DNA of 64,000 nt, from IMG/VR virus record IMGVR_UViG_3300022719_000152, positions 54,794-118,793 of that record; one strand, written 5' to 3'. The notes below the pieces were generated by a model. It searched no databases. It was not told the DNA's origin and saw only the letters and a program-made list of their open reading frames with translations. Made by a program: the position numbers and the translations under genes. Positions within the stretch are counted from its first letter, which is position 1; each line of letters starts with the position of its first letter. Shown piece after piece: positions 1-64,000 of the stretch. The DNA comes from a virus.

Positions 1-1223
1 CACAAATTCACTCTCTTCTCTTGGTCGCGCTCCATGTAGTAGACGCGACCATCCATCAACTTCACTCTGCCGTCCTCGTCCTTGACTCCCCAGCAGATTG
101 CCGACAATTCGGATAAGGTGCTCTGGTACGCGGTTATGAGCGTTTTCACCTTCCGCACCTCACGGTCGTCGTTCTCTCTCCCTTGCTCTTCGTCAACGGC
201 ATTCAACTCCTTGAGGTACTCGACAGCTACTTCAAGAGATTTGACGAGGCCACTATCGAAGTTCAATGGCTTACGGAGAATGTCATAGGTGAACTCACTG
301 TGGAGTTTGCCAAAGAACTTCTCTGCTGCGCTACGAACAGTGCGAGCTATCTTCTGGGCTTGCTCATGCTTCATGTTGCCCAGCCGTCGGGTCAGCCACA
401 GGAAGCGCTTCTCTCCGTATTGAAACCCATTGAATGACATGGCGATGTCGCATGCTTCATGAGCCTCGTCGAAGATGATGGTGCTGTACCGAGGTAGCAA
501 CCCTACCATCCCTGCAGTGGCTTCCTTGATGAGAAAGTCTGTGTAGAGAAGATGATAGTTGGTGACAATGACACTGGCCTGTGACTTGATCTTGTTCTTG
601 GCCTTGAAGACATAGCACTCTTCAAAGAGAGGACAGTCCCCTCGAGAGCATTCATCGGAGCTAGAAGACACTTCTCTCCAGATGTGAGACGGGTACTCCT
701 TTTCGAGCTCGCTCTTGTCGCCGGTCTCTGTGTGGTCAAGAAACTCAAGGATTTCGTTGTACCACTCTTCATCACAGTCATTGTCGCCAAGCTCGTCGAT
801 CTTGTCGAGGCAAATGTAGTTGCTCATGCCTTTGACCAAGCTGAAGTTCAGAGGTGGCAACTCTTCAACCCAACTCATCATCTCTGCGATCATGGGCAGG
901 TCTTTCCGGTAGAGCTGCTCTTGAAGAGTGATGTTGGCCGTCACAATCAACACCGTGTTGTTGAGCATCTGCGCTTCTGCTGCAGCGGGGATGCCGTAGG
1001 CCATCGACTTTCCGGTACCGGTAGGCGCCTCAGAAAGGAGGTTTTTGCGGTTGAACATACACTCCGCAATCTTGTGAGCCAGCGCTAGCTGACCAGGTCG
1101 TGCTTTGTAATTCGTGATGAGATCGGCGAGAGCTCCTCCATCTCCCAACAGTTGGTTGATGAGATCTTGAACTGTGCCCAAATCATACGCAGGTTGTACT
1201 TCCATGAAGGTCTGCTGTTCCAT
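1..1223 (-). CDS. DinG/XPD-family helicase (C-terminal part runs off the window edge)
   Basis: Manual translation from the ATG at 1223 (GGAG RBS) gives ...YKARPGQ...LLSEAPTGTGKS (Q motif and Walker A), VVTANITLQEQL and IFDEAHE (DEAH). It is absent from the ORF track because it is truncated. Confidence 0.85.
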   Translation of the reverse strand, partial: MEQQTFMEVQPAYDLGTVQDLINQLLGDGGALADLITNYKARPGQLALAHKIAECMFNRKNLLSEAPTGTGKSMAYGIPAAAEAQMLNNTVLIVTANITLQEQLYRKDLPMIAEMMSWVEELPPLNFSLVKGMSNYICLDKIDELGDNDCDEEWYNEILEFLDHTETGDKSELEKEYPSHIWREVSSSSDECSRGDCPLFEECYVFKAKNKIKSQASVIVTNYHLLYTDFLIKEATAGMVGLLPRYSTIIFDEAHEACDIAMSFNGFQYGEKRFLWLTRRLGNMKHEQAQKIARTVRSAAEKFFGKLHSEFTYDILRKPLNFDSGLVKSLEVAVEYLKELNAVDEEQGRENDDREVRKVKTLITAYQSTLSELSAICWGVKDEDGRVKLMDGRVYYMERDQEKRVNL

Positions 1224-1236
1224 GTACAATCTCCAG

Positions 1237-1260
1237 CAAACCGGGGGCCGAAGCCCTCGG
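1237..1260 (-). terminator. Hairpin with a C-UUCG-G tetraloop downstream of the histone gene; possible weak terminator
   Basis: Minus strand reads CCGAGGGC-TTCG-GCCCCCGG followed by TTTG. Confidence 0.45.
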
Positions 1261-1292
1261 CTGCCTTTCCGTAAATTGGTTGAGTGACCTTC

Positions 1293-1493
1293 TTACAGGT
1301 CAGCAGGACGAACGGTGCTACGGCCGTTCTCTTGGGCACGAATAATCGCGCCCTCAATGATGCCGCCCACCTTCTCGGCGAGGGCCTCATTGAAATCACC
1401 AGAGCTTCGGAAGCCATTCTCTCCAATGGCTTCCTTGACCTTGGAGGCAACGGTGAAGGGTTTGGTCTTTACTTTGATGCTGTTCTTGCCCAT
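1293..1493 (-). CDS. Bacterial-type single histone-fold protein (Bd0055/DUF1931-like)
   Basis: 66 aa with an N-terminal VASKVKE segment and a C-terminal RAQENGRSTVRPADL, matching the R-x-T-V-x-x-x-D L2/alpha3 histone signature. AGGAG RBS. Confidence 0.8.
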   Translation of the reverse strand: MGKNSIKVKTKPFTVASKVKEAIGENGFRSSGDFNEALAEKVGGIIEGAIIRAQENGRSTVRPADL

Positions 1494-1494
1494 T

Positions 1495-2190
1495 TCAGGC
1501 TCCTATGTGTTTGGCCAAGATGTCCTTGGCCGCATTGATGAGGGCCATCTTTTCATGATTGGGTTCCATGCCTCTGTCAGGATGAAACTCCCACGACAAC
1601 TTGAGATGTTGCTGTCGAAGCTCCTTCTTGGTCGGCGTGGATATCAAACCTAGAACTGTCATGGCCCAACCAACAGTTCTGAAGCGCCCTCCGGGGTCGT
1701 ACCACCGTTCCCCGTTCTTTGGCGGCGTCCAAGTGTAGCGCCTAGACTCCCGCCTCTTCTTCCGATCACGCTCCGGAGTTGAGTACCGTGCCTTTGTCCA
1801 CTCATCATGCTTGGCTTGTGCACTAGCAACCTTCTCCGGGTCGTCAGGTACAAACTTGAAAGCCCTGTTCCACAGAGTTTCAAGGCGATCTGGCTCCTCT
1901 ACGAGATCGTCCCAAAATGAGCAAGACCCTTCTGTGAAAGAAGAGCACTCTTCGCAGAAGGGTAGATCGAAGTACTCATGAATGAGTCCTTCAACTATCC
2001 ACTTCTGTCGCTGGCTCACATTCCAAGTCTGGCTGTGAGGGTAGAAGTAGCAGGTAGCTACCCCCATTCTTTCTTTGAGGTCATTGATGAATCCCTCATT
2101 GAAAGGGAGGCGGTACGACATTACCTTCTCACCCCTCTCGGAGTTGAGGTAGTCGTACCGCCTCACAAAGTGGACGTGTGAATAAGACAC
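1495..2190 (-). CDS. Protein with a C-terminal DnaJ-type J-domain
   Basis: C-terminal VLGL...KELRQQHLKLSWEFHPDRG...MALINAAKDIL contains the HPD motif. Confidence 0.7.
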   Translation of the reverse strand: MSYSHVHFVRRYDYLNSERGEKVMSYRLPFNEGFINDLKERMGVATCYFYPHSQTWNVSQRQKWIVEGLIHEYFDLPFCEECSSFTEGSCSFWDDLVEEPDRLETLWNRAFKFVPDDPEKVASAQAKHDEWTKARYSTPERDRKKRRESRRYTWTPPKNGERWYDPGGRFRTVGWAMTVLGLISTPTKKELRQQHLKLSWEFHPDRGMEPNHEKMALINAAKDILAKHIGA

Positions 2191-2197
2191 GTACTAC

Positions 2198-3334
2198 CTA
2201 GGCTACAGCCTTCATCAACTTACCGGCCTGCTCCTCTAGAGCAACGCGGTCTTCGTTGTTCTCTTTAGTCCGTGCCTCGGCAGTGAGACCTTGGACCAAG
2301 TTCCATACTGAGTACGGAGAGGAACTGGGGTCAGCCCCTCGCTCTTCTTCCCGGGCAGATTCCAGGCCTGCTTGGGCAAAGGATTTGGTGAAGCCACGGT
2401 CCTGCAACCATTGCAGAGCGCCCTTCTCATCTTTGGCCACAGTCTTCTGCCGACTAGCCTCAAGCAAACCAACAACCTTATCCGTAGAAGAATTGACATA
2501 CTCCTCCAAGGAAGGAACTGCATCACGCACCCATCGGTCTGGGGCGCCGGAAGTATGCCGGATGCGGAGCTCCTGGAAGCCAGTGAGGCTAGTGATTGTC
2601 CGGTTGGCGCATGCGCCATTCATCAGGAACTCAGCAATGCCGCAGGTTCCATCGCCAACTTCTGAGTTCCAAGCATAGAACCCTCGGAACAGTGGCTTGG
2701 TTATCCCCTTCAAGGTGATGGGGTTGGTCTCATTGACCAGGAAGATGAACACTTTCCTATCGCTGGCTGTGATGAAGCCCTTGTGCAGATGGAACGCAGT
2801 CTTCTGTGGCACCGTCCAAGTTTCTGGGTCTACGTACTGCTGCACTGCTGCAGCGAGCTCGTGGTTCCAGATGCGCCCGTAGGACGGGCTGTTGATGGCC
2901 GCGCATTCTGGCCGATCATCAGTGGCTCCAGGATGAGCCTTGCGAAGAAGCATCTTCACATCCTTGCGATCCGAGAACTGCGCCTTCCAGGTCAACGGTA
3001 CTTGAGCCAGAGCTGCGGGGTATTTCCGCCACTCTCCTGCTCGAGCACCAATGGCTTGGCAGAACTGATTGAAGCTGTGGTTGTTCAGCTTTGCAGCTTG
3101 TCCATCTTTCATGATGAACATGTCGTCTGCTCCGGGTCGGAGAGATTCTCCAGACGCGCGGAGCTGTAGGTGTTCGACAGCAGCCTCTTTGACAAAGCTG
3201 TTGTCTTTGAGATTCCTGGTGTGCTCAACCAGGGGCTCTACTGCATCAAATACAAGATCACCGGGACGCCGTGCCCAAGCTGCTTGCGACTCCACGCTAC
3301 GAGTGGTGAGAGTCTCTGCGTTTGCTTGATCCAT
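2198..3334 (-). CDS. DUF932-like phage/plasmid protein
   Basis: Motifs SPSYGRIWN, GFYAWNSEVG, ACANR, IRHTSG and WNLVQGLT. Strong AGGAGG RBS. Confidence 0.55.
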   Translation of the reverse strand: MDQANAETLTTRSVESQAAWARRPGDLVFDAVEPLVEHTRNLKDNSFVKEAAVEHLQLRASGESLRPGADDMFIMKDGQAAKLNNHSFNQFCQAIGARAGEWRKYPAALAQVPLTWKAQFSDRKDVKMLLRKAHPGATDDRPECAAINSPSYGRIWNHELAAAVQQYVDPETWTVPQKTAFHLHKGFITASDRKVFIFLVNETNPITLKGITKPLFRGFYAWNSEVGDGTCGIAEFLMNGACANRTITSLTGFQELRIRHTSGAPDRWVRDAVPSLEEYVNSSTDKVVGLLEASRQKTVAKDEKGALQWLQDRGFTKSFAQAGLESAREEERGADPSSSPYSVWNLVQGLTAEARTKENNEDRVALEEQAGKLMKAVA

Positions 3335-3382
3335 TTCGGTCCTCCTAAAGAAAAAGGTTAATTGGGTTACAACTACGTGCTG

Positions 3383-3412
3383 CTTGTTCCGAAAAGGTTC
3401 CTACCTTTTCAA
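3383..3412 (-). promoter_or_regulatory. Putative phage promoter (bipartite motif, variant copy)
   Basis: Minus strand TTGAAA-N15-CGGAACAAG upstream of the 2198-3334 gene. Confidence 0.4.
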
Positions 3413-3829
3413 GCCTCCCTTCTTAGACAAGACCAGAGACAATCTGGTCTTCAACTTTTCTACTCTTGTCCTTAGGCGCTTATTCTCTGCCAGCAGTTCC
3501 TTTCTGGACATTTCCTCTACTGGGATAGCGTCGGAGGGCTGGTCAAGTCGAAGACAGTAGGCGTGAAGCCCCTCTTCGGACTCCCCTACTCTCTTTCTTT
3601 CCACCAAGTAGCCGCCGAACTTCACTTTGCGCAGGTCTCGCAGTCGGGCACTTACTGATTGAGTGGTGCCCCCCGTGATCTGAGCTATCTCGTGTAGAGT
3701 CCTCCACTCCCCGTCGGACATGAGCATCTTGACCCTGTCCAGTTGAGACTTGAGTCGAGCATAGTCATGCCGCGGCTCGTAGGTTACTCCGTCAAACTGT
3801 GGCTTGTTTACGTGCCTTGTTCCAGTCAC
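3401..3829 (-). CDS. Helix-turn-helix protein with a C-terminal coiled coil
   Basis: DGEWRTLHEIAQITGGTTQSVSARLRDLRK fits a winged-HTH pattern common in phages. Confidence 0.6.
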   Translation of the reverse strand: MTGTRHVNKPQFDGVTYEPRHDYARLKSQLDRVKMLMSDGEWRTLHEIAQITGGTTQSVSARLRDLRKVKFGGYLVERKRVGESEEGLHAYCLRLDQPSDAIPVEEMSRKELLAENKRLRTRVEKLKTRLSLVLSKKGGLKR

Positions 3830-4382
3830 GTTTCTTCACCTGTGCCCACACAGAGCTGTAGAGGTCTACGAAGTCGAAGCCGAACATCGTGCAAAGGCTT
3901 TGTACAACCACAATCACCTGAGTGAAGTGCCTCTTGCCCTCCGCTCGGTGCTTGGCCTCCGAGCCTCTGATCTTATGCTCTGACTTGAGGTGATGATGGC
4001 TGATGCGCCCGACAGCTTGAGACAGACTGAGTAGAGCTCCTCGAATTTCATCCAGAAACTCTCCCTCGCTGGAGTACTCATCTCGGTACCTACCGAAGTC
4101 GCGGCCTTTGGCGAGGTGCTCGATCTCGGACATGCGCCAGTCCATGCGGTTGGCGTAGTCGCATCCAAAGATGACGATGTCTGCCAATGAGTCGGCGATC
4201 TCGTCTTTGACCTCTTCCAGTTCCTTATGGTGGAAGAAGAAAGCCTCACAAGGCTCGATGAGCTCACTGACTTCCTCCATGAGTCCAAGGAGAGGTTGAT
4301 AGGGTGGGCCATCCCCAAAGTTCTTCTTCGACCAGGGGAGATGCTCCTCTTGGAGCTGGGCAAGGGTAACCTTCTGGGTCAT
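3792..4382 (-). CDS. MazG-like all-alpha NTP pyrophosphohydrolase
   Basis: LLGLMEEVSEL...DSLADI motif, W..V..RDW C-terminus, and an apparent internal duplication of the helical unit. Confidence 0.65.
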   Translation of the reverse strand: MTQKVTLAQLQEEHLPWSKKNFGDGPPYQPLLGLMEEVSELIEPCEAFFFHHKELEEVKDEIADSLADIVIFGCDYANRMDWRMSEIEHLAKGRDFGRYRDEYSSEGEFLDEIRGALLSLSQAVGRISHHHLKSEHKIRGSEAKHRAEGKRHFTQVIVVVQSLCTMFGFDFVDLYSSVWAQVKKRDWNKARKQATV

Positions 4383-4840
4383 AGTTTCTTCTCCACAATC
4401 TTGGGTGCGGCCCGTCCAGACTCACCACCCATATTGGATGCTAGTTTCTGTGCATCGACATTCGTCCGCTGCATGAACATCAACGGTGAGTACGCTGGAG
4501 GGCAGATGAGAATCTTCGATGCTTTGGTTGGGACATAGGACATTCGCAACCGGCCTTTCTCTAAGTTGCTCGTGTCGTAAACAGCGGCATACGTAGCTGC
4601 ATGCTTGAACTTCAATCTAGCGAGGTAAGTGCCGAGCCTCTGACCATCAGAGAAAGACACTTTGTACTCGCCTGTAGGGACGTTGGTGAGTCCCTGCACT
4701 GTGACCACGAGGTGGTCTTCCGCATTGACGTCGTCACGAACAGCTTCGTTACGCACACCAATGAAATTTGGAACCGGGTCCTCTTTGATTTTCGGCTTGG
4801 GTTTCTCTAGTTGGTTCCATGGGAAGTCCAGTGGGTTCAC
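4379..4840 (-). CDS. Hypothetical protein
   Basis: 153-aa ORF overlapping its neighbours by 4 nt within the operon. Confidence 0.55.
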   Translation of the reverse strand: MNPLDFPWNQLEKPKPKIKEDPVPNFIGVRNEAVRDDVNAEDHLVVTVQGLTNVPTGEYKVSFSDGQRLGTYLARLKFKHAATYAAVYDTSNLEKGRLRMSYVPTKASKILICPPAYSPLMFMQRTNVDAQKLASNMGGESGRAAPKIVEKKL

Positions 4841-5373
4841 AGGATGTCCCTAACCCGAGCCCAAGTGAATCGAGGTGACCAGGTCACATTCTGATTGTAT
4901 GGAGTGTCATAGAGATACGCCGTCCCATCAGGATGCTTGAGATGCCAGCCGACCACATTCTTTGGTCGGTCATCGATGATGTAGTCACCGGGCTCCTCGG
5001 ACTTGTCCTTGGCGATGGTGACCTCATCCTCCTCAAACCCAAAGTGGCGCTTGAGCCACCGCTTACGGACCTCTGCCCAGTCCGGACAAGAAGGCCAAGG
5101 CGACGTGATGACATGGAGGTCATGCCCGAGCATGTGCAGATACTCCACACCGCCTTTGGCGCCGTCCACCACTGGCATGGAGTCCCACCACTCTGGATCG
5201 CTGAGTCGAGCGTAGACTGCCCCTCGTTCCTTCTTGGGGTATAGTTTGATGATATCCCAAGAAGGATTTCTTGGGAGCTCAAGTGGGAACTCCTCCAACA
5301 GGTGCTCACAGAAATCCCCAAGCACCTGGTCAGAATCCAACAGACCTCTAATCGTCTTCGACACCGGGTTCAC
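4837..5373 (-). CDS. 5'(3')-deoxyribonucleotidase, HAD family (NT5C-like)
   Basis: LLDSDQVLGDF (DxD), ITSP, WLKRHF, IIDDRPKN and PYNQ motifs. Confidence 0.8.
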   Translation of the reverse strand: MNPVSKTIRGLLDSDQVLGDFCEHLLEEFPLELPRNPSWDIIKLYPKKERGAVYARLSDPEWWDSMPVVDGAKGGVEYLHMLGHDLHVITSPWPSCPDWAEVRKRWLKRHFGFEEDEVTIAKDKSEEPGDYIIDDRPKNVVGWHLKHPDGTAYLYDTPYNQNVTWSPRFTWARVRDIL

Positions 5374-5752
5374 CCTTCGGGTTAATGTAATTCTCGTGCT
5401 GCTTGACGATGCCGTCTAGTAACTCTTGGAGCCACTTGGCTGGGTCGGCACACTCCTCCCCAGTGCCGTGCTCTTGAATGTAGTAGCAGCCCTGCCTAAG
5501 TACGCGGGCCACTTTCTTTGTGTCCTCGATGCTCAAGGTCACTTCAGCACAGCCCCTACGCTCATCGTAGAGTGCCACGCTGCCAGGTCTCCCCTTGGGC
5601 TCCAGAGGCTTCTTTGGAAGGATGTGGGTGCAGGCGTACCGAATAGATTCCAGACTCTCATCGGATACCTTGAAGTCGGCCTGTCCTCCCCACCGTTCCA
5701 AGACAACAATTCCACCCGGAGCGAACCCTCTAAGTTTTGTGTTGCCAGCCAT
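5348..5752 (-). CDS. Hypothetical protein
   Basis: 134-aa ORF coupled to the upstream ParB-like gene by a TGATG overlap. Confidence 0.55.
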   Translation of the reverse strand: MAGNTKLRGFAPGGIVVLERWGGQADFKVSDESLESIRYACTHILPKKPLEPKGRPGSVALYDERRGCAEVTLSIEDTKKVARVLRQGCYYIQEHGTGEECADPAKWLQELLDGIVKQHENYINPKGEPGVEDD

Positions 5753-6657
5753 CAGACGTTATCCCAGTCGAAGACGTCAGTCGGCTTGCACTGACCCTTG
5801 ATGCATTGGAGCACCAAGAGCTGTGCATTGAGGGCCTTGTTGCGCGGGTACTTCTTCAGCTTCCCACGCACGAGGTCCTCTAGCTTGCGGCAACGCTCAG
5901 ATGCATCAGCCGCAATCTTGTATGGCGGGGGAGTGTTGGCCACCGTATTACTCTGGAAGCTGAGTTTGGTCTTGACCTTCTTCCCCTTGTTCTTCGCCTT
6001 TTCTCGAGCCTCGCTGATGATGCGGTCGCTCTGCTCACGAGTCTTACCCGTGACCTTCTTGAGAACCTTCTCTTGGTCCTTCTTGGGGAGCTGAGCGATC
6101 TTGGCTGCAGTCCGAGTGGACACACCACCCTTCTCAGGTGACTTCTGCGCTGCTTTCTTCAATACCGATGACGCCTTCTTCTTCACCGTCAGGAACTCCC
6201 GCACAGAGCGGACGTTGACTGAGAGAGCTTTGGCAACCTGCTCAGCTTTGACGCCAAGCTCCTCGAACCTCCTGACAGCCCTTTTCATCTCTGACCTGTT
6301 GAGAGGCTTACGCTCTTTGTTGCCGGCGACAGCTACAATCAGAGCCGCAGAGTCACTCATGACCCCGCGGTCTAGCACAGGAATCTTCTTCATCTTGGCT
6401 AATTGAGCCGCACGGTACCGTCGTTCTCCATCGACGATGGAGTATGCGAACTTGGTCTTGGTGGGGTTGTAGATACGACGGACGATGATGGGATAGATGA
6501 TCCCATTGTTCTTCACGGAGGCGACGAGTTCCGCGTCAGGTTTGATGTTGGCTTCACTTCTTGGGTTCCAACCCTTTGCCACGCTTATCTTCGATAAGGC
6601 GACGTCCAGTAATCCTTCTTGGATTTTGGTTGGTACTTTCTTCCTCGCTGCTGGCAT
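5752..6657 (-). CDS. ParB/Srx-domain protein with a basic C-terminal region
   Basis: NPR...ELVASVKNNGIIYPIIVR...IVDGERRYRAA, followed by an HTH-like segment. Confidence 0.85.
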   Translation of the reverse strand: MPAARKKVPTKIQEGLLDVALSKISVAKGWNPRSEANIKPDAELVASVKNNGIIYPIIVRRIYNPTKTKFAYSIVDGERRYRAAQLAKMKKIPVLDRGVMSDSAALIVAVAGNKERKPLNRSEMKRAVRRFEELGVKAEQVAKALSVNVRSVREFLTVKKKASSVLKKAAQKSPEKGGVSTRTAAKIAQLPKKDQEKVLKKVTGKTREQSDRIISEAREKAKNKGKKVKTKLSFQSNTVANTPPPYKIAADASERCRKLEDLVRGKLKKYPRNKALNAQLLVLQCIKGQCKPTDVFDWDNV

Positions 6658-6958
6658 TCTGGTCTCCCTTTATCAGTATGTCAGGGTCACCCAGATTCTC
6701 TGCTGGATGAACAAGTTGTATGTCATTTGGGTCACTCATTGCCGGCGAGGAAAACTCCAACGCAGGCATTTCATCTTGGTGGTAGTACCTTTCCAACCCA
6801 GGGATTTGTGGTAGCTCCCCAGTGAAGGTTCGGTATACCTCGATCATCAGATACATCAGGCGATCTGGTCCTGCTATTCCCATCCCGAACTCAGTGAGCG
6901 CGGTGAGGATGAGCCTAGTCGCCTTCTTCTTCCTCTTCCAGTCGAGCAATTTCTTCAT
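6554..6958 (-). CDS. Hypothetical protein (start and reality uncertain)
   Basis: The open frame fills the 6660-6915 gap but overlaps both neighbours. The real start may be an internal Met. Confidence 0.3.
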   Translation of the reverse strand: MKKLLDWKRKKKATRLILTALTEFGMGIAGPDRLMYLMIEVYRTFTGELPQIPGLERYYHQDEMPALEFSSPAMSDPNDIQLVHPAENLGDPDILIKGDQNASSEEESTNQNPRRITGRRLIEDKRGKGLEPKK

Positions 6959-7277
6959 CAGTCAATGCCTCTATCTCCCAGAGTTGACCGTTGACCCAGG
7001 CCACCTTCGTGGGCCGACCTGTGCCAATGATGGGCCGGACCTTCTTGAATGGTCGCTCTTCCTCACCTTCTTTCAAAAAGGCTCCCTGCCCAAAATACAC
7101 ATGGACAGGATTTGCAAGAGCTACTTCTTGGTCCGCATCGACGATGAGTGTTGCTTGACCGTAGAGCTGTAGTCCCTTCGCCACGAGCTCACCAATGAAG
7201 TAGCGGGCGTCCTGTCGATCTAGGTCCTCTACTCTGATGGTGTTCAGCGCCTCAGGGGCTTCGTCTTGTTCGAGCAT
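6915..7277 (-). CDS. Hypothetical acidic protein
   Basis: GGGAGG RBS. First gene after the promoter-like motif. Confidence 0.6.
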   Translation of the reverse strand: MLEQDEAPEALNTIRVEDLDRQDARYFIGELVAKGLQLYGQATLIVDADQEVALANPVHVYFGQGAFLKEGEEERPFKKVRPIIGTGRPTKVAWVNGQLWEIEALTDEEIARLEEEEEGD

Positions 7278-7349
7278 TTGGCCTCCCTTCAGTCATCTCT
7301 AAAATGATGGCCAGCATAGATCAACGATAATGAGTCTTCCGCTGCCTCA

Positions 7350-7380
7350 GTTATACCCGCGGGCGCACTACCCTTTTCAC
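7350..7380 (-). promoter_or_regulatory. Putative phage promoter (bipartite motif)
   Basis: Minus strand GTGAAA-N16-GGGTATAAC at the head of the 1-7277 gene block. Confidence 0.55.
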
Positions 7381-7430
7381 TAAAAAACTGACCGGGTCAG
7401 CTTTGAGTCTTCAAGTCATCGTATTACTTG

Positions 7431-7473
7431 AAGAAATGAAGCCCCACCCGAACCGGAGAAGCCGGGTGGGGCT
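7431..7473 (-). terminator. Rho-independent terminator ending the structural operon
   Basis: 11-bp stem AGCCCCACCCG/CGGGTGGGGCT followed on the minus strand by TCATTTCTT. Confidence 0.65.
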
Positions 7474-7518
7474 AGAAGTCAACACGCTCGGGAGACCAAT
7501 CCTTAGCGCGCCGACAAC

Positions 7519-7740
7519 CTACGGGCTGGGGTTGGAGATCCTGGGATGGTGACTACGCGGTCCCTGAATCTGTTTCAACTTGTTCTTGGGGGCCTGCAGC
7601 TTGAGCAAACGACCCTCCGTACCGTGCGGAGTAGTCACCTGTTGGTGTGCGTTGTTCGCCTCTGTCAAACCAGGGATGGCCGGAACCGTGGCCGCCCGCT
7701 TGGTGAGCTCAGAGGCCAGCTTTGAGCTCCGCAGCAGCAT
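7519..7740 (-). CDS. Small protein with leader MLLRSSKLASELTKRA
   Basis: The ATG at 7740 sits just after the upstream stop. The N-terminus matches that of 29127-29411. Confidence 0.55.
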   Translation of the reverse strand: MLLRSSKLASELTKRAATVPAIPGLTEANNAHQQVTTPHGTEGRLLKLQAPKNKLKQIQGPRSHHPRISNPSP

Positions 7741-7741
7741 C

Positions 7742-8188
7742 TTACGACCCCGCCCTGAGTAGCCTGCCCCTGCCGAAGCCTTCCTGCATAGCGTACTGAG
7801 CGGCGTCTTCAGCGCCACTACGAAGCATGAAAGGGCTCTTCGCTGAGGTGGGGGCTAGCTTGCTATGCAGCCACTTGCCGGGGCCTGACGCACCAGAGAG
7901 AGCTTCTTGGTAGCGCTTGCCTAGGTCCGCAGCTCGCAGCTTCGGGCTCTTGAGAGAATGCCCAATGCCTTCACCGGCAGGTGTGAACTTCATCGACCGG
8001 CCGGTTTCCTTTGCTCGAGCAAGAGCGGTGTCCCCATACTGCTTGGCCAAGGCGGCAGACTCATCCATCAGGCCCTTGGTCTTCTTCAGGGTGGGAACGA
8101 CCTTTGACCCTAAGCCAAACAGAGTTGACTTGAGGCCAGCGATCTTCACCAGCTCGTCTGCGAAGGCTGAGTATATGGCTCCGTCCAT
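7742..8188 (-). CDS. Putative virion-internal protein with an AFADELVKIA leader
   Basis: GGGAG RBS, shared N-terminal motif, basic Gly/Ala-rich body. Confidence 0.65.
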   Translation of the reverse strand: MDGAIYSAFADELVKIAGLKSTLFGLGSKVVPTLKKTKGLMDESAALAKQYGDTALARAKETGRSMKFTPAGEGIGHSLKSPKLRAADLGKRYQEALSGASGPGKWLHSKLAPTSAKSPFMLRSGAEDAAQYAMQEGFGRGRLLRAGS

Positions 8189-8214
8189 AGTGGTCTCCCG
8201 TTCAGGAACGGACG

Positions 8215-8949
8215 TTAACCGAGGCCGAGAACTTCTTGATCTGCAGCATCGAGACCAACCAGCGCCAAGGCGCTGACCGCGATGGGAACCGCACGCTCGA
8301 ACTGCACACCGACATTCTCCTGGATGATTGTGCCCTGAGCATCCGTGGCAATGGTGTGATTCGGGATGTAGCTGGACTCCATGTAGACCGCGCCCACGGT
8401 ATCCTCATTACTGTCCCGAAAGTACGCCATGATGCCAATGGGCTGGTTGAACAGGTCTGAAGCCAGGTTCAGATACATGTTCTCGAAGCCCGGTGGGACC
8501 TTGACATTGTGGGCATTGGCAACGGTGAGAGCACCGATGTTGTTGGGGCCGATGACGGAGGGTACCAGAGTCGGCGGGAAGAGGTCCTGATAGTAGGCGT
8601 ACAGAACGCGCAGGAGCGACGGGCCATGGTATAGCACTCGACTCAACCCGAGCTGACCGACAGTCCGCCCTGAGATGAAGAAGGACCTCTCGGACCCCAC
8701 TTCCCAGATTCGGTTGAACTGTCGGTTGTGGCTCAGGTTGAAGTTCTGGACGATGCCGATGGGGAAGACGATCTCGTCGGCTACCCCTCCAGACAGTCCG
8801 TCGCCGGCAAAGGTGAGAGCTCCAACGTTCGCCAGTCGCGGCGGGCCTGCAGCAAGCAGGGTGAAGCTCGCATTCAAAAACTGACCGTCAACTAGGCCAG
8901 ATTGAATGTACCTGTTGTACGGTTGCCATTGAGAGAGCCTAGCCACCAT
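8215..8949 (-). CDS. Tail tube protein (putative)
   Basis: Lies downstream of the sheath. Beta-rich IGIVQNFNLSHNRQFNRIWEVGS...IQENVGVQFER pattern. GGAGGAGG RBS. Confidence 0.65.
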   Translation of the reverse strand: MVARLSQWQPYNRYIQSGLVDGQFLNASFTLLAAGPPRLANVGALTFAGDGLSGGVADEIVFPIGIVQNFNLSHNRQFNRIWEVGSERSFFISGRTVGQLGLSRVLYHGPSLLRVLYAYYQDLFPPTLVPSVIGPNNIGALTVANAHNVKVPPGFENMYLNLASDLFNQPIGIMAYFRDSNEDTVGAVYMESSYIPNHTIATDAQGTIIQENVGVQFERAVPIAVSALALVGLDAADQEVLGLG

Positions 8950-9164
8950 GTACCTCCTCCATGCCTTCTAAGATTAGGTTGCACCACCGAGTGAGCTCGC
9001 TAATCGGCATGGTTCTCTTCATAAAATTTACTCGATTACAGCACAGAACAACATTGTTTTCCGTTCTTGCACTTATGGAATTCGCCCAAGGGATTCCAGA
9101 CGCGGCACTTCGTACACTCTTTGCCAAGAGATGTAACCGTTGCCACTTGTGTCTGGTTAGCCAC
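8939..9164 (-). pseudogene. Internally deleted HNH-type endonuclease remnant
   Basis: AAAGGAG RBS and GTG open KECTKCRVWNPLGEFHKCKNG, then a stop. Another frame carries NVVLCCNRVNFMKRTMPISELTRWC. Confidence 0.55.
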
Positions 9165-9219
9165 CTGAGCTCTCTCCTTTACGTTCTAGCCTACCAGTTC
9201 CTCTATCCTACAGCGATAC

Positions 9220-10023
9220 TCAGCGGTAGGTGATTTCGAGGAAGACCTTGTCGGTAACCACCGGGTCGGTAGCTCCATCATCTAGGCCCACGGTCACCGC
9301 ATTACGAGCCGGGACATTGGTCAAAACAATGGAAGCCGCCTTTCCAGTGACATCCACATCACCCGCTGCATCGGTGACGTAGAGAACCTGTGAGCTCACA
9401 AGCTCGCCGGGGGCTACTACGTCAAAATCAGTAGCGAGATTGACAGCATCGACGTCGATCTCATGGACGACCTTCTTGGTGCTGACATTGCCGCCAGTGC
9501 GATTCAGGTTCTCATGGTCCCACGTCGCAGTGTCTGTGAGACTTTCTGCCAAGGCCACATTGGGCTTGGGACCAGGCAGAGGGTCTCCGCCGGGCTTGTT
9601 GGACCACTCGACTCGCAGGAAGTCAGTGTTGTAGGCCGAGCCCCTCACATTCTCCTCCCCGTGGCCAGAAGACTCCGTGCCAATGGTAGAGGTGCGGTTC
9701 ATGGCCGCAATGATGTTGAGGAGCTGCTGAGCAGCACTACCGCCGACCAGGACCTCAATGCCGCCAGCCACGCCGGCGCCGATAGTGTCCACGAACTCGT
9801 AGACGTCCCCGCCGATGGTGACCGTGTCACCTTCCGTAGCTTGGACGTCGAGCTGGAGATGGGCAGCGGCTACTGCAGCCCCGGAGACTTCTGCCTCCAT
9901 CGCTTGAAAGCCCTCATCGACGTCGCCGCGTAGGTCATTGACCTCGCCAGACAAACCGCCACTGCCACGAACCAGGTGTGCGAGCTCCGGGGACTGAGCC
10001 CCAAAAGATCTTGAATCTCCCAT
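9220..10023 (-). CDS. Virion structural protein (putative)
   Basis: Acidic, beta-rich protein between sheath and tube. AAGGAG RBS. Confidence 0.55.
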   Translation of the reverse strand: MGDSRSFGAQSPELAHLVRGSGGLSGEVNDLRGDVDEGFQAMEAEVSGAAVAAAHLQLDVQATEGDTVTIGGDVYEFVDTIGAGVAGGIEVLVGGSAAQQLLNIIAAMNRTSTIGTESSGHGEENVRGSAYNTDFLRVEWSNKPGGDPLPGPKPNVALAESLTDTATWDHENLNRTGGNVSTKKVVHEIDVDAVNLATDFDVVAPGELVSSQVLYVTDAAGDVDVTGKAASIVLTNVPARNAVTVGLDDGATDPVVTDKVFLEITYR

Positions 10024-10043
10024 GGGTATTCTCCTTATTACAC

Positions 10044-13000
10044 CTAAATCACAAGAGTGATACGGATGAAATTTGCAGGGAAGGGTACATCCAAGGTGAT
10101 GTCTACCAGAATCGTGTCTGGCTGGTCAGCATCCTGAATGATGTTGTTGATATCCGCTCCGATCAAAACCCCAGACTCCGACAAGAAGTCGAGCTGCCCC
10201 TGGATGACCGTTGAGAGGTTATCCAGGAACGGCTGGGTAATGTTGGAGCGGCCGATGAAGTTCCGCAGGCCAGACCGGAGGAACTTCGCTGTGAAGTCCA
10301 CCACCTTGGTGATGGACAGCTCTCGCTTTTCAATGGACGTGGTGTCCGTAGAGAGCTGGTGTCGGGCAATGACTGGAGCTCCCTGAGCATCCTGTACCAG
10401 GATGTAGACACCACCAGCAGCGATGATGTTGAGCTGACTGTTCTTGAAACGGTCATTCGACCCAACGATGCCGGTGAGTCCCGTGATCGGGAAGTTGGTG
10501 AAGCCCTGCTGTGGTGGCTGCTGCCCCACCATGCCGACGATGCACGCCGTGGCGTAGTAGCCCTCCACCAACTGCTCGAGGCCCGTGGTGTTGATACGGA
10601 CCTGGTCAGGGAAGACGTAGAACGCACGGCGATTGCCGAAGGCAGAGGCCGCAGTTTGAATCGTCTCCGAGACGAGCTGATTGTCGGGGTTGGTTGTTCC
10701 CGCAACCAGGAGCTGCTCTCCGCGAATCCTGACCGACCAATCATCGCTGATGACGGTGCTTGGGAAGGCAGTCTCAGCATAGAAGCCGTCAGGATTCTCT
10801 CCCGTAGCAAACGAGGTCCGGACCTTGACCAGCGTACCGGAGACAACTTCCGTGACGAGGTAGTTGTTGTCATCCCCGCCGAGGTCGAGAAAGATCTCAT
10901 TCTCGATGGCCCCGGTGGTTGGGTTGAGGGGCAGGTTGGGGTCCAAGCCTTCAGCAATGAGCTGGGGAGCCAGGTTGACCTCAACCGTCACCTCGTCGGG
11001 TGTGGCGGTGGTGTTGGCATCGGTACCCGAGCCAACGATGGTGTCCACCGCACGATCTGGGATCTCCGGATTGAAGAGGTAGATGCGCTCGCCCTTGTTC
11101 TCGGGCTGAGACATTGCATCAACATGAGTGATGCCGGTCTGGTGTACCACTGAGAGCTGGGACGCCGTGGCCAGCGCGTAGACCTCTTCATTCTCCAAGA
11201 ACTCGAAAGCCTTCGCATAGCCCACAGGAGTGCCGTCTGGGGCGTCAGCAGACGTTTCAGGCACGCCAATGGCAGACACAGTCACCGATGGTGCGTTGAG
11301 TAGCGACAGAAAGGTCATCAGAGACCCGGGGTTGTCGGTGCTGATGGGAGGAGCCACCTGCTCGAGCGTGGTCACGTCGTCGAACGTGAGTAGCGCCGGA
11401 TCGTCGGCATCGGGGCTCAAGTCGAGCCGCAAGCCCTTGTACGCAATGGAAATGGGGGCAAACCCCGGGTTGAAGGGGGTTCCGGTCAGGCCATCTCTCA
11501 GGATCTGCCCCTGCAGAAGGACGTTACCATTGATGTCCACGGCCATGTCGGGCGCAGGCCGTCCATTGCCTACCGTAGTGGTGTCATCGGTGAACCCAAG
11601 GATGGGGTTGGAGGTACCGTCACCCACAGTGACCTCAGAGGCCTCTCCCACCTTCTGGCTGGTGAGCTCCAGGAATGGAGGCGCGTCGCTCGAGGCAGCG
11701 GCCACGCCAGGCGTGAGCTCATTGATCTTGTCGAGGACTTGCTGGAGAGAGGTACCGTTGTCATCCTCGTCGGTTGTGAAGGTGACTTGGTAGACCCGAG
11801 GATTCTGGTCCAGAGACCAGCGGAACGAGGTTCCGTTGAGGTCGGTATCAGTACCTGCATTAAGAGTCGGAGGTGTTGCATCCCAGAAACCAGCCGAATC
11901 GGCCGTGAGATTGATGGATGCTGTGGTGCCTACATTGGCATTCCGAGTACGGAAAGAGATGTGGCCACCCGTGGCACTGGGCACACCGGCCGCATCAGAG
12001 CGGTAGGCCTCAGTGTAGCTGGCCTGCGAGTTGAAGTCTGCCACGATGGCATCTTCATCCCCGTTGACGCCAAAAGTGATGGTCTCAGCGCCCTTACCGA
12101 CACCCAAAACGGTGGGTGTATACGTGATCGACTCGCCGCCAGCCGTGGAGCCCAAAGGAGCCAAGCTGACGAAGAAGGCGGGGGTGCCGGGCTGGTACCG
12201 GATGTTCTCCCCGACGTCGCCCACAGGCAAAGAGCTGAAACCCAGCGTCATGCCACCGGTCTGGGCCACCAAAGTGAGAGAGGCCCCACTGCCTGTGTTA
12301 TCGGCCTTCGTGCGAAGACCAATGTGGGTGACGATGGAAGCATCCACTTCATCACCCACATCGTTGGCATTGAACGCTTCGAAATCGATGTCAGGGGTGC
12401 CGTTGATGCCGGCGATAATGGCAGGAATGTCTGCCCAACCTGCTCCTGAGCTCACCGTCTGAGTGGCCTGGACCTCCCCGTCCACGATCACATTGACGTC
12501 GAAGGTCTCTGAAGCGCCAATAGGCGTCGTGGGAGTAGCCTGACCTACGATGAACGCAGGGGTAGCGTCAGCGGTCTGCTGAGTGCCCGTCTGGGTCGCT
12601 GCTGAGCTTGCCGTGGGGGCCGGGAAGGTCAGATCGTTGGCACGCAACCACACTCGCCGCGGGGCAAAGCCTGCATCAGCCGACAGGAGGTTTTGCTCGA
12701 CCTCCATGGTGAGGGTGTCGGACTCCACAGCTTCGATGTCCCCAATGAGTACACCGTCGGCAACGACAGAGTCACCAGCCAAGATGTTGGAATCGTTGAA
12801 GTTTGGAGCAGTAATGACAGTACTATCACCGGCACTGAGGAGCTTCTGGGTGGTACCTTCGTAGACCTGCAAACGAGGGCTCTGAAGGTCACTGTCACTG
12901 TCATCAGAAGCGTAGAAGCCCGAACCTACGGCGATTTCGTCCTCGGCCGCAGAGAAGCCCAGGCCGTCAGCCACAGCATTGGCAGAACCCGTGCTGCGAA

Positions 13001-13661
13001 CAACGACAGATGCTCCTGCGCCATAGCGGGTGGATCGGAGGCCTAGGACATCCGCAGCGCCTCCTACGACGTCACCAGTGACTGCCAAGCCCGGGATTAC
13101 AGCGTTGATCTGGGTGATAACTTCGGCCAGCGTGAGCGTGCCTCCTGAGATGGCCGCTGCGAAGGTGATGGTGACGTCATCGGCCACGGGAATATTGCCC
13201 GCGGTCACCGGTACCGCTGTGTGGCTGTCGATATTGAGGATGAGGGTACGGCCATCCACGTCGAAGCCGCCGCCGGGCTCAGAGGTGGCCCCCAAAACGA
13301 AGGGACGAGTGGCCACGTCGGGATCGAGGAACGACGTCAAAAATGCCTGTTCACGAGAGATCTCGATGAGGGTACCGCCAAAATCGAAGAAGGTGCGGAT
13401 GGTCTCTTCGTCTACATCGACCTCATCAATGTTGCCTCGAGGAGAGGGGAAGGAAGACTGGGAGACACTGAGCTCGAGTTGGTTGTAGTTGTCCCCGATG
13501 ACGGCTTCATCGTTCAGGGTGCCGTCGGTGTTCAGGACCTCGATGACCTCGAAGAATGGTGCAATGTTGCATGGAACGAGGGTCGGAGTGACGATGGTCG
13601 GTGAAACCGACTGAAACTCTTGTACGACCTCTACGCCTGGTCTGGGAAGTTGAGCCGCCAT
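10044..13661 (-). CDS. Contractile tail sheath protein with a large central insertion
   Basis: N-terminal LPRPGVEVVQEF, and a C-terminal sheath domain (IARHQLSTDT...RELSITKVVDF...VPFPANFIRITLVI). Confidence 0.85.
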   Translation of the reverse strand: MAAQLPRPGVEVVQEFQSVSPTIVTPTLVPCNIAPFFEVIEVLNTDGTLNDEAVIGDNYNQLELSVSQSSFPSPRGNIDEVDVDEETIRTFFDFGGTLIEISREQAFLTSFLDPDVATRPFVLGATSEPGGGFDVDGRTLILNIDSHTAVPVTAGNIPVADDVTITFAAAISGGTLTLAEVITQINAVIPGLAVTGDVVGGAADVLGLRSTRYGAGASVVVRSTGSANAVADGLGFSAAEDEIAVGSGFYASDDSDSDLQSPRLQVYEGTTQKLLSAGDSTVITAPNFNDSNILAGDSVVADGVLIGDIEAVESDTLTMEVEQNLLSADAGFAPRRVWLRANDLTFPAPTASSAATQTGTQQTADATPAFIVGQATPTTPIGASETFDVNVIVDGEVQATQTVSSGAGWADIPAIIAGINGTPDIDFEAFNANDVGDEVDASIVTHIGLRTKADNTGSGASLTLVAQTGGMTLGFSSLPVGDVGENIRYQPGTPAFFVSLAPLGSTAGGESITYTPTVLGVGKGAETITFGVNGDEDAIVADFNSQASYTEAYRSDAAGVPSATGGHISFRTRNANVGTTASINLTADSAGFWDATPPTLNAGTDTDLNGTSFRWSLDQNPRVYQVTFTTDEDDNGTSLQQVLDKINELTPGVAAASSDAPPFLELTSQKVGEASEVTVGDGTSNPILGFTDDTTTVGNGRPAPDMAVDINGNVLLQGQILRDGLTGTPFNPGFAPISIAYKGLRLDLSPDADDPALLTFDDVTTLEQVAPPISTDNPGSLMTFLSLLNAPSVTVSAIGVPETSADAPDGTPVGYAKAFEFLENEEVYALATASQLSVVHQTGITHVDAMSQPENKGERIYLFNPEIPDRAVDTIVGSGTDANTTATPDEVTVEVNLAPQLIAEGLDPNLPLNPTTGAIENEIFLDLGGDDNNYLVTEVVSGTLVKVRTSFATGENPDGFYAETAFPSTVISDDWSVRIRGEQLLVAGTTNPDNQLVSETIQTAASAFGNRRAFYVFPDQVRINTTGLEQLVEGYYATACIVGMVGQQPPQQGFTNFPITGLTGIVGSNDRFKNSQLNIIAAGGVYILVQDAQGAPVIARHQLSTDTTSIEKRELSITKVVDFTAKFLRSGLRNFIGRSNITQPFLDNLSTVIQGQLDFLSESGVLIGADINNIIQDADQPDTILVDITLDVPFPANFIRITLVI

Positions 13662-13664
13662 GGG

Positions 13665-14471
13665 TTACTCCTCGTCAACAGGTTCTGTTTCAACAACTGT
13701 TTGGACGAACGCTGTCTCAGGTGGATCTAACGGCACCGTATTTACTGGCACCCCTTTGACAGCGGGAGGACGCAGTTTGTTCTGCCTCCCTGCAGAGTAT
13801 AAAGGCGAAGCCGAGTCCACCCTCAGTGACAGCTGCATGCGTCTCCAAACTTCAGACGGTTTCTTTATACGCCACTGGGGCTGCCAATAGAACGGAATAT
13901 TTACGACCACCTCTACCAATTCGTTCTCTGACAGTGCCCCATCGCGTGAGGCGGCAAATTGAGTGACCGGCCCTTCAGGAGAAATGTTGTGCTGGACCCC
14001 CACATGATGGAGCCCACCTATGCGCATAAGTATGCGTCGTAGTTGGTTTGTCGAGATAGAGGCGAAGAACGCGATTCTCCGGGCGACCACGCCCTCTTTG
14101 GCCTGGCAGTGGTAGGACATGGTCATCGGCATTAAATCCGTATGTTGTCGCTCACCGGTCGAAACCTGCAATTTTTGGAGCTGATCTAGCCCCATCCCGG
14201 TCCACCGACCGCCGCCAAGTACACATGTTATGTGCGGTCTTTTCTCAATCTCCTCTAGCTTGGGCTTCTCACCCGTGATGAGAAGCTCTGTGGTGGTGAG
14301 ATCGGGCCGCCAACGCATCCCGCTTCCTTCGGGGACATCTCGGAAGAGATTCTGCAGGAAGTAGACGAACAAGCGCTGCAGGTAGGTCATCGGATCGTTG
14401 GCGAGGGAGTCGTTGCCCTCGTTGTTTGGGTCGATCTCGAAATTACCGACTGTTACGCTTTTGCGGGGCAT
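13665..14471 (-). CDS. Putative tail terminator/neck protein
   Basis: Position upstream of the sheath and 268-aa length. Function inferred from synteny only. Confidence 0.4.
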   Translation of the reverse strand: MPRKSVTVGNFEIDPNNEGNDSLANDPMTYLQRLFVYFLQNLFRDVPEGSGMRWRPDLTTTELLITGEKPKLEEIEKRPHITCVLGGGRWTGMGLDQLQKLQVSTGERQHTDLMPMTMSYHCQAKEGVVARRIAFFASISTNQLRRILMRIGGLHHVGVQHNISPEGPVTQFAASRDGALSENELVEVVVNIPFYWQPQWRIKKPSEVWRRMQLSLRVDSASPLYSAGRQNKLRPPAVKGVPVNTVPLDPPETAFVQTVVETEPVDEE

Positions 14472-14757
14472 CGAACACCATCTTCGTGAGTTTATTGTTC
14501 AAGTGAGCTCCAAGGAGCCCCGTACCCACTGTAACACCAAACAGTAGTGCTGGGTTCTTGGCAATCGAGGGGGCGATTTTAGGGATGATCTTCTTGCCCG
14601 CTGCCCAGCCCAACGCTGTGCCTAGGCCAAAGCCCGGAGCGTGCTTGAAGATGATGTTCTTGGCGACGCGAGCAGCCTCTTCCTTGAAGGACTCTTTCTC
14701 CTGCTTGTCCTTAGCGATCTTGAGGAGCTCATCGGTGAATGCAGCCATCTCAGTCAT
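14443..14757 (-). CDS. Small membrane protein with an AFTDELLKIA leader and glycine-zipper helices
   Basis: Shared leader, plus hydrophobic segments GFGLGTALGWAAG and LLFGVTVGTGLLG. Confidence 0.65.
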   Translation of the reverse strand: MTEMAAFTDELLKIAKDKQEKESFKEEAARVAKNIIFKHAPGFGLGTALGWAAGKKIIPKIAPSIAKNPALLFGVTVGTGLLGAHLNNKLTKMVFDAPQKRNSR

Positions 14758-15650
14758 ACGAACTGCTTTCCTTTGAGGAGGTCGTCCACCTCATTGATTT
14801 GCTCTGGCTGTAGACTATGTGGCCTCGTGAAAGACCTTGAAGGGGCATGCTGCCGCAACTGGTCAAAATTCACCGGCAGCGCATAGCGAACGTCATCCGT
14901 TGGTATCGCCCACAGGTCTACCTCCTGTCGCACTGTCGCTCGCAGCTTCTCGGTTGGGGTAATCTTCTCGATATTCCACCGCTTGTTCTCTGCCTCAATG
15001 ATCATGTCCCCAGGTTTGAGTGGTGGGTACATGATGGTGCGAGCACTGGTCAACTTGAACTGGTGCTCCTTCAAATCGGTACGCTGTAGCACCTTGGGAT
15101 TGGGGTCGATCTGCATACCGATAGCCAACGGCTTGGCGTAGCCGCCGACAAAAGCAGTATCAAAGCATGAGGCACAGTTCTGCTGCACTTGCCTGCCCAA
15201 GTAGTTACCTCGAATACCCTCATCCCAGCAGCTCTTGCAGCGCTGACCGAAGGTGAGCCGTGGGTAGTGGAAAACCAATCGACCCGCCCACTCTCTCAAG
15301 AGAAGGTGCTCTCGACGAGCAATCTCCAGTGCAACTAGGTCAGGCTGCGCTCGTAGCCACTCAGGTCCGTAGATCTCTTCTCGGCCAGTAGGCCGGTGGA
15401 CCGTCTTGATTCTATAGAAGTAGGCTCGCCACTTGTGTAGGCGGTTCACCTCTGGGTCGCGAAAACGGTAGGTGTTGTAGAAAGGACCAGCAAGGGTCTT
15501 GTAAGGGCCCCCCATGCCGTCAACGCTGCGCTCTATGTAGAAGTCATACTCTTCTATGCGGGCGTCATCAAAGGAGTTGAGCTCCCAGAAGATGTCCAGG
15601 TGGTCCAAGTCATACGCTTGGACTTTGATCTTGGTGACCTCAACGGACAC
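14754..15650 (-). CDS. Putative head-closure/neck protein with CxxC pairs
   Basis: N-terminal beta-sandwich-like region, RCKSCWD...NCASCFDT, and GDMIIE. Lies in the head-tail region. Confidence 0.5.
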   Translation of the reverse strand: MSVEVTKIKVQAYDLDHLDIFWELNSFDDARIEEYDFYIERSVDGMGGPYKTLAGPFYNTYRFRDPEVNRLHKWRAYFYRIKTVHRPTGREEIYGPEWLRAQPDLVALEIARREHLLLREWAGRLVFHYPRLTFGQRCKSCWDEGIRGNYLGRQVQQNCASCFDTAFVGGYAKPLAIGMQIDPNPKVLQRTDLKEHQFKLTSARTIMYPPLKPGDMIIEAENKRWNIEKITPTEKLRATVRQEVDLWAIPTDDVRYALPVNFDQLRQHAPSRSFTRPHSLQPEQINEVDDLLKGKQFV

Positions 15651-15655
15651 AAAGG

Positions 15656-17254
15656 CTACTCCTTACTACGAGGAGTATACCCCATTGCCCGAGCCACGGC
15701 GCCAGCGCCGCGCTGTGCGCCCACGTTGTGAGCCTTCAAAGCACGAAGGATGGTGAGAGCTTGGTCGGCTGCAGCCTCTTCTTCACCATGTTGCTTTCCG
15801 CCCCTGGCGCCGAGGAAACCACCACCTCCTGCACCCAACAACCCGCCAGCAACAGCACCCGGTACCCCGCCGATGCGGTGACCAAGGTATCCAAGAGCAC
15901 CGCCACCTAGAAGACCGCCACCGACTCCACCTGCGACGGCTCCTCGACGGCCACGGGACTTGATGTCCTCACGGCCTTTGGCCTCCTCTAGCGACTCCCG
16001 GAGTTCCGACATTGGTACCGGAACCCCGCCCACATTGATGTGGGGAGCAGCAGAGATCTTAGAGAGGAGCTTGCTGGCAGTCTTCTCAACGGGCTTCATC
16101 GAGTCATCAGCCTTGCTGTCCAGGTGGGAACCGCCCTTCAAGTCGTTGTAGGCTTTCGAAGATTTCGTGCTCGCGAGGTAGCTCTTACCATGAGAAGGCT
16201 TCTTGTCGAGGGTGTCCCCACTTGAGGCAGTGTCTTTTGCAGCACTAGACTTACCCATCATGTAGCCAGCACCCGCTCCACCTGCAACTCCTGCGGCAGC
16301 TAGTGGGTTTCGCTTCACAGCATAGGTACCGAGCTGCCCAAGGTTCTTGGCCGCTTGTATTGGGTCGCCGCCCTTCACAGCGGTACTCACTGCTTGACCA
16401 GCACCCGTAGCTTGTTGTTTCATGCCCTTCACTGCTTTACCGCCCACAGTGCGGGCATCCATCAGGCTCTTCGGCCCTCTCTTGACTGATTGCTTTCCAG
16501 CCTTCAGTGCGGAGCCTCCAAAGGTCCTCAATCCCTTGAGGACCGCACTGACGCTCGCGTCCTTCTCCTTGGTTAGGTACTTCTTGGCAGCTTCCGGAGA
16601 GAATTCAGCGCTGAAGCCACCCCATGTAGGCGTGATGCCTCTTTCGGCTAGCCACTTTCGATCAGCTTCAGCGAGCCCCATGGTAGAGCCTATGCCGCCA
16701 CCTAGGAGGCCACCGCCAACTCCGCCGGCACCAGCCCCAACCAGTGCAGAGGGTAGTTTGGCCCCTTTTCTGGCGAGCAGAGCCCCTAGGATAGTGCCCG
16801 CGCCAGCTCCAATACCACCGCCATAGCCCATGCCCTTGAGGCCGCCTTTGAGCGAACCAATCCGTCGATTCCCAATCAATTCAGGGTGGGCTAGCAGCTT
16901 GTCGGACCCTTCAGCACCGGGAGCTCGCATTGCTCGAGACACACCCTTCTGCTTTTCCCACCAGCTTGGATCTTCAGCAGCCTTGTCCATGCCGGCGATG
17001 ACCTGGTCCATTTTGTTGAGAATCTCAGGGTCAGGGAGATTTTGAGCAGACGCCTTCTTCATCATGCCACAGGAGCACTTGTACATTTCGCCCGTCTTGG
17101 TCATCTCGCTGCCACACTTGGGGCAAGTCTGTTCGGCGACCTTGACGCCAGCGAACTTGATGAGCTCTTCAGTGCTGACGTTCTCGAACATGCGATGCTC
17201 AAATTGCTTCTGCTCTCGCTCTGCGTTGAGCCTGCTCAGGTAGTCATCCAGCAT
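15656..17254 (-). CDS. Gly/Ala-rich multi-module virion protein with many KxA sites
   Basis: Zn ribbon CPKC...CSC and several glycine-zipper segments separated by KFA/KVA/KKA/KAA/KDA/KTA/KIS sites. Confidence 0.7.
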   Translation of the reverse strand: MLDDYLSRLNAEREQKQFEHRMFENVSTEELIKFAGVKVAEQTCPKCGSEMTKTGEMYKCSCGMMKKASAQNLPDPEILNKMDQVIAGMDKAAEDPSWWEKQKGVSRAMRAPGAEGSDKLLAHPELIGNRRIGSLKGGLKGMGYGGGIGAGAGTILGALLARKGAKLPSALVGAGAGGVGGGLLGGGIGSTMGLAEADRKWLAERGITPTWGGFSAEFSPEAAKKYLTKEKDASVSAVLKGLRTFGGSALKAGKQSVKRGPKSLMDARTVGGKAVKGMKQQATGAGQAVSTAVKGGDPIQAAKNLGQLGTYAVKRNPLAAAGVAGGAGAGYMMGKSSAAKDTASSGDTLDKKPSHGKSYLASTKSSKAYNDLKGGSHLDSKADDSMKPVEKTASKLLSKISAAPHINVGGVPVPMSELRESLEEAKGREDIKSRGRRGAVAGGVGGGLLGGGALGYLGHRIGGVPGAVAGGLLGAGGGGFLGARGGKQHGEEEAAADQALTILRALKAHNVGAQRGAGAVARAMGYTPRSKE

Positions 17255-17810
17255 AGTAGCCTCCTTGTTGTGGCCGCGAAGGTTTCTTCAGAGCCATATA
17301 CCCTGCGACGGGGGCACCTAGGAAGGCACCACCTATCACAGTATCGAGTGTTTTGTTCATCCAATCAGGATGAGGAATTGCTTTGCCGGCCTTCGGCGCG
17401 CTCTTCATCGCCTTGGTTCCGGACTTTGCGACTTGTCTGCCAGCAGGTAGTAGCCTCTTGAGCTGACTCAAGAACGCAGCCTTCTCAATAGCTGCGAGCT
17501 TCACCCATCCACACTTCTTGCACTCTACGCCGTTCTCGGTCTCAACCTTCTGAGTCCCGCACTTCTCACACTTGCCCAGTGCAGAGAGCTTTAGAAGCCG
17601 ACCAAAAAGACCAGGGTCACGTCGTTGATTGAGCCGCTCGTTCATTCTCTGAGTTTTAGCTCGGGCTGCTTCCGCAACTTCAGGACCATCTTCTTTCCGC
17701 CACTTCATACGAGTCACGGCATCAGGTAGATCACCATGCTCTTGCACGTAGGCAATCTCCTTCTCTTCGAAGTTGGCCAACTTGGCCAGTATCTTACCGG
17801 CTTGAGTCAT
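17244..17810 (-). CDS. KxA-motif protein with a Zn ribbon and C-terminal hydrophobic helix
   Basis: Start MTQAG overlaps the upstream stop (TAATG). Contains CEKC...CKKC and WVKLAAIEKAAFL. Confidence 0.6.
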   Translation of the reverse strand: MTQAGKILAKLANFEEKEIAYVQEHGDLPDAVTRMKWRKEDGPEVAEAARAKTQRMNERLNQRRDPGLFGRLLKLSALGKCEKCGTQKVETENGVECKKCGWVKLAAIEKAAFLSQLKRLLPAGRQVAKSGTKAMKSAPKAGKAIPHPDWMNKTLDTVIGGAFLGAPVAGYMALKKPSRPQQGGYYAG

Positions 17811-17941
17811 TAGGGGGTGAACCAGAACAAGAACCAACGACCATCGCGCTCAACGATCTGAACGATGTCGGTTTGAGCAATGACTTGGTCGTTAACGAAC
17901 GTAACGAGCTCACCTGGGCTTTCAAAACTCTGTTGATTCAT
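17810..17941 (-). CDS. Small 43-aa protein (below the ORF-track cutoff)
   Basis: GGAGAG RBS, MNQQSFESPGELVTFVND...RWFLFWFTP, and translational coupling to the next gene. Confidence 0.6.
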   Translation of the reverse strand: MNQQSFESPGELVTFVNDQVIAQTDIVQIVERDGRWFLFWFTP

Positions 17942-17950
17942 CGGTCTCTC

Positions 17951-18481
17951 CTACAAGTACCCGAAGAAGCTGTTGATGAAGAACAGCTCTGAATGGACGC
18001 CGCCCACATTGGGGCTGAAGAGGTTCTCAATATTCAGCGCAGTGAGGGCCCTCTGTTTCTTCTGCTCATACTCCGACTTTGCCATCTGCAGCCAGGCCAT
18101 GATCATCTGGGGGTTCTCTGTCTGCACGTTGATGCCGCCATCCGAGTAGGCCAGGTAGTTGCGAAGGTGGAGGATGTTGAGCGACTCCATCGCAGTGATG
18201 GCCACCCCTTTCGTGAACAACGAAATCCACCCCCTCGATAATATCAAGTTGATGTCCTGACCAATGAAAGGCGGAGTCGATGCCCAGTCGGAGAGCGTAT
18301 CAATCACAGCCCAGAGCAGGTGCCGCGGGCTGTGATCGAAACCATCGGTGAGTCTGTTGAGCTCTGGGTAGTCACGGAGGCGGATGCGGGTGTACTCCGC
18401 CAGCTTCAGGAGATTCGGGTCTTCTAGTTCCGGAATCGTCCCTAGTGCTGATGCCCCTACTCCGCTACCCTGACCGCTCAC
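17951..18481 (-). CDS. Putative head-tail adaptor
   Basis: Helical protein after the capsid genes (IRLRDYPELNRL...YSDGGINV). GGAGG RBS. Function inferred from synteny. Confidence 0.5.
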   Translation of the reverse strand: MSGQGSGVGASALGTIPELEDPNLLKLAEYTRIRLRDYPELNRLTDGFDHSPRHLLWAVIDTLSDWASTPPFIGQDINLILSRGWISLFTKGVAITAMESLNILHLRNYLAYSDGGINVQTENPQMIMAWLQMAKSEYEQKKQRALTALNIENLFSPNVGGVHSELFFINSFFGYL

Positions 18482-18484
18482 GGT

Positions 18485-18970
18485 CTACCTCCGTTTTTTA
18501 CGACGCCGCCCGAACGAACTCCCTGAATCTTCGCCCTCATCGCTACCAGAGGACTCCTCGGACGAGTCTTCGTCCTTGGAGGTGTCTGCCTCAGCCTCAA
18601 CAGGCTCCGCCTCGACTGCAACCTCTTCCTTCGGAGGCTCAACAGTATCACCCAACTTGACTTCCACCTTCTCAGCAGCCTCGCCAGCAGCATCCTTCAC
18701 TGTCTGGCTGTGAGTACGGCCTACCCCCTTGGCGAGCTTCGCTCGAGGGGGCTTCTTCTTGCGAAGATAATGTGGAGGCGGGATCGGGCCGACGTGAAGG
18801 AGCTTGTTGTCGATGTCCTTTCGGGTCTTGTGAGCCTTTTTCAACCGCTCCTCATCAACCTTCACGCCCTGACCTGGGCGAAGGTTCTTCCCCAACACCA
18901 TCATGTTCCGAGGGGTGGCAGAAGTAGTGGTGTCGTCGGTGATGTTCCAGACTTTGACTTGCTTGGGCAT
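18485..18970 (-). CDS. Hypothetical protein with an acidic tail and terminal RRRKKRR
   Basis: GAGGAG RBS, 161 aa. Confidence 0.6.
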   Translation of the reverse strand: MPKQVKVWNITDDTTTSATPRNMMVLGKNLRPGQGVKVDEERLKKAHKTRKDIDNKLLHVGPIPPPHYLRKKKPPRAKLAKGVGRTHSQTVKDAAGEAAEKVEVKLGDTVEPPKEEVAVEAEPVEAEADTSKDEDSSEESSGSDEGEDSGSSFGRRRKKRR

Positions 18971-18973
18971 GAC

Positions 18974-20101
18974 TTACTCCTCTCCCTCTTTCGAGGCTTC
19001 GAAGATGAGAGCCACCACTTCCTTCTTGGCCCGACAAGGGTCAACCTTCTCTGGGTCGATCTCAAACTCCTCTTTGGCCAGGGTCTTTAGCTCGTCGAGC
19101 TTCATGCCCAACATCTCCTTTTCGGTGATCTCCTTGGGTTCTTCACCCTCGGGGTCTTCGCCCTCATCGTCGCCCTCTTCCTTCGGAGGATCGACTGCGG
19201 TGTCTGCGCTCTCACTGGGAGGTGGATTGGCCTGACCAGTGGCTTCAGCCAACTTCTGGTCTTCGGACGCAGTTTCTTGAGATAGGGTTTGATTTTCGGT
19301 GGTGGGGTCTCCGCCCCCTTCGTCACCGTCGTCTTCCTCCTCCTCACCTAGGTCCGACTCAGAGTCACCGCCTGGGGCCGCGTTCATGTCGTTGGAGCCA
19401 TCGACCAGGTCCTGCTGGAGCCCAGACTCGCGGAGCTCAAACTTCTCTGGCTCTTCGAGCTCAGGCTCTTCCGGACGTTGCTCCTTAACGGATTCCAAGA
19501 ACGCAGCAGCGGCCTCCTCAGCCTCTTCGCCTTCAGCGTTCTCGACAACCTCTTGGGCCCTTTCCATGGCCTCTTCCCACGCCTTCATGGCCACGTGGTA
19601 CCTGCGAAGGGGGGCTTCTGCGTTGGTCTGAGCCACCCACTGGCCGACTTCCTCCAAGAGCTCGCAGAGACTGTCGTAGGGGATGATGCGCTCTGACCGA
19701 GGGTCGCAGACCTCCAGAGAGCCTACTCGAACGTATTCGAGCAACCGCTCATGGTTCTCGGCGAAGTCACGAAGGTCGAGCTCCGTGAAGCGGCCACGAC
19801 CTTTCCTTCGGAGACGTAGGCCGTTGTCCAAGATCACACCTTGGCGACGGTGCCCTGCTCGAGCGGCGCGCATGGTCCGAGTGCGAGGACTACGTGCCAT
19901 GTGTCGGACCAACACATGGAGCATGGGTCGATTGGCGATCTCATCTCGGCGTTTGGCGTCAGCCTCGGCTGCGGCTGCGGCTTCCTCTTCTGCCTTGGCA
20001 GCAGCCTCCTCAGCCTCTTTGGCTTTGAGTGCCTCGAGCTGTTCCCGTTCCTCATCGGACATCGTGGGACTCTCGGCAGCGTCGTTCTTGTCTTCGGACA
20101 T
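18974..20101 (-). CDS. Acidic low-complexity protein with a C-terminal HeH/Rho-N-like helical motif
   Basis: AGGAG RBS before MSEDK. Ends MKLDELKTLAKEEF...KKEVVALIFE. Confidence 0.6.
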   Translation of the reverse strand: MSEDKNDAAESPTMSDEEREQLEALKAKEAEEAAAKAEEEAAAAAEADAKRRDEIANRPMLHVLVRHMARSPRTRTMRAARAGHRRQGVILDNGLRLRRKGRGRFTELDLRDFAENHERLLEYVRVGSLEVCDPRSERIIPYDSLCELLEEVGQWVAQTNAEAPLRRYHVAMKAWEEAMERAQEVVENAEGEEAEEAAAAFLESVKEQRPEEPELEEPEKFELRESGLQQDLVDGSNDMNAAPGGDSESDLGEEEEDDGDEGGGDPTTENQTLSQETASEDQKLAEATGQANPPPSESADTAVDPPKEEGDDEGEDPEGEEPKEITEKEMLGMKLDELKTLAKEEFEIDPEKVDPCRAKKEVVALIFEASKEGEE

Positions 20102-20113
20102 CTGGGGTCTCCT

Positions 20114-20157
20114 AAAATAAAGCCCCTGGGCTCGGACCGAAGCCCAGGCCCAGGGGC
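20114..20157 (-). terminator. Terminator after the major capsid gene
   Basis: Stem GCCCCTGGGC/GCCCAGGGGC followed on the minus strand by TTTATTTT. Confidence 0.7.
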
Positions 20158-20194
20158 CACTCAATTCACAACGAAAACAGCTAGAGAAGTGCTC

Positions 20195-21319
20195 TTAGAA
20201 CACTTGGACGTCGGGGAAGTGCAACCCGGCGTCAACCCGGTTGTTCTCCGCCCCGAGATCCTCCTCGGCTGCCGGCAACTTCGCCTCGAAGCCGGTGTCC
20301 GTCGCGGTCGGACGAACCGAACCACGATAGAGCTCCAGCTTCCGACAAGCTGCGATGTTGATGATCCCCATGCCGATGTCCTCCCAGGACTGCCAGGTGA
20401 TCACGTTCGCAATCTTGTCGATGTAGAACTTGGTGTTGTTCAGGATGTAGAACTTCCCGAAGAACTGAGGCGACGTGAAGACGTAGACATTCCCCGTGCG
20501 GAGGATGTCGGTCTTCACAGTACGAATCACCTTGCGTCCCAGCAGGGTGTTGTACTTGTAGCCGTCCACCACGGTCTCGGACTGAATCTTGTCACCCATG
20601 TCCTCGACGGTCCACTGAAGGACGTCGTCGTGGTCGGGCTCCGTGATCAGCACTCGCTCAGACCGCAACCGATTCCCATCGAGCAGCTTGAACAGGTTCA
20701 CGAAGTCCGGCCGTTGGATGGGCCGCACCAAGAAGTCCACACCGTCGGCGGCGAGAGCGAGCTCCCCCTTCACAACGCTCACCACCTGAGCATTGGGATC
20801 CAATGCGCGGATGTTGGTAGCGTTGTACTCCACCGTGGTCGTGGCGTTGGTCTCCGTCTGGAGAGCCTGGACCCCCGACTCGATGTGACGGGTGAACTCC
20901 CGGTCCTCGATCTCTTGGATGTCCTTGACGGAGTTGTCCTCGATGATCTTGGTGATCGGCATCTCGTAGGCCAAGAGCTCTTGCTCCGTCTTCTCGAACT
21001 TCTCCGAAGAGATCGTGAAGAACGGAACCTCTGCCTTCGGCCCGCGGATGAACCTCGCCGTGGGTTGGTCCCGGAAGGTGATAGCCATGGCGCGGCTTTG
21101 GGGCTCGACGTCCACGATCTTCACCAGGGTGTCATGGTTGACGGATCGCTGCGTGTCCGCCCGAGTGACTTGCTCGGGTGGTAGGACGTGTCGTGCATAT
21201 GACACCTCACGCAGACGGTCGCGGATCCAAGAACCACCCATCTCTGCGACCTTCTGCTTCCCTTCTTGGGAATCGAGGCGGGTGTTAAAAAGCTCAATGT
21301 TCGCTTGAACCAAACTCAT
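20195..21319 (-). CDS. Major capsid protein (HK97 fold, putative)
   Basis: 374 aa, strongly biased codons, AAGGAG RBS, followed by a terminator. Contains IRDRLREVSYARHVLPP...VKDIQEIEDREF and lies downstream of the protease/scaffold genes. Confidence 0.75.
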   Translation of the reverse strand: MSLVQANIELFNTRLDSQEGKQKVAEMGGSWIRDRLREVSYARHVLPPEQVTRADTQRSVNHDTLVKIVDVEPQSRAMAITFRDQPTARFIRGPKAEVPFFTISSEKFEKTEQELLAYEMPITKIIEDNSVKDIQEIEDREFTRHIESGVQALQTETNATTTVEYNATNIRALDPNAQVVSVVKGELALAADGVDFLVRPIQRPDFVNLFKLLDGNRLRSERVLITEPDHDDVLQWTVEDMGDKIQSETVVDGYKYNTLLGRKVIRTVKTDILRTGNVYVFTSPQFFGKFYILNNTKFYIDKIANVITWQSWEDIGMGIINIAACRKLELYRGSVRPTATDTGFEAKLPAAEEDLGAENNRVDAGLHFPDVQVF

Positions 21320-21343
21320 TTTCGAAAACTCCTTGTTCGAGTC

Positions 21344-21382
21344 TTAGTTTCTAGTTCCCTAGCTTCCTAGTTCCCTAGTCCC
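21344..21382. repeat. Short tandem repeat, 4 x CTAG(T/C)(T/C)(T/C)C plus a degenerate copy
   Basis: TTAGTTT CTAGTTCC CTAGCTTC CTAGTTCC CTAGTCCC in the capsid gene leader. Confidence 0.75.
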
Positions 21383-21387
21383 CGCTC

Positions 21388-21858
21388 TTACGGATTGCTC
21401 CGAACGAAGCGCAGAAAGCCACCATTATTCGCCGGCAGGCGAGTAACACGTCCGATTTCGTACCCCGCGGACAAGAGCCCGAGGCCACGACGGATGACAC
21501 CGCCGATGTCGAGATCGAAGACCGAGACCGCGGAACCCACCACCATGGAGGTGGAATCCATGATGAGGGTGTCCGCCTCGTACCCTCCCAGGTACAAGAA
21601 GGGACCCTTCTGGATCGCTTGGGTATCGTAGCGACCTCGCTCTGCGAAGTAGGCGTAGGACGGGACCGTAGCCTCGTCCGTCAGATTACCCGCGTTGTTT
21701 CCGCCGCGAGCCATCTTGTACGCCGTATCGAGCTGCAAGAACTCGCCCTCTACGAGGGGACGGACGTCATTGGGATTTAGGATTGCTGGAGCTGCGAGCT
21801 CAAACGGACGACGATGAATCGTCTGAAACTCGCTCACGAGCTTGAAGTTGATAGCCAT
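21388..21858 (-). CDS. Putative capsid decoration/cement protein
   Basis: Beta-rich 156-aa protein directly upstream of the capsid gene. GGAGG RBS. Confidence 0.55.
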   Translation of the reverse strand: MAINFKLVSEFQTIHRRPFELAAPAILNPNDVRPLVEGEFLQLDTAYKMARGGNNAGNLTDEATVPSYAYFAERGRYDTQAIQKGPFLYLGGYEADTLIMDSTSMVVGSAVSVFDLDIGGVIRRGLGLLSAGYEIGRVTRLPANNGGFLRFVRSNP

Positions 21859-21915
21859 TGGTAGATACCTCCAAAAAAGATTTCCGTTTAAGGGTTACTT
21901 GGCTGGCCTAGACCC

Positions 21916-22275
21916 TTACGACCCCCGAATGTCCTCGCCGGTTTGAATGAAGTGCACGAACGGGTCGGCACCACCGCCGGGTACGGCGTCGTCCGGATTG
22001 CCAAAGAAGTTGCCCTGGGGAGCCGCCATCTTGATGGCTTCCTCAGTTGCATCGAGGTTCTTGGCCTTCTTCAAACCCGCGATCTTCTGATTGAGATCCT
22101 TGTCTGAATCGAGGCCCTTCTCCTCCATCTGTTGTGCAATCTTGACCACACGCTCGTGGTGGGTCCGATCATTGAGCTCCTGTTGAAGCTCAGCGTTCTT
22201 TTCCACCAACGTCCGAATGGTTGCCCCCGCAGTCTTGAGGAGGGCAGCCGCATCGCTTGAACTTACCTTCTGCAT
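21916..22275 (-). CDS. Small coiled-coil scaffold-like protein with KxA sites
   Basis: AAAGGA RBS before MQKVSS. Contains LKTAG, VKIAQ, QKIAG and IKMAA. Confidence 0.6.
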   Translation of the reverse strand: MQKVSSSDAAALLKTAGATIRTLVEKNAELQQELNDRTHHERVVKIAQQMEEKGLDSDKDLNQKIAGLKKAKNLDATEEAIKMAAPQGNFFGNPDDAVPGGGADPFVHFIQTGEDIRGS

Positions 22276-22309
22276 TGCTGTCACTGTTCCTTTCGCCACT
22301 GGGGCAGGT

Positions 22310-23986
22310 TTAGGCCATGGGCATCGGAGGAGGAGAACCAGCGCCGGCCATGCCGCCGCCCATGGACATACCGCCCATGCCATCCTTCTCTTCAGGCCCA
22401 ACTCCCTCCGCCGGAGCTTCTGGCGGGACACCTTCAGCGCCTTCGGCTTCCGCCAGCATGAGTTCAGCCGCAGCCAACTCTTCTGGGGTCACCCCAGCCG
22501 CAGCAGCGTCAATGGCTTCATCGGACGGAGCGCCTTCTGCTCCTGCTGCTCCCTCTGCTTCTAGGGCCGCCTCAGGCGGGACCTCATCGTCAGGAGGAGC
22601 AGCGAGCTCGCCACCATTCGGAGGCACGCTCCCACCCGCTTCATCCATGGCACTCTTTGCCTTGGCTAGTTTTTCGGCGCCTTCAGGGGATCCCTGGAGA
22701 CGACGGAGGAGCTCCCTTGCCGCGGAGATCTTCACACCCGCACCGGAGGTGTTGTCCAACGACTGCTGGAGCACATTGTCATTGGCCGACGAGTGCGCCT
22801 TCTCAGAGAGAAGCTCGCCCATAGCCGACCGAGTATTTTGAGTCTTCGCCTGTTGCTTGGTCGCATTCATGGCCGCGTCATTCGAGTTGACCAGGTCACG
22901 ACCAACGCCCTCACCAGAGGAGGGGGCGCTGCTGCGAGGCGTGTTGCTCCCGGCTTCCGCACCCTGGGACAGTTGCGACGGTTGCCCAGCCTCAGACTGG
23001 AGAACCGGCGTTGTGCCCGCAGAGATGGTCGCTGGGAACAGCGCGTCCTCAGCCTCTTTCTTGAGGCCGAGATGACGAGTGATGAGAGCCTTGGCTTCCT
23101 TCTCGGGGTACCCCGAGTCCATGGCTTCCTTGAGCAGCGCACTGGCTTGCTTCAGGGTCTCCCCGGAAACAGTCTCGGCACCAGGCTTGGCCTGGTCTTG
23201 TGCTGCCACAGTGGCTTTCGCCTTCGCTTTGAGCTCTGCTGGCAGCGCCTGCATCTCTGCTGCTCGCTTCTGGATCATGACCAGGCCGGTATTGGCGGAG
23301 ATCTTACCCTCCTTCACCATGGTCTGGATTTGGTGAGCTTCCTTAGTGAGCTGCGCGGCAGTCTTCTGAGTGCCAGTGCTCTGATCCCCACCGGGTTGCT
23401 TCAGGAGAGTGTCCGGCTGCTCGGCCATCATCATCTCCTTGTTGCTCTCCAAGGCTCCGCTCGAAGAGTCACTGGGGAAGGTGTTCTCGGAAGGACCCAC
23501 CGACTTGGGCGATTGGTGCGCCGGCATAGCGTCACCGCTCTGGCCAGCTTCCATGACCCCATCACCCTGAGCGTTGTTCGGCTCAGAGGGAACGGCATTC
23601 GAGCCGCCTACGCCAGTGCCCCCGCTCTCAGGAGTCACCGTTTTGGGAGACACAGAATCTGAGTTAGCCTCCTGAATCTGGTGCTGCTTGTCCTGAGGCT
23701 GATCACTGAGGTCGGCCGCCCTCTTCAACATGGCGCTGCTGATCGCCTCGAACTCCGCCAACTTCTCTTGGGGAGAGCGAGTGTCGTTGACCATGTGAAT
23801 GTTCTTGGCCAGGTGGTCACAGGCGTCTGCGATCTTGAGAAACTCTTCGTTCGTGCCGGCGAGCTTCTGCTTTTTAGGGGGTGTTGAACCGGCGGGCGCA
23901 GCAGTCTTGTTCATTCCCGTGTCTTTCAACTGGGAATGAGAGTCTTCCAGCACCTGCGATACCATTTCGTAAACGGTGACAGTCAT
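22310..23986 (-). CDS. Scaffold/core-like low-complexity protein rich in KxA sites
   Basis: AAGGAG RBS. More than 10 K-x-A/S sites; largely disordered or helical. Confidence 0.65.
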   Translation of the reverse strand: MTVTVYEMVSQVLEDSHSQLKDTGMNKTAAPAGSTPPKKQKLAGTNEEFLKIADACDHLAKNIHMVNDTRSPQEKLAEFEAISSAMLKRAADLSDQPQDKQHQIQEANSDSVSPKTVTPESGGTGVGGSNAVPSEPNNAQGDGVMEAGQSGDAMPAHQSPKSVGPSENTFPSDSSSGALESNKEMMMAEQPDTLLKQPGGDQSTGTQKTAAQLTKEAHQIQTMVKEGKISANTGLVMIQKRAAEMQALPAELKAKAKATVAAQDQAKPGAETVSGETLKQASALLKEAMDSGYPEKEAKALITRHLGLKKEAEDALFPATISAGTTPVLQSEAGQPSQLSQGAEAGSNTPRSSAPSSGEGVGRDLVNSNDAAMNATKQQAKTQNTRSAMGELLSEKAHSSANDNVLQQSLDNTSGAGVKISAARELLRRLQGSPEGAEKLAKAKSAMDEAGGSVPPNGGELAAPPDDEVPPEAALEAEGAAGAEGAPSDEAIDAAAAGVTPEELAAAELMLAEAEGAEGVPPEAPAEGVGPEEKDGMGGMSMGGGMAGAGSPPPMPMA

Positions 23987-23996
23987 TGAGGTCTCC

Positions 23997-24275
23997 TTAG
24001 GATCTCACGGGCGGCGGAGGTACTGCCTTTGACGTCTGAGTCGTCAAAGAGAACGCCGCCGACGGCGGTTTGTTATGGACCATTGTGTAATTCTGAGCCT
24101 TCGCCTCTTCCTTCAGGGGACTGGGAGGCGTGGTCCCGCGAGATGTTCCGCCCGCGATGTTCGTGCCTTTGTAGCTGGACTTAGTCTCGGCAACATTGGA
24201 AGCATCGCTTCCTGTGCCCAGGTTTGCCAGCTTGGCAAGTTCATCAACGAACGAAATCATCTCTACGGAACCCAT
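23997..24275 (-). CDS. Small protein with an SFVDELAKLA leader
   Basis: Probable start MGSVEM, followed by the shared leader motif. Confidence 0.55.
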   Translation of the reverse strand: MGSVEMISFVDELAKLANLGTGSDASNVAETKSSYKGTNIAGGTSRGTTPPSPLKEEAKAQNYTMVHNKPPSAAFSLTTQTSKAVPPPPVRS

Positions 24276-24285
24276 CGACTCAGTC

Positions 24286-24999
24286 TTACTCCAGGTACCC
24301 GCTCTCCTTGAGCAACTCGATACCCCGGGCCTCAACTGCGGCAGCCAACTTGGCTTCCAGCTCCTGGTCAGACGCTTCGGGCGCCTGTTGCTGCGTCTCG
24401 ATGCCAGCTTCTGCTAGCTTCGCCAGCGCCCACTCCGTCGCCATCTGATCGAGAGCAGACATTTGCTTCTCAGCCGCTGCGCCCTTCTCGATGCCAACAT
24501 TGGCCCGGAGCTGAGAGATCAAGTCGTTCTGTGCAGACGCGGTCTTCTCAGCCGCAGCAGGAGCTCCCATGGGAGCGAGGTGGTCGGAGAACCCCTTGTC
24601 TTGAGCAGTCTTGCGAATGCTCCCGAGCTCTTGCCACATCGAGTGAGCCATCACACGGCCGGCGCGGTCTGCCGCTGCCATCTTCTCCGCTTCTGACTCA
24701 CCCTCCTCCTTCTTCTCTTCTTTCTTCTCTTCCTTCTTCTCTTCCTTCTTCTCCTTGAGCTCAGGCGGCATCTCACCACCCATCGCTTCCTTCACGATGG
24801 CGGAGTCGTTGCCCCAGAAGTGGTGGGCCAACTTCACGACGTCATCGCCGCTCAACTTGTCCACGTCCACTCCCTCTGCCTGCATTACGTTGCCCAGCAT
24901 GTGAGCCTCGGCGAGTTTCTCAACGTCGCTTTGGCTGGAAGAGGTACCAATCTCTTGATTGGTGTTGAAGATCTTAGTCAGGAAAGGATCCATACTCAT
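24286..24999 (-). CDS. Scaffold-like acidic protein with KxA sites and (KEEK)n repeat
   Basis: AGGAG RBS. Contains VEKLAE, VKLAH, VKEAM, EKMAA, RKTAQ and EKTAS. Confidence 0.65.
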   Translation of the reverse strand: MSMDPFLTKIFNTNQEIGTSSSQSDVEKLAEAHMLGNVMQAEGVDVDKLSGDDVVKLAHHFWGNDSAIVKEAMGGEMPPELKEKKEEKKEEKKEEKKEEGESEAEKMAAADRAGRVMAHSMWQELGSIRKTAQDKGFSDHLAPMGAPAAAEKTASAQNDLISQLRANVGIEKGAAAEKQMSALDQMATEWALAKLAEAGIETQQQAPEASDQELEAKLAAAVEARGIELLKESGYLE

Positions 25000-25104
25000 G
25001 TTCTCTTTCTCCTAAAAATGGTGAGGTGACTACCTCGTTGGATGTTTCCTCCAAGTTCCACGCTGGCACCTCTGCAAGGATGAGGTTCCTCTCATGCCTA
25101 CGAT

Positions 25105-28100
25105 CTAAGCAGGAAGAATGACTTCTGGTGGCCCCTTGCCCGTCCACACTTTGTGGCCTGCGACAAGAAGGTCGTCGAACAATTCCTTGGACCGAGGATG
25201 CTTCATCAACTCCCTCAGTCCGGCGCCCACCCCCATGGTGGTTAGCCACGGATGCTCCGCGACGAAACTCCTGAGCGCTCCCATCTCTTCCCCTCGGCGT
25301 TGTTTGCCTTGGAGATGTGCTGAATACATCATTGTGATGGGAATGGCTCCGAGCACGACTGCTAGCGTCCGTGGGTCTACCGTTCCAGAAGAGGCGGTTT
25401 TTCCGAACGAGTCCTCCAGCGATGCGCCGTGAAGCGCTACGTGAAGTTTTGGATTGTTCGGCACTGCCCATGCTGCGTCTCCGGCGAGCTTCATTTGCTC
25501 TCGACGGTACCAAGTGTACGCCGCTGAGACCTTGGACAGAAGAGGTGAATTGACTTCCTTGCGGGGCGTCCGAGGGGCCGGCGCTGCAATGGTGATGCGC
25601 ACAATTCGGCGCTTCAGAGGCGGGCCGAAGTAGGACTTGTCCCGCAAAAAGGGCAAGAGCTTGTCCAACAAGCCTTCGAGGCTGTGATCTAAGCTCAGAG
25701 GGCTGCACGGAGCACACTCCCCATCCACGGGCTTGAATACAGCACTGTCATTGTCCAATGAATCTGCAAGGTCCGTCTTTCCCATCGCCGCCAGCGCGAT
25801 CCGTTGGAATTCCTCTGGTTTCAACACCATCCCCATGGATGTAGGTGTCGCCAAAGCACCCTCGAGACCGCAATCTCCCATCTCGTTCAAGAGCTCGGGA
25901 GGTAGAGACGGCTCAGACTCAGACAGTGCAGGGGCCACTCGACCCACTGCCTTATCTGGGCCCACCCGCTTTATTATGTCAGCCCACTTGAGGTGGGAAG
26001 CGATTTTATCGTCCGAGGCCATCTTCAGGAGATCTATGGCAGTAGGAACCCTCGGAGCGGAGGCTTGCTTGGCCTTCTCGGAGCTCCCCATACCTGACCC
26101 GGTCACCTCTGCGCGAATGTGGTCCTTACCGTCCTCGCCCTTGTTCTTCCATACCCTCTGCCGCCGGCGGGCATCTTGATTCTGGGCACTGGTGAAGAGG
26201 TCCTCCAACTGAAGGTCCACGTTGCCGGGCTGAGTGTCGATGAACGCTACCTTCTCCTTGTGGAATTGCTTCTTCATGAGGCCCTTCTTGAACATGTCGA
26301 AGGTCATCGTGGTAACAGAGCGGAGGTAGTCTGCTTTGTCATAGTGTGCCAGGTAGGCGTTCGTAGCCTGCTCAATCGACTTGAATCCAACCATCACCTT
26401 GTCTTCGTCATGCTCTCCCTTGTTAGGGCCTCGAACGAAGTTCTGGTGGATGATGTAGACGTTCGGTGCATCGAAGTATGGCCCAACATACACATCGAGA
26501 GGGTCGCCGTCGGTACCCTCACTCTTCTGAAACTCCCCGTAGGGAATATGCATCTTGGTCTGCCAACCTCTGCCTGTACGATATGTACCCGGGGCGTTCT
26601 CCACATTGATGGTGAGTCCACGGAACTTGATGGTGCCGACGAAAGGAAAATCGGGGCGGTTGGGCTGTGGTGGAGGGCCAATCTTGATCTTCTTGGCGTC
26701 CTTCCAGACCTTGGGCAAGTTCGCTTTGGCAGTGTAGAACCGCATGACCTTACTTCGCTGGCTGGCACCTAGCTTAGCGAGGTTCGCATCCTCTGCAGGC
26801 CGCTTGCGCACATTGTCCGGCATCGACGACTGAACAGGAATCTTCCTCTCTGTCTCCTTGATGACCGTCTTCGGGTTCTCATCTGGGTTGGAGTGGACGT
26901 CGATGTTGTCTGTCTCGGTCATGCCCAACTTTGCTTGCTCACTCACCCGCTCGCGTGGGTTGACCATGTAGTCTTCACTCAGCCTAGAGCTGGGCTCGTA
27001 TTTCTCAGGATGTCGAAGGTCTACCACGTCGGGGCCAGCGGTCTTAGGCTCGTGGTCTGGAGCATACTCCTCATTGTCATCAGTACCCCGACCCATGCGG
27101 TCGTTGGTCTTCAGAGGCCCATGAACATCATCTCCTAGCCGGCGGTCAGTCTGTGGATCCTCTTTGCTCATGAGGAGCTTCCCATCGCCCGGGATGTCCA
27201 GATTTGAAAAGCTGACCTGGTCAGGTTTTTTGTCCGGCCGCTGAGACAGAAACTCTTCCTGGTCTGAGGCTCTGTTGACGTCATCCCCTGCCAAGTAGGC
27301 CCCACCTACTCCCGCTCCAGTGTGGAGATTGACGTTGGCCATCTTGTTTTTGGATGTCTGTGATGGCTCAGTGAGAGCACCGATATTGACGTCCTCTCGT
27401 TCTGTCTCTCGCTGGAGCTGCTCCTTGTTAGGCTTGTACTTGGTGCCCCCCACATAGAGGAACTCTGGACCATCTCCATCGATGCTGAGCTTCAAGCCTC
27501 GGCTAGAACCCCAACCCCCCAACCTGTTCATGGTCTCCAAGAGAACATCGATACGCTTGATGACGTCTGGGTGCCCCTCTACTTCGTAGGTTCGCTTTTC
27601 CCCACCCTGAGCCTTAGCGACCTTCTCCATGCTCGACGACTTCACAACACCGTCATCATTGCTGGAGATCCCGTAGACCAGTTCGGCATCCATCACCGAT
27701 TGAGGAACCACAACACCAGAGGCCAGCTTGCACATCATCTTGGCGGTCTTGTCGGCGCCGATGAAGACAAAGCTGATATCGAAGAACCGTGGGTGGTAGT
27801 TAACGACGCCTACTCGGCGGCCGTCTTCAAGAATGCGGCCCATGCCTAACTGAGTGATGCAACAACAGTAGTCTTTGGTGGTTCTAGATTTGTGACCGCA
27901 ACAGGTGCAGACGTCATACGGAACTTTGCAGCCCATCGATACATCACAGTATTCACCTGCATCAATCTTATCTACTACGTGCTGGGCTCCGTGCTGTGAA
28001 GCAAGCTCGCGGTCAAGGATAACGACAAGCTCCACTCTTCGCATCTTCGCATTCCAGACGGCGACAACGACTTCCCCGAATGCTCTGGAAGGATCTTTAT

Positions 28101-28458
28101 TCTTGTGGTGGACGAAGGGGTGGGCATCAAGGAACGTCTTGTGTCCATAGGGCGGAACGGTCTTCCCCGTGAAGTCATCCATGGGGTAATGGCCATTGAA
28201 CGTGAGGTGATTGTGGACGAGAGAGGATTCCGGGAAGACATCTCCGTTGACATTCTGCCCCCAATACTCTGAAGCGCCGAGAGCATTGACCAGAATGGGT
28301 ATCTTGCCTTCAACTGGTTTGTACTCGCTGAGCCACTTTTGGACATCGGGTAGCATGGTTCCTGCTACCTTCGTGATCTGGTCCCCGGGATGAAAGACTC
28401 GAGTGAGGGGCTCCCCTCCCTTCGAGACACCCTGGAATGTGGCTAGTTTAATAAGCAT
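25105..28458 (-). CDS. Prohead (maturation) protease with large insertions and extensions
   Basis: N-terminal domain has NVNGDVFP, HPFVHHKN, DVSMGC and FFDISFVFIGAD, an HK97/herpes-like Ser protease pattern. An internal PPase-like domain follows. Confidence 0.7.
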   Translation of the reverse strand: MLIKLATFQGVSKGGEPLTRVFHPGDQITKVAGTMLPDVQKWLSEYKPVEGKIPILVNALGASEYWGQNVNGDVFPESSLVHNHLTFNGHYPMDDFTGKTVPPYGHKTFLDAHPFVHHKNKDPSRAFGEVVVAVWNAKMRRVELVVILDRELASQHGAQHVVDKIDAGEYCDVSMGCKVPYDVCTCCGHKSRTTKDYCCCITQLGMGRILEDGRRVGVVNYHPRFFDISFVFIGADKTAKMMCKLASGVVVPQSVMDAELVYGISSNDDGVVKSSSMEKVAKAQGGEKRTYEVEGHPDVIKRIDVLLETMNRLGGWGSSRGLKLSIDGDGPEFLYVGGTKYKPNKEQLQRETEREDVNIGALTEPSQTSKNKMANVNLHTGAGVGGAYLAGDDVNRASDQEEFLSQRPDKKPDQVSFSNLDIPGDGKLLMSKEDPQTDRRLGDDVHGPLKTNDRMGRGTDDNEEYAPDHEPKTAGPDVVDLRHPEKYEPSSRLSEDYMVNPRERVSEQAKLGMTETDNIDVHSNPDENPKTVIKETERKIPVQSSMPDNVRKRPAEDANLAKLGASQRSKVMRFYTAKANLPKVWKDAKKIKIGPPPQPNRPDFPFVGTIKFRGLTINVENAPGTYRTGRGWQTKMHIPYGEFQKSEGTDGDPLDVYVGPYFDAPNVYIIHQNFVRGPNKGEHDEDKVMVGFKSIEQATNAYLAHYDKADYLRSVTTMTFDMFKKGLMKKQFHKEKVAFIDTQPGNVDLQLEDLFTSAQNQDARRRQRVWKNKGEDGKDHIRAEVTGSGMGSSEKAKQASAPRVPTAIDLLKMASDDKIASHLKWADIIKRVGPDKAVGRVAPALSESEPSLPPELLNEMGDCGLEGALATPTSMGMVLKPEEFQRIALAAMGKTDLADSLDNDSAVFKPVDGECAPCSPLSLDHSLEGLLDKLLPFLRDKSYFGPPLKRRIVRITIAAPAPRTPRKEVNSPLLSKVSAAYTWYRREQMKLAGDAAWAVPNNPKLHVALHGASLEDSFGKTASSGTVDPRTLAVVLGAIPITMMYSAHLQGKQRRGEEMGALRSFVAEHPWLTTMGVGAGLRELMKHPRSKELFDDLLVAGHKVWTGKGPPEVILPA

Positions 28459-28469
28459 TCGAACTCAGA

Positions 28470-29114
28470 CTATTCTTCGCCCATCTTCTTTTCCTTGATG
28501 GCAAGCTCTCGGTCCTTGAAGGCAAGCTCTCGGTCCTGAAGATGAGAAGATCGAATTTTCTGGCCGACGCCGATGAGGTCCAGGCCAGCTTGCGGTGAGA
28601 ACGCCGGAGCAGTGTGTCGAGCTGCGTCAGACATTTCCTTGCGGGCTTTTACGAGCTGGTTGACCTGGTCAACATTCACTCGTGCCATATCGAGGGTGTT
28701 CTCCACAAACGCTCCCGCAACCATGGGATCCGCAGCGTATTCTGGGTTGAACCGATGGAGCGTACTGAAGGCTCTCTGCATTGCCTTCGAGTCCTTGCCT
28801 CTCAGATCAGGGTTAGCTCTGATCATCTCCTTGTAGTTGTCGGCTTTCTCTTCTTCTGCCTGGCTAGCTCGATAGCCACTGAGTGCAGTGTTTGCCAAAG
28901 CGGACCCACCTGTGAGGGCGACACCGGCGAGCAACGGTGGAATGGTCATCTCTGCAACCCGGCCCCAGTTGATAGCCAGTTTCTCTAGGCGAGCCTTTAT
29001 CGAAGGATCAGCCTCTGCAGCCTTGAGCATCTCAGCGACGTTAGAGCCAATACGCTCCACCTGCTCCGCGGTGAGCTGACCCTCTGCAGCCAACTTCTCT
29101 ACAAACTTGCTCAT
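28470..29114 (-). CDS. KxA-motif virion protein with one hydrophobic helix
   Basis: GGAGG RBS. Contains FVEKLAA, LEKLAINW and PPLLAGVALTGGSALA. Confidence 0.65.
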   Translation of the reverse strand: MSKFVEKLAAEGQLTAEQVERIGSNVAEMLKAAEADPSIKARLEKLAINWGRVAEMTIPPLLAGVALTGGSALANTALSGYRASQAEEEKADNYKEMIRANPDLRGKDSKAMQRAFSTLHRFNPEYAADPMVAGAFVENTLDMARVNVDQVNQLVKARKEMSDAARHTAPAFSPQAGLDLIGVGQKIRSSHLQDRELAFKDRELAIKEKKMGEE

Positions 29115-29126
29115 GAGAACCTCCGA

Positions 29127-29411
29127 TCAGAACGGATTGAACTTCGGTACGACTGGTTTTACCCCTCTATAGCCTCGACGGGAGAGTTCTAGTGCCTTCT
29201 GACTGCGAGAGATTCCCTCCATCATCGGACCTGCTGCAGCAGATGCGCCCCCTGCAGCAGCGAGAGAGGCCATGGGGAACTTCCGCACTCCCTTACCCAC
29301 CATCCGAGTACCAAAGCCAACACCTTTGAGAAGCCCCTTCCCCAAAGCTGCACCAAGACCTGCCTCTTTGGTGAGCTCTCCTGCCATTCGACTAGAGTGT
29401 AATAGGCTCAC
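29127..29411 (-). CDS. Small Gly/Ala-rich protein with leader LLHSSRMAGELTKEA
   Basis: Leader shared with 7519-7740, then amphipathic GLGAALGKGLLKGV. Confidence 0.6.
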   Translation of the reverse strand: MSLLHSSRMAGELTKEAGLGAALGKGLLKGVGFGTRMVGKGVRKFPMASLAAAGGASAAAGPMMEGISRSQKALELSRRGYRGVKPVVPKFNPF

Positions 29412-31032
29412 GACGAACCGCCTCCTGCAGGGTGTGGACTACCTCTCGATGATGGTTGGCAATTTGGTTACGGGCGTGTTCGAGCACGCGCTGACCCATG
29501 GCCAACTTGTGCATGGCATCGAACGTTAGAATCAGGGGGTGCTTCGGATTGATGACCCGGGCACTGGCCCCCTTCTCCATCTCGTACTGGATGACGTCGG
29601 ACTGCAGCTTTCGGGTGTCGATGTCCTTGCCAGCCAAATAGGAGACCATGTCCGACATGGCTGACTTGAGGAAGTTTTCGTCCTCAGTGATTGCAGACAT
29701 AGACTGAGCCACGCCTCCCAGGTTGTAACCATTGGAGAGGAGTTGAAAGACATGGCCATGAAACTCTGCTTGAGCTTCCTTCAAGAGATCACGATTCTTG
29801 GCACAGGCGTGGTCGCTGTCCTCCGCCAGCTTGTCAAGCTGCCACTTGGTACGCTGCAGATCTCCGAAGGGGTTGGCCTGTGGGTAGGGCGTCTCCTTGT
29901 TGGCGACAGCCTCTTTGATCTTTCCGAGACTGGTGCCCAACTTGATGTTGGCAGCAACCTTCCTCATCTCTGGGCGAGCGGCCTGGACGTACTGCACCGC
30001 TTTGCTGACGAGCTCGGCGGCCATCTTCTGCTGGGGCATTATCTCCCCGCCACCGCCTCCACCAGGCATCCCACCCTGGATGGCAGCAGCCACGTCCGGA
30101 GGAGGCTGAGCTCCACCGGCGGCTTGAGCCTCACCTTGTCCCTGGGCAGCCGCTGGATCCATTGCGGGGTCAGGCTGAGGGTTCATCATCTGCTCAGTCT
30201 TCTGACGGATGTTGGCGAGCTCTTGCTTCTTCTTCTCCAGTTCCACCTGACGGGACATCTCCATCATCTCTTGGTGATGCTGCTCGGCAGGGTCCATTTG
30301 TGACCCGGTCATCGCTGGGCCGGCACCGATGGAGCCCTGGGGCACCATACCACCCATAGACACCTTCTCGTGAGTGGCCGCCTCGTCGTAGGTCTCTTGA
30401 CTGCCCTCGAGCTTGGGGTTGTTGTCGAGGCCCTCAGTTCCTGGCTCGACGGTACCGTCCTCTCGGGCTGCTTGGAGGATGCGGTCTACAGCAGAGCCTT
30501 CCTTCACCTGCTCAACCTGACCTCCTTCCAAGATACGAAACACCGAAGACATGTCTGGGCCCGCGGAGAGGTCCACACCCATCACCAGCTTCTCGGCGCT
30601 CTTCTCCAACTCGGGGGTGTAAGGCTCGAAGCCGAACATTCGCATCAGCTCCACATCCCCACCCGTCTCGGCACCGGCCGTCTTCACGGGGCCACAAGCG
30701 TAGTCATCAGAGATGATCTGCATGGAAGGGCGGGCTCCGTTATCGAGCTCGTGGAGGACCACACCAGGGTCTGCGATTTCAAATTCAATATTCTTGTCGC
30801 CAGCCTGCTTCTCGAACATGGACGAGAAGGTCTCCTGGTTGGCAAATTCTACCACTCTCTTCACCTGATGAGCTGAGATGGTAGGATACTCCTTGGCGAT
30901 CTTGACGATGGCATCGTTGAGGCTAGACCCTCTACAGAGGTACTCGTTGGACGCTCGCTTCCCCAGGGACTGCAAATCGGTTGCTGATAGGGGGGCGTGA
31001 ACAGTACGGGAGAGCCCCAATGTGTCTGACAT
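29392..31032 (-). CDS. Head core/scaffold-like protein rich in KxA sites
   Basis: GAGG RBS. Contains GKRAS, VKIAK, EKQAG, VKTAG, EKSAE, QKMAA, RKVAA and EKGAS. Confidence 0.65.
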   Translation of the reverse strand: MSDTLGLSRTVHAPLSATDLQSLGKRASNEYLCRGSSLNDAIVKIAKEYPTISAHQVKRVVEFANQETFSSMFEKQAGDKNIEFEIADPGVVLHELDNGARPSMQIISDDYACGPVKTAGAETGGDVELMRMFGFEPYTPELEKSAEKLVMGVDLSAGPDMSSVFRILEGGQVEQVKEGSAVDRILQAAREDGTVEPGTEGLDNNPKLEGSQETYDEAATHEKVSMGGMVPQGSIGAGPAMTGSQMDPAEQHHQEMMEMSRQVELEKKKQELANIRQKTEQMMNPQPDPAMDPAAAQGQGEAQAAGGAQPPPDVAAAIQGGMPGGGGGGEIMPQQKMAAELVSKAVQYVQAARPEMRKVAANIKLGTSLGKIKEAVANKETPYPQANPFGDLQRTKWQLDKLAEDSDHACAKNRDLLKEAQAEFHGHVFQLLSNGYNLGGVAQSMSAITEDENFLKSAMSDMVSYLAGKDIDTRKLQSDVIQYEMEKGASARVINPKHPLILTFDAMHKLAMGQRVLEHARNQIANHHREVVHTLQEAVRREPITL

Positions 31033-31098
31033 GGCTACCTCTTCTGAGTTGGGGTTACCATAGCGGTTACGGCTTCAACCTACCATGGGGTTAAAACA

Positions 31099-31371
31099 GT
31101 GGGAAGAATAGAGAAAGATGGGGTTACACTAGTCAGCCTCGAGGAGGCCATGGAGCTCCTCGGCAAAAGCCGGCGCACCATATTTCGTATGGCTCGCAGA
31201 GGTGAAGTCGTAAAAGTCACCATAAAGCACCGTACTTACTTCACACTCTCCAGCATCAGCAACCACAAACCTCGAATTGGGCCACAAATTGCTCTACCCC
31301 CAGAAGACCCCAACCTCAAAGAGCTCCAACGCAAGGAGCTAGAGCGTCGGCATCCTGAAATCTACATCTGA
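31099..31371 (+). CDS. Excisionase/MerR-like HTH DNA-binding protein
   Basis: VSLEEAMELLGKSRRTIFRMARRGEV. Confidence 0.7.
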   Translation: MGRIEKDGVTLVSLEEAMELLGKSRRTIFRMARRGEVVKVTIKHRTYFTLSSISNHKPRIGPQIALPPEDPNLKELQRKELERRHPEIYI

Positions 31372-34300
31372 TCGTCCCGGTCTGTGAGGTAATCCCTTTC
31401 GTCATTCCACTCTTCAGAGAAGGTGGCTGTATCTTGCGAGGGCACCAGTACGTCAGGGCGCTGTTTGACAAAATATGAAGCCAAGAAGGCGTAGGTGCAT
31501 GCGTGGAAAGTATCGTCCGGGTTCCCAGGCGCGTGCTTGTAGACGTTCATCCGGGTCCGCTCATTGTACTCAGAGTAGATGTTGAGGAAGTCCATGGCGT
31601 GAGGGTCGTCAAACTCCTCCCACCGAGGGTACCGGAACACGTTACTACGCTTGATGGCGTTGAACATATCCGACATGACCTCAGAGCGGTGACAGAGGTA
31701 GCGCGGTACTGCTAGCCGAGGCTCATAGACAATCTTCTTCTTTTGGTTACCAACCCACTGGTATTTCTTGATCTTGTTGGCGCCGAACTCACGCATGAGC
31801 TTGTCGTTGGGCCAGAAACCACCACCGTAGTCCACTCCTACGAACCGGACGTTGAAGTCACGAATGTGGTCCTTGATGATCTCTAGTTGTCGATCAGGCT
31901 CTGACTCTACACCGTCGAAGCGACGCATGTAGAAGTAGGTGAACTTATCCGGGGCAAAGGGCAGGTACCCGCCGAGTACCATGACCGTGTACGTCCCCTC
32001 TCCGGTATTGCCTTGATACCCAATGCAGCCGTTGCGCTCTGTGACGATAAACCCAGTGGGCACCCTGCAGCAGTAGACTTTACCCTTGTAGAGCACCCGC
32101 TCGGCGCGGCTCGGGTCATTGAACACGACGTAGTCCCGGCCTGAAGACCAGCTCACACTCCAACGGTCCTTACGGTTGCCTTCGGCTTCCTTGTGCAGCT
32201 TCAACGTAGATCGCAGCCCAAGAAGGGTAGACAGTTCTTGGAAGTCCTCGCAGAGCTGCTTAGACGTCGAACTGTAGCTACCGTTGTCGCAGTTCTCTCG
32301 ACCATCAACGGTGCCGTCCCCGAGCATCATGGCATCCCAGAGGATCTTCAGTTGTCGCTGAGACAGCCGTAAGAACTCACGAGGAATACGCTTAGTTGCG
32401 CTACTACCGCCTACGTTCTGCTCAACCCAGTGCCAGAACTGCTTATCCCAGATGGTCCAGTTGACGTCGCCAGTCTTTGGATTGGTAGACTCAGAGTACT
32501 CAATACCTAGCCGGTCCATGCAGTCTCGAATCTTGGCAGTAGTCCCTGGGTTCACAGTCTCTCGCTGGGACATCTTGAGGCACGAAGGTCGTTTCTCGCC
32601 ATTCCCAGACCGACTAGGTACCCAACACAACCCGCCCTCCGATAGAAAGTAGCCCAGAAACTCTAGCCAGTCGTCCATGGCAAACGTCTGAGCTTCTGCG
32701 CCTGAGTATCCAGCAGAAGAGGGCAAGCCTGGCAGCTCAAAGGACTCCTGCTCTTGTCCATCGAAGAAGGTCGTACCAACGAACTTCACCTGACCAGTAC
32801 GCTCTACGAAATCCCCAGCCCGCTCAACCTTGAACTCCGAGCCGTTCTTTCCCTTGAACAGCATCCGATGGGTGTCCGTGAGCATCATATCGAGGCCCTT
32901 GGCCTTGAAATGCAGGAGCTCCCCATCCCAGTCCCTCACCGTGCGGACCATAGGCTTCACAAAGCTCATTTCTCGGGTGCGCTCATCGAACTGAGCCACC
33001 TGGTCATCGTCCGTCAGATCCTTGAAGTGGACAAAACCCCGCTGAGTAAGGATACGGGTCTGCTCGTCATGGCAGCCCCAGTCAACCCCCATGAAGACAG
33101 GGTACTGACTGGTCCATTTGATGACGTCTCGATAGTACGCCATCGATAGCTGATTCCACGAGTTCTTCAGTAGATCAGCACGAGTGAGAGGCCTGGTGCC
33201 TGAGTCATAGCTGCGCCCAAGGACCTCGTTGTAGAACTTGGCACGAGAGTACTTGCGCTGCTTGTCGAGGATGTCCGCATGCTCAATCCAAGGAACCATG
33301 AGCTGCGGAATGCGATACCCCTCAAAAGGCTTCTCCACCTTCGGATTGGGGTTTATAGAATTCCATCTAGCGTCTTCGTCCTTGGGGTCTATTGGTTTCC
33401 CACAACGGTCACAGATGAGAGACTTGTTCCCGATGTTGTCCTCATCAAGGATGTTCCAATGCCAACTGCCTGAGTCCTTCGGAGTGCCATGGCGTTTGCA
33501 GGGGACAATCCACTCGTTCTGTGTGGAGAAGCGAGACCAGTAATGCTCAATGGCGTTGTCGAGTGATTTGGGCGTGCCAGCATAGGTGAACAGCTTGAAG
33601 GTAGAGTGTGAAGCACACTCCTCAATAACCGGCACGTTCTCCAAGAGGATGTCCTGGAACTCGTCGATGATGACCTTGTCAGCCGGGATACCACGGCACC
33701 GGTCAGCATTGAGAAACGCGAAGCGGAGTGTGATTTGAGAGAAGTTGACGAGCTTCTTTTCGAGCACGTTCGCCAGCATCTTGCTGGATGTGTACTTCCT
33801 CAGGACCGGGGAGACCTCCATCGGCTCCTTGATACGGTCACGACTGAAGACCTTGGTTTGCTGGTTGGAAGGCGAGACGTAGAGCGCACGAAAGAACGGG
33901 TTGAGTGCCGTGTAGGCTAGGCAGGTGTTGCCTAATAGCGTAGAGTTGTGCGTCACGAATCCATCAGCCACAAAGTTGTGATGTGGGGATACTTCAAAGT
34001 CCACGCAGTCCTGCTCACCGATATCTTTGATATCTACAATCGTGTCCCAATAGAGATCTGTGTCGAGGTGGGCCTCTAAGTGATCAACCATTTCCTGATT
34101 GAACCGTCTATCCATCCGAAAGAAATCAACGTAGAGCGCCAGCTTTTCTCGTGTCGGAGGATACTTCAAGCTTCTGCGCAGCCCGTATTCGTGCAGACTG
34201 TTATTGTCCCTATTCTCGTGCCAATCATCTTCTCCCCGAGAACCGAGTATATCTCCGATGAGGTTGTTGATCTCTTTCGGGTATGTGCCTCGATTGTTGT

Positions 34301-35516
34301 TACTACCAACTTCCGGAAGGGGAACATTCTCACTCTTTCCAAGCGCCCCTATATCCTGCAAGAACGTAGACACCCCCCCTACAGTCTCTACGCGAAGAAT
34401 GTATGCCGTCTTCTCAATACCTCGCTTCTTCCAGTAATTGGGCCAATTCTCTCTAATCCGGGTAGGTACTCCGAACTTCCACAAAAGAGCCTGCACCTGG
34501 CGAACAAGAGTATGAGACATAGAGCAATACTCGATTGAGTATTTCGAAGAGCTGTTCCGCTTAACATGACCATCAGTGGACCACAGGCGGTTCAAGAACA
34601 GGGCAGTATCCTCTCGGCCCAGATCAAACACCCATGAGGGTATAAACTTTGTGTAGGAATTCGAGCCTACAAGGCCGTCTTCCTCCAACCAGTCACGAAC
34701 AGAACCGTTCTCATGAAGACGAACATCCTTGGCAGTGGTACCGCTCTTTGGAGATACTCGTACAGTACCGCCTGCGTCGCATACGCACCGCAAGAAGTCG
34801 TTTAGCTGAGGGCCTGGGACTGACGTGAACGAGATATAACGTCCGATATAACCATCCCCGATAAGGTAGGCTGTAAGAGCAATCCGCTCTTGGGAAGCAC
34901 TCACAGCCGCAGTAAACTCTCCAGCTTTGCGAACTACAGCAAGGCGGTCACCTGCCTTCAAGTTGCCTGCTTCCGTCCAGGAACCCCAGGTTCTCATTGG
35001 ATGAGTAGTCGCCACGGAGCATTCGTGCCCTTGCCGGGTTTTGATCTTCACGCAAGGCTTGCGATAAACACGAGACTTCCAGGAGACCTCTCCTACTTCG
35101 ATTTTGGAGCCGTCACGCTGTTCCATCGAAGTTAGACGATCCCCCTCGATTACGTCCTCAGCACGAACGAACGACCCGTTCTCTCGAGAGATGAGAGAGT
35201 CGAGAACGAGCGTCTTCTCAACCTGCCGGCCCGCCATGAGTAACCGACGCTTTGCTGGCGAGTTGTAGATGGTCTTGAGGTACCGGCGCTCGGAGAAATC
35301 GAATCTGTGCAGACCTCCGGAGACCGGCATGTAGACTGCGAACTCGATGAACTGCGAGGGCGTAGAGTACTGCCGGTCTGAGGTGAGAAACTTCTCGTCT
35401 ACCTCTGCCTCATCCAAGTACCGGGCATCCTCCCCAAAGTGCTCGTTCTCCTCCTTGTCCTCCTTGTAGAGGAGGGGATTGATGGGTTTGATGTTTGGAT
35501 TGGAGGGGGCAAGCAT
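31362..35516 (-). CDS. Terminase large subunit with two inteins (about 605 aa after splicing)
   Basis: Spliced Walker A GRQVEK|ST, RGIPAD, Walker B IIDEFQD, GTPKS, nuclease motif GVDWG|TG and PDDTFHA. Confidence 0.9.
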   Translation of the reverse strand: MLAPSNPNIKPINPLLYKEDKEENEHFGEDARYLDEAEVDEKFLTSDRQYSTPSQFIEFAVYMPVSGGLHRFDFSERRYLKTIYNSPAKRRLLMAGRQVEKTLVLDSLISRENGSFVRAEDVIEGDRLTSMEQRDGSKIEVGEVSWKSRVYRKPCVKIKTRQGHECSVATTHPMRTWGSWTEAGNLKAGDRLAVVRKAGEFTAAVSASQERIALTAYLIGDGYIGRYISFTSVPGPQLNDFLRCVCDAGGTVRVSPKSGTTAKDVRLHENGSVRDWLEEDGLVGSNSYTKFIPSWVFDLGREDTALFLNRLWSTDGHVKRNSSSKYSIEYCSMSHTLVRQVQALLWKFGVPTRIRENWPNYWKKRGIEKTAYILRVETVGGVSTFLQDIGALGKSENVPLPEVGSNNNRGTYPKEINNLIGDILGSRGEDDWHENRDNNSLHEYGLRRSLKYPPTREKLALYVDFFRMDRRFNQEMVDHLEAHLDTDLYWDTIVDIKDIGEQDCVDFEVSPHHNFVADGFVTHNSTLLGNTCLAYTALNPFFRALYVSPSNQQTKVFSRDRIKEPMEVSPVLRKYTSSKMLANVLEKKLVNFSQITLRFAFLNADRCRGIPADKVIIDEFQDILLENVPVIEECASHSTFKLFTYAGTPKSLDNAIEHYWSRFSTQNEWIVPCKRHGTPKDSGSWHWNILDEDNIGNKSLICDRCGKPIDPKDEDARWNSINPNPKVEKPFEGYRIPQLMVPWIEHADILDKQRKYSRAKFYNEVLGRSYDSGTRPLTRADLLKNSWNQLSMAYYRDVIKWTSQYPVFMGVDWGCHDEQTRILTQRGFVHFKDLTDDDQVAQFDERTREMSFVKPMVRTVRDWDGELLHFKAKGLDMMLTDTHRMLFKGKNGSEFKVERAGDFVERTGQVKFVGTTFFDGQEQESFELPGLPSSAGYSGAEAQTFAMDDWLEFLGYFLSEGGLCWVPSRSGNGEKRPSCLKMSQRETVNPGTTAKIRDCMDRLGIEYSESTNPKTGDVNWTIWDKQFWHWVEQNVGGSSATKRIPREFLRLSQRQLKILWDAMMLGDGTVDGRENCDNGSYSSTSKQLCEDFQELSTLLGLRSTLKLHKEAEGNRKDRWSVSWSSGRDYVVFNDPSRAERVLYKGKVYCCRVPTGFIVTERNGCIGYQGNTGEGTYTVMVLGGYLPFAPDKFTYFYMRRFDGVESEPDRQLEIIKDHIRDFNVRFVGVDYGGGFWPNDKLMREFGANKIKKYQWVGNQKKKIVYEPRLAVPRYLCHRSEVMSDMFNAIKRSNVFRYPRWEEFDDPHAMDFLNIYSEYNERTRMNVYKHAPGNPDDTFHACTYAFLASYFVKQRPDVLVPSQDTATFSEEWNDERDYLTDRDDQM
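32007..33074 (-). mobile_element. Intein 2 in terminase (356 aa) with LAGLIDADG endonuclease
   Basis: Begins CHDEQT, has TDTH block B, FLGYFLSEG and AMMLGDG, and ends VYCC...YQGN before Thr. Confidence 0.85.
33945..35213 (-). mobile_element. Intein 1 in terminase (423 aa) with LAGLIDADG endonuclease
   Basis: Inserted in the P-loop. Has ATTHP, TAYLIGDG and LNRLWSTDG, and ends FVADGFVTHN before Ser. Confidence 0.85.
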
Positions 35517-36389
35517 CTAGATCGGCTCAATCCCCATTCCGGTCTGTAGTTGGGCGATCTTGTCTGCAAGCCGCCGCATCAACTGTCGGCCAGCCTGGAA
35601 GAACTTCTCGTTGTGGTTGATAGCATCGTTGGACTCAGAATAGCTCAAACCTCGATTCACAGTCATGCCAACAACCAAGTCCTCCGGACAGTAGATTCCT
35701 TTCCACCTAAGGGTCCACTTCAATGAATCCACTGCTTGTCGGGTCGTGGGCTCTCCAAGTTGCTTGGCCACCATCATGTTCTTGGAGGGGAAAGACAGGG
35801 GCATGGGGAACCTCTCAGGCTCATCGGCGCCGTCGTCACCATGGACAAAAATAGCTGCCACCTTCCCCACAAGGTGATTCTTCATCAGGTGGTCATGTTT
35901 TCTAGCCTGGTCTAGGGCTCTTGTGAGCTCAGCGTTCTTTGACTTCTCTCTGTCGCCGTAGATCTCAAGAGCTTGGTCAGAGGTCATGGTGAGATTGACA
36001 CACACCAAGCGATCCATCATCTGCTTGATTCTACTGGTGACGGAGTACCAGTGAACGGGCGTGAAGAAGGCAAACCCATCAGCCGCTAGCATGCGCTCAT
36101 AGACCTTCATGTCATGCATGAAGTCCGGAAGCTCCGCCTCGTCACCGCTAGCTTGTGGGCCCCAACAATCGCATGGAAAATGGCAATGATACCCGCCTGC
36201 AGTGGACTGACATCCCTTGCACGGTTGAATCGGAATGTGCCCGTAGTTGACGCTCAGATCGAGGTAGTCAATCTCAACGTCGCTAGCTATCTCCGCTGCA
36301 GACGTGTGGGCCAGAGTACGAGTCTTGCCCCATTGGTTCGGACAGTTGCCTGGGTGCCGCGGGGACCCTTGGATGACCATGATCCTCAA
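35517..36389 (-). CDS. Flavodoxin-like iron-sulfur flavoprotein / FMN reductase family
   Basis: IQGSPR, PCKGC...HCHFPCDC, ADGFAFFTPVHWY, IKQMMDRL and LVGKVAA. Confidence 0.8.
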   Translation of the reverse strand: MRIMVIQGSPRHPGNCPNQWGKTRTLAHTSAAEIASDVEIDYLDLSVNYGHIPIQPCKGCQSTAGGYHCHFPCDCWGPQASGDEAELPDFMHDMKVYERMLAADGFAFFTPVHWYSVTSRIKQMMDRLVCVNLTMTSDQALEIYGDREKSKNAELTRALDQARKHDHLMKNHLVGKVAAIFVHGDDGADEPERFPMPLSFPSKNMMVAKQLGEPTTRQAVDSLKWTLRWKGIYCPEDLVVGMTVNRGLSYSESNDAINHNEKFFQAGRQLMRRLADKIAQLQTGMGIEPI

Positions 36390-36413
36390 TTTTCACCTCT
36401 GCGCTGGTATAAG
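36385..36413 (+). promoter_or_regulatory. Putative phage promoter, possibly driving a leaderless transcript
   Basis: CTCAAT-N14-TGGTATAAG, with an ATG 6 nt downstream at 36420. Confidence 0.5.
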
Positions 36414-36419
36414 AGTCTC

Positions 36420-36776
36420 ATGAACCTTCAAGACGCCAAAATAGCCCGTAAGCGGTTGGAGTGGGTGGACCACGCACGGGCGGGGATACTTCGTGCTGTC
36501 GGTGATGACATAGTCAGCACCAACTTCCAAGTATTCCCCACAGTGGACCCCATCAAATTCATTCTAAAAATACAACTGATACGACCTCTTGGGAAGGACA
36601 CTCGCAAGCCTCTGCGCAAATACATTCGTTGCTGGGCTAAAGAGTGGGACTGCGATCTACCCAGAATCGACATTGACAACAAGAAGATAACAGCAGAGGT
36701 CTTTACTAAACGGAGGCACTACAGAAGAGATGCAAAGGGCAAATTCACAGGTAAGACTCACGGCGGGCCTCGATGA
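36420..36776 (+). CDS. Hypothetical basic protein
   Basis: MNLQDAKIARKRLEW... The longer ORF-track version overlaps the flavoprotein gene on the opposite strand. Confidence 0.55.
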   Translation: MNLQDAKIARKRLEWVDHARAGILRAVGDDIVSTNFQVFPTVDPIKFILKIQLIRPLGKDTRKPLRKYIRCWAKEWDCDLPRIDIDNKKITAEVFTKRRHYRRDAKGKFTGKTHGGPR

Positions 36777-37374
36777 GGTTGGCATGGGATGCTTGGCAGG
36801 CCCCGTCACAGTCTGTGTGGTGGGGATGCCTCCCAACGTCACCCTCCTAGCAGGAGTCCGTGATTCAAAAAAAATGTCTGAGGAACAGCGCAACGCTGTC
36901 GCCCCTCAGATCGTAAAACTAGCTGAAGAGCACGGCTACTTCGGTATCGGCTGGGCTTCGCCTGGCTACATAGATGAGCACGGCATAGCCGAAGCATGGC
37001 AGAAGGCAGCGAGTGATGCTCTCGCTCGAGCGCCAGACGGCATGGAGCTCGTCATCGACGGCACCAGACCAGTCAAGTCGTACACCTACATCCAAAGAAC
37101 CGAGGTGAAGGCAGACGACAAATATTGGACGGTGGCGGCAGCAAGCGTGGTTGCCAAGACAGTTAGAGACCTTGGCATGCTAGACATGGGCCGGGAGTAC
37201 CCTGCCTACGGATGGGCTCGCAACGCTGGTTATGGGACAGAGGAGCATCGTCGTGCGGTCCTCCAATACGGTCCATGTGATTACCACCGCATGCGCTACC
37301 TCAAGAAAATGGTCCAGAAAGAAAACCCATTCTGGGGAGATCAGTATCGGCACTGGGCCAGCCGCAATAAGTGA
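36730..37374 (+). CDS. rnhB: Ribonuclease HII
   Basis: AGLDEVGMGCLAGP, DSKK, IDG, KAD, AAASVVAK, GYGT..H and HR motifs. Confidence 0.9.
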   Translation: MQRANSQVRLTAGLDEVGMGCLAGPVTVCVVGMPPNVTLLAGVRDSKKMSEEQRNAVAPQIVKLAEEHGYFGIGWASPGYIDEHGIAEAWQKAASDALARAPDGMELVIDGTRPVKSYTYIQRTEVKADDKYWTVAAASVVAKTVRDLGMLDMGREYPAYGWARNAGYGTEEHRRAVLQYGPCDYHRMRYLKKMVQKENPFWGDQYRHWASRNK

Positions 37375-37392
37375 AAGAAACCTCGGTATAAG
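37363..37392 (+). promoter_or_regulatory. Putative phage promoter
   Basis: CGCAAT-N15-CGGTATAAG upstream of the 37440 gene. Confidence 0.5.
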
Positions 37393-37439
37393 AAATGTGA
37401 GCGGCGAAAGCTGCCCAAAACCCTTTACCGGAGGAATTC

Positions 37440-38468
37440 ATGTCAGGTTACACAGCCGACATCCCACACTACTACGTAAACTTGGACCTGCCCGAGAAAT
37501 ACAGGTGGTCCAACGTTATCGAGTATGAAGGAGGTGTTGCACAGGAGTTGGCGGAAGCAGCCTGTGAAGAGATGGAGGAGGTGACCGATTTAATTCGATC
37601 ACCAGTGCTAAAGGCGTCCTTCTTTGCTCTCTACAGAATGTTTGGTGGGCTCTACGGAGGAGAGATAAGGGCCTGGGCCAAAACTATGGGAATCTCATCA
37701 GCGACTGCTGCAGTACTAAACTGCACCTACGAGCTGTCTCATGTGGCCGAGGGAATCATGCAGCCATTCGGGTGCACTGCTGGTGTGCGGTGGCTGCCCA
37801 ATGAAAAGAGAATGGTTCATGTCCGAAGCATGGACTGGCCCCTTGGGGAAATAGGAGATGCAACGAGAAGGTTCATCTTCCACAAAGGCGGACACATATT
37901 CGTCTCAGTGGGAGTGCCGGGATTCGTCGGCGTTCTCTCAGGGATGGTGCCGGGCGCGTACTCGGTTACCATCAACTGGGCACCCCCGCAGGGGATGCCA
38001 GAGTTTTCTTTTGGCCCCTCGTTCCTTCTTCGTCATGTGATGGAGACTTGCAAGACCTACGACGAGGCAGTCGAAGCTCTCTGCGAGACAGAACTAGCAA
38101 CCACTGTGTTCTACACAGTTTGTGGGACCAGGAAGAAAGAGGCGTGCGTCATTGAGCGAACGCCAGAAGAGTATTTGGTCAGGGAGATAGGCAACCAGCA
38201 CTGCCTGGTTCAAGCCAACCATCACGTTGGTCACGACTTTCTTGAGCTCAACGAAGTCATCAAAGTCGATGAGGGGGACGGCACCATCTTCGAAGATTCG
38301 AGATGTAGGGCATCTACCATGCGGAAGAAACTAAACCGGGCAAAAACAATCACTGGTGCCATCAGCGCCTTGAAAAGCCCCCCGGTGGAGAATGACTTCA
38401 GCTACCAACAGATGATCTTCTGCCCAGCGCAGTCAGAGATGTATACTTGGCGATGGGCTAGTGACTAA
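37440..38468 (+). CDS. Acid ceramidase/NAAA-like Ntn hydrolase
   Basis: VNLDLPEKYRW, an autoprocessing G|CTAG site, RSMDW, GFVGVLSG, ACVIER and LVQANH. GGAGG RBS. Confidence 0.8.
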   Translation: MSGYTADIPHYYVNLDLPEKYRWSNVIEYEGGVAQELAEAACEEMEEVTDLIRSPVLKASFFALYRMFGGLYGGEIRAWAKTMGISSATAAVLNCTYELSHVAEGIMQPFGCTAGVRWLPNEKRMVHVRSMDWPLGEIGDATRRFIFHKGGHIFVSVGVPGFVGVLSGMVPGAYSVTINWAPPQGMPEFSFGPSFLLRHVMETCKTYDEAVEALCETELATTVFYTVCGTRKKEACVIERTPEEYLVREIGNQHCLVQANHHVGHDFLELNEVIKVDEGDGTIFEDSRCRASTMRKKLNRAKTITGAISALKSPPVENDFSYQQMIFCPAQSEMYTWRWASD

Positions 38469-39994
38469 TCGTCACTAGCCATGAGGGCCTTGGCTCCACG
38501 GTACGCGCCGTAGCCAAGGCCCGCGCCAAGCGCCCCTCTCAGTGCCCAAGGCCCCGCCTGCAGCAATCTTTCAAACGCTTTTTGTCCCATAGTTCTGGGA
38601 GCCCGATAGCTGCCTACAGTCTTCAATGCCTTTGTGCTTCGTATGTGGTGAGGAAGAACATCTTTGCCATGCACCCCCGGAACCATACACACCGGGGAGG
38701 CCATACCCGGCAAGCTCGAGCAGATAGCTTTGCCTGCGCCGGGGGCCCCCCCTTGGAACAATTTCTGTAGACGCTTGGGCAAGAACGACTTTGCCCCTGC
38801 CTTACCTGCTTGGGTCTTATCGTACCGTGTAGCCCTGGCCTCTTCCCCGAAAACTTCTTCCAGAACGTCTTCGGCGTGCTCTCTGGACGCCAGATTTTTT
38901 AGGTATTCTTTGCGCTGAGCAGGAGTCTTGAACCGCCGAACGACGACATCTTCCAGTTCATCCAAGTCGCCTACATACCCTGCAGCACCACCAACGCCTG
39001 GAGAGGAGTGAACAAACTCCACTGCTTTCCCTCTCTTGGGGATCTTGGTCGCAGTCTCAATGTGGTAGCCGTAAGGGTCGCCACCCAACAGTGCAATGGG
39101 TGACTTCCACTTGCCGCCCTTACCAGGGTGTGAGGTGAGAATGATATCACCGGGCTTCAGACTCTTCCGCAGCTTGGCGACACTCTGAAACTGTCTACCT
39201 ATATCTGGCCTGACTCTCAAAGCTCCGGAGCCGATACCTTGAATGATGGGAGCTGCTGCAGCGGCAGCGCCGATGGCAGCAGGCGCCACTTCCTTCACCT
39301 TGGCCTTCAAGTCTGACTTCTTGGGTACCGTAGCCGCCCCCTCCTTACCCAACTCAAATCCTCCGACGGCGAGCAGAGGAAGAGCTACCCCCGAACCAAT
39401 ACCTACCCTGGAAGCACGAGTCCTAGCTTGCTCCGCGGCCACTTGTCGCCGGCCTGACTTCATTCTGTTGAGCAGATTCAAGCGACCTTTTGAGGCACTA
39501 GGTAATTCAGAAACCCATGGGATCTCAGTAGTACCTCTGAGGGTATCTCGGATGAATTCTTCAGTAGTGCCCATGTCCCCGGGGTTGTACTTGGCCTGAG
39601 TCTGCATGTACTTGTTGCGCATGGCGTGGGTGTGAGCCTTCTCAACTGCCTCATCTACATTCCTACCCAGCGGTACTTTGACCAGGTCATCTACAGTGCC
39701 CTTGGCTCTCGTGGCGAAATTTTTCAAAGACTGTAGGTTGGGAGCGGCTTGCTTGAACTGCACTGGCTGGCTGGGCTGAACCGGGTTCGGACCCTCACTC
39801 TGGGCTAGAGGATGAGTCGCGGCAGCAGAGCCTATAGTGGTAGCTCTACCGCCCAGCCCCTTGAGCTTGGGCAGCAGCCTGCCCGCATTGTGAGCGCCGA
39901 ATCGCTGACCAGCTCGAAGAACACCTTCGATCAAAGAGGCGCCCTTGGTGAGAGCTTCGACCTCTTCCAGAAATGCGACTTCTTCTTTAGCCAT
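38465..39994 (-). CDS. KxA multi-module protein with a permuted papain-like (NlpC/P60 YiiX-type) domain
   Basis: Leader AFLEEVEALTKGA, then LKPGDIILTS...YHIE...ICSSLP, plus glycine-zipper helices. Confidence 0.65.
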   Translation of the reverse strand: MAKEEVAFLEEVEALTKGASLIEGVLRAGQRFGAHNAGRLLPKLKGLGGRATTIGSAAATHPLAQSEGPNPVQPSQPVQFKQAAPNLQSLKNFATRAKGTVDDLVKVPLGRNVDEAVEKAHTHAMRNKYMQTQAKYNPGDMGTTEEFIRDTLRGTTEIPWVSELPSASKGRLNLLNRMKSGRRQVAAEQARTRASRVGIGSGVALPLLAVGGFELGKEGAATVPKKSDLKAKVKEVAPAAIGAAAAAAPIIQGIGSGALRVRPDIGRQFQSVAKLRKSLKPGDIILTSHPGKGGKWKSPIALLGGDPYGYHIETATKIPKRGKAVEFVHSSPGVGGAAGYVGDLDELEDVVVRRFKTPAQRKEYLKNLASREHAEDVLEEVFGEEARATRYDKTQAGKAGAKSFLPKRLQKLFQGGAPGAGKAICSSLPGMASPVCMVPGVHGKDVLPHHIRSTKALKTVGSYRAPRTMGQKAFERLLQAGPWALRGALGAGLGYGAYRGAKALMASDD

Positions 39995-40003
39995 GAACTG
40001 TCC

Positions 40004-40570
40004 TTAGTTGGCCGATACCTCATCCAGCAGCTTGTCGAGCGCTTCGCAGAACTTGTCCACGAACTTGGGCACGCCCTCTGCCTTGGCGTTCTCGGCAGCT
40101 CCATGGAACTGGATTGCGAAGGCTCCGGTGTCTACTTCGACCGGGTCTTCAGAAGCAATCTCCTCGTCGGTCATATCTGCTGCGTACTTCAGGATGTGAG
40201 CGGTATCGACAGCAACCGTACCCATCCACATCTCCTCTGCGGCCTTCTCGATTAGCTCCACCGTGTTTTCAGGGAACTTGGCCCAGGTGCACTCCACCTC
40301 GAAGCGACCTGGAATGTACTTGGCATCGAGGCCCTCACCGCGGGTCTCACTCGGGTAGTAGCGGTCTTCTACTCCGCCGCGAGGGAACACATGTACCAAG
40401 ACCGTATCCTCGCGGAGTTCGTACTCAGCGAAATGGGTTCCAAACTCGTCGTTCACAGCCTTGTTCAGAACTTGGACGGGGGCTCCCCCCTCTTTGGCTC
40501 CCTTGAAGGCTTCCGCCATCTGCTCTTTTGCTTCTTCTGCCCATGCGGGCACTGGCATTCCGTTGTTCAT
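40004..40570 (-). CDS. Hypothetical acidic protein
   Basis: GGAG RBS and ATGA coupling. Confidence 0.6.
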   Translation of the reverse strand: MNNGMPVPAWAEEAKEQMAEAFKGAKEGGAPVQVLNKAVNDEFGTHFAEYELREDTVLVHVFPRGGVEDRYYPSETRGEGLDAKYIPGRFEVECTWAKFPENTVELIEKAAEEMWMGTVAVDTAHILKYAADMTDEEIASEDPVEVDTGAFAIQFHGAAENAKAEGVPKFVDKFCEALDKLLDEVSAN

Positions 40571-41499
40571 TGTAGGTCTCCCTTAGGTGGTGTTGGTTCT
40601 TCTCCGACTGAATCGATGTCGTAGTCCTTTCCATCTCCGCTGTGGCTGCCAACCTTACTTACCAGCTCGTCGAAGGTACTGACATCCGCAGGCTCATGCT
40701 TCATGAGTACAGAGCGGAACTCACGCAACTGCTCTTGCAATCCTTCACCCTCTTGGAAGATTGCATTGTAGAGTGTGAGCATTCGAGCAGACATCTTCGA
40801 CACCATATCGATGCTCGACTTGTTGTCCCCCATGTAGCGAAGTGCTTGCACTCGAAAGTGAATCTGCTTGAAGGCATCCTTCAGAGCCGTCTTACCGTTG
40901 ACGATAGGACTGAACCCAGCACGGTACATGGCCTGCTGTTCTCCACAATACAACGAAGCGATGAGATCGTCATAGTGGGTGGTACCCCTCAAGAGATATT
41001 CCCAATGTTCATGAGAGCAGATACCGACATTCCAGAAGTAGTGGTAATAGTGATCGATGACGTCTTCGGTCAGCGACGGGTGCATCTGGTACTTCGTATT
41101 TAGCTTATCCGCGATAATCGTGTGAGGAAGCCCACCCATCAGAAGAATATGAAGGTCCTTCTTCAGGAGGCTGTGCCCTTGCACAATCATGGTCATAACC
41201 TTCTTCATGATCGGCTCTGGCTTCCACAACGTGTAGATCTTCTCCTGTTTCATGAACTGAACAGAAGGCTTGTGGTTCTTGACGTCGAACTTGAACGTCT
41301 TAGGTGGCCTCACCTGCATACGAAGGTATTTGTAGAGTTGGTCGCCGACGGCAGGGAGCCCAATGAGCCGTAGAGAGACTGACAAAGACTCCGCTGATGT
41401 TAGGGGCTCCCTATCCTCGGCCTCATCCTCCAGAACATCCGGCTCCTCATCCCACGCCTGAGCAAGGAGGTATTTGAGATAGTAGTAGCTTGGGTGCAT
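40567..41499 (-). CDS. Hypothetical helical protein
   Basis: 310-aa ORF in the operon with no recognised motif. Confidence 0.6.
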   Translation of the reverse strand: MHPSYYYLKYLLAQAWDEEPDVLEDEAEDREPLTSAESLSVSLRLIGLPAVGDQLYKYLRMQVRPPKTFKFDVKNHKPSVQFMKQEKIYTLWKPEPIMKKVMTMIVQGHSLLKKDLHILLMGGLPHTIIADKLNTKYQMHPSLTEDVIDHYYHYFWNVGICSHEHWEYLLRGTTHYDDLIASLYCGEQQAMYRAGFSPIVNGKTALKDAFKQIHFRVQALRYMGDNKSSIDMVSKMSARMLTLYNAIFQEGEGLQEQLREFRSVLMKHEPADVSTFDELVSKVGSHSGDGKDYDIDSVGEEPTPPKGDLQ

Positions 41500-41503
41500 A
41501 GCT

Positions 41504-43510
41504 TTACTGGTTGTAGCTCAGCTCTTTCTGCTGCAGTGTCTTGAGCCCTTCTATGACGTCGTCCAACGACTTGAGCATACGCTCAACCGCTACCTCAGGC
41601 ACCTCCTCCAATCCAATCCTCACTGCGAACAGGAGCTCTGCGATCTTGGAGGCGCAGTCTTCTAGGGATGGGATCATGTCCACGAACACAGAAACGTTCT
41701 CTACATTTAGGAAGCCCAAGCCCAAAATCTTGTCAGCGGTGAGAGCATCGCTAAGAATGGATGCTTCTTTGGCCAAGAAGTAGGCTCGAATGGGCCGGTC
41801 GAGCTCGGACAGATCCTTCTTCACGAGCTCTCGTGAGGAAGCTGCCTTCTCCTGAACCGTGGCGATTGGCCGTGCCCCCTCAACGACCTGTGCCTCTAGC
41901 CCCTTCTTGGCTTCATCAAGGGCGCGTTTGACAAAGTGTGGGTTCATGCCCAAGGCCACTCCCAGAAACTCGGCTTGGGCCCGCTTGACGAACTTGGTCT
42001 CGTCCTCTGGGATGTTCGCTACTGCGGGCCCCCGAAAGGAATAGAGACCCATGGGGTCTCCAATGATTTCGACTCTGCTGGCAAATTTGCGCTTAGCTGT
42101 CTTGGCAAACAGGAGTGGCGCTGACACTAGCTCAGTCTTACCACGCAGGGGCATCCATTTGACCTGGCCAGGAACGACGTACTCTCCTTCCCCAATCTGC
42201 TGGATGGTCTTGAGGCCCTCAGCGAAGCTGAAGGACACCTGCTCACCCAGCTCATCAGAGCCCATGTACCGGACGGACCCATCAGGGCCCCGAGCGGTGG
42301 AGGTGATGGTCATGGGCACGAATGCCTTCGCGGTACCATGATCGATGAAGTAGAGACACCCCATACCTTGGGGGATCCCTGTAGGCAGGTCAGTGCTCTT
42401 GCCGGCGAGCTCGCCGGCGACGTGCTCCTGTAAGGCGTAGTTCGACCCGTTGGTGAACAGCGACAAGGGTAGAGGTTCCATGGACAGGGTCAGGAGATTG
42501 GGGAATACCCACCCGATCATGGTGTGACCCGTAGACTCCTGCACCTTCCAGAGACCAAAGCTGTCGGCGACCTTGGTCTCCTCTGCCTCCATCGTCTCTT
42601 TGATGGCAGCGTCGGGACTGGCAGTGATGGTGCCGTCAGCCTCCATCTGGGCAACCAGATCCTGGTCACCCAGCATCTCTTCCGCCATGGACGGAGGGAC
42701 CTCGTCCTCCTCTGGGTAGTACATGTCAGTGTTGGCCCACTTCACCTTGACGTTGCCATTGGCGAGCTTGGTGAGCTGCACGACGTTGGGACGAATCGAG
42801 CGGCGCACCACCTCTGCGGTCTTACTGAGCTCAATGGGTTCCAGCCCCAGCGCCGACTCGTAGGCTGCCTCAAGCCCTGCGTTGGAGTACATCATTGGAG
42901 CCAGAGAGGGCATGAACTCCCGCATGTCCGCAGCCAGTTTCTCCTTGTGCTCTTGGAGCACTCGGCCATTGAGTTGCGGTAGGAGAGGAATCTGCTTGAG
43001 CTCGGAACCCAGCTTCACACCTCCGGAGCCGAACCCTCCGTAACCGGCACGAATAGGGGGCTGTAGATCGTGGACGAGGGAGGGATCGTAGGGTCGAGTA
43101 CGTGCAGCATCGAAGATCTCGGGACGGAAAAGAGCTTCACGAATGCGTCGCTCCGAGAGAGGCTGGAACTCCTTTCCCACCATGAAGACGTCGAATGGTT
43201 GAAGCATGCTCTCTTTGACCAAGACAGGAACGTGAACCTTGTCCAGGCTGGAAACCTCCTGCTCTTCCATCGTCATTGCAGACCGAGGCCGTACTTCAAC
43301 AGAGCCAAAGGCAAAGCCTCTCTCCTCATCCATCTTGTCGAGGATGACATTGGCCTCATACTCACTCATGAAAGGAAGCTGCTTGTAGATTTCCTGAGTG
43401 ATCTCTTGAGGCCAAGTATCTATGTTGTCACTCAGCTTGGTGAGCATACCGGCGGCCTTCTCAAACTGAAGGGTCGGGGACTCGTCTAGGAACAGAGGTT
43501 CTTGCATCAT
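41504..43510 (-). CDS. Virion head-associated protein with KxA sites
   Basis: AAGGAG RBS. Contains EKAAG, VKLGS, SKTAE, AKTAK, EKAAS and AKEAS. Confidence 0.6.
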   Translation of the reverse strand: MMQEPLFLDESPTLQFEKAAGMLTKLSDNIDTWPQEITQEIYKQLPFMSEYEANVILDKMDEERGFAFGSVEVRPRSAMTMEEQEVSSLDKVHVPVLVKESMLQPFDVFMVGKEFQPLSERRIREALFRPEIFDAARTRPYDPSLVHDLQPPIRAGYGGFGSGGVKLGSELKQIPLLPQLNGRVLQEHKEKLAADMREFMPSLAPMMYSNAGLEAAYESALGLEPIELSKTAEVVRRSIRPNVVQLTKLANGNVKVKWANTDMYYPEEDEVPPSMAEEMLGDQDLVAQMEADGTITASPDAAIKETMEAEETKVADSFGLWKVQESTGHTMIGWVFPNLLTLSMEPLPLSLFTNGSNYALQEHVAGELAGKSTDLPTGIPQGMGCLYFIDHGTAKAFVPMTITSTARGPDGSVRYMGSDELGEQVSFSFAEGLKTIQQIGEGEYVVPGQVKWMPLRGKTELVSAPLLFAKTAKRKFASRVEIIGDPMGLYSFRGPAVANIPEDETKFVKRAQAEFLGVALGMNPHFVKRALDEAKKGLEAQVVEGARPIATVQEKAASSRELVKKDLSELDRPIRAYFLAKEASILSDALTADKILGLGFLNVENVSVFVDMIPSLEDCASKIAELLFAVRIGLEEVPEVAVERMLKSLDDVIEGLKTLQQKELSYNQ

Positions 43511-43517
43511 GCTCTCC

Positions 43518-44660
43518 TTACTTCGTGAACGACACGCTCGACAATATCGTAGACACCTTTTGCTTCAACACGGCTGCTGTGGGAGCCAACTTCGACCCGG
43601 TCTGTGGGTCCACAATAGCGTCTATTACCGTGATGATTTCCTTTAGCAAAGTGGCCAGATCGTTTCCCTTGGGAATAGGCTGGTTGGCTCCATTGCCAAG
43701 GTTGATTTTGGGTGAGTCTACTGTGGCTTGGGTGGCCGCTTTGATCAGGGCATTCTTGCCGGCTTCTGCAGTCCAATCCCCCTGGGTGGCCTTCACGCTG
43801 ACGTTTTGGTCGGCTTGGACGCTGTGGTTCCCCTTCTCGGCCACCTGGGAGATATCCCCCTCTTTGGCCGTATGGGTGATGCTGTCTTTGGCTGTCAGCG
43901 ACCACGATTTCTCCAGGTTCCAGTTGACGTCGCCCTCGTTGGTGACACTCATCTGAACCTTGACCGGAGCCCCATCCTCACTGGACTCGTTGATTTTCAA
44001 CTCCAGTTTAGTGGGTTCACCATCCCCGTGGGAACCAATAGTCAGCTCAGCCACATGGGCTGGCTGATTGGCGACATCCTTGGCCTTGAGGGTGAGTTTG
44101 GTCGGGGAGGCCCCATCTGTAGTCTGATCGTCACGGTCTGTTGACCAAGTTAGCTCCCCACCAAAGGTGAAAAGCTCCCAGTTCTCACAGAAGTTGCGGA
44201 TCATATTGCGGATGGGAACATAGACAGTTTGGGCTATAGGGCCAGCCCCAATCTGAACCACCCCTCCTCGCCGAAGGATGACAAAGTTCTCGTCCCGGGT
44301 CCGCATCATCATGTCGCCGGGGTTGAGGTTGAGCCTGCCGGCGCGGAAACTGCCTCCCTCGAGCTGCTCATCGAAGGGGGCCTGGTACCCCAAGAGGAAC
44401 GGAGCCGAGAACCTTCCAGAGCTTGGCCAGCACAACCAAGCCAAGGCGCCCACCTCCGGTACCGCATAGAAGCCTTCACCATTGGCAAAGTGAAAGTAGG
44501 GGTTCATCACTTGGATGTCGAAGAACCTCTTGTTGGCATACTCACTGATGGCATCCACTGACCAGCCGTCAATATTCACATTGACGATGCGCACAGTCTC
44601 AACGTAGGCGGGGACGTACTCCCCTTCCATGACGCTGAATGGAGGTTGACCATGAGGCAT
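43518..44660 (-). CDS. Baseplate spike protein (gpV/gp5/VgrG-like OB fold plus beta-helix)
   Basis: Start MPHGQ overlaps the RNAP stop (TAATG). Contains AVPEVGA, repetitive beta strands and SPKINLG. Confidence 0.7.
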   Translation of the reverse strand: MPHGQPPFSVMEGEYVPAYVETVRIVNVNIDGWSVDAISEYANKRFFDIQVMNPYFHFANGEGFYAVPEVGALAWLCWPSSGRFSAPFLLGYQAPFDEQLEGGSFRAGRLNLNPGDMMMRTRDENFVILRRGGVVQIGAGPIAQTVYVPIRNMIRNFCENWELFTFGGELTWSTDRDDQTTDGASPTKLTLKAKDVANQPAHVAELTIGSHGDGEPTKLELKINESSEDGAPVKVQMSVTNEGDVNWNLEKSWSLTAKDSITHTAKEGDISQVAEKGNHSVQADQNVSVKATQGDWTAEAGKNALIKAATQATVDSPKINLGNGANQPIPKGNDLATLLKEIITVIDAIVDPQTGSKLAPTAAVLKQKVSTILSSVSFTK

Positions 44661-47600
44661 TAGTAAAGCCAGGGAGCTTCTTCGGTGCCTTTGCCGAATT
44701 CTTTGCCGTAAGCCATACCAGGTACGGGGTTGGTGCTGTGGAGCGCAGACCTCCAACCCTCCGCTGCAGCGTCAATGAGAGTACCCTTGAGCTTCTGGCT
44801 CTGCAGGCGAGCGATCCAGTCGGTCTGGAGCTCAAGTGGAAGTTGGTTCACCCCCTTGAGCATGGGTCGATAGACCACAGACTTCTTGCCCTTGGGGAGA
44901 TTGCGGTTGAACTTGTTGATCTCGGAGGTGGGCATTCGATCACCGCGGATGACATCCTCGTGATCCCCAGGGTCTAGTACCTCACTGAGGTTGGTCATGG
45001 CTCGGACGAAGGTCTCTGTGTTGCGCCGGCGAATGGGGGCTACCGACTCATACGTCCCCTGAATCTCGTCAGTCAGATACCGCTGCACGGAGTTAATGTT
45101 GGTGAGAGGGAGCATCTCCATTGGGTTCTTGGGGCCACTGGAGATAGCATCCCCGCGCCTGACCAGGTCACCTTTTTTTACCTTGAGCTTACGGCTCCCG
45201 GGGACGTAGTGGCGCTGCCCATGGATGTAAACACTCCAGCCACCAGCCTCGTCCTTCTTGACCTGCTCAATCTTTCCCTCTGCCTGAGCCAGAGTAGCTG
45301 AACCAGGTAGTTTCTTCGGAACATTGAGGAGCTGCTCCAACCTGGTGAAGACGTTAATAGCATCAGTACCTTTGGCGCCCACTACACCTCCGGTGTTGTG
45401 ACTGAGCAATCCGCCAACATAAAGCGTACCTGACTCAGTAGTTAGGTCGTAGACATAAGGCTCATCGTACAAGATCTCCCGGTTCAGAGTGAGGAGAACA
45501 TGCTTTTCAATTGAAGGCGGCCCTGAGGTAAGAGATTTCTTCTCAATCTGAGTCACTTTGATTGAATCTTCCAAAAGCGCACAAGCCAAAGGAGTCATAC
45601 GCAATCGGACTTTGAAGCCTTGCTTCCTGGTTATCTCTCCGATGGTAGTAGCAACAATAGAGGAATCGATACCAAGCCTGATCGCTACAAAAGCAACTTG
45701 CTGTGCTAATTCAAAACTGGTGGTATCAATCCCAATAGTATCTGGGCCATCTTTGTGGCGCTCCACTGTCCCATCACCATCAATGATCCCAGCCAGACAT
45801 CTTCTTAACCAATCCAAATCAAACTGGATGAATCTCGGGGGCAGAGATTTCTTGTGAGCATAACGCCCAAAAAGGGAATGGAATTTCGCCCCCAACGCAA
45901 GACTGTTTACAATGACTCTCTTTGTATAGACCCTAGGGCCGTGCCCACTAGCTTCTAGAGCAAGTACCAGCTTGTCTTTAATAGGTCCGTCGTTCTGAGC
46001 AAAATCTAGAGCATAAGGTTTCTTTTCCTGCATTCGAGCGTGCGATCTCTTGAAAGTCACGCATCCTTCAGCCAGGAACATCCCCACTACCCAAGGGTCT
46101 TCTCCTATGTATTTCTCAGCAATATCGTTTGTACACTCATGAGAAATTACCGGTTTGAGGTTCTTGTGTAAGAAGAATCTCTTAGGGTCCAACTCTGTCG
46201 GGGGCAAATATCCTACTTGTCCCACAGGCTTTCGCTCCTGAAACCGTTGAGCCTTTTTACATGATGGACAAACGGCCCTAGTGCCATTCTTCTTCAACCT
46301 ATGATAACCGCAAGACTCACACTGCACTGCATTCTGCCACACCGCTACAGGGTGATTGTCTTGACAAATGGTGACCAAGCCGCCACCGCTAAGCATTCTC
46401 ATGGGCCTAGAAGGTGCATGCCTACGAACATGAGTTACAGGCACCCACCCTTCTTTAGATAGAGTTTCTATGTTCGCGCCGCTCAAGTCTTTGATTTCTT
46501 CGTCACCTTCAACTTCAACATCCACCTGCATGGATTCAAAAAAGTCCTCCATGGTGACGGCGTAGGGCTCGCCCTCTAATCTTCGGACAAAGACTAAGCT
46601 GTCTGAGTGGTTACAGTGGAAAGCGTTCATTGAAAGCTGAGTAGCTGGTTCCCCCAAAGCATGGGCGGCCATAACGCCTACGTTGGTGCCCGGGTTGTGA
46701 ATCTCACCATTCTCGTTGAGACCATAGCACTTCCCACACATACCGTCGCCGTGCTCGCACTTCAAAGGAGAGCGCACGCGCACCTCGGAGACCTTGTTGT
46801 TTCTGAGTCGATTGACGACATCCGGGGTAATGAGAGTGCCAGCCGGGATTGTACCCTTTTCCTTTCCACCCTTGGTCCCTAGCTTGATTGCCCGAGAGGT
46901 GTAGCGGTCAAGGATGTCCCGATTATCCACCGGCAGGATAATGCCTTTCGACGTGCCGCAGTCTTCGTCTACCACCATCTGGTTCATCGTAGTTTGGATG
47001 AGTTGCTTGGACATGAGGCCCGGTCGCCATGTACCTTCGACGCGCCCAATGGTGCCCATACGGGCACCGTGCATAGAAGCCCAATAGGAACCGATATCCA
47101 GCCCTTCAGAGTAACTCTTGTTGATAGGTACCGGTACCGGCTTACCGCTGGAGTCTGCCACCAATACGGGGGCCAGGGTCATCTGCTTGAAGTTGTCCCA
47201 CTTACCTCTGGCTCCTGACTTGATCCAATCGTACATCCTATTGTCAGTCTTCTTGTCCATTCGCTTCTTGCCCTCTTTGTCGAGGGTGGCAGAGACCTTG
47301 GAGTAGAGGTTCACAATCTTCTCGGCTTTTTTGTCAGAAGACGCACGAGAGTTTCGTATCTTGGTCTCCTCCTTTGCCGCTGCAGCCATGAGAGAGTCAC
47401 GAAACCGTGAGTCCGACTCAAAATCTTTGAGACTGATGGATAGTCCCGTAGAATGCTCATTACCAATGTCCTTGAGGCGATCGGCTGCCCAACCAAAGTC
47501 ACCCGTGCTGTCCTTAGCAATGCGGGTCAAGAGATCGTTCAAGCTCTTTTTGTTTAGATTGAACGCTGGGTCATAGAGAATTCTCTCGTCTCGCACCTTT

Positions 47601-50600
47601 TCTGGTAGCGAGTGGTAGACCATCAATCGACCCATCGTTGTCTTGTTCTTCTTGGGCGCGCCTTCCTTCAGCAGAGACAATGGGTCCTTGTTGATGTCAG
47701 ACAGGTCGATGACCTCATTGAGGTCGATCTCTTTGTTCTTCGTGGCCTTCACTGCGTCTAAGAGATTGTCGAATTTCTTCCCTTTGTCTTTACCCATTTC
47801 GGTAAGCTTGTAGAGACCGAGCATAGCCTCCTGCTCTGGCTTGAACATGAGTGAGCCGGTAGAGGGGCTAAAAAGGTTATGCGACGGGACCATCTTGGAG
47901 GCTTCGCGCACCGCCGAGGGGCTTACTGGGACGAAGGCAGCCATCTTGTCACCATCGAAGTCAGCGTTGTACCCAGACGTAGCCAATGGATGGATCTTGA
48001 TGGCCTTCCCGTCAGTTAGGCGCGGCTTGAACGCTTGGACTCCAAACTTGTGCAGAACTGGGTCACGTTTCAGCAGTAGAGGCCTCTCATTCACAACCTT
48101 CTCTAGGTGCTTATCGGAAGCGATAGTGCTTTCCTTCACTTCCTTCTGGGCCTGTAGGGGTCGGTACCCTGAACGCACCATGCTCTGTACGACGAAAGGC
48201 TTGTAGAGTTCACGAGCTGCTTTATGAGGTATGCCCACCTCGTCGAGGGAGAGCGACGGCTCTGGAACAATAGTGCTGCGCATGGAGAGGTCTTGCCGAC
48301 GACCAATTATCTTGCTCTGGAAGAATCCTTCCTTGGGGCTGGCACCTGCGATGAGACCGGCGATTCCCTTGAGCTGCTTACCGTGGGAGGTGACTCCAGA
48401 CATGGTCAGCGACTTGAGTCCGTCGTACATCGTGGACTCCAGCTTCGTCTTCTCCTCCGGAGGAAGGGCAGGATCGAACGTTTTGATTTGGTCGTTGGTC
48501 GCGCCCACCAACTGATAGATGCGGTTGAGGTCGTCGAGGTTCAACTGGCCATCATCACGCACCATCACCGGCCGCATGGTCGGAGGCAGCACCGGCAAGT
48601 GTCGCATGGTGTACGCCTCGGTGGGCTTCATGCCGGCACGCTTGAGGGCGTTCAGGTACTTGAGTTTCTTGTTGGCGTCGTTCAGCTTGTTCGTTCGTAG
48701 CTTAGGTATCTCGGCCTGGATATTCTTCATCTCTCCATCGATATCGATTTGCTTCAGCTTGGAGATGATGGCTTCCGGGCCGGTCTTACCGTCCAACTCC
48801 TCTTTGCCATTGATGATTGCAGAGAACTGCTTCTTCTTCAGACCCAACAGAGATTGGACAGGAGTCTCAAACACGGGGTTTGGCATTCGAGATTCGAGCT
48901 TGATGTGCGACCACTTGCCGCCGAGATGACCCTCGGGCCACTTGGTCCCCGTAACATCCGGGTCAAAGATACCGCCCTTCTCTGGCTTGAGCTTACTACC
49001 TTGCAGAGCTCGAGAGGGCCGCTTGAGCTCGCCGTTGGACATGGCCAAGGTCTTCTTGTCCGTAAGCGGGGCCAAGAAGAGGTCGTTACCGTCCTTCTGA
49101 ACGTCTAGACCCATGCCCTTGAGGTACCCCTCAAATTTCTTCCACACGAATGGGATCTTTGGGGTGGGTATTGAGGAGCCGGACTGAAGCTGCACCCAGA
49201 ACTCATCGTTTTTATCCGATTTATAGCTTTGCATCTCACGAACATTCTCTCGAGCATTGTGAGCAAGCATAGCGTAGAGACCCATAGCGTCCATCGTCTG
49301 AGCACCGTGAGGGCCTCCCTTCCTAGGGGCCATGTTGGAATCGTAGGCGTGACGAGAACGAACAGAGAGGCCCTTCTCAGCAGTGTGATGAAGTTTGTAG
49401 ATATACTGATCTCCAGTCAGTACCTTACCCAAAGACTTATTGGTGTTCGGGTCAAACAGCTCCTCTGTGTCACTGATACCTGCCTTCTTCAACTCGTCTT
49501 GAAGATCACGGGTGTAGTCCTTCTTAGAGGGGTCGAAGTTGTTGACGACGTAGGGCTTACCCTTCTTATCGGAAATCTTGGATGCTGCTGTCTCAAGAAC
49601 CTGCCCCAGATTGATACGAGTGGGGACTCCAGTTGGGTTGAGTAGCACCTGGACTGCATTTCCATCCTTGTCCTTAGGCATCTCATGGTCAGGGAGAATG
49701 TTGGTGATGATACCTTTGTTGCCGTGCCGGCCAACAATTTTGTCTCCTATATCCGCAGGAGCATCGGCCTTGATGTACACGGTGGTCTTCTTGCCATGCT
49801 TGACGACGCGGGTGACGGTACCGGGAGCGTCCTTCTCCCACCGAGTATCCCGGGCGCGCATGGGATTGAGACGCTTCTTTGAGAACAGGCCCAGCATCTG
49901 TTGCTCTGGAGTGACGAGCTCCTTGCGCAGAGCTCCTATGATGACGTCGCCAGGCTCTACACGCTGGCCCTCCATGATTACTGCGTTGTCATCAAGCTTA
50001 TCTGCTTGCTCTCTGGTGACCTGGCCCGCTGTCTGGGCGAGGAACTTCTTCTTGTTGAGGACGGTATTCTTGTCAGCTTGCACGTTGTTGCGAAACATAT
50101 GCTCAGACGTGAGCTTCTTCGCTGCCGAATCGGAGATGACGATGCCATCCTCGAAGTTGTACCCCTGATAAGGCATGTAGGCGACCCGGAGGTTGGTGCC
50201 CAGGGCCAGCGTACCATCCTTGGTGAAGTTGGTGTCCGCAACCGGCTGGCCGGCTTTGACCTGGTCACCTTTTTTGACGATAGGAGTTGAATTGATGACA
50301 CTCTTGTCATCATTCAGTGGGAAGTCGTCGTAGAGTTGTACCTCATGTCGTTTCCCATCGTCTCCGCGGATGACCACACCATCTTTCTTGATCTTCTCTA
50401 CCTTGCCAGCGACAGGAGACATGTGTGAAACGAATGAGCCGACGAGCTGCTCCCAAGTGGCTGGGGTATCAGAGCGGACCTGGACCTTAGGCTGCTCTCT
50501 GTCCTTGAGAGCGACGGCTTGCTCAATCTGCTTGGCGGCCACCATGGTTCGATTGCCCTGGTTGTTCTGCAAGAAGGGGATCATGTTGGCGCTGAGGTCA

Positions 50601-52054
50601 AACATGCCCTTGGAGGACTTCAGAACGTAGTCCACGTCAGAGGGCTTGGACAGTATGGTCGTACCCTCCTTATCCGAGATCTTCACCAGTCGGCCCACCG
50701 GCTTCATCTCACCATTCTTCATCTCATACTGATCTGGGTACGCGACATTGGACGTGAGCGCAGTGGCCGGATCAATCCACTCGGTCTTCTTGGTCTTGGT
50801 GTTGTAAGCACGGACCTTGAGATCTTTCCCCCTCTTCTCAGCACCCAAGGAGAGCTGCAGCGTCGTACCAATCTTAGCCGACTCTGGGGTCTGGATGGGA
50901 TCAAGGAACCCCATGTGGCTTGGGTTGATGAGCTTGGCCGCGTCCGTCACCTGGTGAATTGAGCCGATACCTCCCTCGCCCAACACAGTCGTTCGACGGT
51001 TCCCTGATATGTAGCTCATGGGGTTCATCTGGTCTGGCTGGCTGGAGAGGTTGGAGGAAGAGAAGAAGCTACGTATGGGCTTGCCAAATTGCTCTGGGTT
51101 GATGATCTCCTTGACCTTGGTCTTCTTGTCCACGTTGTTGGAGATTTTGCGGCGCACGTTCCACTTGTCGTTGCGCTCGAAACGATCCACCAGCAAGTCC
51201 TCGGCAGACATCAGATCCTTGAACCGGAGAGAGTCCCTATCGTCAGTCTTTTCTTCCTGTCGAGATACACGTAGGATCTTGTGCGAGCCGTCGAGGAGAG
51301 CGCTCCCGGTGACCTTGTCATAAGGAGTTCCCAATGTGACTTTTGTAGAATCTGGACGCAGCACAGTGCGCTCCATCTCCTCCTTGATCTTCTCCCGGGC
51401 CTCTTCCATTGACTCTGGGTTCTCACCCGTCATCGACTTGTAGAACTTCTTCAACGCTACGTCGTGCTTCTCCTTCTGGTTGGCAGAGAGAATCTCTTTG
51501 CCCCAGCGCCGCTCTATCGTGTCGTCGTCAACCCCCATCTCTTTGAGAATCGGGTACAGGGCAATGTTTGCATTCTTACCCTGATGCTTCATCGTCATCT
51601 TCTTGGTCTTGGGGTCGAAGTTCATTTCGAACCCAAGACCCTTGGCAAGGTTCCACTGAGATGCAATGTCGCCGTTGTCCTTCACTCGGGTGTAGACGCC
51701 AGACTTCAACCGGAACTGGTTGTTCACCTGGTACTCGTTGCCGTTGACAATGTAGGTGTATCGATTGGTGACCTTGGGGAGTTGGGCGACAGTAACGGCT
51801 TGGCGGTCTTTCACCTTGCCTGTTTTGTTGTCCACGAGCTCTACTTCGGCTCGGACAGGCACTGACCAGGTCTGGTCTTTAAGCTTGGCCTGCTTTTGGC
51901 TCCGGATATCGTCGATATCCTTGTTGTCATCCACCCAGACCTTGTTCACCTGAAGGGTGTTCTTCTTACCCTCTATAGGAAACTGGTCTTTGACGACCAT
52001 GGATACTCGATCTTTGAGTGTGCTGAATGCGTCTTGTGGTTCCCAGTGTGCCAT
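44660..52054 (-). CDS. rpoBC: DNA-directed RNA polymerase, fused beta-beta' single chain, with intein
   Basis: Beta motifs: YIVNG, DPIQTPE, GYNFED, GDKIVGRHGNKG, YKLHH. Beta' motifs: LPVLPP, RDPVLH, NADFDGD, RSPLKC, GEPATQL. Confidence 0.95.
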   Translation of the reverse strand: MAHWEPQDAFSTLKDRVSMVVKDQFPIEGKKNTLQVNKVWVDDNKDIDDIRSQKQAKLKDQTWSVPVRAEVELVDNKTGKVKDRQAVTVAQLPKVTNRYTYIVNGNEYQVNNQFRLKSGVYTRVKDNGDIASQWNLAKGLGFEMNFDPKTKKMTMKHQGKNANIALYPILKEMGVDDDTIERRWGKEILSANQKEKHDVALKKFYKSMTGENPESMEEAREKIKEEMERTVLRPDSTKVTLGTPYDKVTGSALLDGSHKILRVSRQEEKTDDRDSLRFKDLMSAEDLLVDRFERNDKWNVRRKISNNVDKKTKVKEIINPEQFGKPIRSFFSSSNLSSQPDQMNPMSYISGNRRTTVLGEGGIGSIHQVTDAAKLINPSHMGFLDPIQTPESAKIGTTLQLSLGAEKRGKDLKVRAYNTKTKKTEWIDPATALTSNVAYPDQYEMKNGEMKPVGRLVKISDKEGTTILSKPSDVDYVLKSSKGMFDLSANMIPFLQNNQGNRTMVAAKQIEQAVALKDREQPKVQVRSDTPATWEQLVGSFVSHMSPVAGKVEKIKKDGVVIRGDDGKRHEVQLYDDFPLNDDKSVINSTPIVKKGDQVKAGQPVADTNFTKDGTLALGTNLRVAYMPYQGYNFEDGIVISDSAAKKLTSEHMFRNNVQADKNTVLNKKKFLAQTAGQVTREQADKLDDNAVIMEGQRVEPGDVIIGALRKELVTPEQQMLGLFSKKRLNPMRARDTRWEKDAPGTVTRVVKHGKKTTVYIKADAPADIGDKIVGRHGNKGIITNILPDHEMPKDKDGNAVQVLLNPTGVPTRINLGQVLETAASKISDKKGKPYVVNNFDPSKKDYTRDLQDELKKAGISDTEELFDPNTNKSLGKVLTGDQYIYKLHHTAEKGLSVRSRHAYDSNMAPRKGGPHGAQTMDAMGLYAMLAHNARENVREMQSYKSDKNDEFWVQLQSGSSIPTPKIPFVWKKFEGYLKGMGLDVQKDGNDLFLAPLTDKKTLAMSNGELKRPSRALQGSKLKPEKGGIFDPDVTGTKWPEGHLGGKWSHIKLESRMPNPVFETPVQSLLGLKKKQFSAIINGKEELDGKTGPEAIISKLKQIDIDGEMKNIQAEIPKLRTNKLNDANKKLKYLNALKRAGMKPTEAYTMRHLPVLPPTMRPVMVRDDGQLNLDDLNRIYQLVGATNDQIKTFDPALPPEEKTKLESTMYDGLKSLTMSGVTSHGKQLKGIAGLIAGASPKEGFFQSKIIGRRQDLSMRSTIVPEPSLSLDEVGIPHKAARELYKPFVVQSMVRSGYRPLQAQKEVKESTIASDKHLEKVVNERPLLLKRDPVLHKFGVQAFKPRLTDGKAIKIHPLATSGYNADFDGDKMAAFVPVSPSAVREASKMVPSHNLFSPSTGSLMFKPEQEAMLGLYKLTEMGKDKGKKFDNLLDAVKATKNKEIDLNEVIDLSDINKDPLSLLKEGAPKKNKTTMGRLMVYHSLPEKVRDERILYDPAFNLNKKSLNDLLTRIAKDSTGDFGWAADRLKDIGNEHSTGLSISLKDFESDSRFRDSLMAAAAKEETKIRNSRASSDKKAEKIVNLYSKVSATLDKEGKKRMDKKTDNRMYDWIKSGARGKWDNFKQMTLAPVLVADSSGKPVPVPINKSYSEGLDIGSYWASMHGARMGTIGRVEGTWRPGLMSKQLIQTTMNQMVVDEDCGTSKGIILPVDNRDILDRYTSRAIKLGTKGGKEKGTIPAGTLITPDVVNRLRNNKVSEVRVRSPLKCEHGDGMCGKCYGLNENGEIHNPGTNVGVMAAHALGEPATQLSMNAFHCNHSDSLVFVRRLEGEPYAVTMEDFFESMQVDVEVEGDEEIKDLSGANIETLSKEGWVPVTHVRRHAPSRPMRMLSGGGLVTICQDNHPVAVWQNAVQCESCGYHRLKKNGTRAVCPSCKKAQRFQERKPVGQVGYLPPTELDPKRFFLHKNLKPVISHECTNDIAEKYIGEDPWVVGMFLAEGCVTFKRSHARMQEKKPYALDFAQNDGPIKDKLVLALEASGHGPRVYTKRVIVNSLALGAKFHSLFGRYAHKKSLPPRFIQFDLDWLRRCLAGIIDGDGTVERHKDGPDTIGIDTTSFELAQQVAFVAIRLGIDSSIVATTIGEITRKQGFKVRLRMTPLACALLEDSIKVTQIEKKSLTSGPPSIEKHVLLTLNREILYDEPYVYDLTTESGTLYVGGLLSHNTGGVVGAKGTDAINVFTRLEQLLNVPKKLPGSATLAQAEGKIEQVKKDEAGGWSVYIHGQRHYVPGSRKLKVKKGDLVRRGDAISSGPKNPMEMLPLTNINSVQRYLTDEIQGTYESVAPIRRRNTETFVRAMTNLSEVLDPGDHEDVIRGDRMPTSEINKFNRNLPKGKKSVVYRPMLKGVNQLPLELQTDWIARLQSQKLKGTLIDAAAEGWRSALHSTNPVPGMAYGKEFGKGTEEAPWLY
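45395..46615 (-). mobile_element. Intein in the RNAP beta' trigger loop (407 aa) with LAGLIDADG endonuclease
   Basis: AFH|CNHSDS ... VYDL...LSHN|TGG, with GMFLAEG and LAGIIDGDG. Visibly more AT-rich than its flanks. Confidence 0.9.
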
Positions 52055-52134
52055 TCTCGCCTTCCGTGCCTAGTCGCTGGCGATGCTTGTCGCCTCAAAG
52101 CCCAGAGGATTCAAAGGGTTGCCCAATAGTACCT

Positions 52135-52164
52135 CGGAAACCCCAAGTAGCAAATGGGTATAAG
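52135..52164 (+). promoter_or_regulatory. Putative phage promoter
   Basis: CGGAAA-N15-GGGTATAAG, divergent from the RNAP gene. Confidence 0.55.
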
Positions 52165-52215
52165 ACAGTTGAGGCCCGAATCATAGCCAAAACCAATACC
52201 GGAAAAGGGAATATT

Positions 52216-52368
52216 ATGAGCAGAACTGGATCTACAACTAGCTTCTTCCAATCAGCCTTGTCTTCAGCAGTAGGAGGAAACTCCTCGTGGGGATCTGGGT
52301 CAGGAAGCAGCACAAGCAGTAGTGGAAAGAGTTCCAAGGGAAGCAACGCTAAGGGCAAAGGAAAGTGA
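52216..52368 (+). CDS. Small Ser/Gly-rich peptide (50 aa)
   Basis: Purine-rich RBS-like stretch and MSRTGSTTSFFQSALSSAVGGNSSWGSG..., directly behind the promoter motif. Confidence 0.45.
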   Translation: MSRTGSTTSFFQSALSSAVGGNSSWGSGSGSSTSSSGKSSKGSNAKGKGK

Positions 52369-52460
52369 GCATTTTCTTTTGGTCGATTGTTGCTGGAGCT
52401 CTGTTCAGATTCAGACACGATCTCATTCGTGAGGTCAATCGGCACCTCGCCGAAGCGTAA
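52365..52460 (+). CDS. Small hydrophobic peptide (31 aa)
   Basis: GTGA overlap with the previous ORF and AAAGGA RBS. Translates as MSIFFWSIVAGALFRFRHDLIREVNRHLAEA. Confidence 0.4.
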   Translation: MSIFFWSIVAGALFRFRHDLIREVNRHLAEA

Positions 52461-52466
52461 ATCTAC

Positions 52467-52874
52467 ATGGTCACATGCCTGATTTGCGATGAGCCACTAC
52501 TCGGGCCAGTGGCAATTCGTATACGGCAGGGGTGTGTCCGCAATTTCAAGTGGGGGACGACGATAGCAGAGACGATGGGGTTTAGGGACGGGTCCACAAT
52601 CAAGTGGGTCTGTAAAAGGTGCGCCATAGAGCGGTGCATCTTCCCGAACACCCTTGAGGATAAAACCTGCTTCTTGTGTAACAAGGGGTTCGTTTCTACG
52701 TTGCAACCCCATGCGGACATAGTCCTCCTAGTAGAAAAATGCCTGTTGAAGCCCAGCACCAAAGGGAAGCGACTGGCAGTGAAACCTCTCCAGGGAGGCC
52801 ACGTCCACAATGACTGTGCATGGAAAGATTGGGATCTGCCGTTATGGAAACTGCAGTCAAGAGACATCGCGTAG
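52467..52874 (+). CDS. Cys/His-rich Zn-finger protein
   Basis: CLIC, CKRC, CFLC and HNDC. Confidence 0.55.
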   Translation: MVTCLICDEPLLGPVAIRIRQGCVRNFKWGTTIAETMGFRDGSTIKWVCKRCAIERCIFPNTLEDKTCFLCNKGFVSTLQPHADIVLLVEKCLLKPSTKGKRLAVKPLQGGHVHNDCAWKDWDLPLWKLQSRDIA

Positions 52875-53125
52875 TTCCAGCGAAGGCAGTTCCCCGTCGC
52901 AAGTGTGATCACTGCGCTCGTGAGACTGACATGGTCATCATCACGAGAAGGACGTTCTACCCCCGAAGGGGAGAAACAGAAACTCTGATATTCTGCTCTG
53001 AAATCTGCGAGCGGGAGTATCTCTATGACGACGTGCTCGCCGCGGATGTCCAGCAGCGCGTGGACGATGAGCTCGCCGGCGTCAAGAGTACTCTATGCTC
53101 CGCTTGCAGACGTAAGGTGGAATAG
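52844..53125 (+). CDS. Zn-finger protein (TRASH/MYM-like)
   Basis: CDHC...FCSEIC and CSAC. Confidence 0.55.
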   Translation: METAVKRHRVVPAKAVPRRKCDHCARETDMVIITRRTFYPRRGETETLIFCSEICEREYLYDDVLAADVQQRVDDELAGVKSTLCSACRRKVE

Positions 53126-53133
53126 GAAGGAGC

Positions 53134-53162
53134 GAGGGGCCGGCGCCGGCCCCTCATTTTTT
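53134..53162 (+). terminator. Rho-independent terminator
   Basis: Perfect 22-bp palindrome GAGGGGCCGGCGCCGGCCCCTC followed by ATTTTTT. Confidence 0.75.
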
Positions 53163-53255
53163 AGCCGTCATTTTTGTCATACAAAAAATGACAGGTCAGT
53201 GACGTACTGCGTCATCTCAATCTGTGGGGCAAGAGGGCAGCGCTTTTAGCGTTGC

Positions 53256-55322
53256 TCAGATCATGGTGGCTTCAGGGCCGCGCTGAGGGGGTCGCTGCTC
53301 AGGCAGCGGCATGGCAGCAGAGTTCTGCTGAGCCCCTGTAGCAGATTGCATGATGGGTAGGATGAGTTGGTAGAGCTGTGGGTTCTTCTGGCGAATGCTT
53401 ACGAGCTCTGCTTGGCGCTGGTCGTCGGGAAGTTGGTTCAGCCATGCAACAACCTTCTGTGCGATCACCATGACGTCGTAGCCTGCGCCGGCCTGCTCTC
53501 CACCCACAGGAGATTGAGATCCCTCCATCCCTGGAGGAGCTGAAGCGCCTTGCTCTTGAGCTGCTGCTTGCTCGGCCGCGGGGTCCATTGGGGCTGCGGG
53601 TGGGATCTCCATGCCTGGGACCTGACCGGCAGCGTTCATCATGCCAGTCTCTTGGTTGATCATCTGGCCTACTGCAGCCGGGCTGGCCTGTCCAGGTATA
53701 CCAGCGGTGGGCATAGGCTCTGTGGCCGGCATACCCATAGCTGCAGCATCGGGAGTCTGCTCCATCATCATCTTCTGGCCGCGGAGCTGGTACTTCGCCA
53801 TGACCATTTGGCTCTCGCCCTGGATGCGAGCCTGCGCTAGAGCTTGCCGACGCTGACCTTCGAGGATGTACTTGCGCTCCTCCTCGATACGGTCTTGTTC
53901 CTTCCTCGAATCCCAGTTGGTGTCCTCGAGCAGAGAGTTGTCCGAGATCTTGCCAGCCTGATTGAGCTGAAGATTGAATGCGGCCCGCTGCAGATCATCA
54001 GCCAGCTTGAACGGCTTGTAGCGAACGTTGACTGGAGCCCAGCCCATGAACGAGGCGATCTGGGGGATGACAAAGTCGAGGACCATAGTCTTTCGCTGAC
54101 TGCGCTGGTCTTCAAAGTGGTTCTCCAAGATACGCATGGAGACGTTAGACCCGGAGTACTGCATCCCTCCGAATACAAACTCGATGGGCACTCCCATACC
54201 GGCAACGATGTGCTCCGACCACTGACGGTACTCTTGGGCCAGCATGAGAGCTCGACCGTCACCACCCAGAGACTCCTGACCCACGGGGAGTGGGAGGATT
54301 GGGATGTAGTTGTTGTCGAGCCGCCAGCGGATGATCTCTTGTTCGATCTTGTCTCGCCACTGGGTCATGTTGATGGTCGTGTAGACGTCGGAGGTGCCAC
54401 TGGCTGACTGTGGGAAGAGGATGCGCAGGGGCACAATGTGTTCGATGGCGATAGCTTCCTGCGCCTTGCGCAGAATCTGCAGGTAGAAAGTGTCCTTCAA
54501 TACCGGCAAGACCATCGGCAGGCCCCAACCCTTGTCCTTCTGAGCAATGGTTGGGCGCTGCAGGTGGTAAATGTTGTTCTTGTTGAACAGCACCGCCTTG
54601 TTCTTGCGGAGCGCTTCAATGAAGACCTGCGGAATGTTCTCTATGATGTGGCGCTTCGACATACGCACGTCGTTCGCCATCGAGGGGGGTATGGTGTAGT
54701 AGTACCGACTTTCCCCCGTTGCTTCATTGTGTTGGACCGTGATGTTCTCTGGGTTCCAACGGATGAGTCGAATGTCTCTCACCGAGCGGATATAGAGATC
54801 CTGGACAATGAACTCTCCGTAGTGCCCACAGCGGCTGCAGTTACCGATGAACTGGTACTCACGAAAGATGTATTTCTGGCGTTGAACCTTCTCGTAGTGA
54901 CCGCAGCTCTTGCACTTGAGGTGCTTGATGAAGGGAAAATAGACGGAGATGAATGAGTTGCCGTAGACGTTGTAGTCGAGCCCTGCTTCAATCTCGAACT
55001 GCTTGTAGTTGAGCACCCTCTTGAATAGGTAGTCCCACTTCTTTCGGAGCTCTTCGCTCCCCTCATCCACGATCATATCGGTGACCGGGTACTCTGCCAT
55101 CTTGTAGCAAGTGGCGTTGATGAGGGGGTTAGTGAGGAAGTAGTACCGGCACCACCGAAGCATCGTTTTGTACGATGTCGGTAGATAGGTGTGAGCAATA
55201 TCGAAGAACGGGGAGGGGTACCGAATCGCACCTAGAGCCTCACCAGTGATGGACCGACCACTGTTGCGAGCGAATCGAAACCCACCAGAGGGGCCGAAAT
55301 TGAGTGCGTCTATCTGAGCCAT
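53256..55322 (-). CDS. Portal protein with a Zn-ribbon insertion and a Q/P/A-rich tail
   Basis: YYFLTNPLINA...YPVTD, DYNVYGNSF, RWNPENI, IYHL...GWGLP and GMGVPIEFVFG portal-like pattern, plus CKSC...CSRC. Confidence 0.75.
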   Translation of the reverse strand: MAQIDALNFGPSGGFRFARNSGRSITGEALGAIRYPSPFFDIAHTYLPTSYKTMLRWCRYYFLTNPLINATCYKMAEYPVTDMIVDEGSEELRKKWDYLFKRVLNYKQFEIEAGLDYNVYGNSFISVYFPFIKHLKCKSCGHYEKVQRQKYIFREYQFIGNCSRCGHYGEFIVQDLYIRSVRDIRLIRWNPENITVQHNEATGESRYYYTIPPSMANDVRMSKRHIIENIPQVFIEALRKNKAVLFNKNNIYHLQRPTIAQKDKGWGLPMVLPVLKDTFYLQILRKAQEAIAIEHIVPLRILFPQSASGTSDVYTTINMTQWRDKIEQEIIRWRLDNNYIPILPLPVGQESLGGDGRALMLAQEYRQWSEHIVAGMGVPIEFVFGGMQYSGSNVSMRILENHFEDQRSQRKTMVLDFVIPQIASFMGWAPVNVRYKPFKLADDLQRAAFNLQLNQAGKISDNSLLEDTNWDSRKEQDRIEEERKYILEGQRRQALAQARIQGESQMVMAKYQLRGQKMMMEQTPDAAAMGMPATEPMPTAGIPGQASPAAVGQMINQETGMMNAAGQVPGMEIPPAAPMDPAAEQAAAQEQGASAPPGMEGSQSPVGGEQAGAGYDVMVIAQKVVAWLNQLPDDQRQAELVSIRQKNPQLYQLILPIMQSATGAQQNSAAMPLPEQRPPQRGPEATMI

Positions 55323-55325
55323 GCG

Positions 55326-55919
55326 TTACCCGTAGTATCTGCGGATTCGATTGATTTGACTGGTAGCTTCAGTGGGTGATGGGGCATTGAGGGCCTGGTC
55401 TACCGTACCACCACTGCGTAGTCGATCAATGACCCGACCAAGCCTACCACCAGCAACTTCGCCAGCAGTAAACATCCCTACCGCAGGAACAAACCCCAAA
55501 CCTCCACCCAATACACCGCCTGCGGCGCCTCCAATGTTGGCCAACCACCGCTCTGCAGCACCACCTTCACCAGTAGGGGAGGCAGGCTGTGATTTACCCA
55601 TTGTCAGAGCTGCGGCTGGAATTCCAAGGGTCAAACTCTTCTCTCCGATGGGTAGGTACTTGGTCACCTTGCCTTTGCCCGTCCAGCCTCCCATCTCCTT
55701 CCAACCTTTTCTCATGCCTTCTACTGGATGCATAACACGCTGAGTTGCGTCACTGAGCCCCTGATGCTGCCCTTTGAAGAACTCCCCTACTGAGCGGGCC
55801 TTGGAGGCCATTCCTTTGCCCAGCGGAGACTTGCCGAGCCGTGTCAAGAGCCTGCTAATGCTGGCTTGTTTCTCGAGCTCATCGACGAAGGCTTCGTACT
55901 CGCTCAGTGGGTGACCCAT
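55326..55919 (-). CDS. Membrane-associated protein with an AFVDELEKQA leader and glycine zipper
   Basis: Shared leader, plus GGAAGGVLGGGLGFVPAVG. Confidence 0.65.
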   Translation of the reverse strand: MGHPLSEYEAFVDELEKQASISRLLTRLGKSPLGKGMASKARSVGEFFKGQHQGLSDATQRVMHPVEGMRKGWKEMGGWTGKGKVTKYLPIGEKSLTLGIPAAALTMGKSQPASPTGEGGAAERWLANIGGAAGGVLGGGLGFVPAVGMFTAGEVAGGRLGRVIDRLRSGGTVDQALNAPSPTEATSQINRIRRYYG

Positions 55920-56779
55920 GACTTCAATTCCTTGAGTTGATCGACTAACTGCTGCCTACGAAGCTGCATGTATCGGTAGGCGACCACCAGCTTCCCTGTC
56001 TGAACATCTTCGGGGGATTCCTCGTCTAAGTCTACGTTCTCTATGCCCTTCCTCTGCACTTCATCATAGCGCTTCTTGGTTGAGGCAGGGTCCCTCGTCA
56101 GGAACTTATCCACATCCCTGCCGGCGCTGTCCGGTACGTGGTCAGATGGTTTCAAATTCAGCGGATGGATGTCCGCGAATCTCGCAGTACAGAAGTCACA
56201 TCTACCATCAAGATCGTCCTTTTCGACGTTCCCACAGACGTTGCACCGATACATTGGTTGCGAGAGCATCGTTTGGGCAAAATCCAATGGAGTGGGGAGG
56301 TACGTGACCCCCTGTTCAAGTGCACACGCTGCAACGTACTTCTCAATCTCTTCACCGTAGTCTTCCCGCCGTATCTTATTCGCGATATCGACACCGGCCA
56401 TGAGCTGCGCCACCGTGCAACGCTGAGAGATGTCGAATCGAGGGATGTTATTGTTGAGTACTTGAGTGATCTTCTCGAAGATGTGCCACTCTTCCCAGAA
56501 ACCAATGGTAGACACGAGGGTCCTGGCCACCTGGATCTTCTGCCAGTTGTGTTCGCTGACAGACGTAGCGTTGAACGTAGTCAGTATCTCACTGCGCAGA
56601 GTCTCGGGCTCCCACTCAAACCAATCGACACCAAACTTCTCCATGAGGACCATGACCAACGCCACGGGATGCGCATCATGGTAGCTGAAGAACCGGATGA
56701 TGGGCTCACGAGATGCTTGGACAGCAGCCGGGGCCTTGGATACATCCAATCCCCACTTTATGAGTGGAGCTTGGTCCAT
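55904..56779 (-). CDS. Hypothetical protein with CxxC pairs
   Basis: 291 aa, with CNVC...CDFC. Confidence 0.6.
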   Translation of the reverse strand: MDQAPLIKWGLDVSKAPAAVQASREPIIRFFSYHDAHPVALVMVLMEKFGVDWFEWEPETLRSEILTTFNATSVSEHNWQKIQVARTLVSTIGFWEEWHIFEKITQVLNNNIPRFDISQRCTVAQLMAGVDIANKIRREDYGEEIEKYVAACALEQGVTYLPTPLDFAQTMLSQPMYRCNVCGNVEKDDLDGRCDFCTARFADIHPLNLKPSDHVPDSAGRDVDKFLTRDPASTKKRYDEVQRKGIENVDLDEESPEDVQTGKLVVAYRYMQLRRQQLVDQLKELKSWVTH

Positions 56780-56781
56780 TC

Positions 56782-58329
56782 CTAGCTTCGAGGATCGTAG
56801 CTGCTGTTCAGCGGGTCCGCGCCTCCTTCTGGGGCACGAGAAGCTGCGAATTCAGACTCACCGAACGAGGAAGCATCGTTTGCCATGCGGGCAAACAGTT
56901 TCTTCTGTGGGTCCGGCATCGACATGAACACACTCTCTGGGTCCTTCTGGAATTCTTCCACGAAGTCATCGGAGTATTGCTGCTTGACTGATTCCAGGTT
57001 GTTACGGGCGAGGTTGTGGAGCTCATAGTCGGTTACCCTTTCCGCTCCGGAGGTCCACAGTACCTTAGAGGCAACCTTCACCCCAAAGGTGGACTCCCAG
57101 GGGTTAGGAATGACGCGGTCCCACCCCTGATTGAGGCCGTGCTCGAGGTCGAATCTCCGGAGCACCTCAGCGTAGGTATCGGGCCTCAGCTCAGCCCGTT
57201 TCTCGAAAAGCTCATCCAAGAACTGGCGACCCTCACTATCGGGGGCCATAGCGCACTTGCGCATCTCACAGGCAGACTTGAGTTGCCCATCATCGCCGTA
57301 GCTGGCAGAGCCGAGCTCTCGAATGGTCTCGTCTATAGGGTAACTGATGATAGCCGCCTTTCGCGCTAGCTTGGTGGCAAACTGCCGGCGAATCTCAGGC
57401 TCCATGCTGGACTTGTGGTCCATGAAGTAGTCGTTGGCCTTCTTGACCATGTCCCACGAGTGAATGGGGTAATGACGGCTACCATTAGAGAGAATGACCG
57501 CGTAATCATCGTCGCTCTTGGGGGCAGCCTGCTTGACGATGGGTCGAGGTCTCTGGCCGGTGATATCTACCACCGGTTCTACCCTCTGACCGGCAGTTTT
57601 GGTGAGCTGCTCAGGAGGTAGCAGACCATGCTGGAGGCAAGCGTTCACGAGGTTGGCAGCAGCAGTCTTCTGGGCACTCTCCGGTAGCTTGCTGCCGTGC
57701 TTCATGAAGTAGATCACTGACATCGCCGTCGTGCCCTTCGAGTCGCAGGCAAACTTGCGCATGAGATGGCCCTGATCGAGTGCCACGAGAGCAAAGGCTT
57801 CGTCGGGCAGCTTCTCAGACTCTTTGATGGAGGCAGTCTTGATGGTCTCCGGGAGCTCCTCTGGGGTGGAGAAGAAATCTTTCAGAGTTGCGCCCTCATC
57901 GTCGTAGAAATCCAAGGTGACGCCTGCGTATTTGTAGCCCATGCTGGAACTCTCCTTCTTCTTGCTTGTCAGGCCGCCTATTGAGCCGCCCATACCTACT
58001 CCCGCCAGCGGCAGCAAGGCTTTTGCCGCGGGACCTCGGCCATGGGCCCAAGCGCTCCCAGTTACTCCTCCTAGAATACCCCCAAGACCACCCCGGAGGG
58101 CAGCACTACTTGCATCGTCTGGGTTGGCGAGAGCTCCTACAGCAGCTCCTCCAGCGCCGGCAAGAGAAGCATCTCGAATAGCCTTGGCTGTAGTAGCAGC
58201 AGCTTCATTTTTGATCTGTTTGGCAGCTTCTCGGCCCACCCCGCGAGCTCCCTTTCGAACTTGCCCCTTCCAGTAGGAGGGCTTCATCTTCTTGAACCAC
58301 TCCCAAGCGGCGGCTTTCTTGTCAGACAT
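56782..58329 (-). CDS. Head-associated protein rich in KxA sites with an N-terminal glycine-zipper module
   Basis: GGAGG RBS before MSDKKAA. Contains IKTAS, QKTAA, TKTAG, VKQAA, EKRAE and VKVAS. Confidence 0.65.
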   Translation of the reverse strand: MSDKKAAAWEWFKKMKPSYWKGQVRKGARGVGREAAKQIKNEAAATTAKAIRDASLAGAGGAAVGALANPDDASSAALRGGLGGILGGVTGSAWAHGRGPAAKALLPLAGVGMGGSIGGLTSKKKESSSMGYKYAGVTLDFYDDEGATLKDFFSTPEELPETIKTASIKESEKLPDEAFALVALDQGHLMRKFACDSKGTTAMSVIYFMKHGSKLPESAQKTAAANLVNACLQHGLLPPEQLTKTAGQRVEPVVDITGQRPRPIVKQAAPKSDDDYAVILSNGSRHYPIHSWDMVKKANDYFMDHKSSMEPEIRRQFATKLARKAAIISYPIDETIRELGSASYGDDGQLKSACEMRKCAMAPDSEGRQFLDELFEKRAELRPDTYAEVLRRFDLEHGLNQGWDRVIPNPWESTFGVKVASKVLWTSGAERVTDYELHNLARNNLESVKQQYSDDFVEEFQKDPESVFMSMPDPQKKLFARMANDASSFGESEFAASRAPEGGADPLNSSYDPRS

Positions 58330-58375
58330 TTGGGACCTCCGGGCGAAAGTACCTACCACACCCTACTATATCAAG

Positions 58376-58405
58376 GTGAAATTCCTGAGAATCGTTGGGA
58401 ATAAG
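58376..58405 (+). promoter_or_regulatory. Putative phage promoter for the replication operon
   Basis: GTGAAA-N15-GGGAATAAG. Confidence 0.55.
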
Positions 58406-58439
58406 GGTCATGAAACGTAACCCCAAAGGAGGTTAGATA

Positions 58440-58922
58440 GTGACCTATGAAGAACAGCAGGAGGCGATAACAAACGAGTGCTTCTTGGGGGACGCACCTC
58501 GTGATTGTGATGGCTGTCCTGCTCATCATACCCAAGGCGGAAGATGTTGCTTCGGCCGAGGGGATTACAGCGAAGACGACCAGGAGTGCATGGACTGCCA
58601 CTACAAGGACGACTGCGCTGAAGCAACATTTCAGAACCTAACCCATCAAGAAGAGGAGTTTGAACCAGTGCCTATGTATCGAAACATCATCCCAAGAAGA
58701 TCTAGCCGGCTACCCATCGTTGGTCAGCCCAGACCAACCCGTGCGGCCTCCCCCTCTAGTGATACCGCACTGATACAAGACACAGAAGCCCACAATGTGG
58801 AGCCTATGGACTTGAGTGAAATGAGCATGCCAAGGCAGTTTCTGGCCCACATGGGCTGGGGCGGCGTAGAAGGCGCTCTGAGCATGGGTTTGAGGTACTT
58901 CCAGCGACGCCGACCTCGGTAA
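58440..58922 (+). CDS. Cys-rich hypothetical protein
   Basis: AAGGAGG RBS. Two related CF(L)G...CxxC units. Confidence 0.6.
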   Translation: MTYEEQQEAITNECFLGDAPRDCDGCPAHHTQGGRCCFGRGDYSEDDQECMDCHYKDDCAEATFQNLTHQEEEFEPVPMYRNIIPRRSSRLPIVGQPRPTRAASPSSDTALIQDTEAHNVEPMDLSEMSMPRQFLAHMGWGGVEGALSMGLRYFQRRRPR

Positions 58923-59356
58923 TGCAGAAGGGGGAGGAGTCAGCCAGTTTTGGTGCCGAGATGAGGGCGGCCAGGTTAGAGTCGGGCTACCCACACCTCA
59001 AGGACTTCGCCTATGTCATCAACATGAGGTACGAGACGTACCGATGCTACGAAAGAGGGAAACGAATTCCGAGCATCAAAACGCTAGAGCACATCATCCA
59101 GCAAGCAAGCCTGCCAGATGAGATTGCAGACAAGCTCAGAGAAACTGCCAACAGGGCGCGGGGTAAGAAGAAAGGTGTCATCGTAACCAAGCCCATCAAG
59201 GCAGACGTAGACATTCCCAAGCTGGCCCAGAGCCTAGTCAGCGACTTCGAGTTTGAAGCCATGCGCGGGGATAGAAAAGAACTCAGTGAGAGAACCCTCA
59301 AAGCCTGCGCCCGCAGAGCTGAGATGAGACTCAAAGCGGCATTGGAGCCAAAATGA
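58922..59356 (+). CDS. XRE-family HTH transcriptional regulator
   Basis: FGAEMRAARL...YERGKRIPS. Confidence 0.75.
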   Translation: MQKGEESASFGAEMRAARLESGYPHLKDFAYVINMRYETYRCYERGKRIPSIKTLEHIIQQASLPDEIADKLRETANRARGKKKGVIVTKPIKADVDIPKLAQSLVSDFEFEAMRGDRKELSERTLKACARRAEMRLKAALEPK

Positions 59357-60774
59357 CCGTGTACAACTTCCCGGTGAGGAATCCTAACAAAGCGTACCTC
59401 ACCAACAACCTGCTGCTACCTATATCTGGGGTCCTACCCCGACCGGTCAAAGCAGCACTCACCTTCTACTATGGTGAGAAAGACATCATCGACGGAGAGA
59501 CCGGAGAAATAATCGGTTCTCGTCCAGCAGAGATGTATCTATGGGATGCAACAATGCATCACCTCATAGTGCCCCGACTATTCATACCCCCGGAGCACTT
59601 CAAGCACTACGACTTTGAGTTCGTAGACTGCAGGCCGCAGAGCTGGCCAACAGTAGACATCGAAGACAACATCGAGCTTCGAGACGAAGAGCAAGAAGAG
59701 GCTTTTGAAGCCTTGCTCACAAACGATTACGGAACCCTGAACCTAGCGTGTGGGAAAGGGAAAACCGTCCTAGCATTGAAGCTGGCCGCGGTGAGGAAAG
59801 TTCCAACCCTCATCGTGGTCAACTCAACATACCTACTTGAGCAGTGGAAAAGCGAGATAGAAGAACATCTCGGAGTAGGCAGTGTGGGAACCATCCAAGG
59901 TCCAAACATCGACTGGAAGGGACACCCCATCACTATAGCCATGGTCAACACCCTAGCCCTACACAGGGAGAAGTGGCCGTGGGAATTCAGATGCTGGTTC
60001 GGTTTGGTGTTGTACGACGAAGGACACCACATGAGCGCGCCGTTGTTCGTCAGGTGTGCCGACCTATTCTTTGGAAGTCGGTACTCCCTGACGGCCACGG
60101 CCAACCGAACAGATGGTCTGGAGAGTATCTACCAGTACCATCTGGGCGGCATCATCCACTCAAATCTTAGCCAAGAGATCATCCCCACGACCTTATTCCA
60201 CAAGCTGAAATGGGAGATGCCGCCAGGGGATAAGGTCCAGGTACTCGACGCTAACCATGAGGTTAACATTTCTAGGACCAGGTCATACCTGGGGCGCCTA
60301 GAGTGGCGGAATCAGATGATCTTTGAGGACGCTCTCAAAGATCTAGCCGAGGGGAGGCAGTTGTTGATACTGACCCACAGCGTCCCGCACGCCAAGGCCC
60401 TGGAGGAGCTGTTCCGAGACTCCACCTGGTACGCCGGTCTGGTGATCGGGGAGACACCGCAGGGAGACCGAGTGAGCATTCTACGCAAGAAGAACCCCGT
60501 CATTGGTACGTTCCAGCTTGCGCGAGAAGGGCTGAACAAGCCTGAGCTCGATACTCTCTACGTCATCACACCATTTTCCAACAAGAATGACCTCCAGCAG
60601 TCCTGGGGTCGAATCCAGCGGAGATTTGCTGGCAAGAAAGATCCTATCGTCCGGGTCTATGAGGACCATGCCATCGACAAGTGTGTGTCCTCTTGCAGAA
60701 CCCTACGGAGGAACCTCAAGGCCATCGATTATCCGTACCGAAACAAGAACATCAACATGGAGCTAGAATTATGA
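59353..60774 (+). CDS. Superfamily 2 helicase (UvsW/XPB-like)
   Basis: LRDEEQ, LACGKGKT, YDEGHH, LTATANR, EGLN and QSWGRIQR. Confidence 0.9.
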   Translation: MTVYNFPVRNPNKAYLTNNLLLPISGVLPRPVKAALTFYYGEKDIIDGETGEIIGSRPAEMYLWDATMHHLIVPRLFIPPEHFKHYDFEFVDCRPQSWPTVDIEDNIELRDEEQEEAFEALLTNDYGTLNLACGKGKTVLALKLAAVRKVPTLIVVNSTYLLEQWKSEIEEHLGVGSVGTIQGPNIDWKGHPITIAMVNTLALHREKWPWEFRCWFGLVLYDEGHHMSAPLFVRCADLFFGSRYSLTATANRTDGLESIYQYHLGGIIHSNLSQEIIPTTLFHKLKWEMPPGDKVQVLDANHEVNISRTRSYLGRLEWRNQMIFEDALKDLAEGRQLLILTHSVPHAKALEELFRDSTWYAGLVIGETPQGDRVSILRKKNPVIGTFQLAREGLNKPELDTLYVITPFSNKNDLQQSWGRIQRRFAGKKDPIVRVYEDHAIDKCVSSCRTLRRNLKAIDYPYRNKNINMELEL

Positions 60775-61184
60775 GCAAGACAAAAGGAAGAATGATCCTG
60801 GTCAAGGACATCTCCGGAGACAAGTACCTCGGATACACTGAGGAGAAGGAAATTGAGGCAGGTGGCATCCTGTTCTTGAATCAAGTCAGGTACATGAACG
60901 AGTTGCGACAGCCCGCCCTGTCGCTGGATGAAAACACAAGGGAGCGGAAAGTAGTGGGGTTTCAGACCCTCATGACCTTGATGCCTATCGACTGCTTTGA
61001 GGGGGCAGTGGACAACTTCGGCGTAATTGTCGCCTCCTGGTACTATCCTGGTGACCATGGAGACAGGGTCATGTCGAAGTTCAAGAACCTCATCAAGAAC
61101 GCGGAGCTGAACGAGACAGCCACTCGAGCTGATGAGGCTGGCATCCAGCTCGTTAACGCTGCTGGGCTACCTAAGGGCGCGTAA
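60771..61184 (+). CDS. Hypothetical protein (small beta-rich)
   Basis: ATGA-coupled start MSKTKG. Confidence 0.55.
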   Translation: MSKTKGRMILVKDISGDKYLGYTEEKEIEAGGILFLNQVRYMNELRQPALSLDENTRERKVVGFQTLMTLMPIDCFEGAVDNFGVIVASWYYPGDHGDRVMSKFKNLIKNAELNETATRADEAGIQLVNAAGLPKGA

Positions 61185-61189
61185 ATACG

Positions 61190-61957
61190 GTGAAGCCCTG
61201 GTCTACCAAGTGGAAACAAGCCCAACTAGACCTTCTCCAAGAGGAGTGGTCTGAGTGTGAAAAGTGTGGACTTTGCACGACTCGCACAAACGTCGTCTTC
61301 GGTGAAGGGAATCCTGATGCCGACATCCTATTCGTCGGGGAAGCCCCCGGCGAATGGGAAGACGAGTCTGGAATCCCCTTCGTAGACATCTACGAAGAAG
61401 ACCACAAGGGCGTCAGCGGCAAGGTACTCTCGAACCTATTGATTGCCGCCGGCATCAACAGGGAGGACTGCTACATCACTAATATCGTGGCATGCCATCC
61501 TCCCGAGAACCGGGACCCCTCCACAGAAGAGAAGAAAATCTGCATGGAGAGGGTGCAAAAGATCATCTACATAGTTGACCCCCTCGTCATCGTGGGGATA
61601 GGAAAGATAGCGTTCAACATGTTCGCCACCGGGGCCACCTGGGGCATTGAGAAAGAGCATGGCAAACTGTTCACCAATCCACACCCAAGCATAAAGACAA
61701 CAGGGGAGCGTAACGGCTATGACATGGCCGGGGTCGTGATGCCTCTGAAAGGAGCTGACAAGAAGACATACACCTTAGACTACGACGTGATGGGAATCTA
61801 TCACCCCAGCTACATCCTTCGTAAGGATCCTCGAGATAGGAAGGGAGACTTCCTGCCGAGAGGGCTGGCCGACAAAACGCTGAAAGATCTGAAGTGGCTG
61901 AAGAGCCATATTGATCAGTTGAAAGAAGAACACCACGGTGTTCGTAAGCTGCTCTAG
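61190..61957 (+). CDS. Uracil-DNA glycosylase, family 4 (Fe-S)
   Basis: CEKCGLC, GEAPG..ED..G.PFV, TNIVACHPPENR and YHPSY. Confidence 0.9.
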   Translation: MKPWSTKWKQAQLDLLQEEWSECEKCGLCTTRTNVVFGEGNPDADILFVGEAPGEWEDESGIPFVDIYEEDHKGVSGKVLSNLLIAAGINREDCYITNIVACHPPENRDPSTEEKKICMERVQKIIYIVDPLVIVGIGKIAFNMFATGATWGIEKEHGKLFTNPHPSIKTTGERNGYDMAGVVMPLKGADKKTYTLDYDVMGIYHPSYILRKDPRDRKGDFLPRGLADKTLKDLKWLKSHIDQLKEEHHGVRKLL

Positions 61958-61966
61958 GAGCCAACC

Positions 61967-62512
61967 ATGGGAAAACTGAAGTTGAGGACCGGCAAGGTCT
62001 CAAAGAAGTCCAAGGCTACCACAATCAAGCGGAAGCCTAAGCAAGACCCCAAAGAACAAGCCAAACAAGCGGCGATTGAAGCCATCGAGAAGTACAAGGC
62101 TGCGCGCCAAATCCTGAATGAGATGAGAGAAGAATTCTCTCAGACCTACCCAGAAGCAAAGAAGCTGTTGGAAGAAATCCATCGGCAAGAAGACGAAGTC
62201 GTATCACTCATCGAGAATGCGAAGCTCAAAGTCCGTGCGGCTGAAGAGACCATCGAAGACTTCGTCTGCCAAATCAAACACTCCAAACCTACCTACGACA
62301 GCAACAAGGTCTTGGAGATCGCAGAGACTCTGGAAGACCCAGGTGAAGTTTTCGCCGGGCTACTAGGGGCGGGAGGCATCAAGAGCATCACGTTCAACAA
62401 CAACGATGCCATGGCCTTCTTTGCGAAGAATCCTGAATTCGGGAAGGTGTTTGAACCCGCCTTCAAGGATAGGGAGAAGCTGACCCCCTCAGTGTCGGTC
62501 CCTAAAGTCTAG
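61967..62512 (+). CDS. Hypothetical coiled-coil protein
   Basis: AGGAG RBS, 181 aa. Confidence 0.6.
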   Translation: MGKLKLRTGKVSKKSKATTIKRKPKQDPKEQAKQAAIEAIEKYKAARQILNEMREEFSQTYPEAKKLLEEIHRQEDEVVSLIENAKLKVRAAEETIEDFVCQIKHSKPTYDSNKVLEIAETLEDPGEVFAGLLGAGGIKSITFNNNDAMAFFAKNPEFGKVFEPAFKDREKLTPSVSVPKV

Positions 62513-62520
62513 GGGTCCAC

Positions 62521-63060
62521 ATGACAGAGGCTACTGAGCCGGTCGAGTTCGTAGATCTCGACTGGATGTACCATCTGACTCGGCGTCGTGTGTTCGCAGA
62601 CGACATCGGTGCAGTGGAAGAACAGGTGCTTGAGAAAGTGCCACTACCGGAGGATTTAATGACTGCTATCCAAGACTATGTTGGGGATGGTCAAGGTAGG
62701 ATCACGGTCAGCAAAGAGCTGTCCACCAACCAAGACTATTGCAAAGCTGGCTCGTTCGTCAGCATCTCTCTAGCCTGTGACAACAGCCTGGAGGCAGCGG
62801 AGGCGGTCCACGACATCGCGGCACCCTACGCTCAAAAGCTCGTTGAAGTGGACCATCACGAGATGTCCTTGATGCGAGACCAGTTCTTCATCAGTGCGGG
62901 CCGGAAGAAAAGCTGCCTGCACCAAGAGGAAGAGACCCCTGCGCGGAAGGCAGCTCCTTCCAAGACCGGAGGTAAGAAGTCCGGAGGTAAGAAGGTTCAA
63001 CGTGGCGGAAGCATCACTGCGCCAACCAAGGCCCGCTCCAAGCCCAACGTCCGGAGGTAA
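62521..63060 (+). CDS. Hypothetical protein with a basic tail
   Basis: 179-aa ORF in the operon. Confidence 0.6.
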   Translation: MTEATEPVEFVDLDWMYHLTRRRVFADDIGAVEEQVLEKVPLPEDLMTAIQDYVGDGQGRITVSKELSTNQDYCKAGSFVSISLACDNSLEAAEAVHDIAAPYAQKLVEVDHHEMSLMRDQFFISAGRKKSCLHQEEETPARKAAPSKTGGKKSGGKKVQRGGSITAPTKARSKPNVRR

Positions 63061-63063
63061 GCC

Positions 63064-63381
63064 ATGTTCAAAATGGATGAGTCTACCGCTCCGATTAACT
63101 CCGTCGAGGTGGCAGAGGGTACATTTGAGTGCTTTGGCATGAAGAACCCCAAACTGTCCGTGAAGATGGTCTACAAAAACTCCAAGACTGGCACCACTTA
63201 CGGTGGTTGCGACATGTCTGAACGCTTGATGAGTGAGGCAACACAGTCATTGTTCAAGCAGTTCTTGGAGAGTGCCGAGAATGACTTCGGCCAAATAGCT
63301 CTAGGCTCTGGGACCGTAGGTTCCGACCTCAAACCTGAATCAGACGAAGGACTAAGCCTCCGAGGTCTGGGGAAGGAGTAA
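63064..63381 (+). CDS. Hypothetical protein
   Basis: GGAGG RBS, 105 aa. Confidence 0.6.
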   Translation: MFKMDESTAPINSVEVAEGTFECFGMKNPKLSVKMVYKNSKTGTTYGGCDMSERLMSEATQSLFKQFLESAENDFGQIALGSGTVGSDLKPESDEGLSLRGLGKE

Positions 63382-63384
63382 TTG

Positions 63385-64000
63385 ATGGCAGCCCTAGAGT
63401 CTCGTGTGATCACACGGATACTTGAAGAGGGGATGGTAGATGCCATCAGAGCAGGGCTGTCTGCCGATATGTTCAAGGACCCGGAGTCCCGACAGATATT
63501 CAAGTTCATTCGGCAGCACTGGTACAAGCCAGAGACCATCAAGACTGTCCCCTCCCTAGGGATGATTCAGTACCGGTGGCCTTCTTTTGAGCCAACCGGT
63601 GATTCTGATGACCCCGATGTCCGTGCGGACACAAAAGCGCTCATCAATGAGCTGAAGGTGATGTCCTTCAACACGGATGTCAGGTCGTTAGCCTCGTTCT
63701 TCCACGAGCTGGCTGACGAAGACCCTGAAGAGGCCATCCGCGTCATCCAAAAACACACAACAAAGCTCACCAAAGATATGAAAGGGCACGAGAAGTTGGG
63801 TGTGAACGAGGTGACAGAGCTGGCTATCGAGCACTACGAAGGCACCATGACAGGTGCTGTCTACGGGCTTCCATACCCGTGGAAGTGCTTGAACGAAGAC
63901 ACCATGGGCAAACATGAGGGTGATTTCATCGTCCTCTATGGCCGCATGAAGTCCATGAAGACTTGGATCCTTCTGTACATGGCCATCTATGACTACCTGG
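63385..64000 (+). CDS. DnaB-like replicative helicase (3' truncated)
   Basis: AAGGAG RBS. MAALESRVITRIL...YGLPYPWKCLNEDTMG...IVLYGRMKSMKTW includes a Walker A-like segment. Confidence 0.75.
   Translation, partial: MAALESRVITRILEEGMVDAIRAGLSADMFKDPESRQIFKFIRQHWYKPETIKTVPSLGMIQYRWPSFEPTGDSDDPDVRADTKALINELKVMSFNTDVRSLASFFHELADEDPEEAIRVIQKHTTKLTKDMKGHEKLGVNEVTELAIEHYEGTMTGAVYGLPYPWKCLNEDTMGKHEGDFIVLYGRMKSMKTWILLYMAIYDYL

Follow-up and report, generated by a model that had tools for sequence, protein, structure and literature searches.

Cellular rpoBC fusions, as in Helicobacter and Wolbachia, join the C-terminus of beta to the N-terminus of beta' and represent ordinary cores that work with alpha, omega and the host sigma. 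In phages, RNA polymerases (RNAPs) of the cellular type were previously known as split pieces (phiKZ, AR9), as separate beta and beta' genes (mReC) or as single-chain enzymes so divergent that they cannot be aligned (crAss, YonO). The lineage described here adds a bacterial-type core that is nearly complete and made as a single polypeptide, together with a sigma-like factor and no alpha gene, in genomes of 140-200 kb, and our literature search found no paper describing this single-chain family. Compared with the Helicobacter and Wolbachia proteins, which share the beta-to-beta' joint, it is phage-encoded, not nested among the sampled bacteria and devoid of the beta' N-terminal zinc finger.

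The phiKZ/AR9-type RNAPs of jumbo phages are, like our enzyme, phage-encoded two-barrel polymerases without alpha, and their virion form is packaged; however, according to the available excerpts of Iyer et al. (PMC7824862), they consist of four to five polypeptides with two sets per genome and no sigma, in contrast to the one chain and one set found here and the sigma-like genes in its relatives. PHROG models of phiKZ/AR9 beta'N end near aa 1400-1412 of our protein, so that the split point of beta' lies near the same place. The mReC group (RNAP-encoding Caudovirales) also stems from uncultured large tailed phages, with beta and beta' detectable by cellular HMMs and branching apart from cells, but the rows examined of its annotation table list separate beta and beta' ORFs, on some contigs in two sets, whereas we find one ORF (excerpts of Weinheimer and Aylward, 2020, PMC7481178). 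The same excerpts mention a fusion for crAss phages only. Both barrels reside on one polypeptide in crAss gp66, which is virion-packaged, and in YonO as well, but standard beta/beta' HMMs miss these two (PMC7481178, in part), whereas our protein is matched by Pfam at E 1e-57 and 2e-29 and has kept nearly all of the bacterial architecture.

Among cultured phages, Salmonella phage Arash (OQ632216) and Vibrio phage D69 come closest, with 30-34% identity over 58-80% of the protein. In Arash and in Vibrio phages D69, D148 and D181, the beta chain continues into the N-terminal half of beta', and the portal gene lies just upstream, as at our locus. The Arash/D69 type, however, encodes the enzyme as two genes, beta plus beta'N and beta'C, cut at the loop that carries LLKEGA here; in Arash, these genes are about 5 kb apart, whereas here the chain is continuous and bears an intein. 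The Arash paper annotates them as plain "subunit beta" and "beta'" and leaves the fusion unremarked in the sections available (PMC10585845).

Layout of the single-chain precursor

The window analysed comprises 64,000 nucleotides of a viral record of 138.6 kb, and all features given below lie on its minus strand. A single ORF of 2464 codons plus stop (44660..52054) encodes the precursor of a single-chain beta-beta' RNAP with one intein; its likely start is the ATG at 52054, and the N-terminus MAHWEPQDAF resembles those of homologs, e.g. MAHYDPQDAF in P0005. The first-pass annotation had read this ORF as all beta motifs followed by all beta' motifs, which is borne out by the order of the Pfam domains: Rpb2_3 (aa 341-405), Rpb2_6 (PF00562, aa 581-904, E 1.1e-57), Rpb1_1 (aa 1100-1193), Rpb1_2 (PF00623, aa 1300-1389, E 1.6e-29), Rpb1_3 and an interrupted match of Rpb1_5 (aa 1651-2365), with LAGLIDADG_3 at aa 2082-2136.

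The beta-like part (49067..52054, aa 1 to ~996) contains both Rpb2 domains as well as GEGGIG at aa 359 and GRHGNKG at aa 775. In phmmer comparisons with PDB beta chains (E 4e-85), its residues 13-220 pair with 39-251, and its residues 257-986 with 406-1157, of a bacterial beta of 1250 aa. The beta' N-extein (46616..49066, aa ~997-1813) covers clamp, catalytic double-psi barrel and bridge region and ends at the trigger-loop His 1813, with the catalytic NADFDGD (47948..47968, aa 1363-1369) inside Rpb1_2. Residues 1077-1817 align with E. coli beta' 166-940 (phmmer, E 1e-117 for PDB beta' chains), and bacterial beta' chains are also matched by Foldseek at E 1.9e-37. To the beta' C-extein (44663..45394, aa 2221-2464) maps the stretch of aa 333-601 of Arash gp216. 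The hallmarks of a bacterial two-barrel core, i.e. the Rpb2_6 region with GRHGNKG and the beta' barrel with the Mg-binding NADFDGD, are thus present, but instead of separate beta and beta' subunits on an alpha dimer there is one chain, in a record without an alpha homolog.

At the beta/beta' junction (49040..49135, aa 974-1005, FEGYLKGMGLDVQKDGNDLFLAPLTDKKTLAMS), the bacterial beta C-terminus and beta' N-terminus overlap in the family profile: the last residues of bacterial beta fall on positions 968-998 and residues 9-59 of bacterial beta' on positions 989-1037. FEGYLKGMGLDV begins at aa 974, corresponding to window position ~49135, which confirms the earlier placement of the junction near 49100. 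A structure model, as suggested in the first-pass annotation, yields an ordered helix plus hairpin for the junction (block pLDDT 89-98). Downstream, aa 960-1300 contain no Cys at all, so that the four-Cys zinc-binding element at the N-terminus of beta' is missing, and bacterial beta' residues ~47-154 are represented by just ~45 family-profile positions; a second Cys cluster is retained (1699, 1766, 1773, 1776). The profile alignment also reveals the loss of a segment of ~115 aa relative to bacterial beta.

After removal of the intein the extein is exactly 2057 aa long, the very size estimated before, and the value of ~2750 aa quoted for E. coli is equally accurate (1342 + 1407 = 2749 aa from PDB chain lengths). 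In comparison to Bacillus subtilis (1193 + 1199 aa, PDB chain lengths), the spliced phage enzyme is ~335 aa shorter, and most of this saving comes from the ~115-aa beta segment and the zinc-finger region of beta'. The enzyme is somewhat trimmed, but "minimised" overstates this, as E. coli is an unusually large yardstick.

Directly after the catalytic trigger-loop His, the chain is interrupted by the intein (45395..46615, aa 1814-2220, 407 aa), which combines Cys1...His-Asn ends and a +1 Thr with a LAGLIDADG homing-endonuclease domain (Pfam PF14528, E 3.9e-8; PF05204, E 1.6e-4) and a CxxC...CxxC ribbon. Its borders are confirmed by two homologs that lack the intein, P0005 and P0007, in which AFH|TGGV runs uninterrupted over the insertion site. 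The splice-junction residues are all intact (C1814, H2219-N2220, T2221), and the intein is expected to splice. An unspliced protein would be crippled by an insert at this position, which leads to the idea of an inactive gene whose trigger loop is broken by an intein that has lost splicing. We regard this as very improbable, since the intact Cys1, His-Asn and +1 Thr speak against a dead intein, the frame is open through 2464 codons and the record contains no other RNAP gene. Besides, the best 120 homologs, 71 of which are 1990-2110 aa long and 46 of which carry large inserts, point to an active homing site: ~27 insert events in the 46 insert-bearing proteins are at the same site as here. The intein sites of the family are catalytic hot spots (trigger loop, beside NADFDGD and near GRHGNKG), which makes this gene family a natural catalogue of homing sites.

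Family and origin of the fused enzyme

The same fusion is carried by at least 117 full-length relatives, which stem from JGI, ENA, Logan and NCBI and lie on contigs of up to 200 kb. An undivided ORF is present here, in the related phage records G001-G003 and in the 71 homologs with lengths of 1990-2110 aa; the split type is found in G004 (open frame of 1499 aa) and L022. A phylogeny had been proposed as a check of origin, and we calculated two trees by quick searches with SH-aLRT support and without bootstrap, using a bacterial sample of 40 rows, supplied by 2 of the collection's 64 parts, without Archaea. The 71-row tree places the 40 bacterial rows on one side (100) and unites 25 family rows, including the RNAPs of Arash and D69, in one clade apart from bacteria (100). 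The mixture-model tree of 38 rows recovers the same split (100 and 99), with 16 family rows including Arash and D69 held together at 99. These results support a distinct phage RNAP lineage outside the sampled bacteria. The "distinct class" of the first-pass annotation holds in so far as a separate phage lineage appears in both trees, but it is no one-off new class, as the protein belongs to a large family whose members already bear the label beta/beta' in annotation pipelines.

The order of beta before beta' is also that of cellular rpoBC operons and fusions, as would be expected for a recent capture of a bacterial fusion of the Helicobacter/Wolbachia type or for a chimera assembled from rpoB and rpoC of the host. 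Such an origin is hardly conceivable, because at 79 of the 80 genome loci the best bacterial matches show only 25-32% identity (the other one being a phage-like contig of 204 kb that was assigned to a MAG bin), bacteria and family are split at 99-100% support, and the same fusion occurs on more than 100 independent contigs as well as on complete phage genomes that carry terminal repeats. Within the sample of 40 bacterial rows without Archaea, we rejected capture and chimera.

Partner subunits and genomic context

The earlier statement that the window has no recognisable alpha or sigma gene agrees with the Pfam search of its 55 ORFs, and the proposed extension to the remainder of the 138.6-kb record (136 ORFs) gave no match either. 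In six-frame scans there was no hit for PF04542 and PF01000 and just E 0.016 for PF04545; sigma, alpha and omega genes are not visible in this record, and no alpha homolog was found in any of four related phage records, two of them complete. However, sigma independence does not follow from this, because the record lacks ~50 kb that hold the sigma-like gene in G001, its closest complete relative: positions 47-96.5 kb of G001 have no counterpart here and map between the two ends of our record. The sigma-like ORF of G001 (256 aa) scores 25.9 bits against Sigma70_r3, for which the cut-off is 25.3, and carries an HTH at its C-terminus, the more distant relatives G002 and G003 possess strong Sigma70_r2 genes, and Arash gp10 matches Sigma70_r3 at 9e-9. 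Judging by these relatives, the enzyme probably works with a phage sigma-like factor; alpha may not be needed, although host alpha may be used. Counting against our main explanation given below, screening 103 upstream regions by k-mers revealed no strong promoter motif, and sigma-70-like promoter sites were not enriched (5 found vs 8.6 expected). Should it prove active by itself or together with a single small factor, the enzyme would serve as a compact model of how a core assembles in the absence of alpha, as a one-gene RNAP of bacterial type in synthetic biology and as a good marker for a very large group of uncultured phages.

The gene had been placed inside a structural operon, and it indeed lies in a virion-gene block with the order portal, two small ORFs, RNAP and spike-like gene on one strand. 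The portal gene (53256..55322, 688 aa) was identified by tblastn with Arash portal gp204 (E 3e-86, 32% identity), and the gap between portal and RNAP contains two small ORFs of 116 and 149 aa without family match (52095..52912). Arash shows the matching order portal, small ORF and RNAP. The start of the next gene (43518..44660, 380 aa; 51% identity to its G001 homolog) overlaps the RNAP stop in TAATG, as had been noticed, but its naming as spike gene depends on weak Pfam matches (DUF2345, 8.6e-5; Phage_base_V, 0.096).

Proposed role in infection and the LLKEGA loop

Taking these data together, we consider it on balance probable that the precursor, with bacterial-type beta and beta' as one chain and the intein right behind the trigger-loop His, would give a spliced 2057-aa enzyme that is predicted to be the sole RNAP encoded by the phage, would pair with the phage sigma-like factor and would likely be packed into the virion for transcription of early genes. 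Packaging is suggested by the gene position and by analogy with Arash, where Gp206 had the most spectra of all proteins in a particle preparation (3516), next to 1210 for Gp216 and 467 for the sigma-like Gp10 (PMC10585845, in the excerpts available). Even in Arash packaging is unproven, because the proteome listed 116 of 272 proteins, replication enzymes included, and its authors allowed for carry-over of abundant proteins (same excerpts). The Arash protein is just 34% identical to the one described here, and a single RNAP per genome, made after infection, could equally serve middle or late genes only; these points weigh against our main explanation.

Alternatively, the RNAP might be made after infection from early genes transcribed by the host and be used for middle or late transcription without being packaged. 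This is rather unlikely, but has arguments of its own: there is one RNAP gene in this record and one per record in all four relatives, whereas RNAP-packing phages of the phiKZ type encode an additional set (Iyer et al., PMC7824862, in part), and many enzymes were present in the Arash particle preparation with its possible carry-over (PMC10585845, in part). In contrast, the location inside the same-strand virion block with coupling to the next structural gene, the top rank of Gp206 among the Arash proteins (same part of PMC10585845) and a motif of the virion block that recurs in the RNAP loop and in the N-termini of the relatives' sigma-like proteins argue for the virion-packed enzyme.

The instance of this motif in the RNAP, LLKEGA (47657..47674, aa 1461-1466), had been described as a single site in a variable loop, and its exact form is indeed found once in the RNAP and nowhere else in this proteome. 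The loop is probably disordered, as aa 1458-1466 are the only internal stretch of the structure model with pLDDT <50, and the end of Arash gp206 and the start of gp216 coincide with it. The motif fits 24 of 69 aligned rows (window plus 23 of 68 homologs), and distant members have no loop. It is possibly a maturation-protease site. In a tentative and somewhat doubtful extension of the packaging model, spliced RNAP and sigma-like factor would enter the prohead as a packaged pro-enzyme, and a head-maturation protease recognising hydrophobic-x-K-E-(G/A)-(A/S) would cut the RNAP at LLKE|GA into the two polypeptides of the Arash/D69 type and trim a short N-terminal targeting peptide off sigma, so that the motif would mark virion cargo across the lineage. 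Searches for a prohead protease identified none. Should the motif be a protease site, virion cargo would be predictable from sequence alone. In its generalised form, the motif is ~3-fold enriched in the proteins of this phage and 10-fold denser in the virion-gene block, and it is also present near the N-terminus of the sigma-like proteins of the relatives.

Architecture and intein of the single-chain polymerase

The RNA polymerase (RNAP) gene of the window (44660..52054, minus strand) is a single open reading frame of 2464 codons; it likely starts with the ATG at 52054, since the N-terminus (MAHWEPQDAF...) matches that of homologs. Pfam finds the beta part first, with Rpb2_3 at 341-405 and Rpb2_6 at 581-904 (E 1e-57), and the beta' part after it, with Rpb1_1, Rpb1_2 (E 2e-29), Rpb1_3, Rpb1_4 and Rpb1_5, the last with a LAGLIDADG endonuclease domain located inside it. 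The two best PHROG families (25354 and 24349) carry no assigned function, and weaker PHROG matches are to 'RNA polymerase beta subunit' families of the split jumbo-phage enzymes. The junction was mapped with a profile of 14 family members against RpoB and RpoC from eight bacterial loci. In this mapping the C-terminal end of bacterial beta falls on profile positions 968-998 (for Treponema, residues 1137-1167 of a 1179-aa beta) and bacterial beta' residues 9-59 on positions 989-1037. Given this overlap, the end of beta passes almost directly into the start of beta', at ...FEGYLKGMGLDVQKDGNDLFLAPLTDKK... (aa 974-1001, window ~49050-49135). Domain order and mapped junction thus both bear out the first-pass annotation, which had read beta and then beta' in a single ORF. 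On its own, the 151-aa junction sequence gave chance matches only in the PDB. In an AlphaFold2 model of aa 960-1560, built from a 69-sequence alignment (mean pLDDT 87.2), the junction is predicted to be ordered, as a helix with a hairpin (block pLDDT 89-98), and not a floppy linker; a Foldseek search with this model hits bacterial beta' chains (E 1.9e-37, TMq about 0.6).

The enzyme had also been described as minimised, and part of this description holds. In the alignment, beta has lost about 115 aa (from ~254 to ~369 of Bacillota beta) and beta' its N-terminal zinc-finger region, where ~47-154 of bacterial beta' are replaced by about 45 positions; aa 960-1300 of the window protein contain no cysteine. 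A second cysteine cluster (1699, 1766, 1773, 1776) is retained, and beyond the two losses both chains reach near their bacterial ends in the alignment. With 2057 aa after splicing, the extent of trimming is much less dramatic than the comparison with E. coli (1342 + 1407 aa for beta + beta' in PDB chains) implies, the Bacillus subtilis chains having 1193 + 1199 aa.

The intein comprises 407 residues between H1813 and T2221 (aa 1814-2220, window 45395..46615), beginning with Cys and ending in His-Asn before the Thr, and two intein-less homologs (P0005 and P0007) run continuously from ...LSMNAFH into TGGVVGAKG.... A phmmer alignment of window aa 1077-1817 with E. coli beta' 166-940 puts H1813 at about beta' 936, which we take to be the trigger-loop histidine. 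Without splicing the trigger loop would be broken, so that splicing would be obligatory. Insert sites were mapped crudely from BLAST gaps in the best 120 of the 2910 homologs that a word-indexed search returned at E <= 0.001 among 7999 scored candidates. Seventy-one of these 120 measure 1990-2110 aa, 46 carry inserts of >100 aa and three are shorter fragments. About 27 insert events occur at the trigger-loop intein site, 12 near position 390 and 10 beside the NADFDGD loop (~1372), with further events at 775-830 and ~940; in four long proteins the gap mapping does not resolve the position. Besides, the large terminase subunit (31362..35516, minus strand) has 1384 aa against 532 aa in Salmonella phage Arash and probably contains two inteins, since Pfam detects one (Intein_splicing + LAGLIDADG_3) at aa ~117-524 and the endonuclease part of the RNAP intein resembles aa 883-1121 (E 4e-6).

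Family, split relatives and origin

The best 120 of the 2910 homologs have bit scores of at least 1999, lengths of 1402-3719 aa and 35-67% identity, and stem from JGI, ENA, Logan and NCBI on contigs of up to 200 kb; some family members bear the JGI pipeline label 'beta subunit/beta' subunit'. No near-identical DNA is present in the 'phages' collection. Two alternatives to a phage lineage of its own are an assembly chimera and a recent capture from a cellular clade. Of the 80 loci kept from GTDB genomes, 79 are normal rpoB-rpoC pairs with 25-32% identity. The 80th (L048) is a 204,271-bp contig in a Bacteroidales MAG and encodes a single-chain RNAP of this family that bears an insert (38% identity over the full length); in the tree it clusters with viral contigs, and it is probably of phage origin and wrongly binned with a bacterial genome. 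The first tree, based like the second on the beta core plus the beta' core (71 rows, 1034 columns, LG+G4, quick search), places 40 bacterial rows with at least 10 phylum labels on one side of a branch (SH-aLRT 100) and unites 25 family rows in one clade (100), where the window adjoins P0005 and the locus L011. A second tree of 38 rows (LG+C20 PMSF) recovers the same split with 100 and 99. Both are unrooted quick searches without bootstraps or Archaea, with bacterial rows drawn from two of the collection's 64 parts, and several other-phage rows are long branches of unsafe placement. Relatives on many contigs, low identity to bacteria and the tree split together argue that the window RNAP is neither a chimera nor a recent capture, and agree with the earlier proposal of a distinct phage lineage, which in both trees stands apart from the sampled bacteria.

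The nearest cultured relatives are Arash (34% identity over aa 15-1451) and the Vibrio phages D69, D148 and D181 (30% identity, 80% coverage). Whereas the window encodes one chain, Arash encodes its RNAP as two genes, gp206 (1525 aa, beta plus the beta' N-terminal part) and gp216 (606 aa, the beta' C-terminal part), and D69 has the same arrangement with 1527 and 609 aa. Gp206 ends in ...PIKIG and gp216 starts with MMTQIITPGALL..., so that the break falls at aa ~1452-1472 of the single chain, the loop that contains the motif LLKEGA (aa 1461-1466). The single-chain form is found in the core clade and in a group of 36% identity (open frames of 2052 aa in G002 and 2040 aa in G003), and the split type in the related record G004 (1499 aa) and in locus L022.

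No description of a fused phage RNAP of ~2055 aa was found in searches of the full-text literature exclusive of bioRxiv supplements, nor in the part of the supplement covered for the RNAP-encoding Caudovirales (mReC); in that paper and this part of its supplement, beta and beta' are separate ORFs (PMC7481178), and the portion covered of a jumbo-phage overview has split or YonO-type enzymes only (PMC7824862). The window adds the trigger-loop intein with a family-wide map of intein sites, the demonstration that the record lacks the part where G001 carries its sigma-like gene, and the motif statistics of the virion block.

Sigma and alpha in the record and its relatives

The first-pass annotation recognised no alpha or sigma gene in the window, and this extends to the rest of the record: Pfam searches of 55 window ORFs and 136 further ORFs, six-frame scans, and tblastn with the sigma-like Arash Gp10 or with a sigma-like ORF of G001 (best E 0.36) gave none. 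As evidence, the absence of sigma is nevertheless uninformative. The record is linear, has 138,638 bp and is estimated to be 70% complete, with the window gene as its one RNAP beta-type match. G001, the closest complete relative (202,100 bp, terminal repeats, estimated 100% complete, RNAP 63% identical), pairs in an ORF-by-ORF comparison at 1-47 kb with the terminal part of this record, beyond 96 kb, and at 96.5-106 kb with the record's first 10 kb, while G001 47-96.5 kb has almost no counterpart apart from one weak match (8e-6) on the record's last gene. The sigma-like ORF of G001 (256 aa, 80.5-81.3 kb; Sigma70_r3 at 25.9 bits against a cut-off of 25.3, C-terminal HTH) lies in this missing part.

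Among other relatives, G002 and G003 each have a 276-aa ORF with a strong Sigma70_r2 match (5e-19, 1.5e-22) and a second r3-type ORF, Arash gp10 matches Sigma70_r3 at 9e-9, and in Cobetia phage Carin-5 sigma adjoins separate beta and beta' genes. The alpha families PF01000 and PF01193 gave no match above noise in G001-G004, each of which has exactly one RNAP gene (4/4). On this evidence, these phages seem to carry a sigma of their own but no alpha. Two window ORFs were rejected as sigma candidates. The 237-aa ORF at 24286..24999 lies at the position of Arash gp10, with no BLASTP similarity (E 4.3) and no Pfam match, and G001 keeps that region in addition to its separate sigma-like gene; for the 142-aa ORF at 3401..3829 (Sigma70_r4, E 0.016), the protein-level scan gives no support.

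Virion-block setting and the LLKEGA loop

The RNAP gene is one of a series of genes that share the minus strand from about 58359 to 38465, in the order portal (53256..55322; tblastn with the Arash portal, E 3e-86), two small ORFs, RNAP, a 380-aa gene and several large proteins without family match. The 380-aa gene matches DUF2345 and Phage_base_V weakly, and its ATG overlaps the stop codon of the RNAP gene (TAATG). Farther along the strand follow the terminase, a 1117-aa InPase-domain protein, the major head protein and the tail sheath. In Arash, too, a portal gene lies just upstream of the RNAP. Mass spectrometry of Arash particles, in the portion of the report covered, ranks Gp206 top by spectra (3516, 100% coverage) beside Gp216 (1210) and the sigma-like Gp10 (467, 100% coverage), among 116 proteins that include replication enzymes; the authors allow for carry-over (PMC10585845). 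Based on this 34%-identical relative and on gene position, we infer that the window RNAP may be packaged in the virion.

The block is broken at 36730..38468 (plus strand) and 35517..36389 (minus strand) by genes for RNase HII, an acyl-CoA:6-APA acyltransferase-like protein (AAT) and an FMN reductase-like protein, RNase HII and AAT being on the opposite strand. The stretch that separates the portal gene from the following minus-strand ORF contains a strong GC-rich palindromic hairpin (53134..53155; 8 G-C pairs among 9), accompanied by a plus-strand T-run and an adjacent AT-rich inverted repeat; it may be a terminator or regulatory site. K-mer enrichment in 103 upstream regions gave no convincing promoters, and scans for sigma-70 and terminator consensus sequences showed no enrichment. 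Outside the window, the phage (record G000) encodes a BCS1-like AAA ATPase (C1:17401..18708; BCS1_N E 2.8e-28) and a Cpn10-like co-chaperonin (C1:4371..4736).

In the AlphaFold2 model of aa 960-1560, aa 1458-1466 (LSLLKEGA) are the sole internal stretch with pLDDT <50. According to the 69-member alignment, the loop insert of closer family members ends in a loose hydrophobic-x-K-(L/E/M/T/Q)-(S/G/A)-(A/S), 4-8 residues before the conserved TTxGR, and is absent from distant members; 24 of 69 rows, the window included, match the strict pattern and many others match it loosely. As a repeated motif, exact LLKEGA and L.KEGA have one and two matches in this proteome and one in G001, and enrichment is seen solely for the generalised pattern derived from the 69 aligned loops. 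Excluding RNAP and the sigma-like ORF, this pattern occurs 16 times in the record against 5.9 expected from within-protein shuffles, and 21 times in G001 against 6.9, values reached by 0 of 200 shuffles each. Thirteen of the 16 matches lie in the minus-strand virion block (10044-58359, borders set by hand from annotation; 12,836 aa) and three in the remaining 29,974 aa, a ten-fold difference in density (binomial p 3e-5).

These numbers would fit a short linear motif typical of virion-block proteins, whose simplest interpretation would be a maturation-protease site, a reading we regard as tentative and rather doubtful. Consistent with it, seven control variants (reversed, swapped, K to R/E/D, tail swap, hydrophobic removed) show no enrichment in this record or G001, 755 bacterial ORFs from 79 loci have 30 matches against 47.2 expected, and the D69 locus and L011 have 11 against 1.4 (0/100 shuffles) and 5 against 1.1. 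The motif also occurs at residues ~9-15 of an N-terminal extension of close relatives' sigma-like proteins (ILELLKEGAKKE, ILELVKEGAKKE, NTSLKEAMAG), and more distant sigma-like homologs lack this extension. Against it, the 36%-identity group (L018, L021, L023) has no match and Arash two against 1.4 expected; a variant with the hydrophobic residue moved by one is enriched in this record, not in G001. The head proteases of T4 and phiKZ cut after Glu, and no head-block ORF has a Pfam or PHROG match to a prohead protease. If the LLKEGA site were cut, the single chain would become the two chains that Arash encodes separately. The InPase-domain protein (25105..28458, minus strand; E 1.5e-29) carries four hydrophobic-x-K-x-(S/G/A)-(A/S) copies, the maximum for any protein of this record. 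In D69, a 269-aa ORF downstream of the RNAP genes (L003 20626..21435, plus strand) accounts for five of the 11 matches at that locus, as spaced (V/N/T)KEA(S/A) repeats (...VKEAS/...NKEAS), and resembles a scaffold or internal protein that is processed into fragments.
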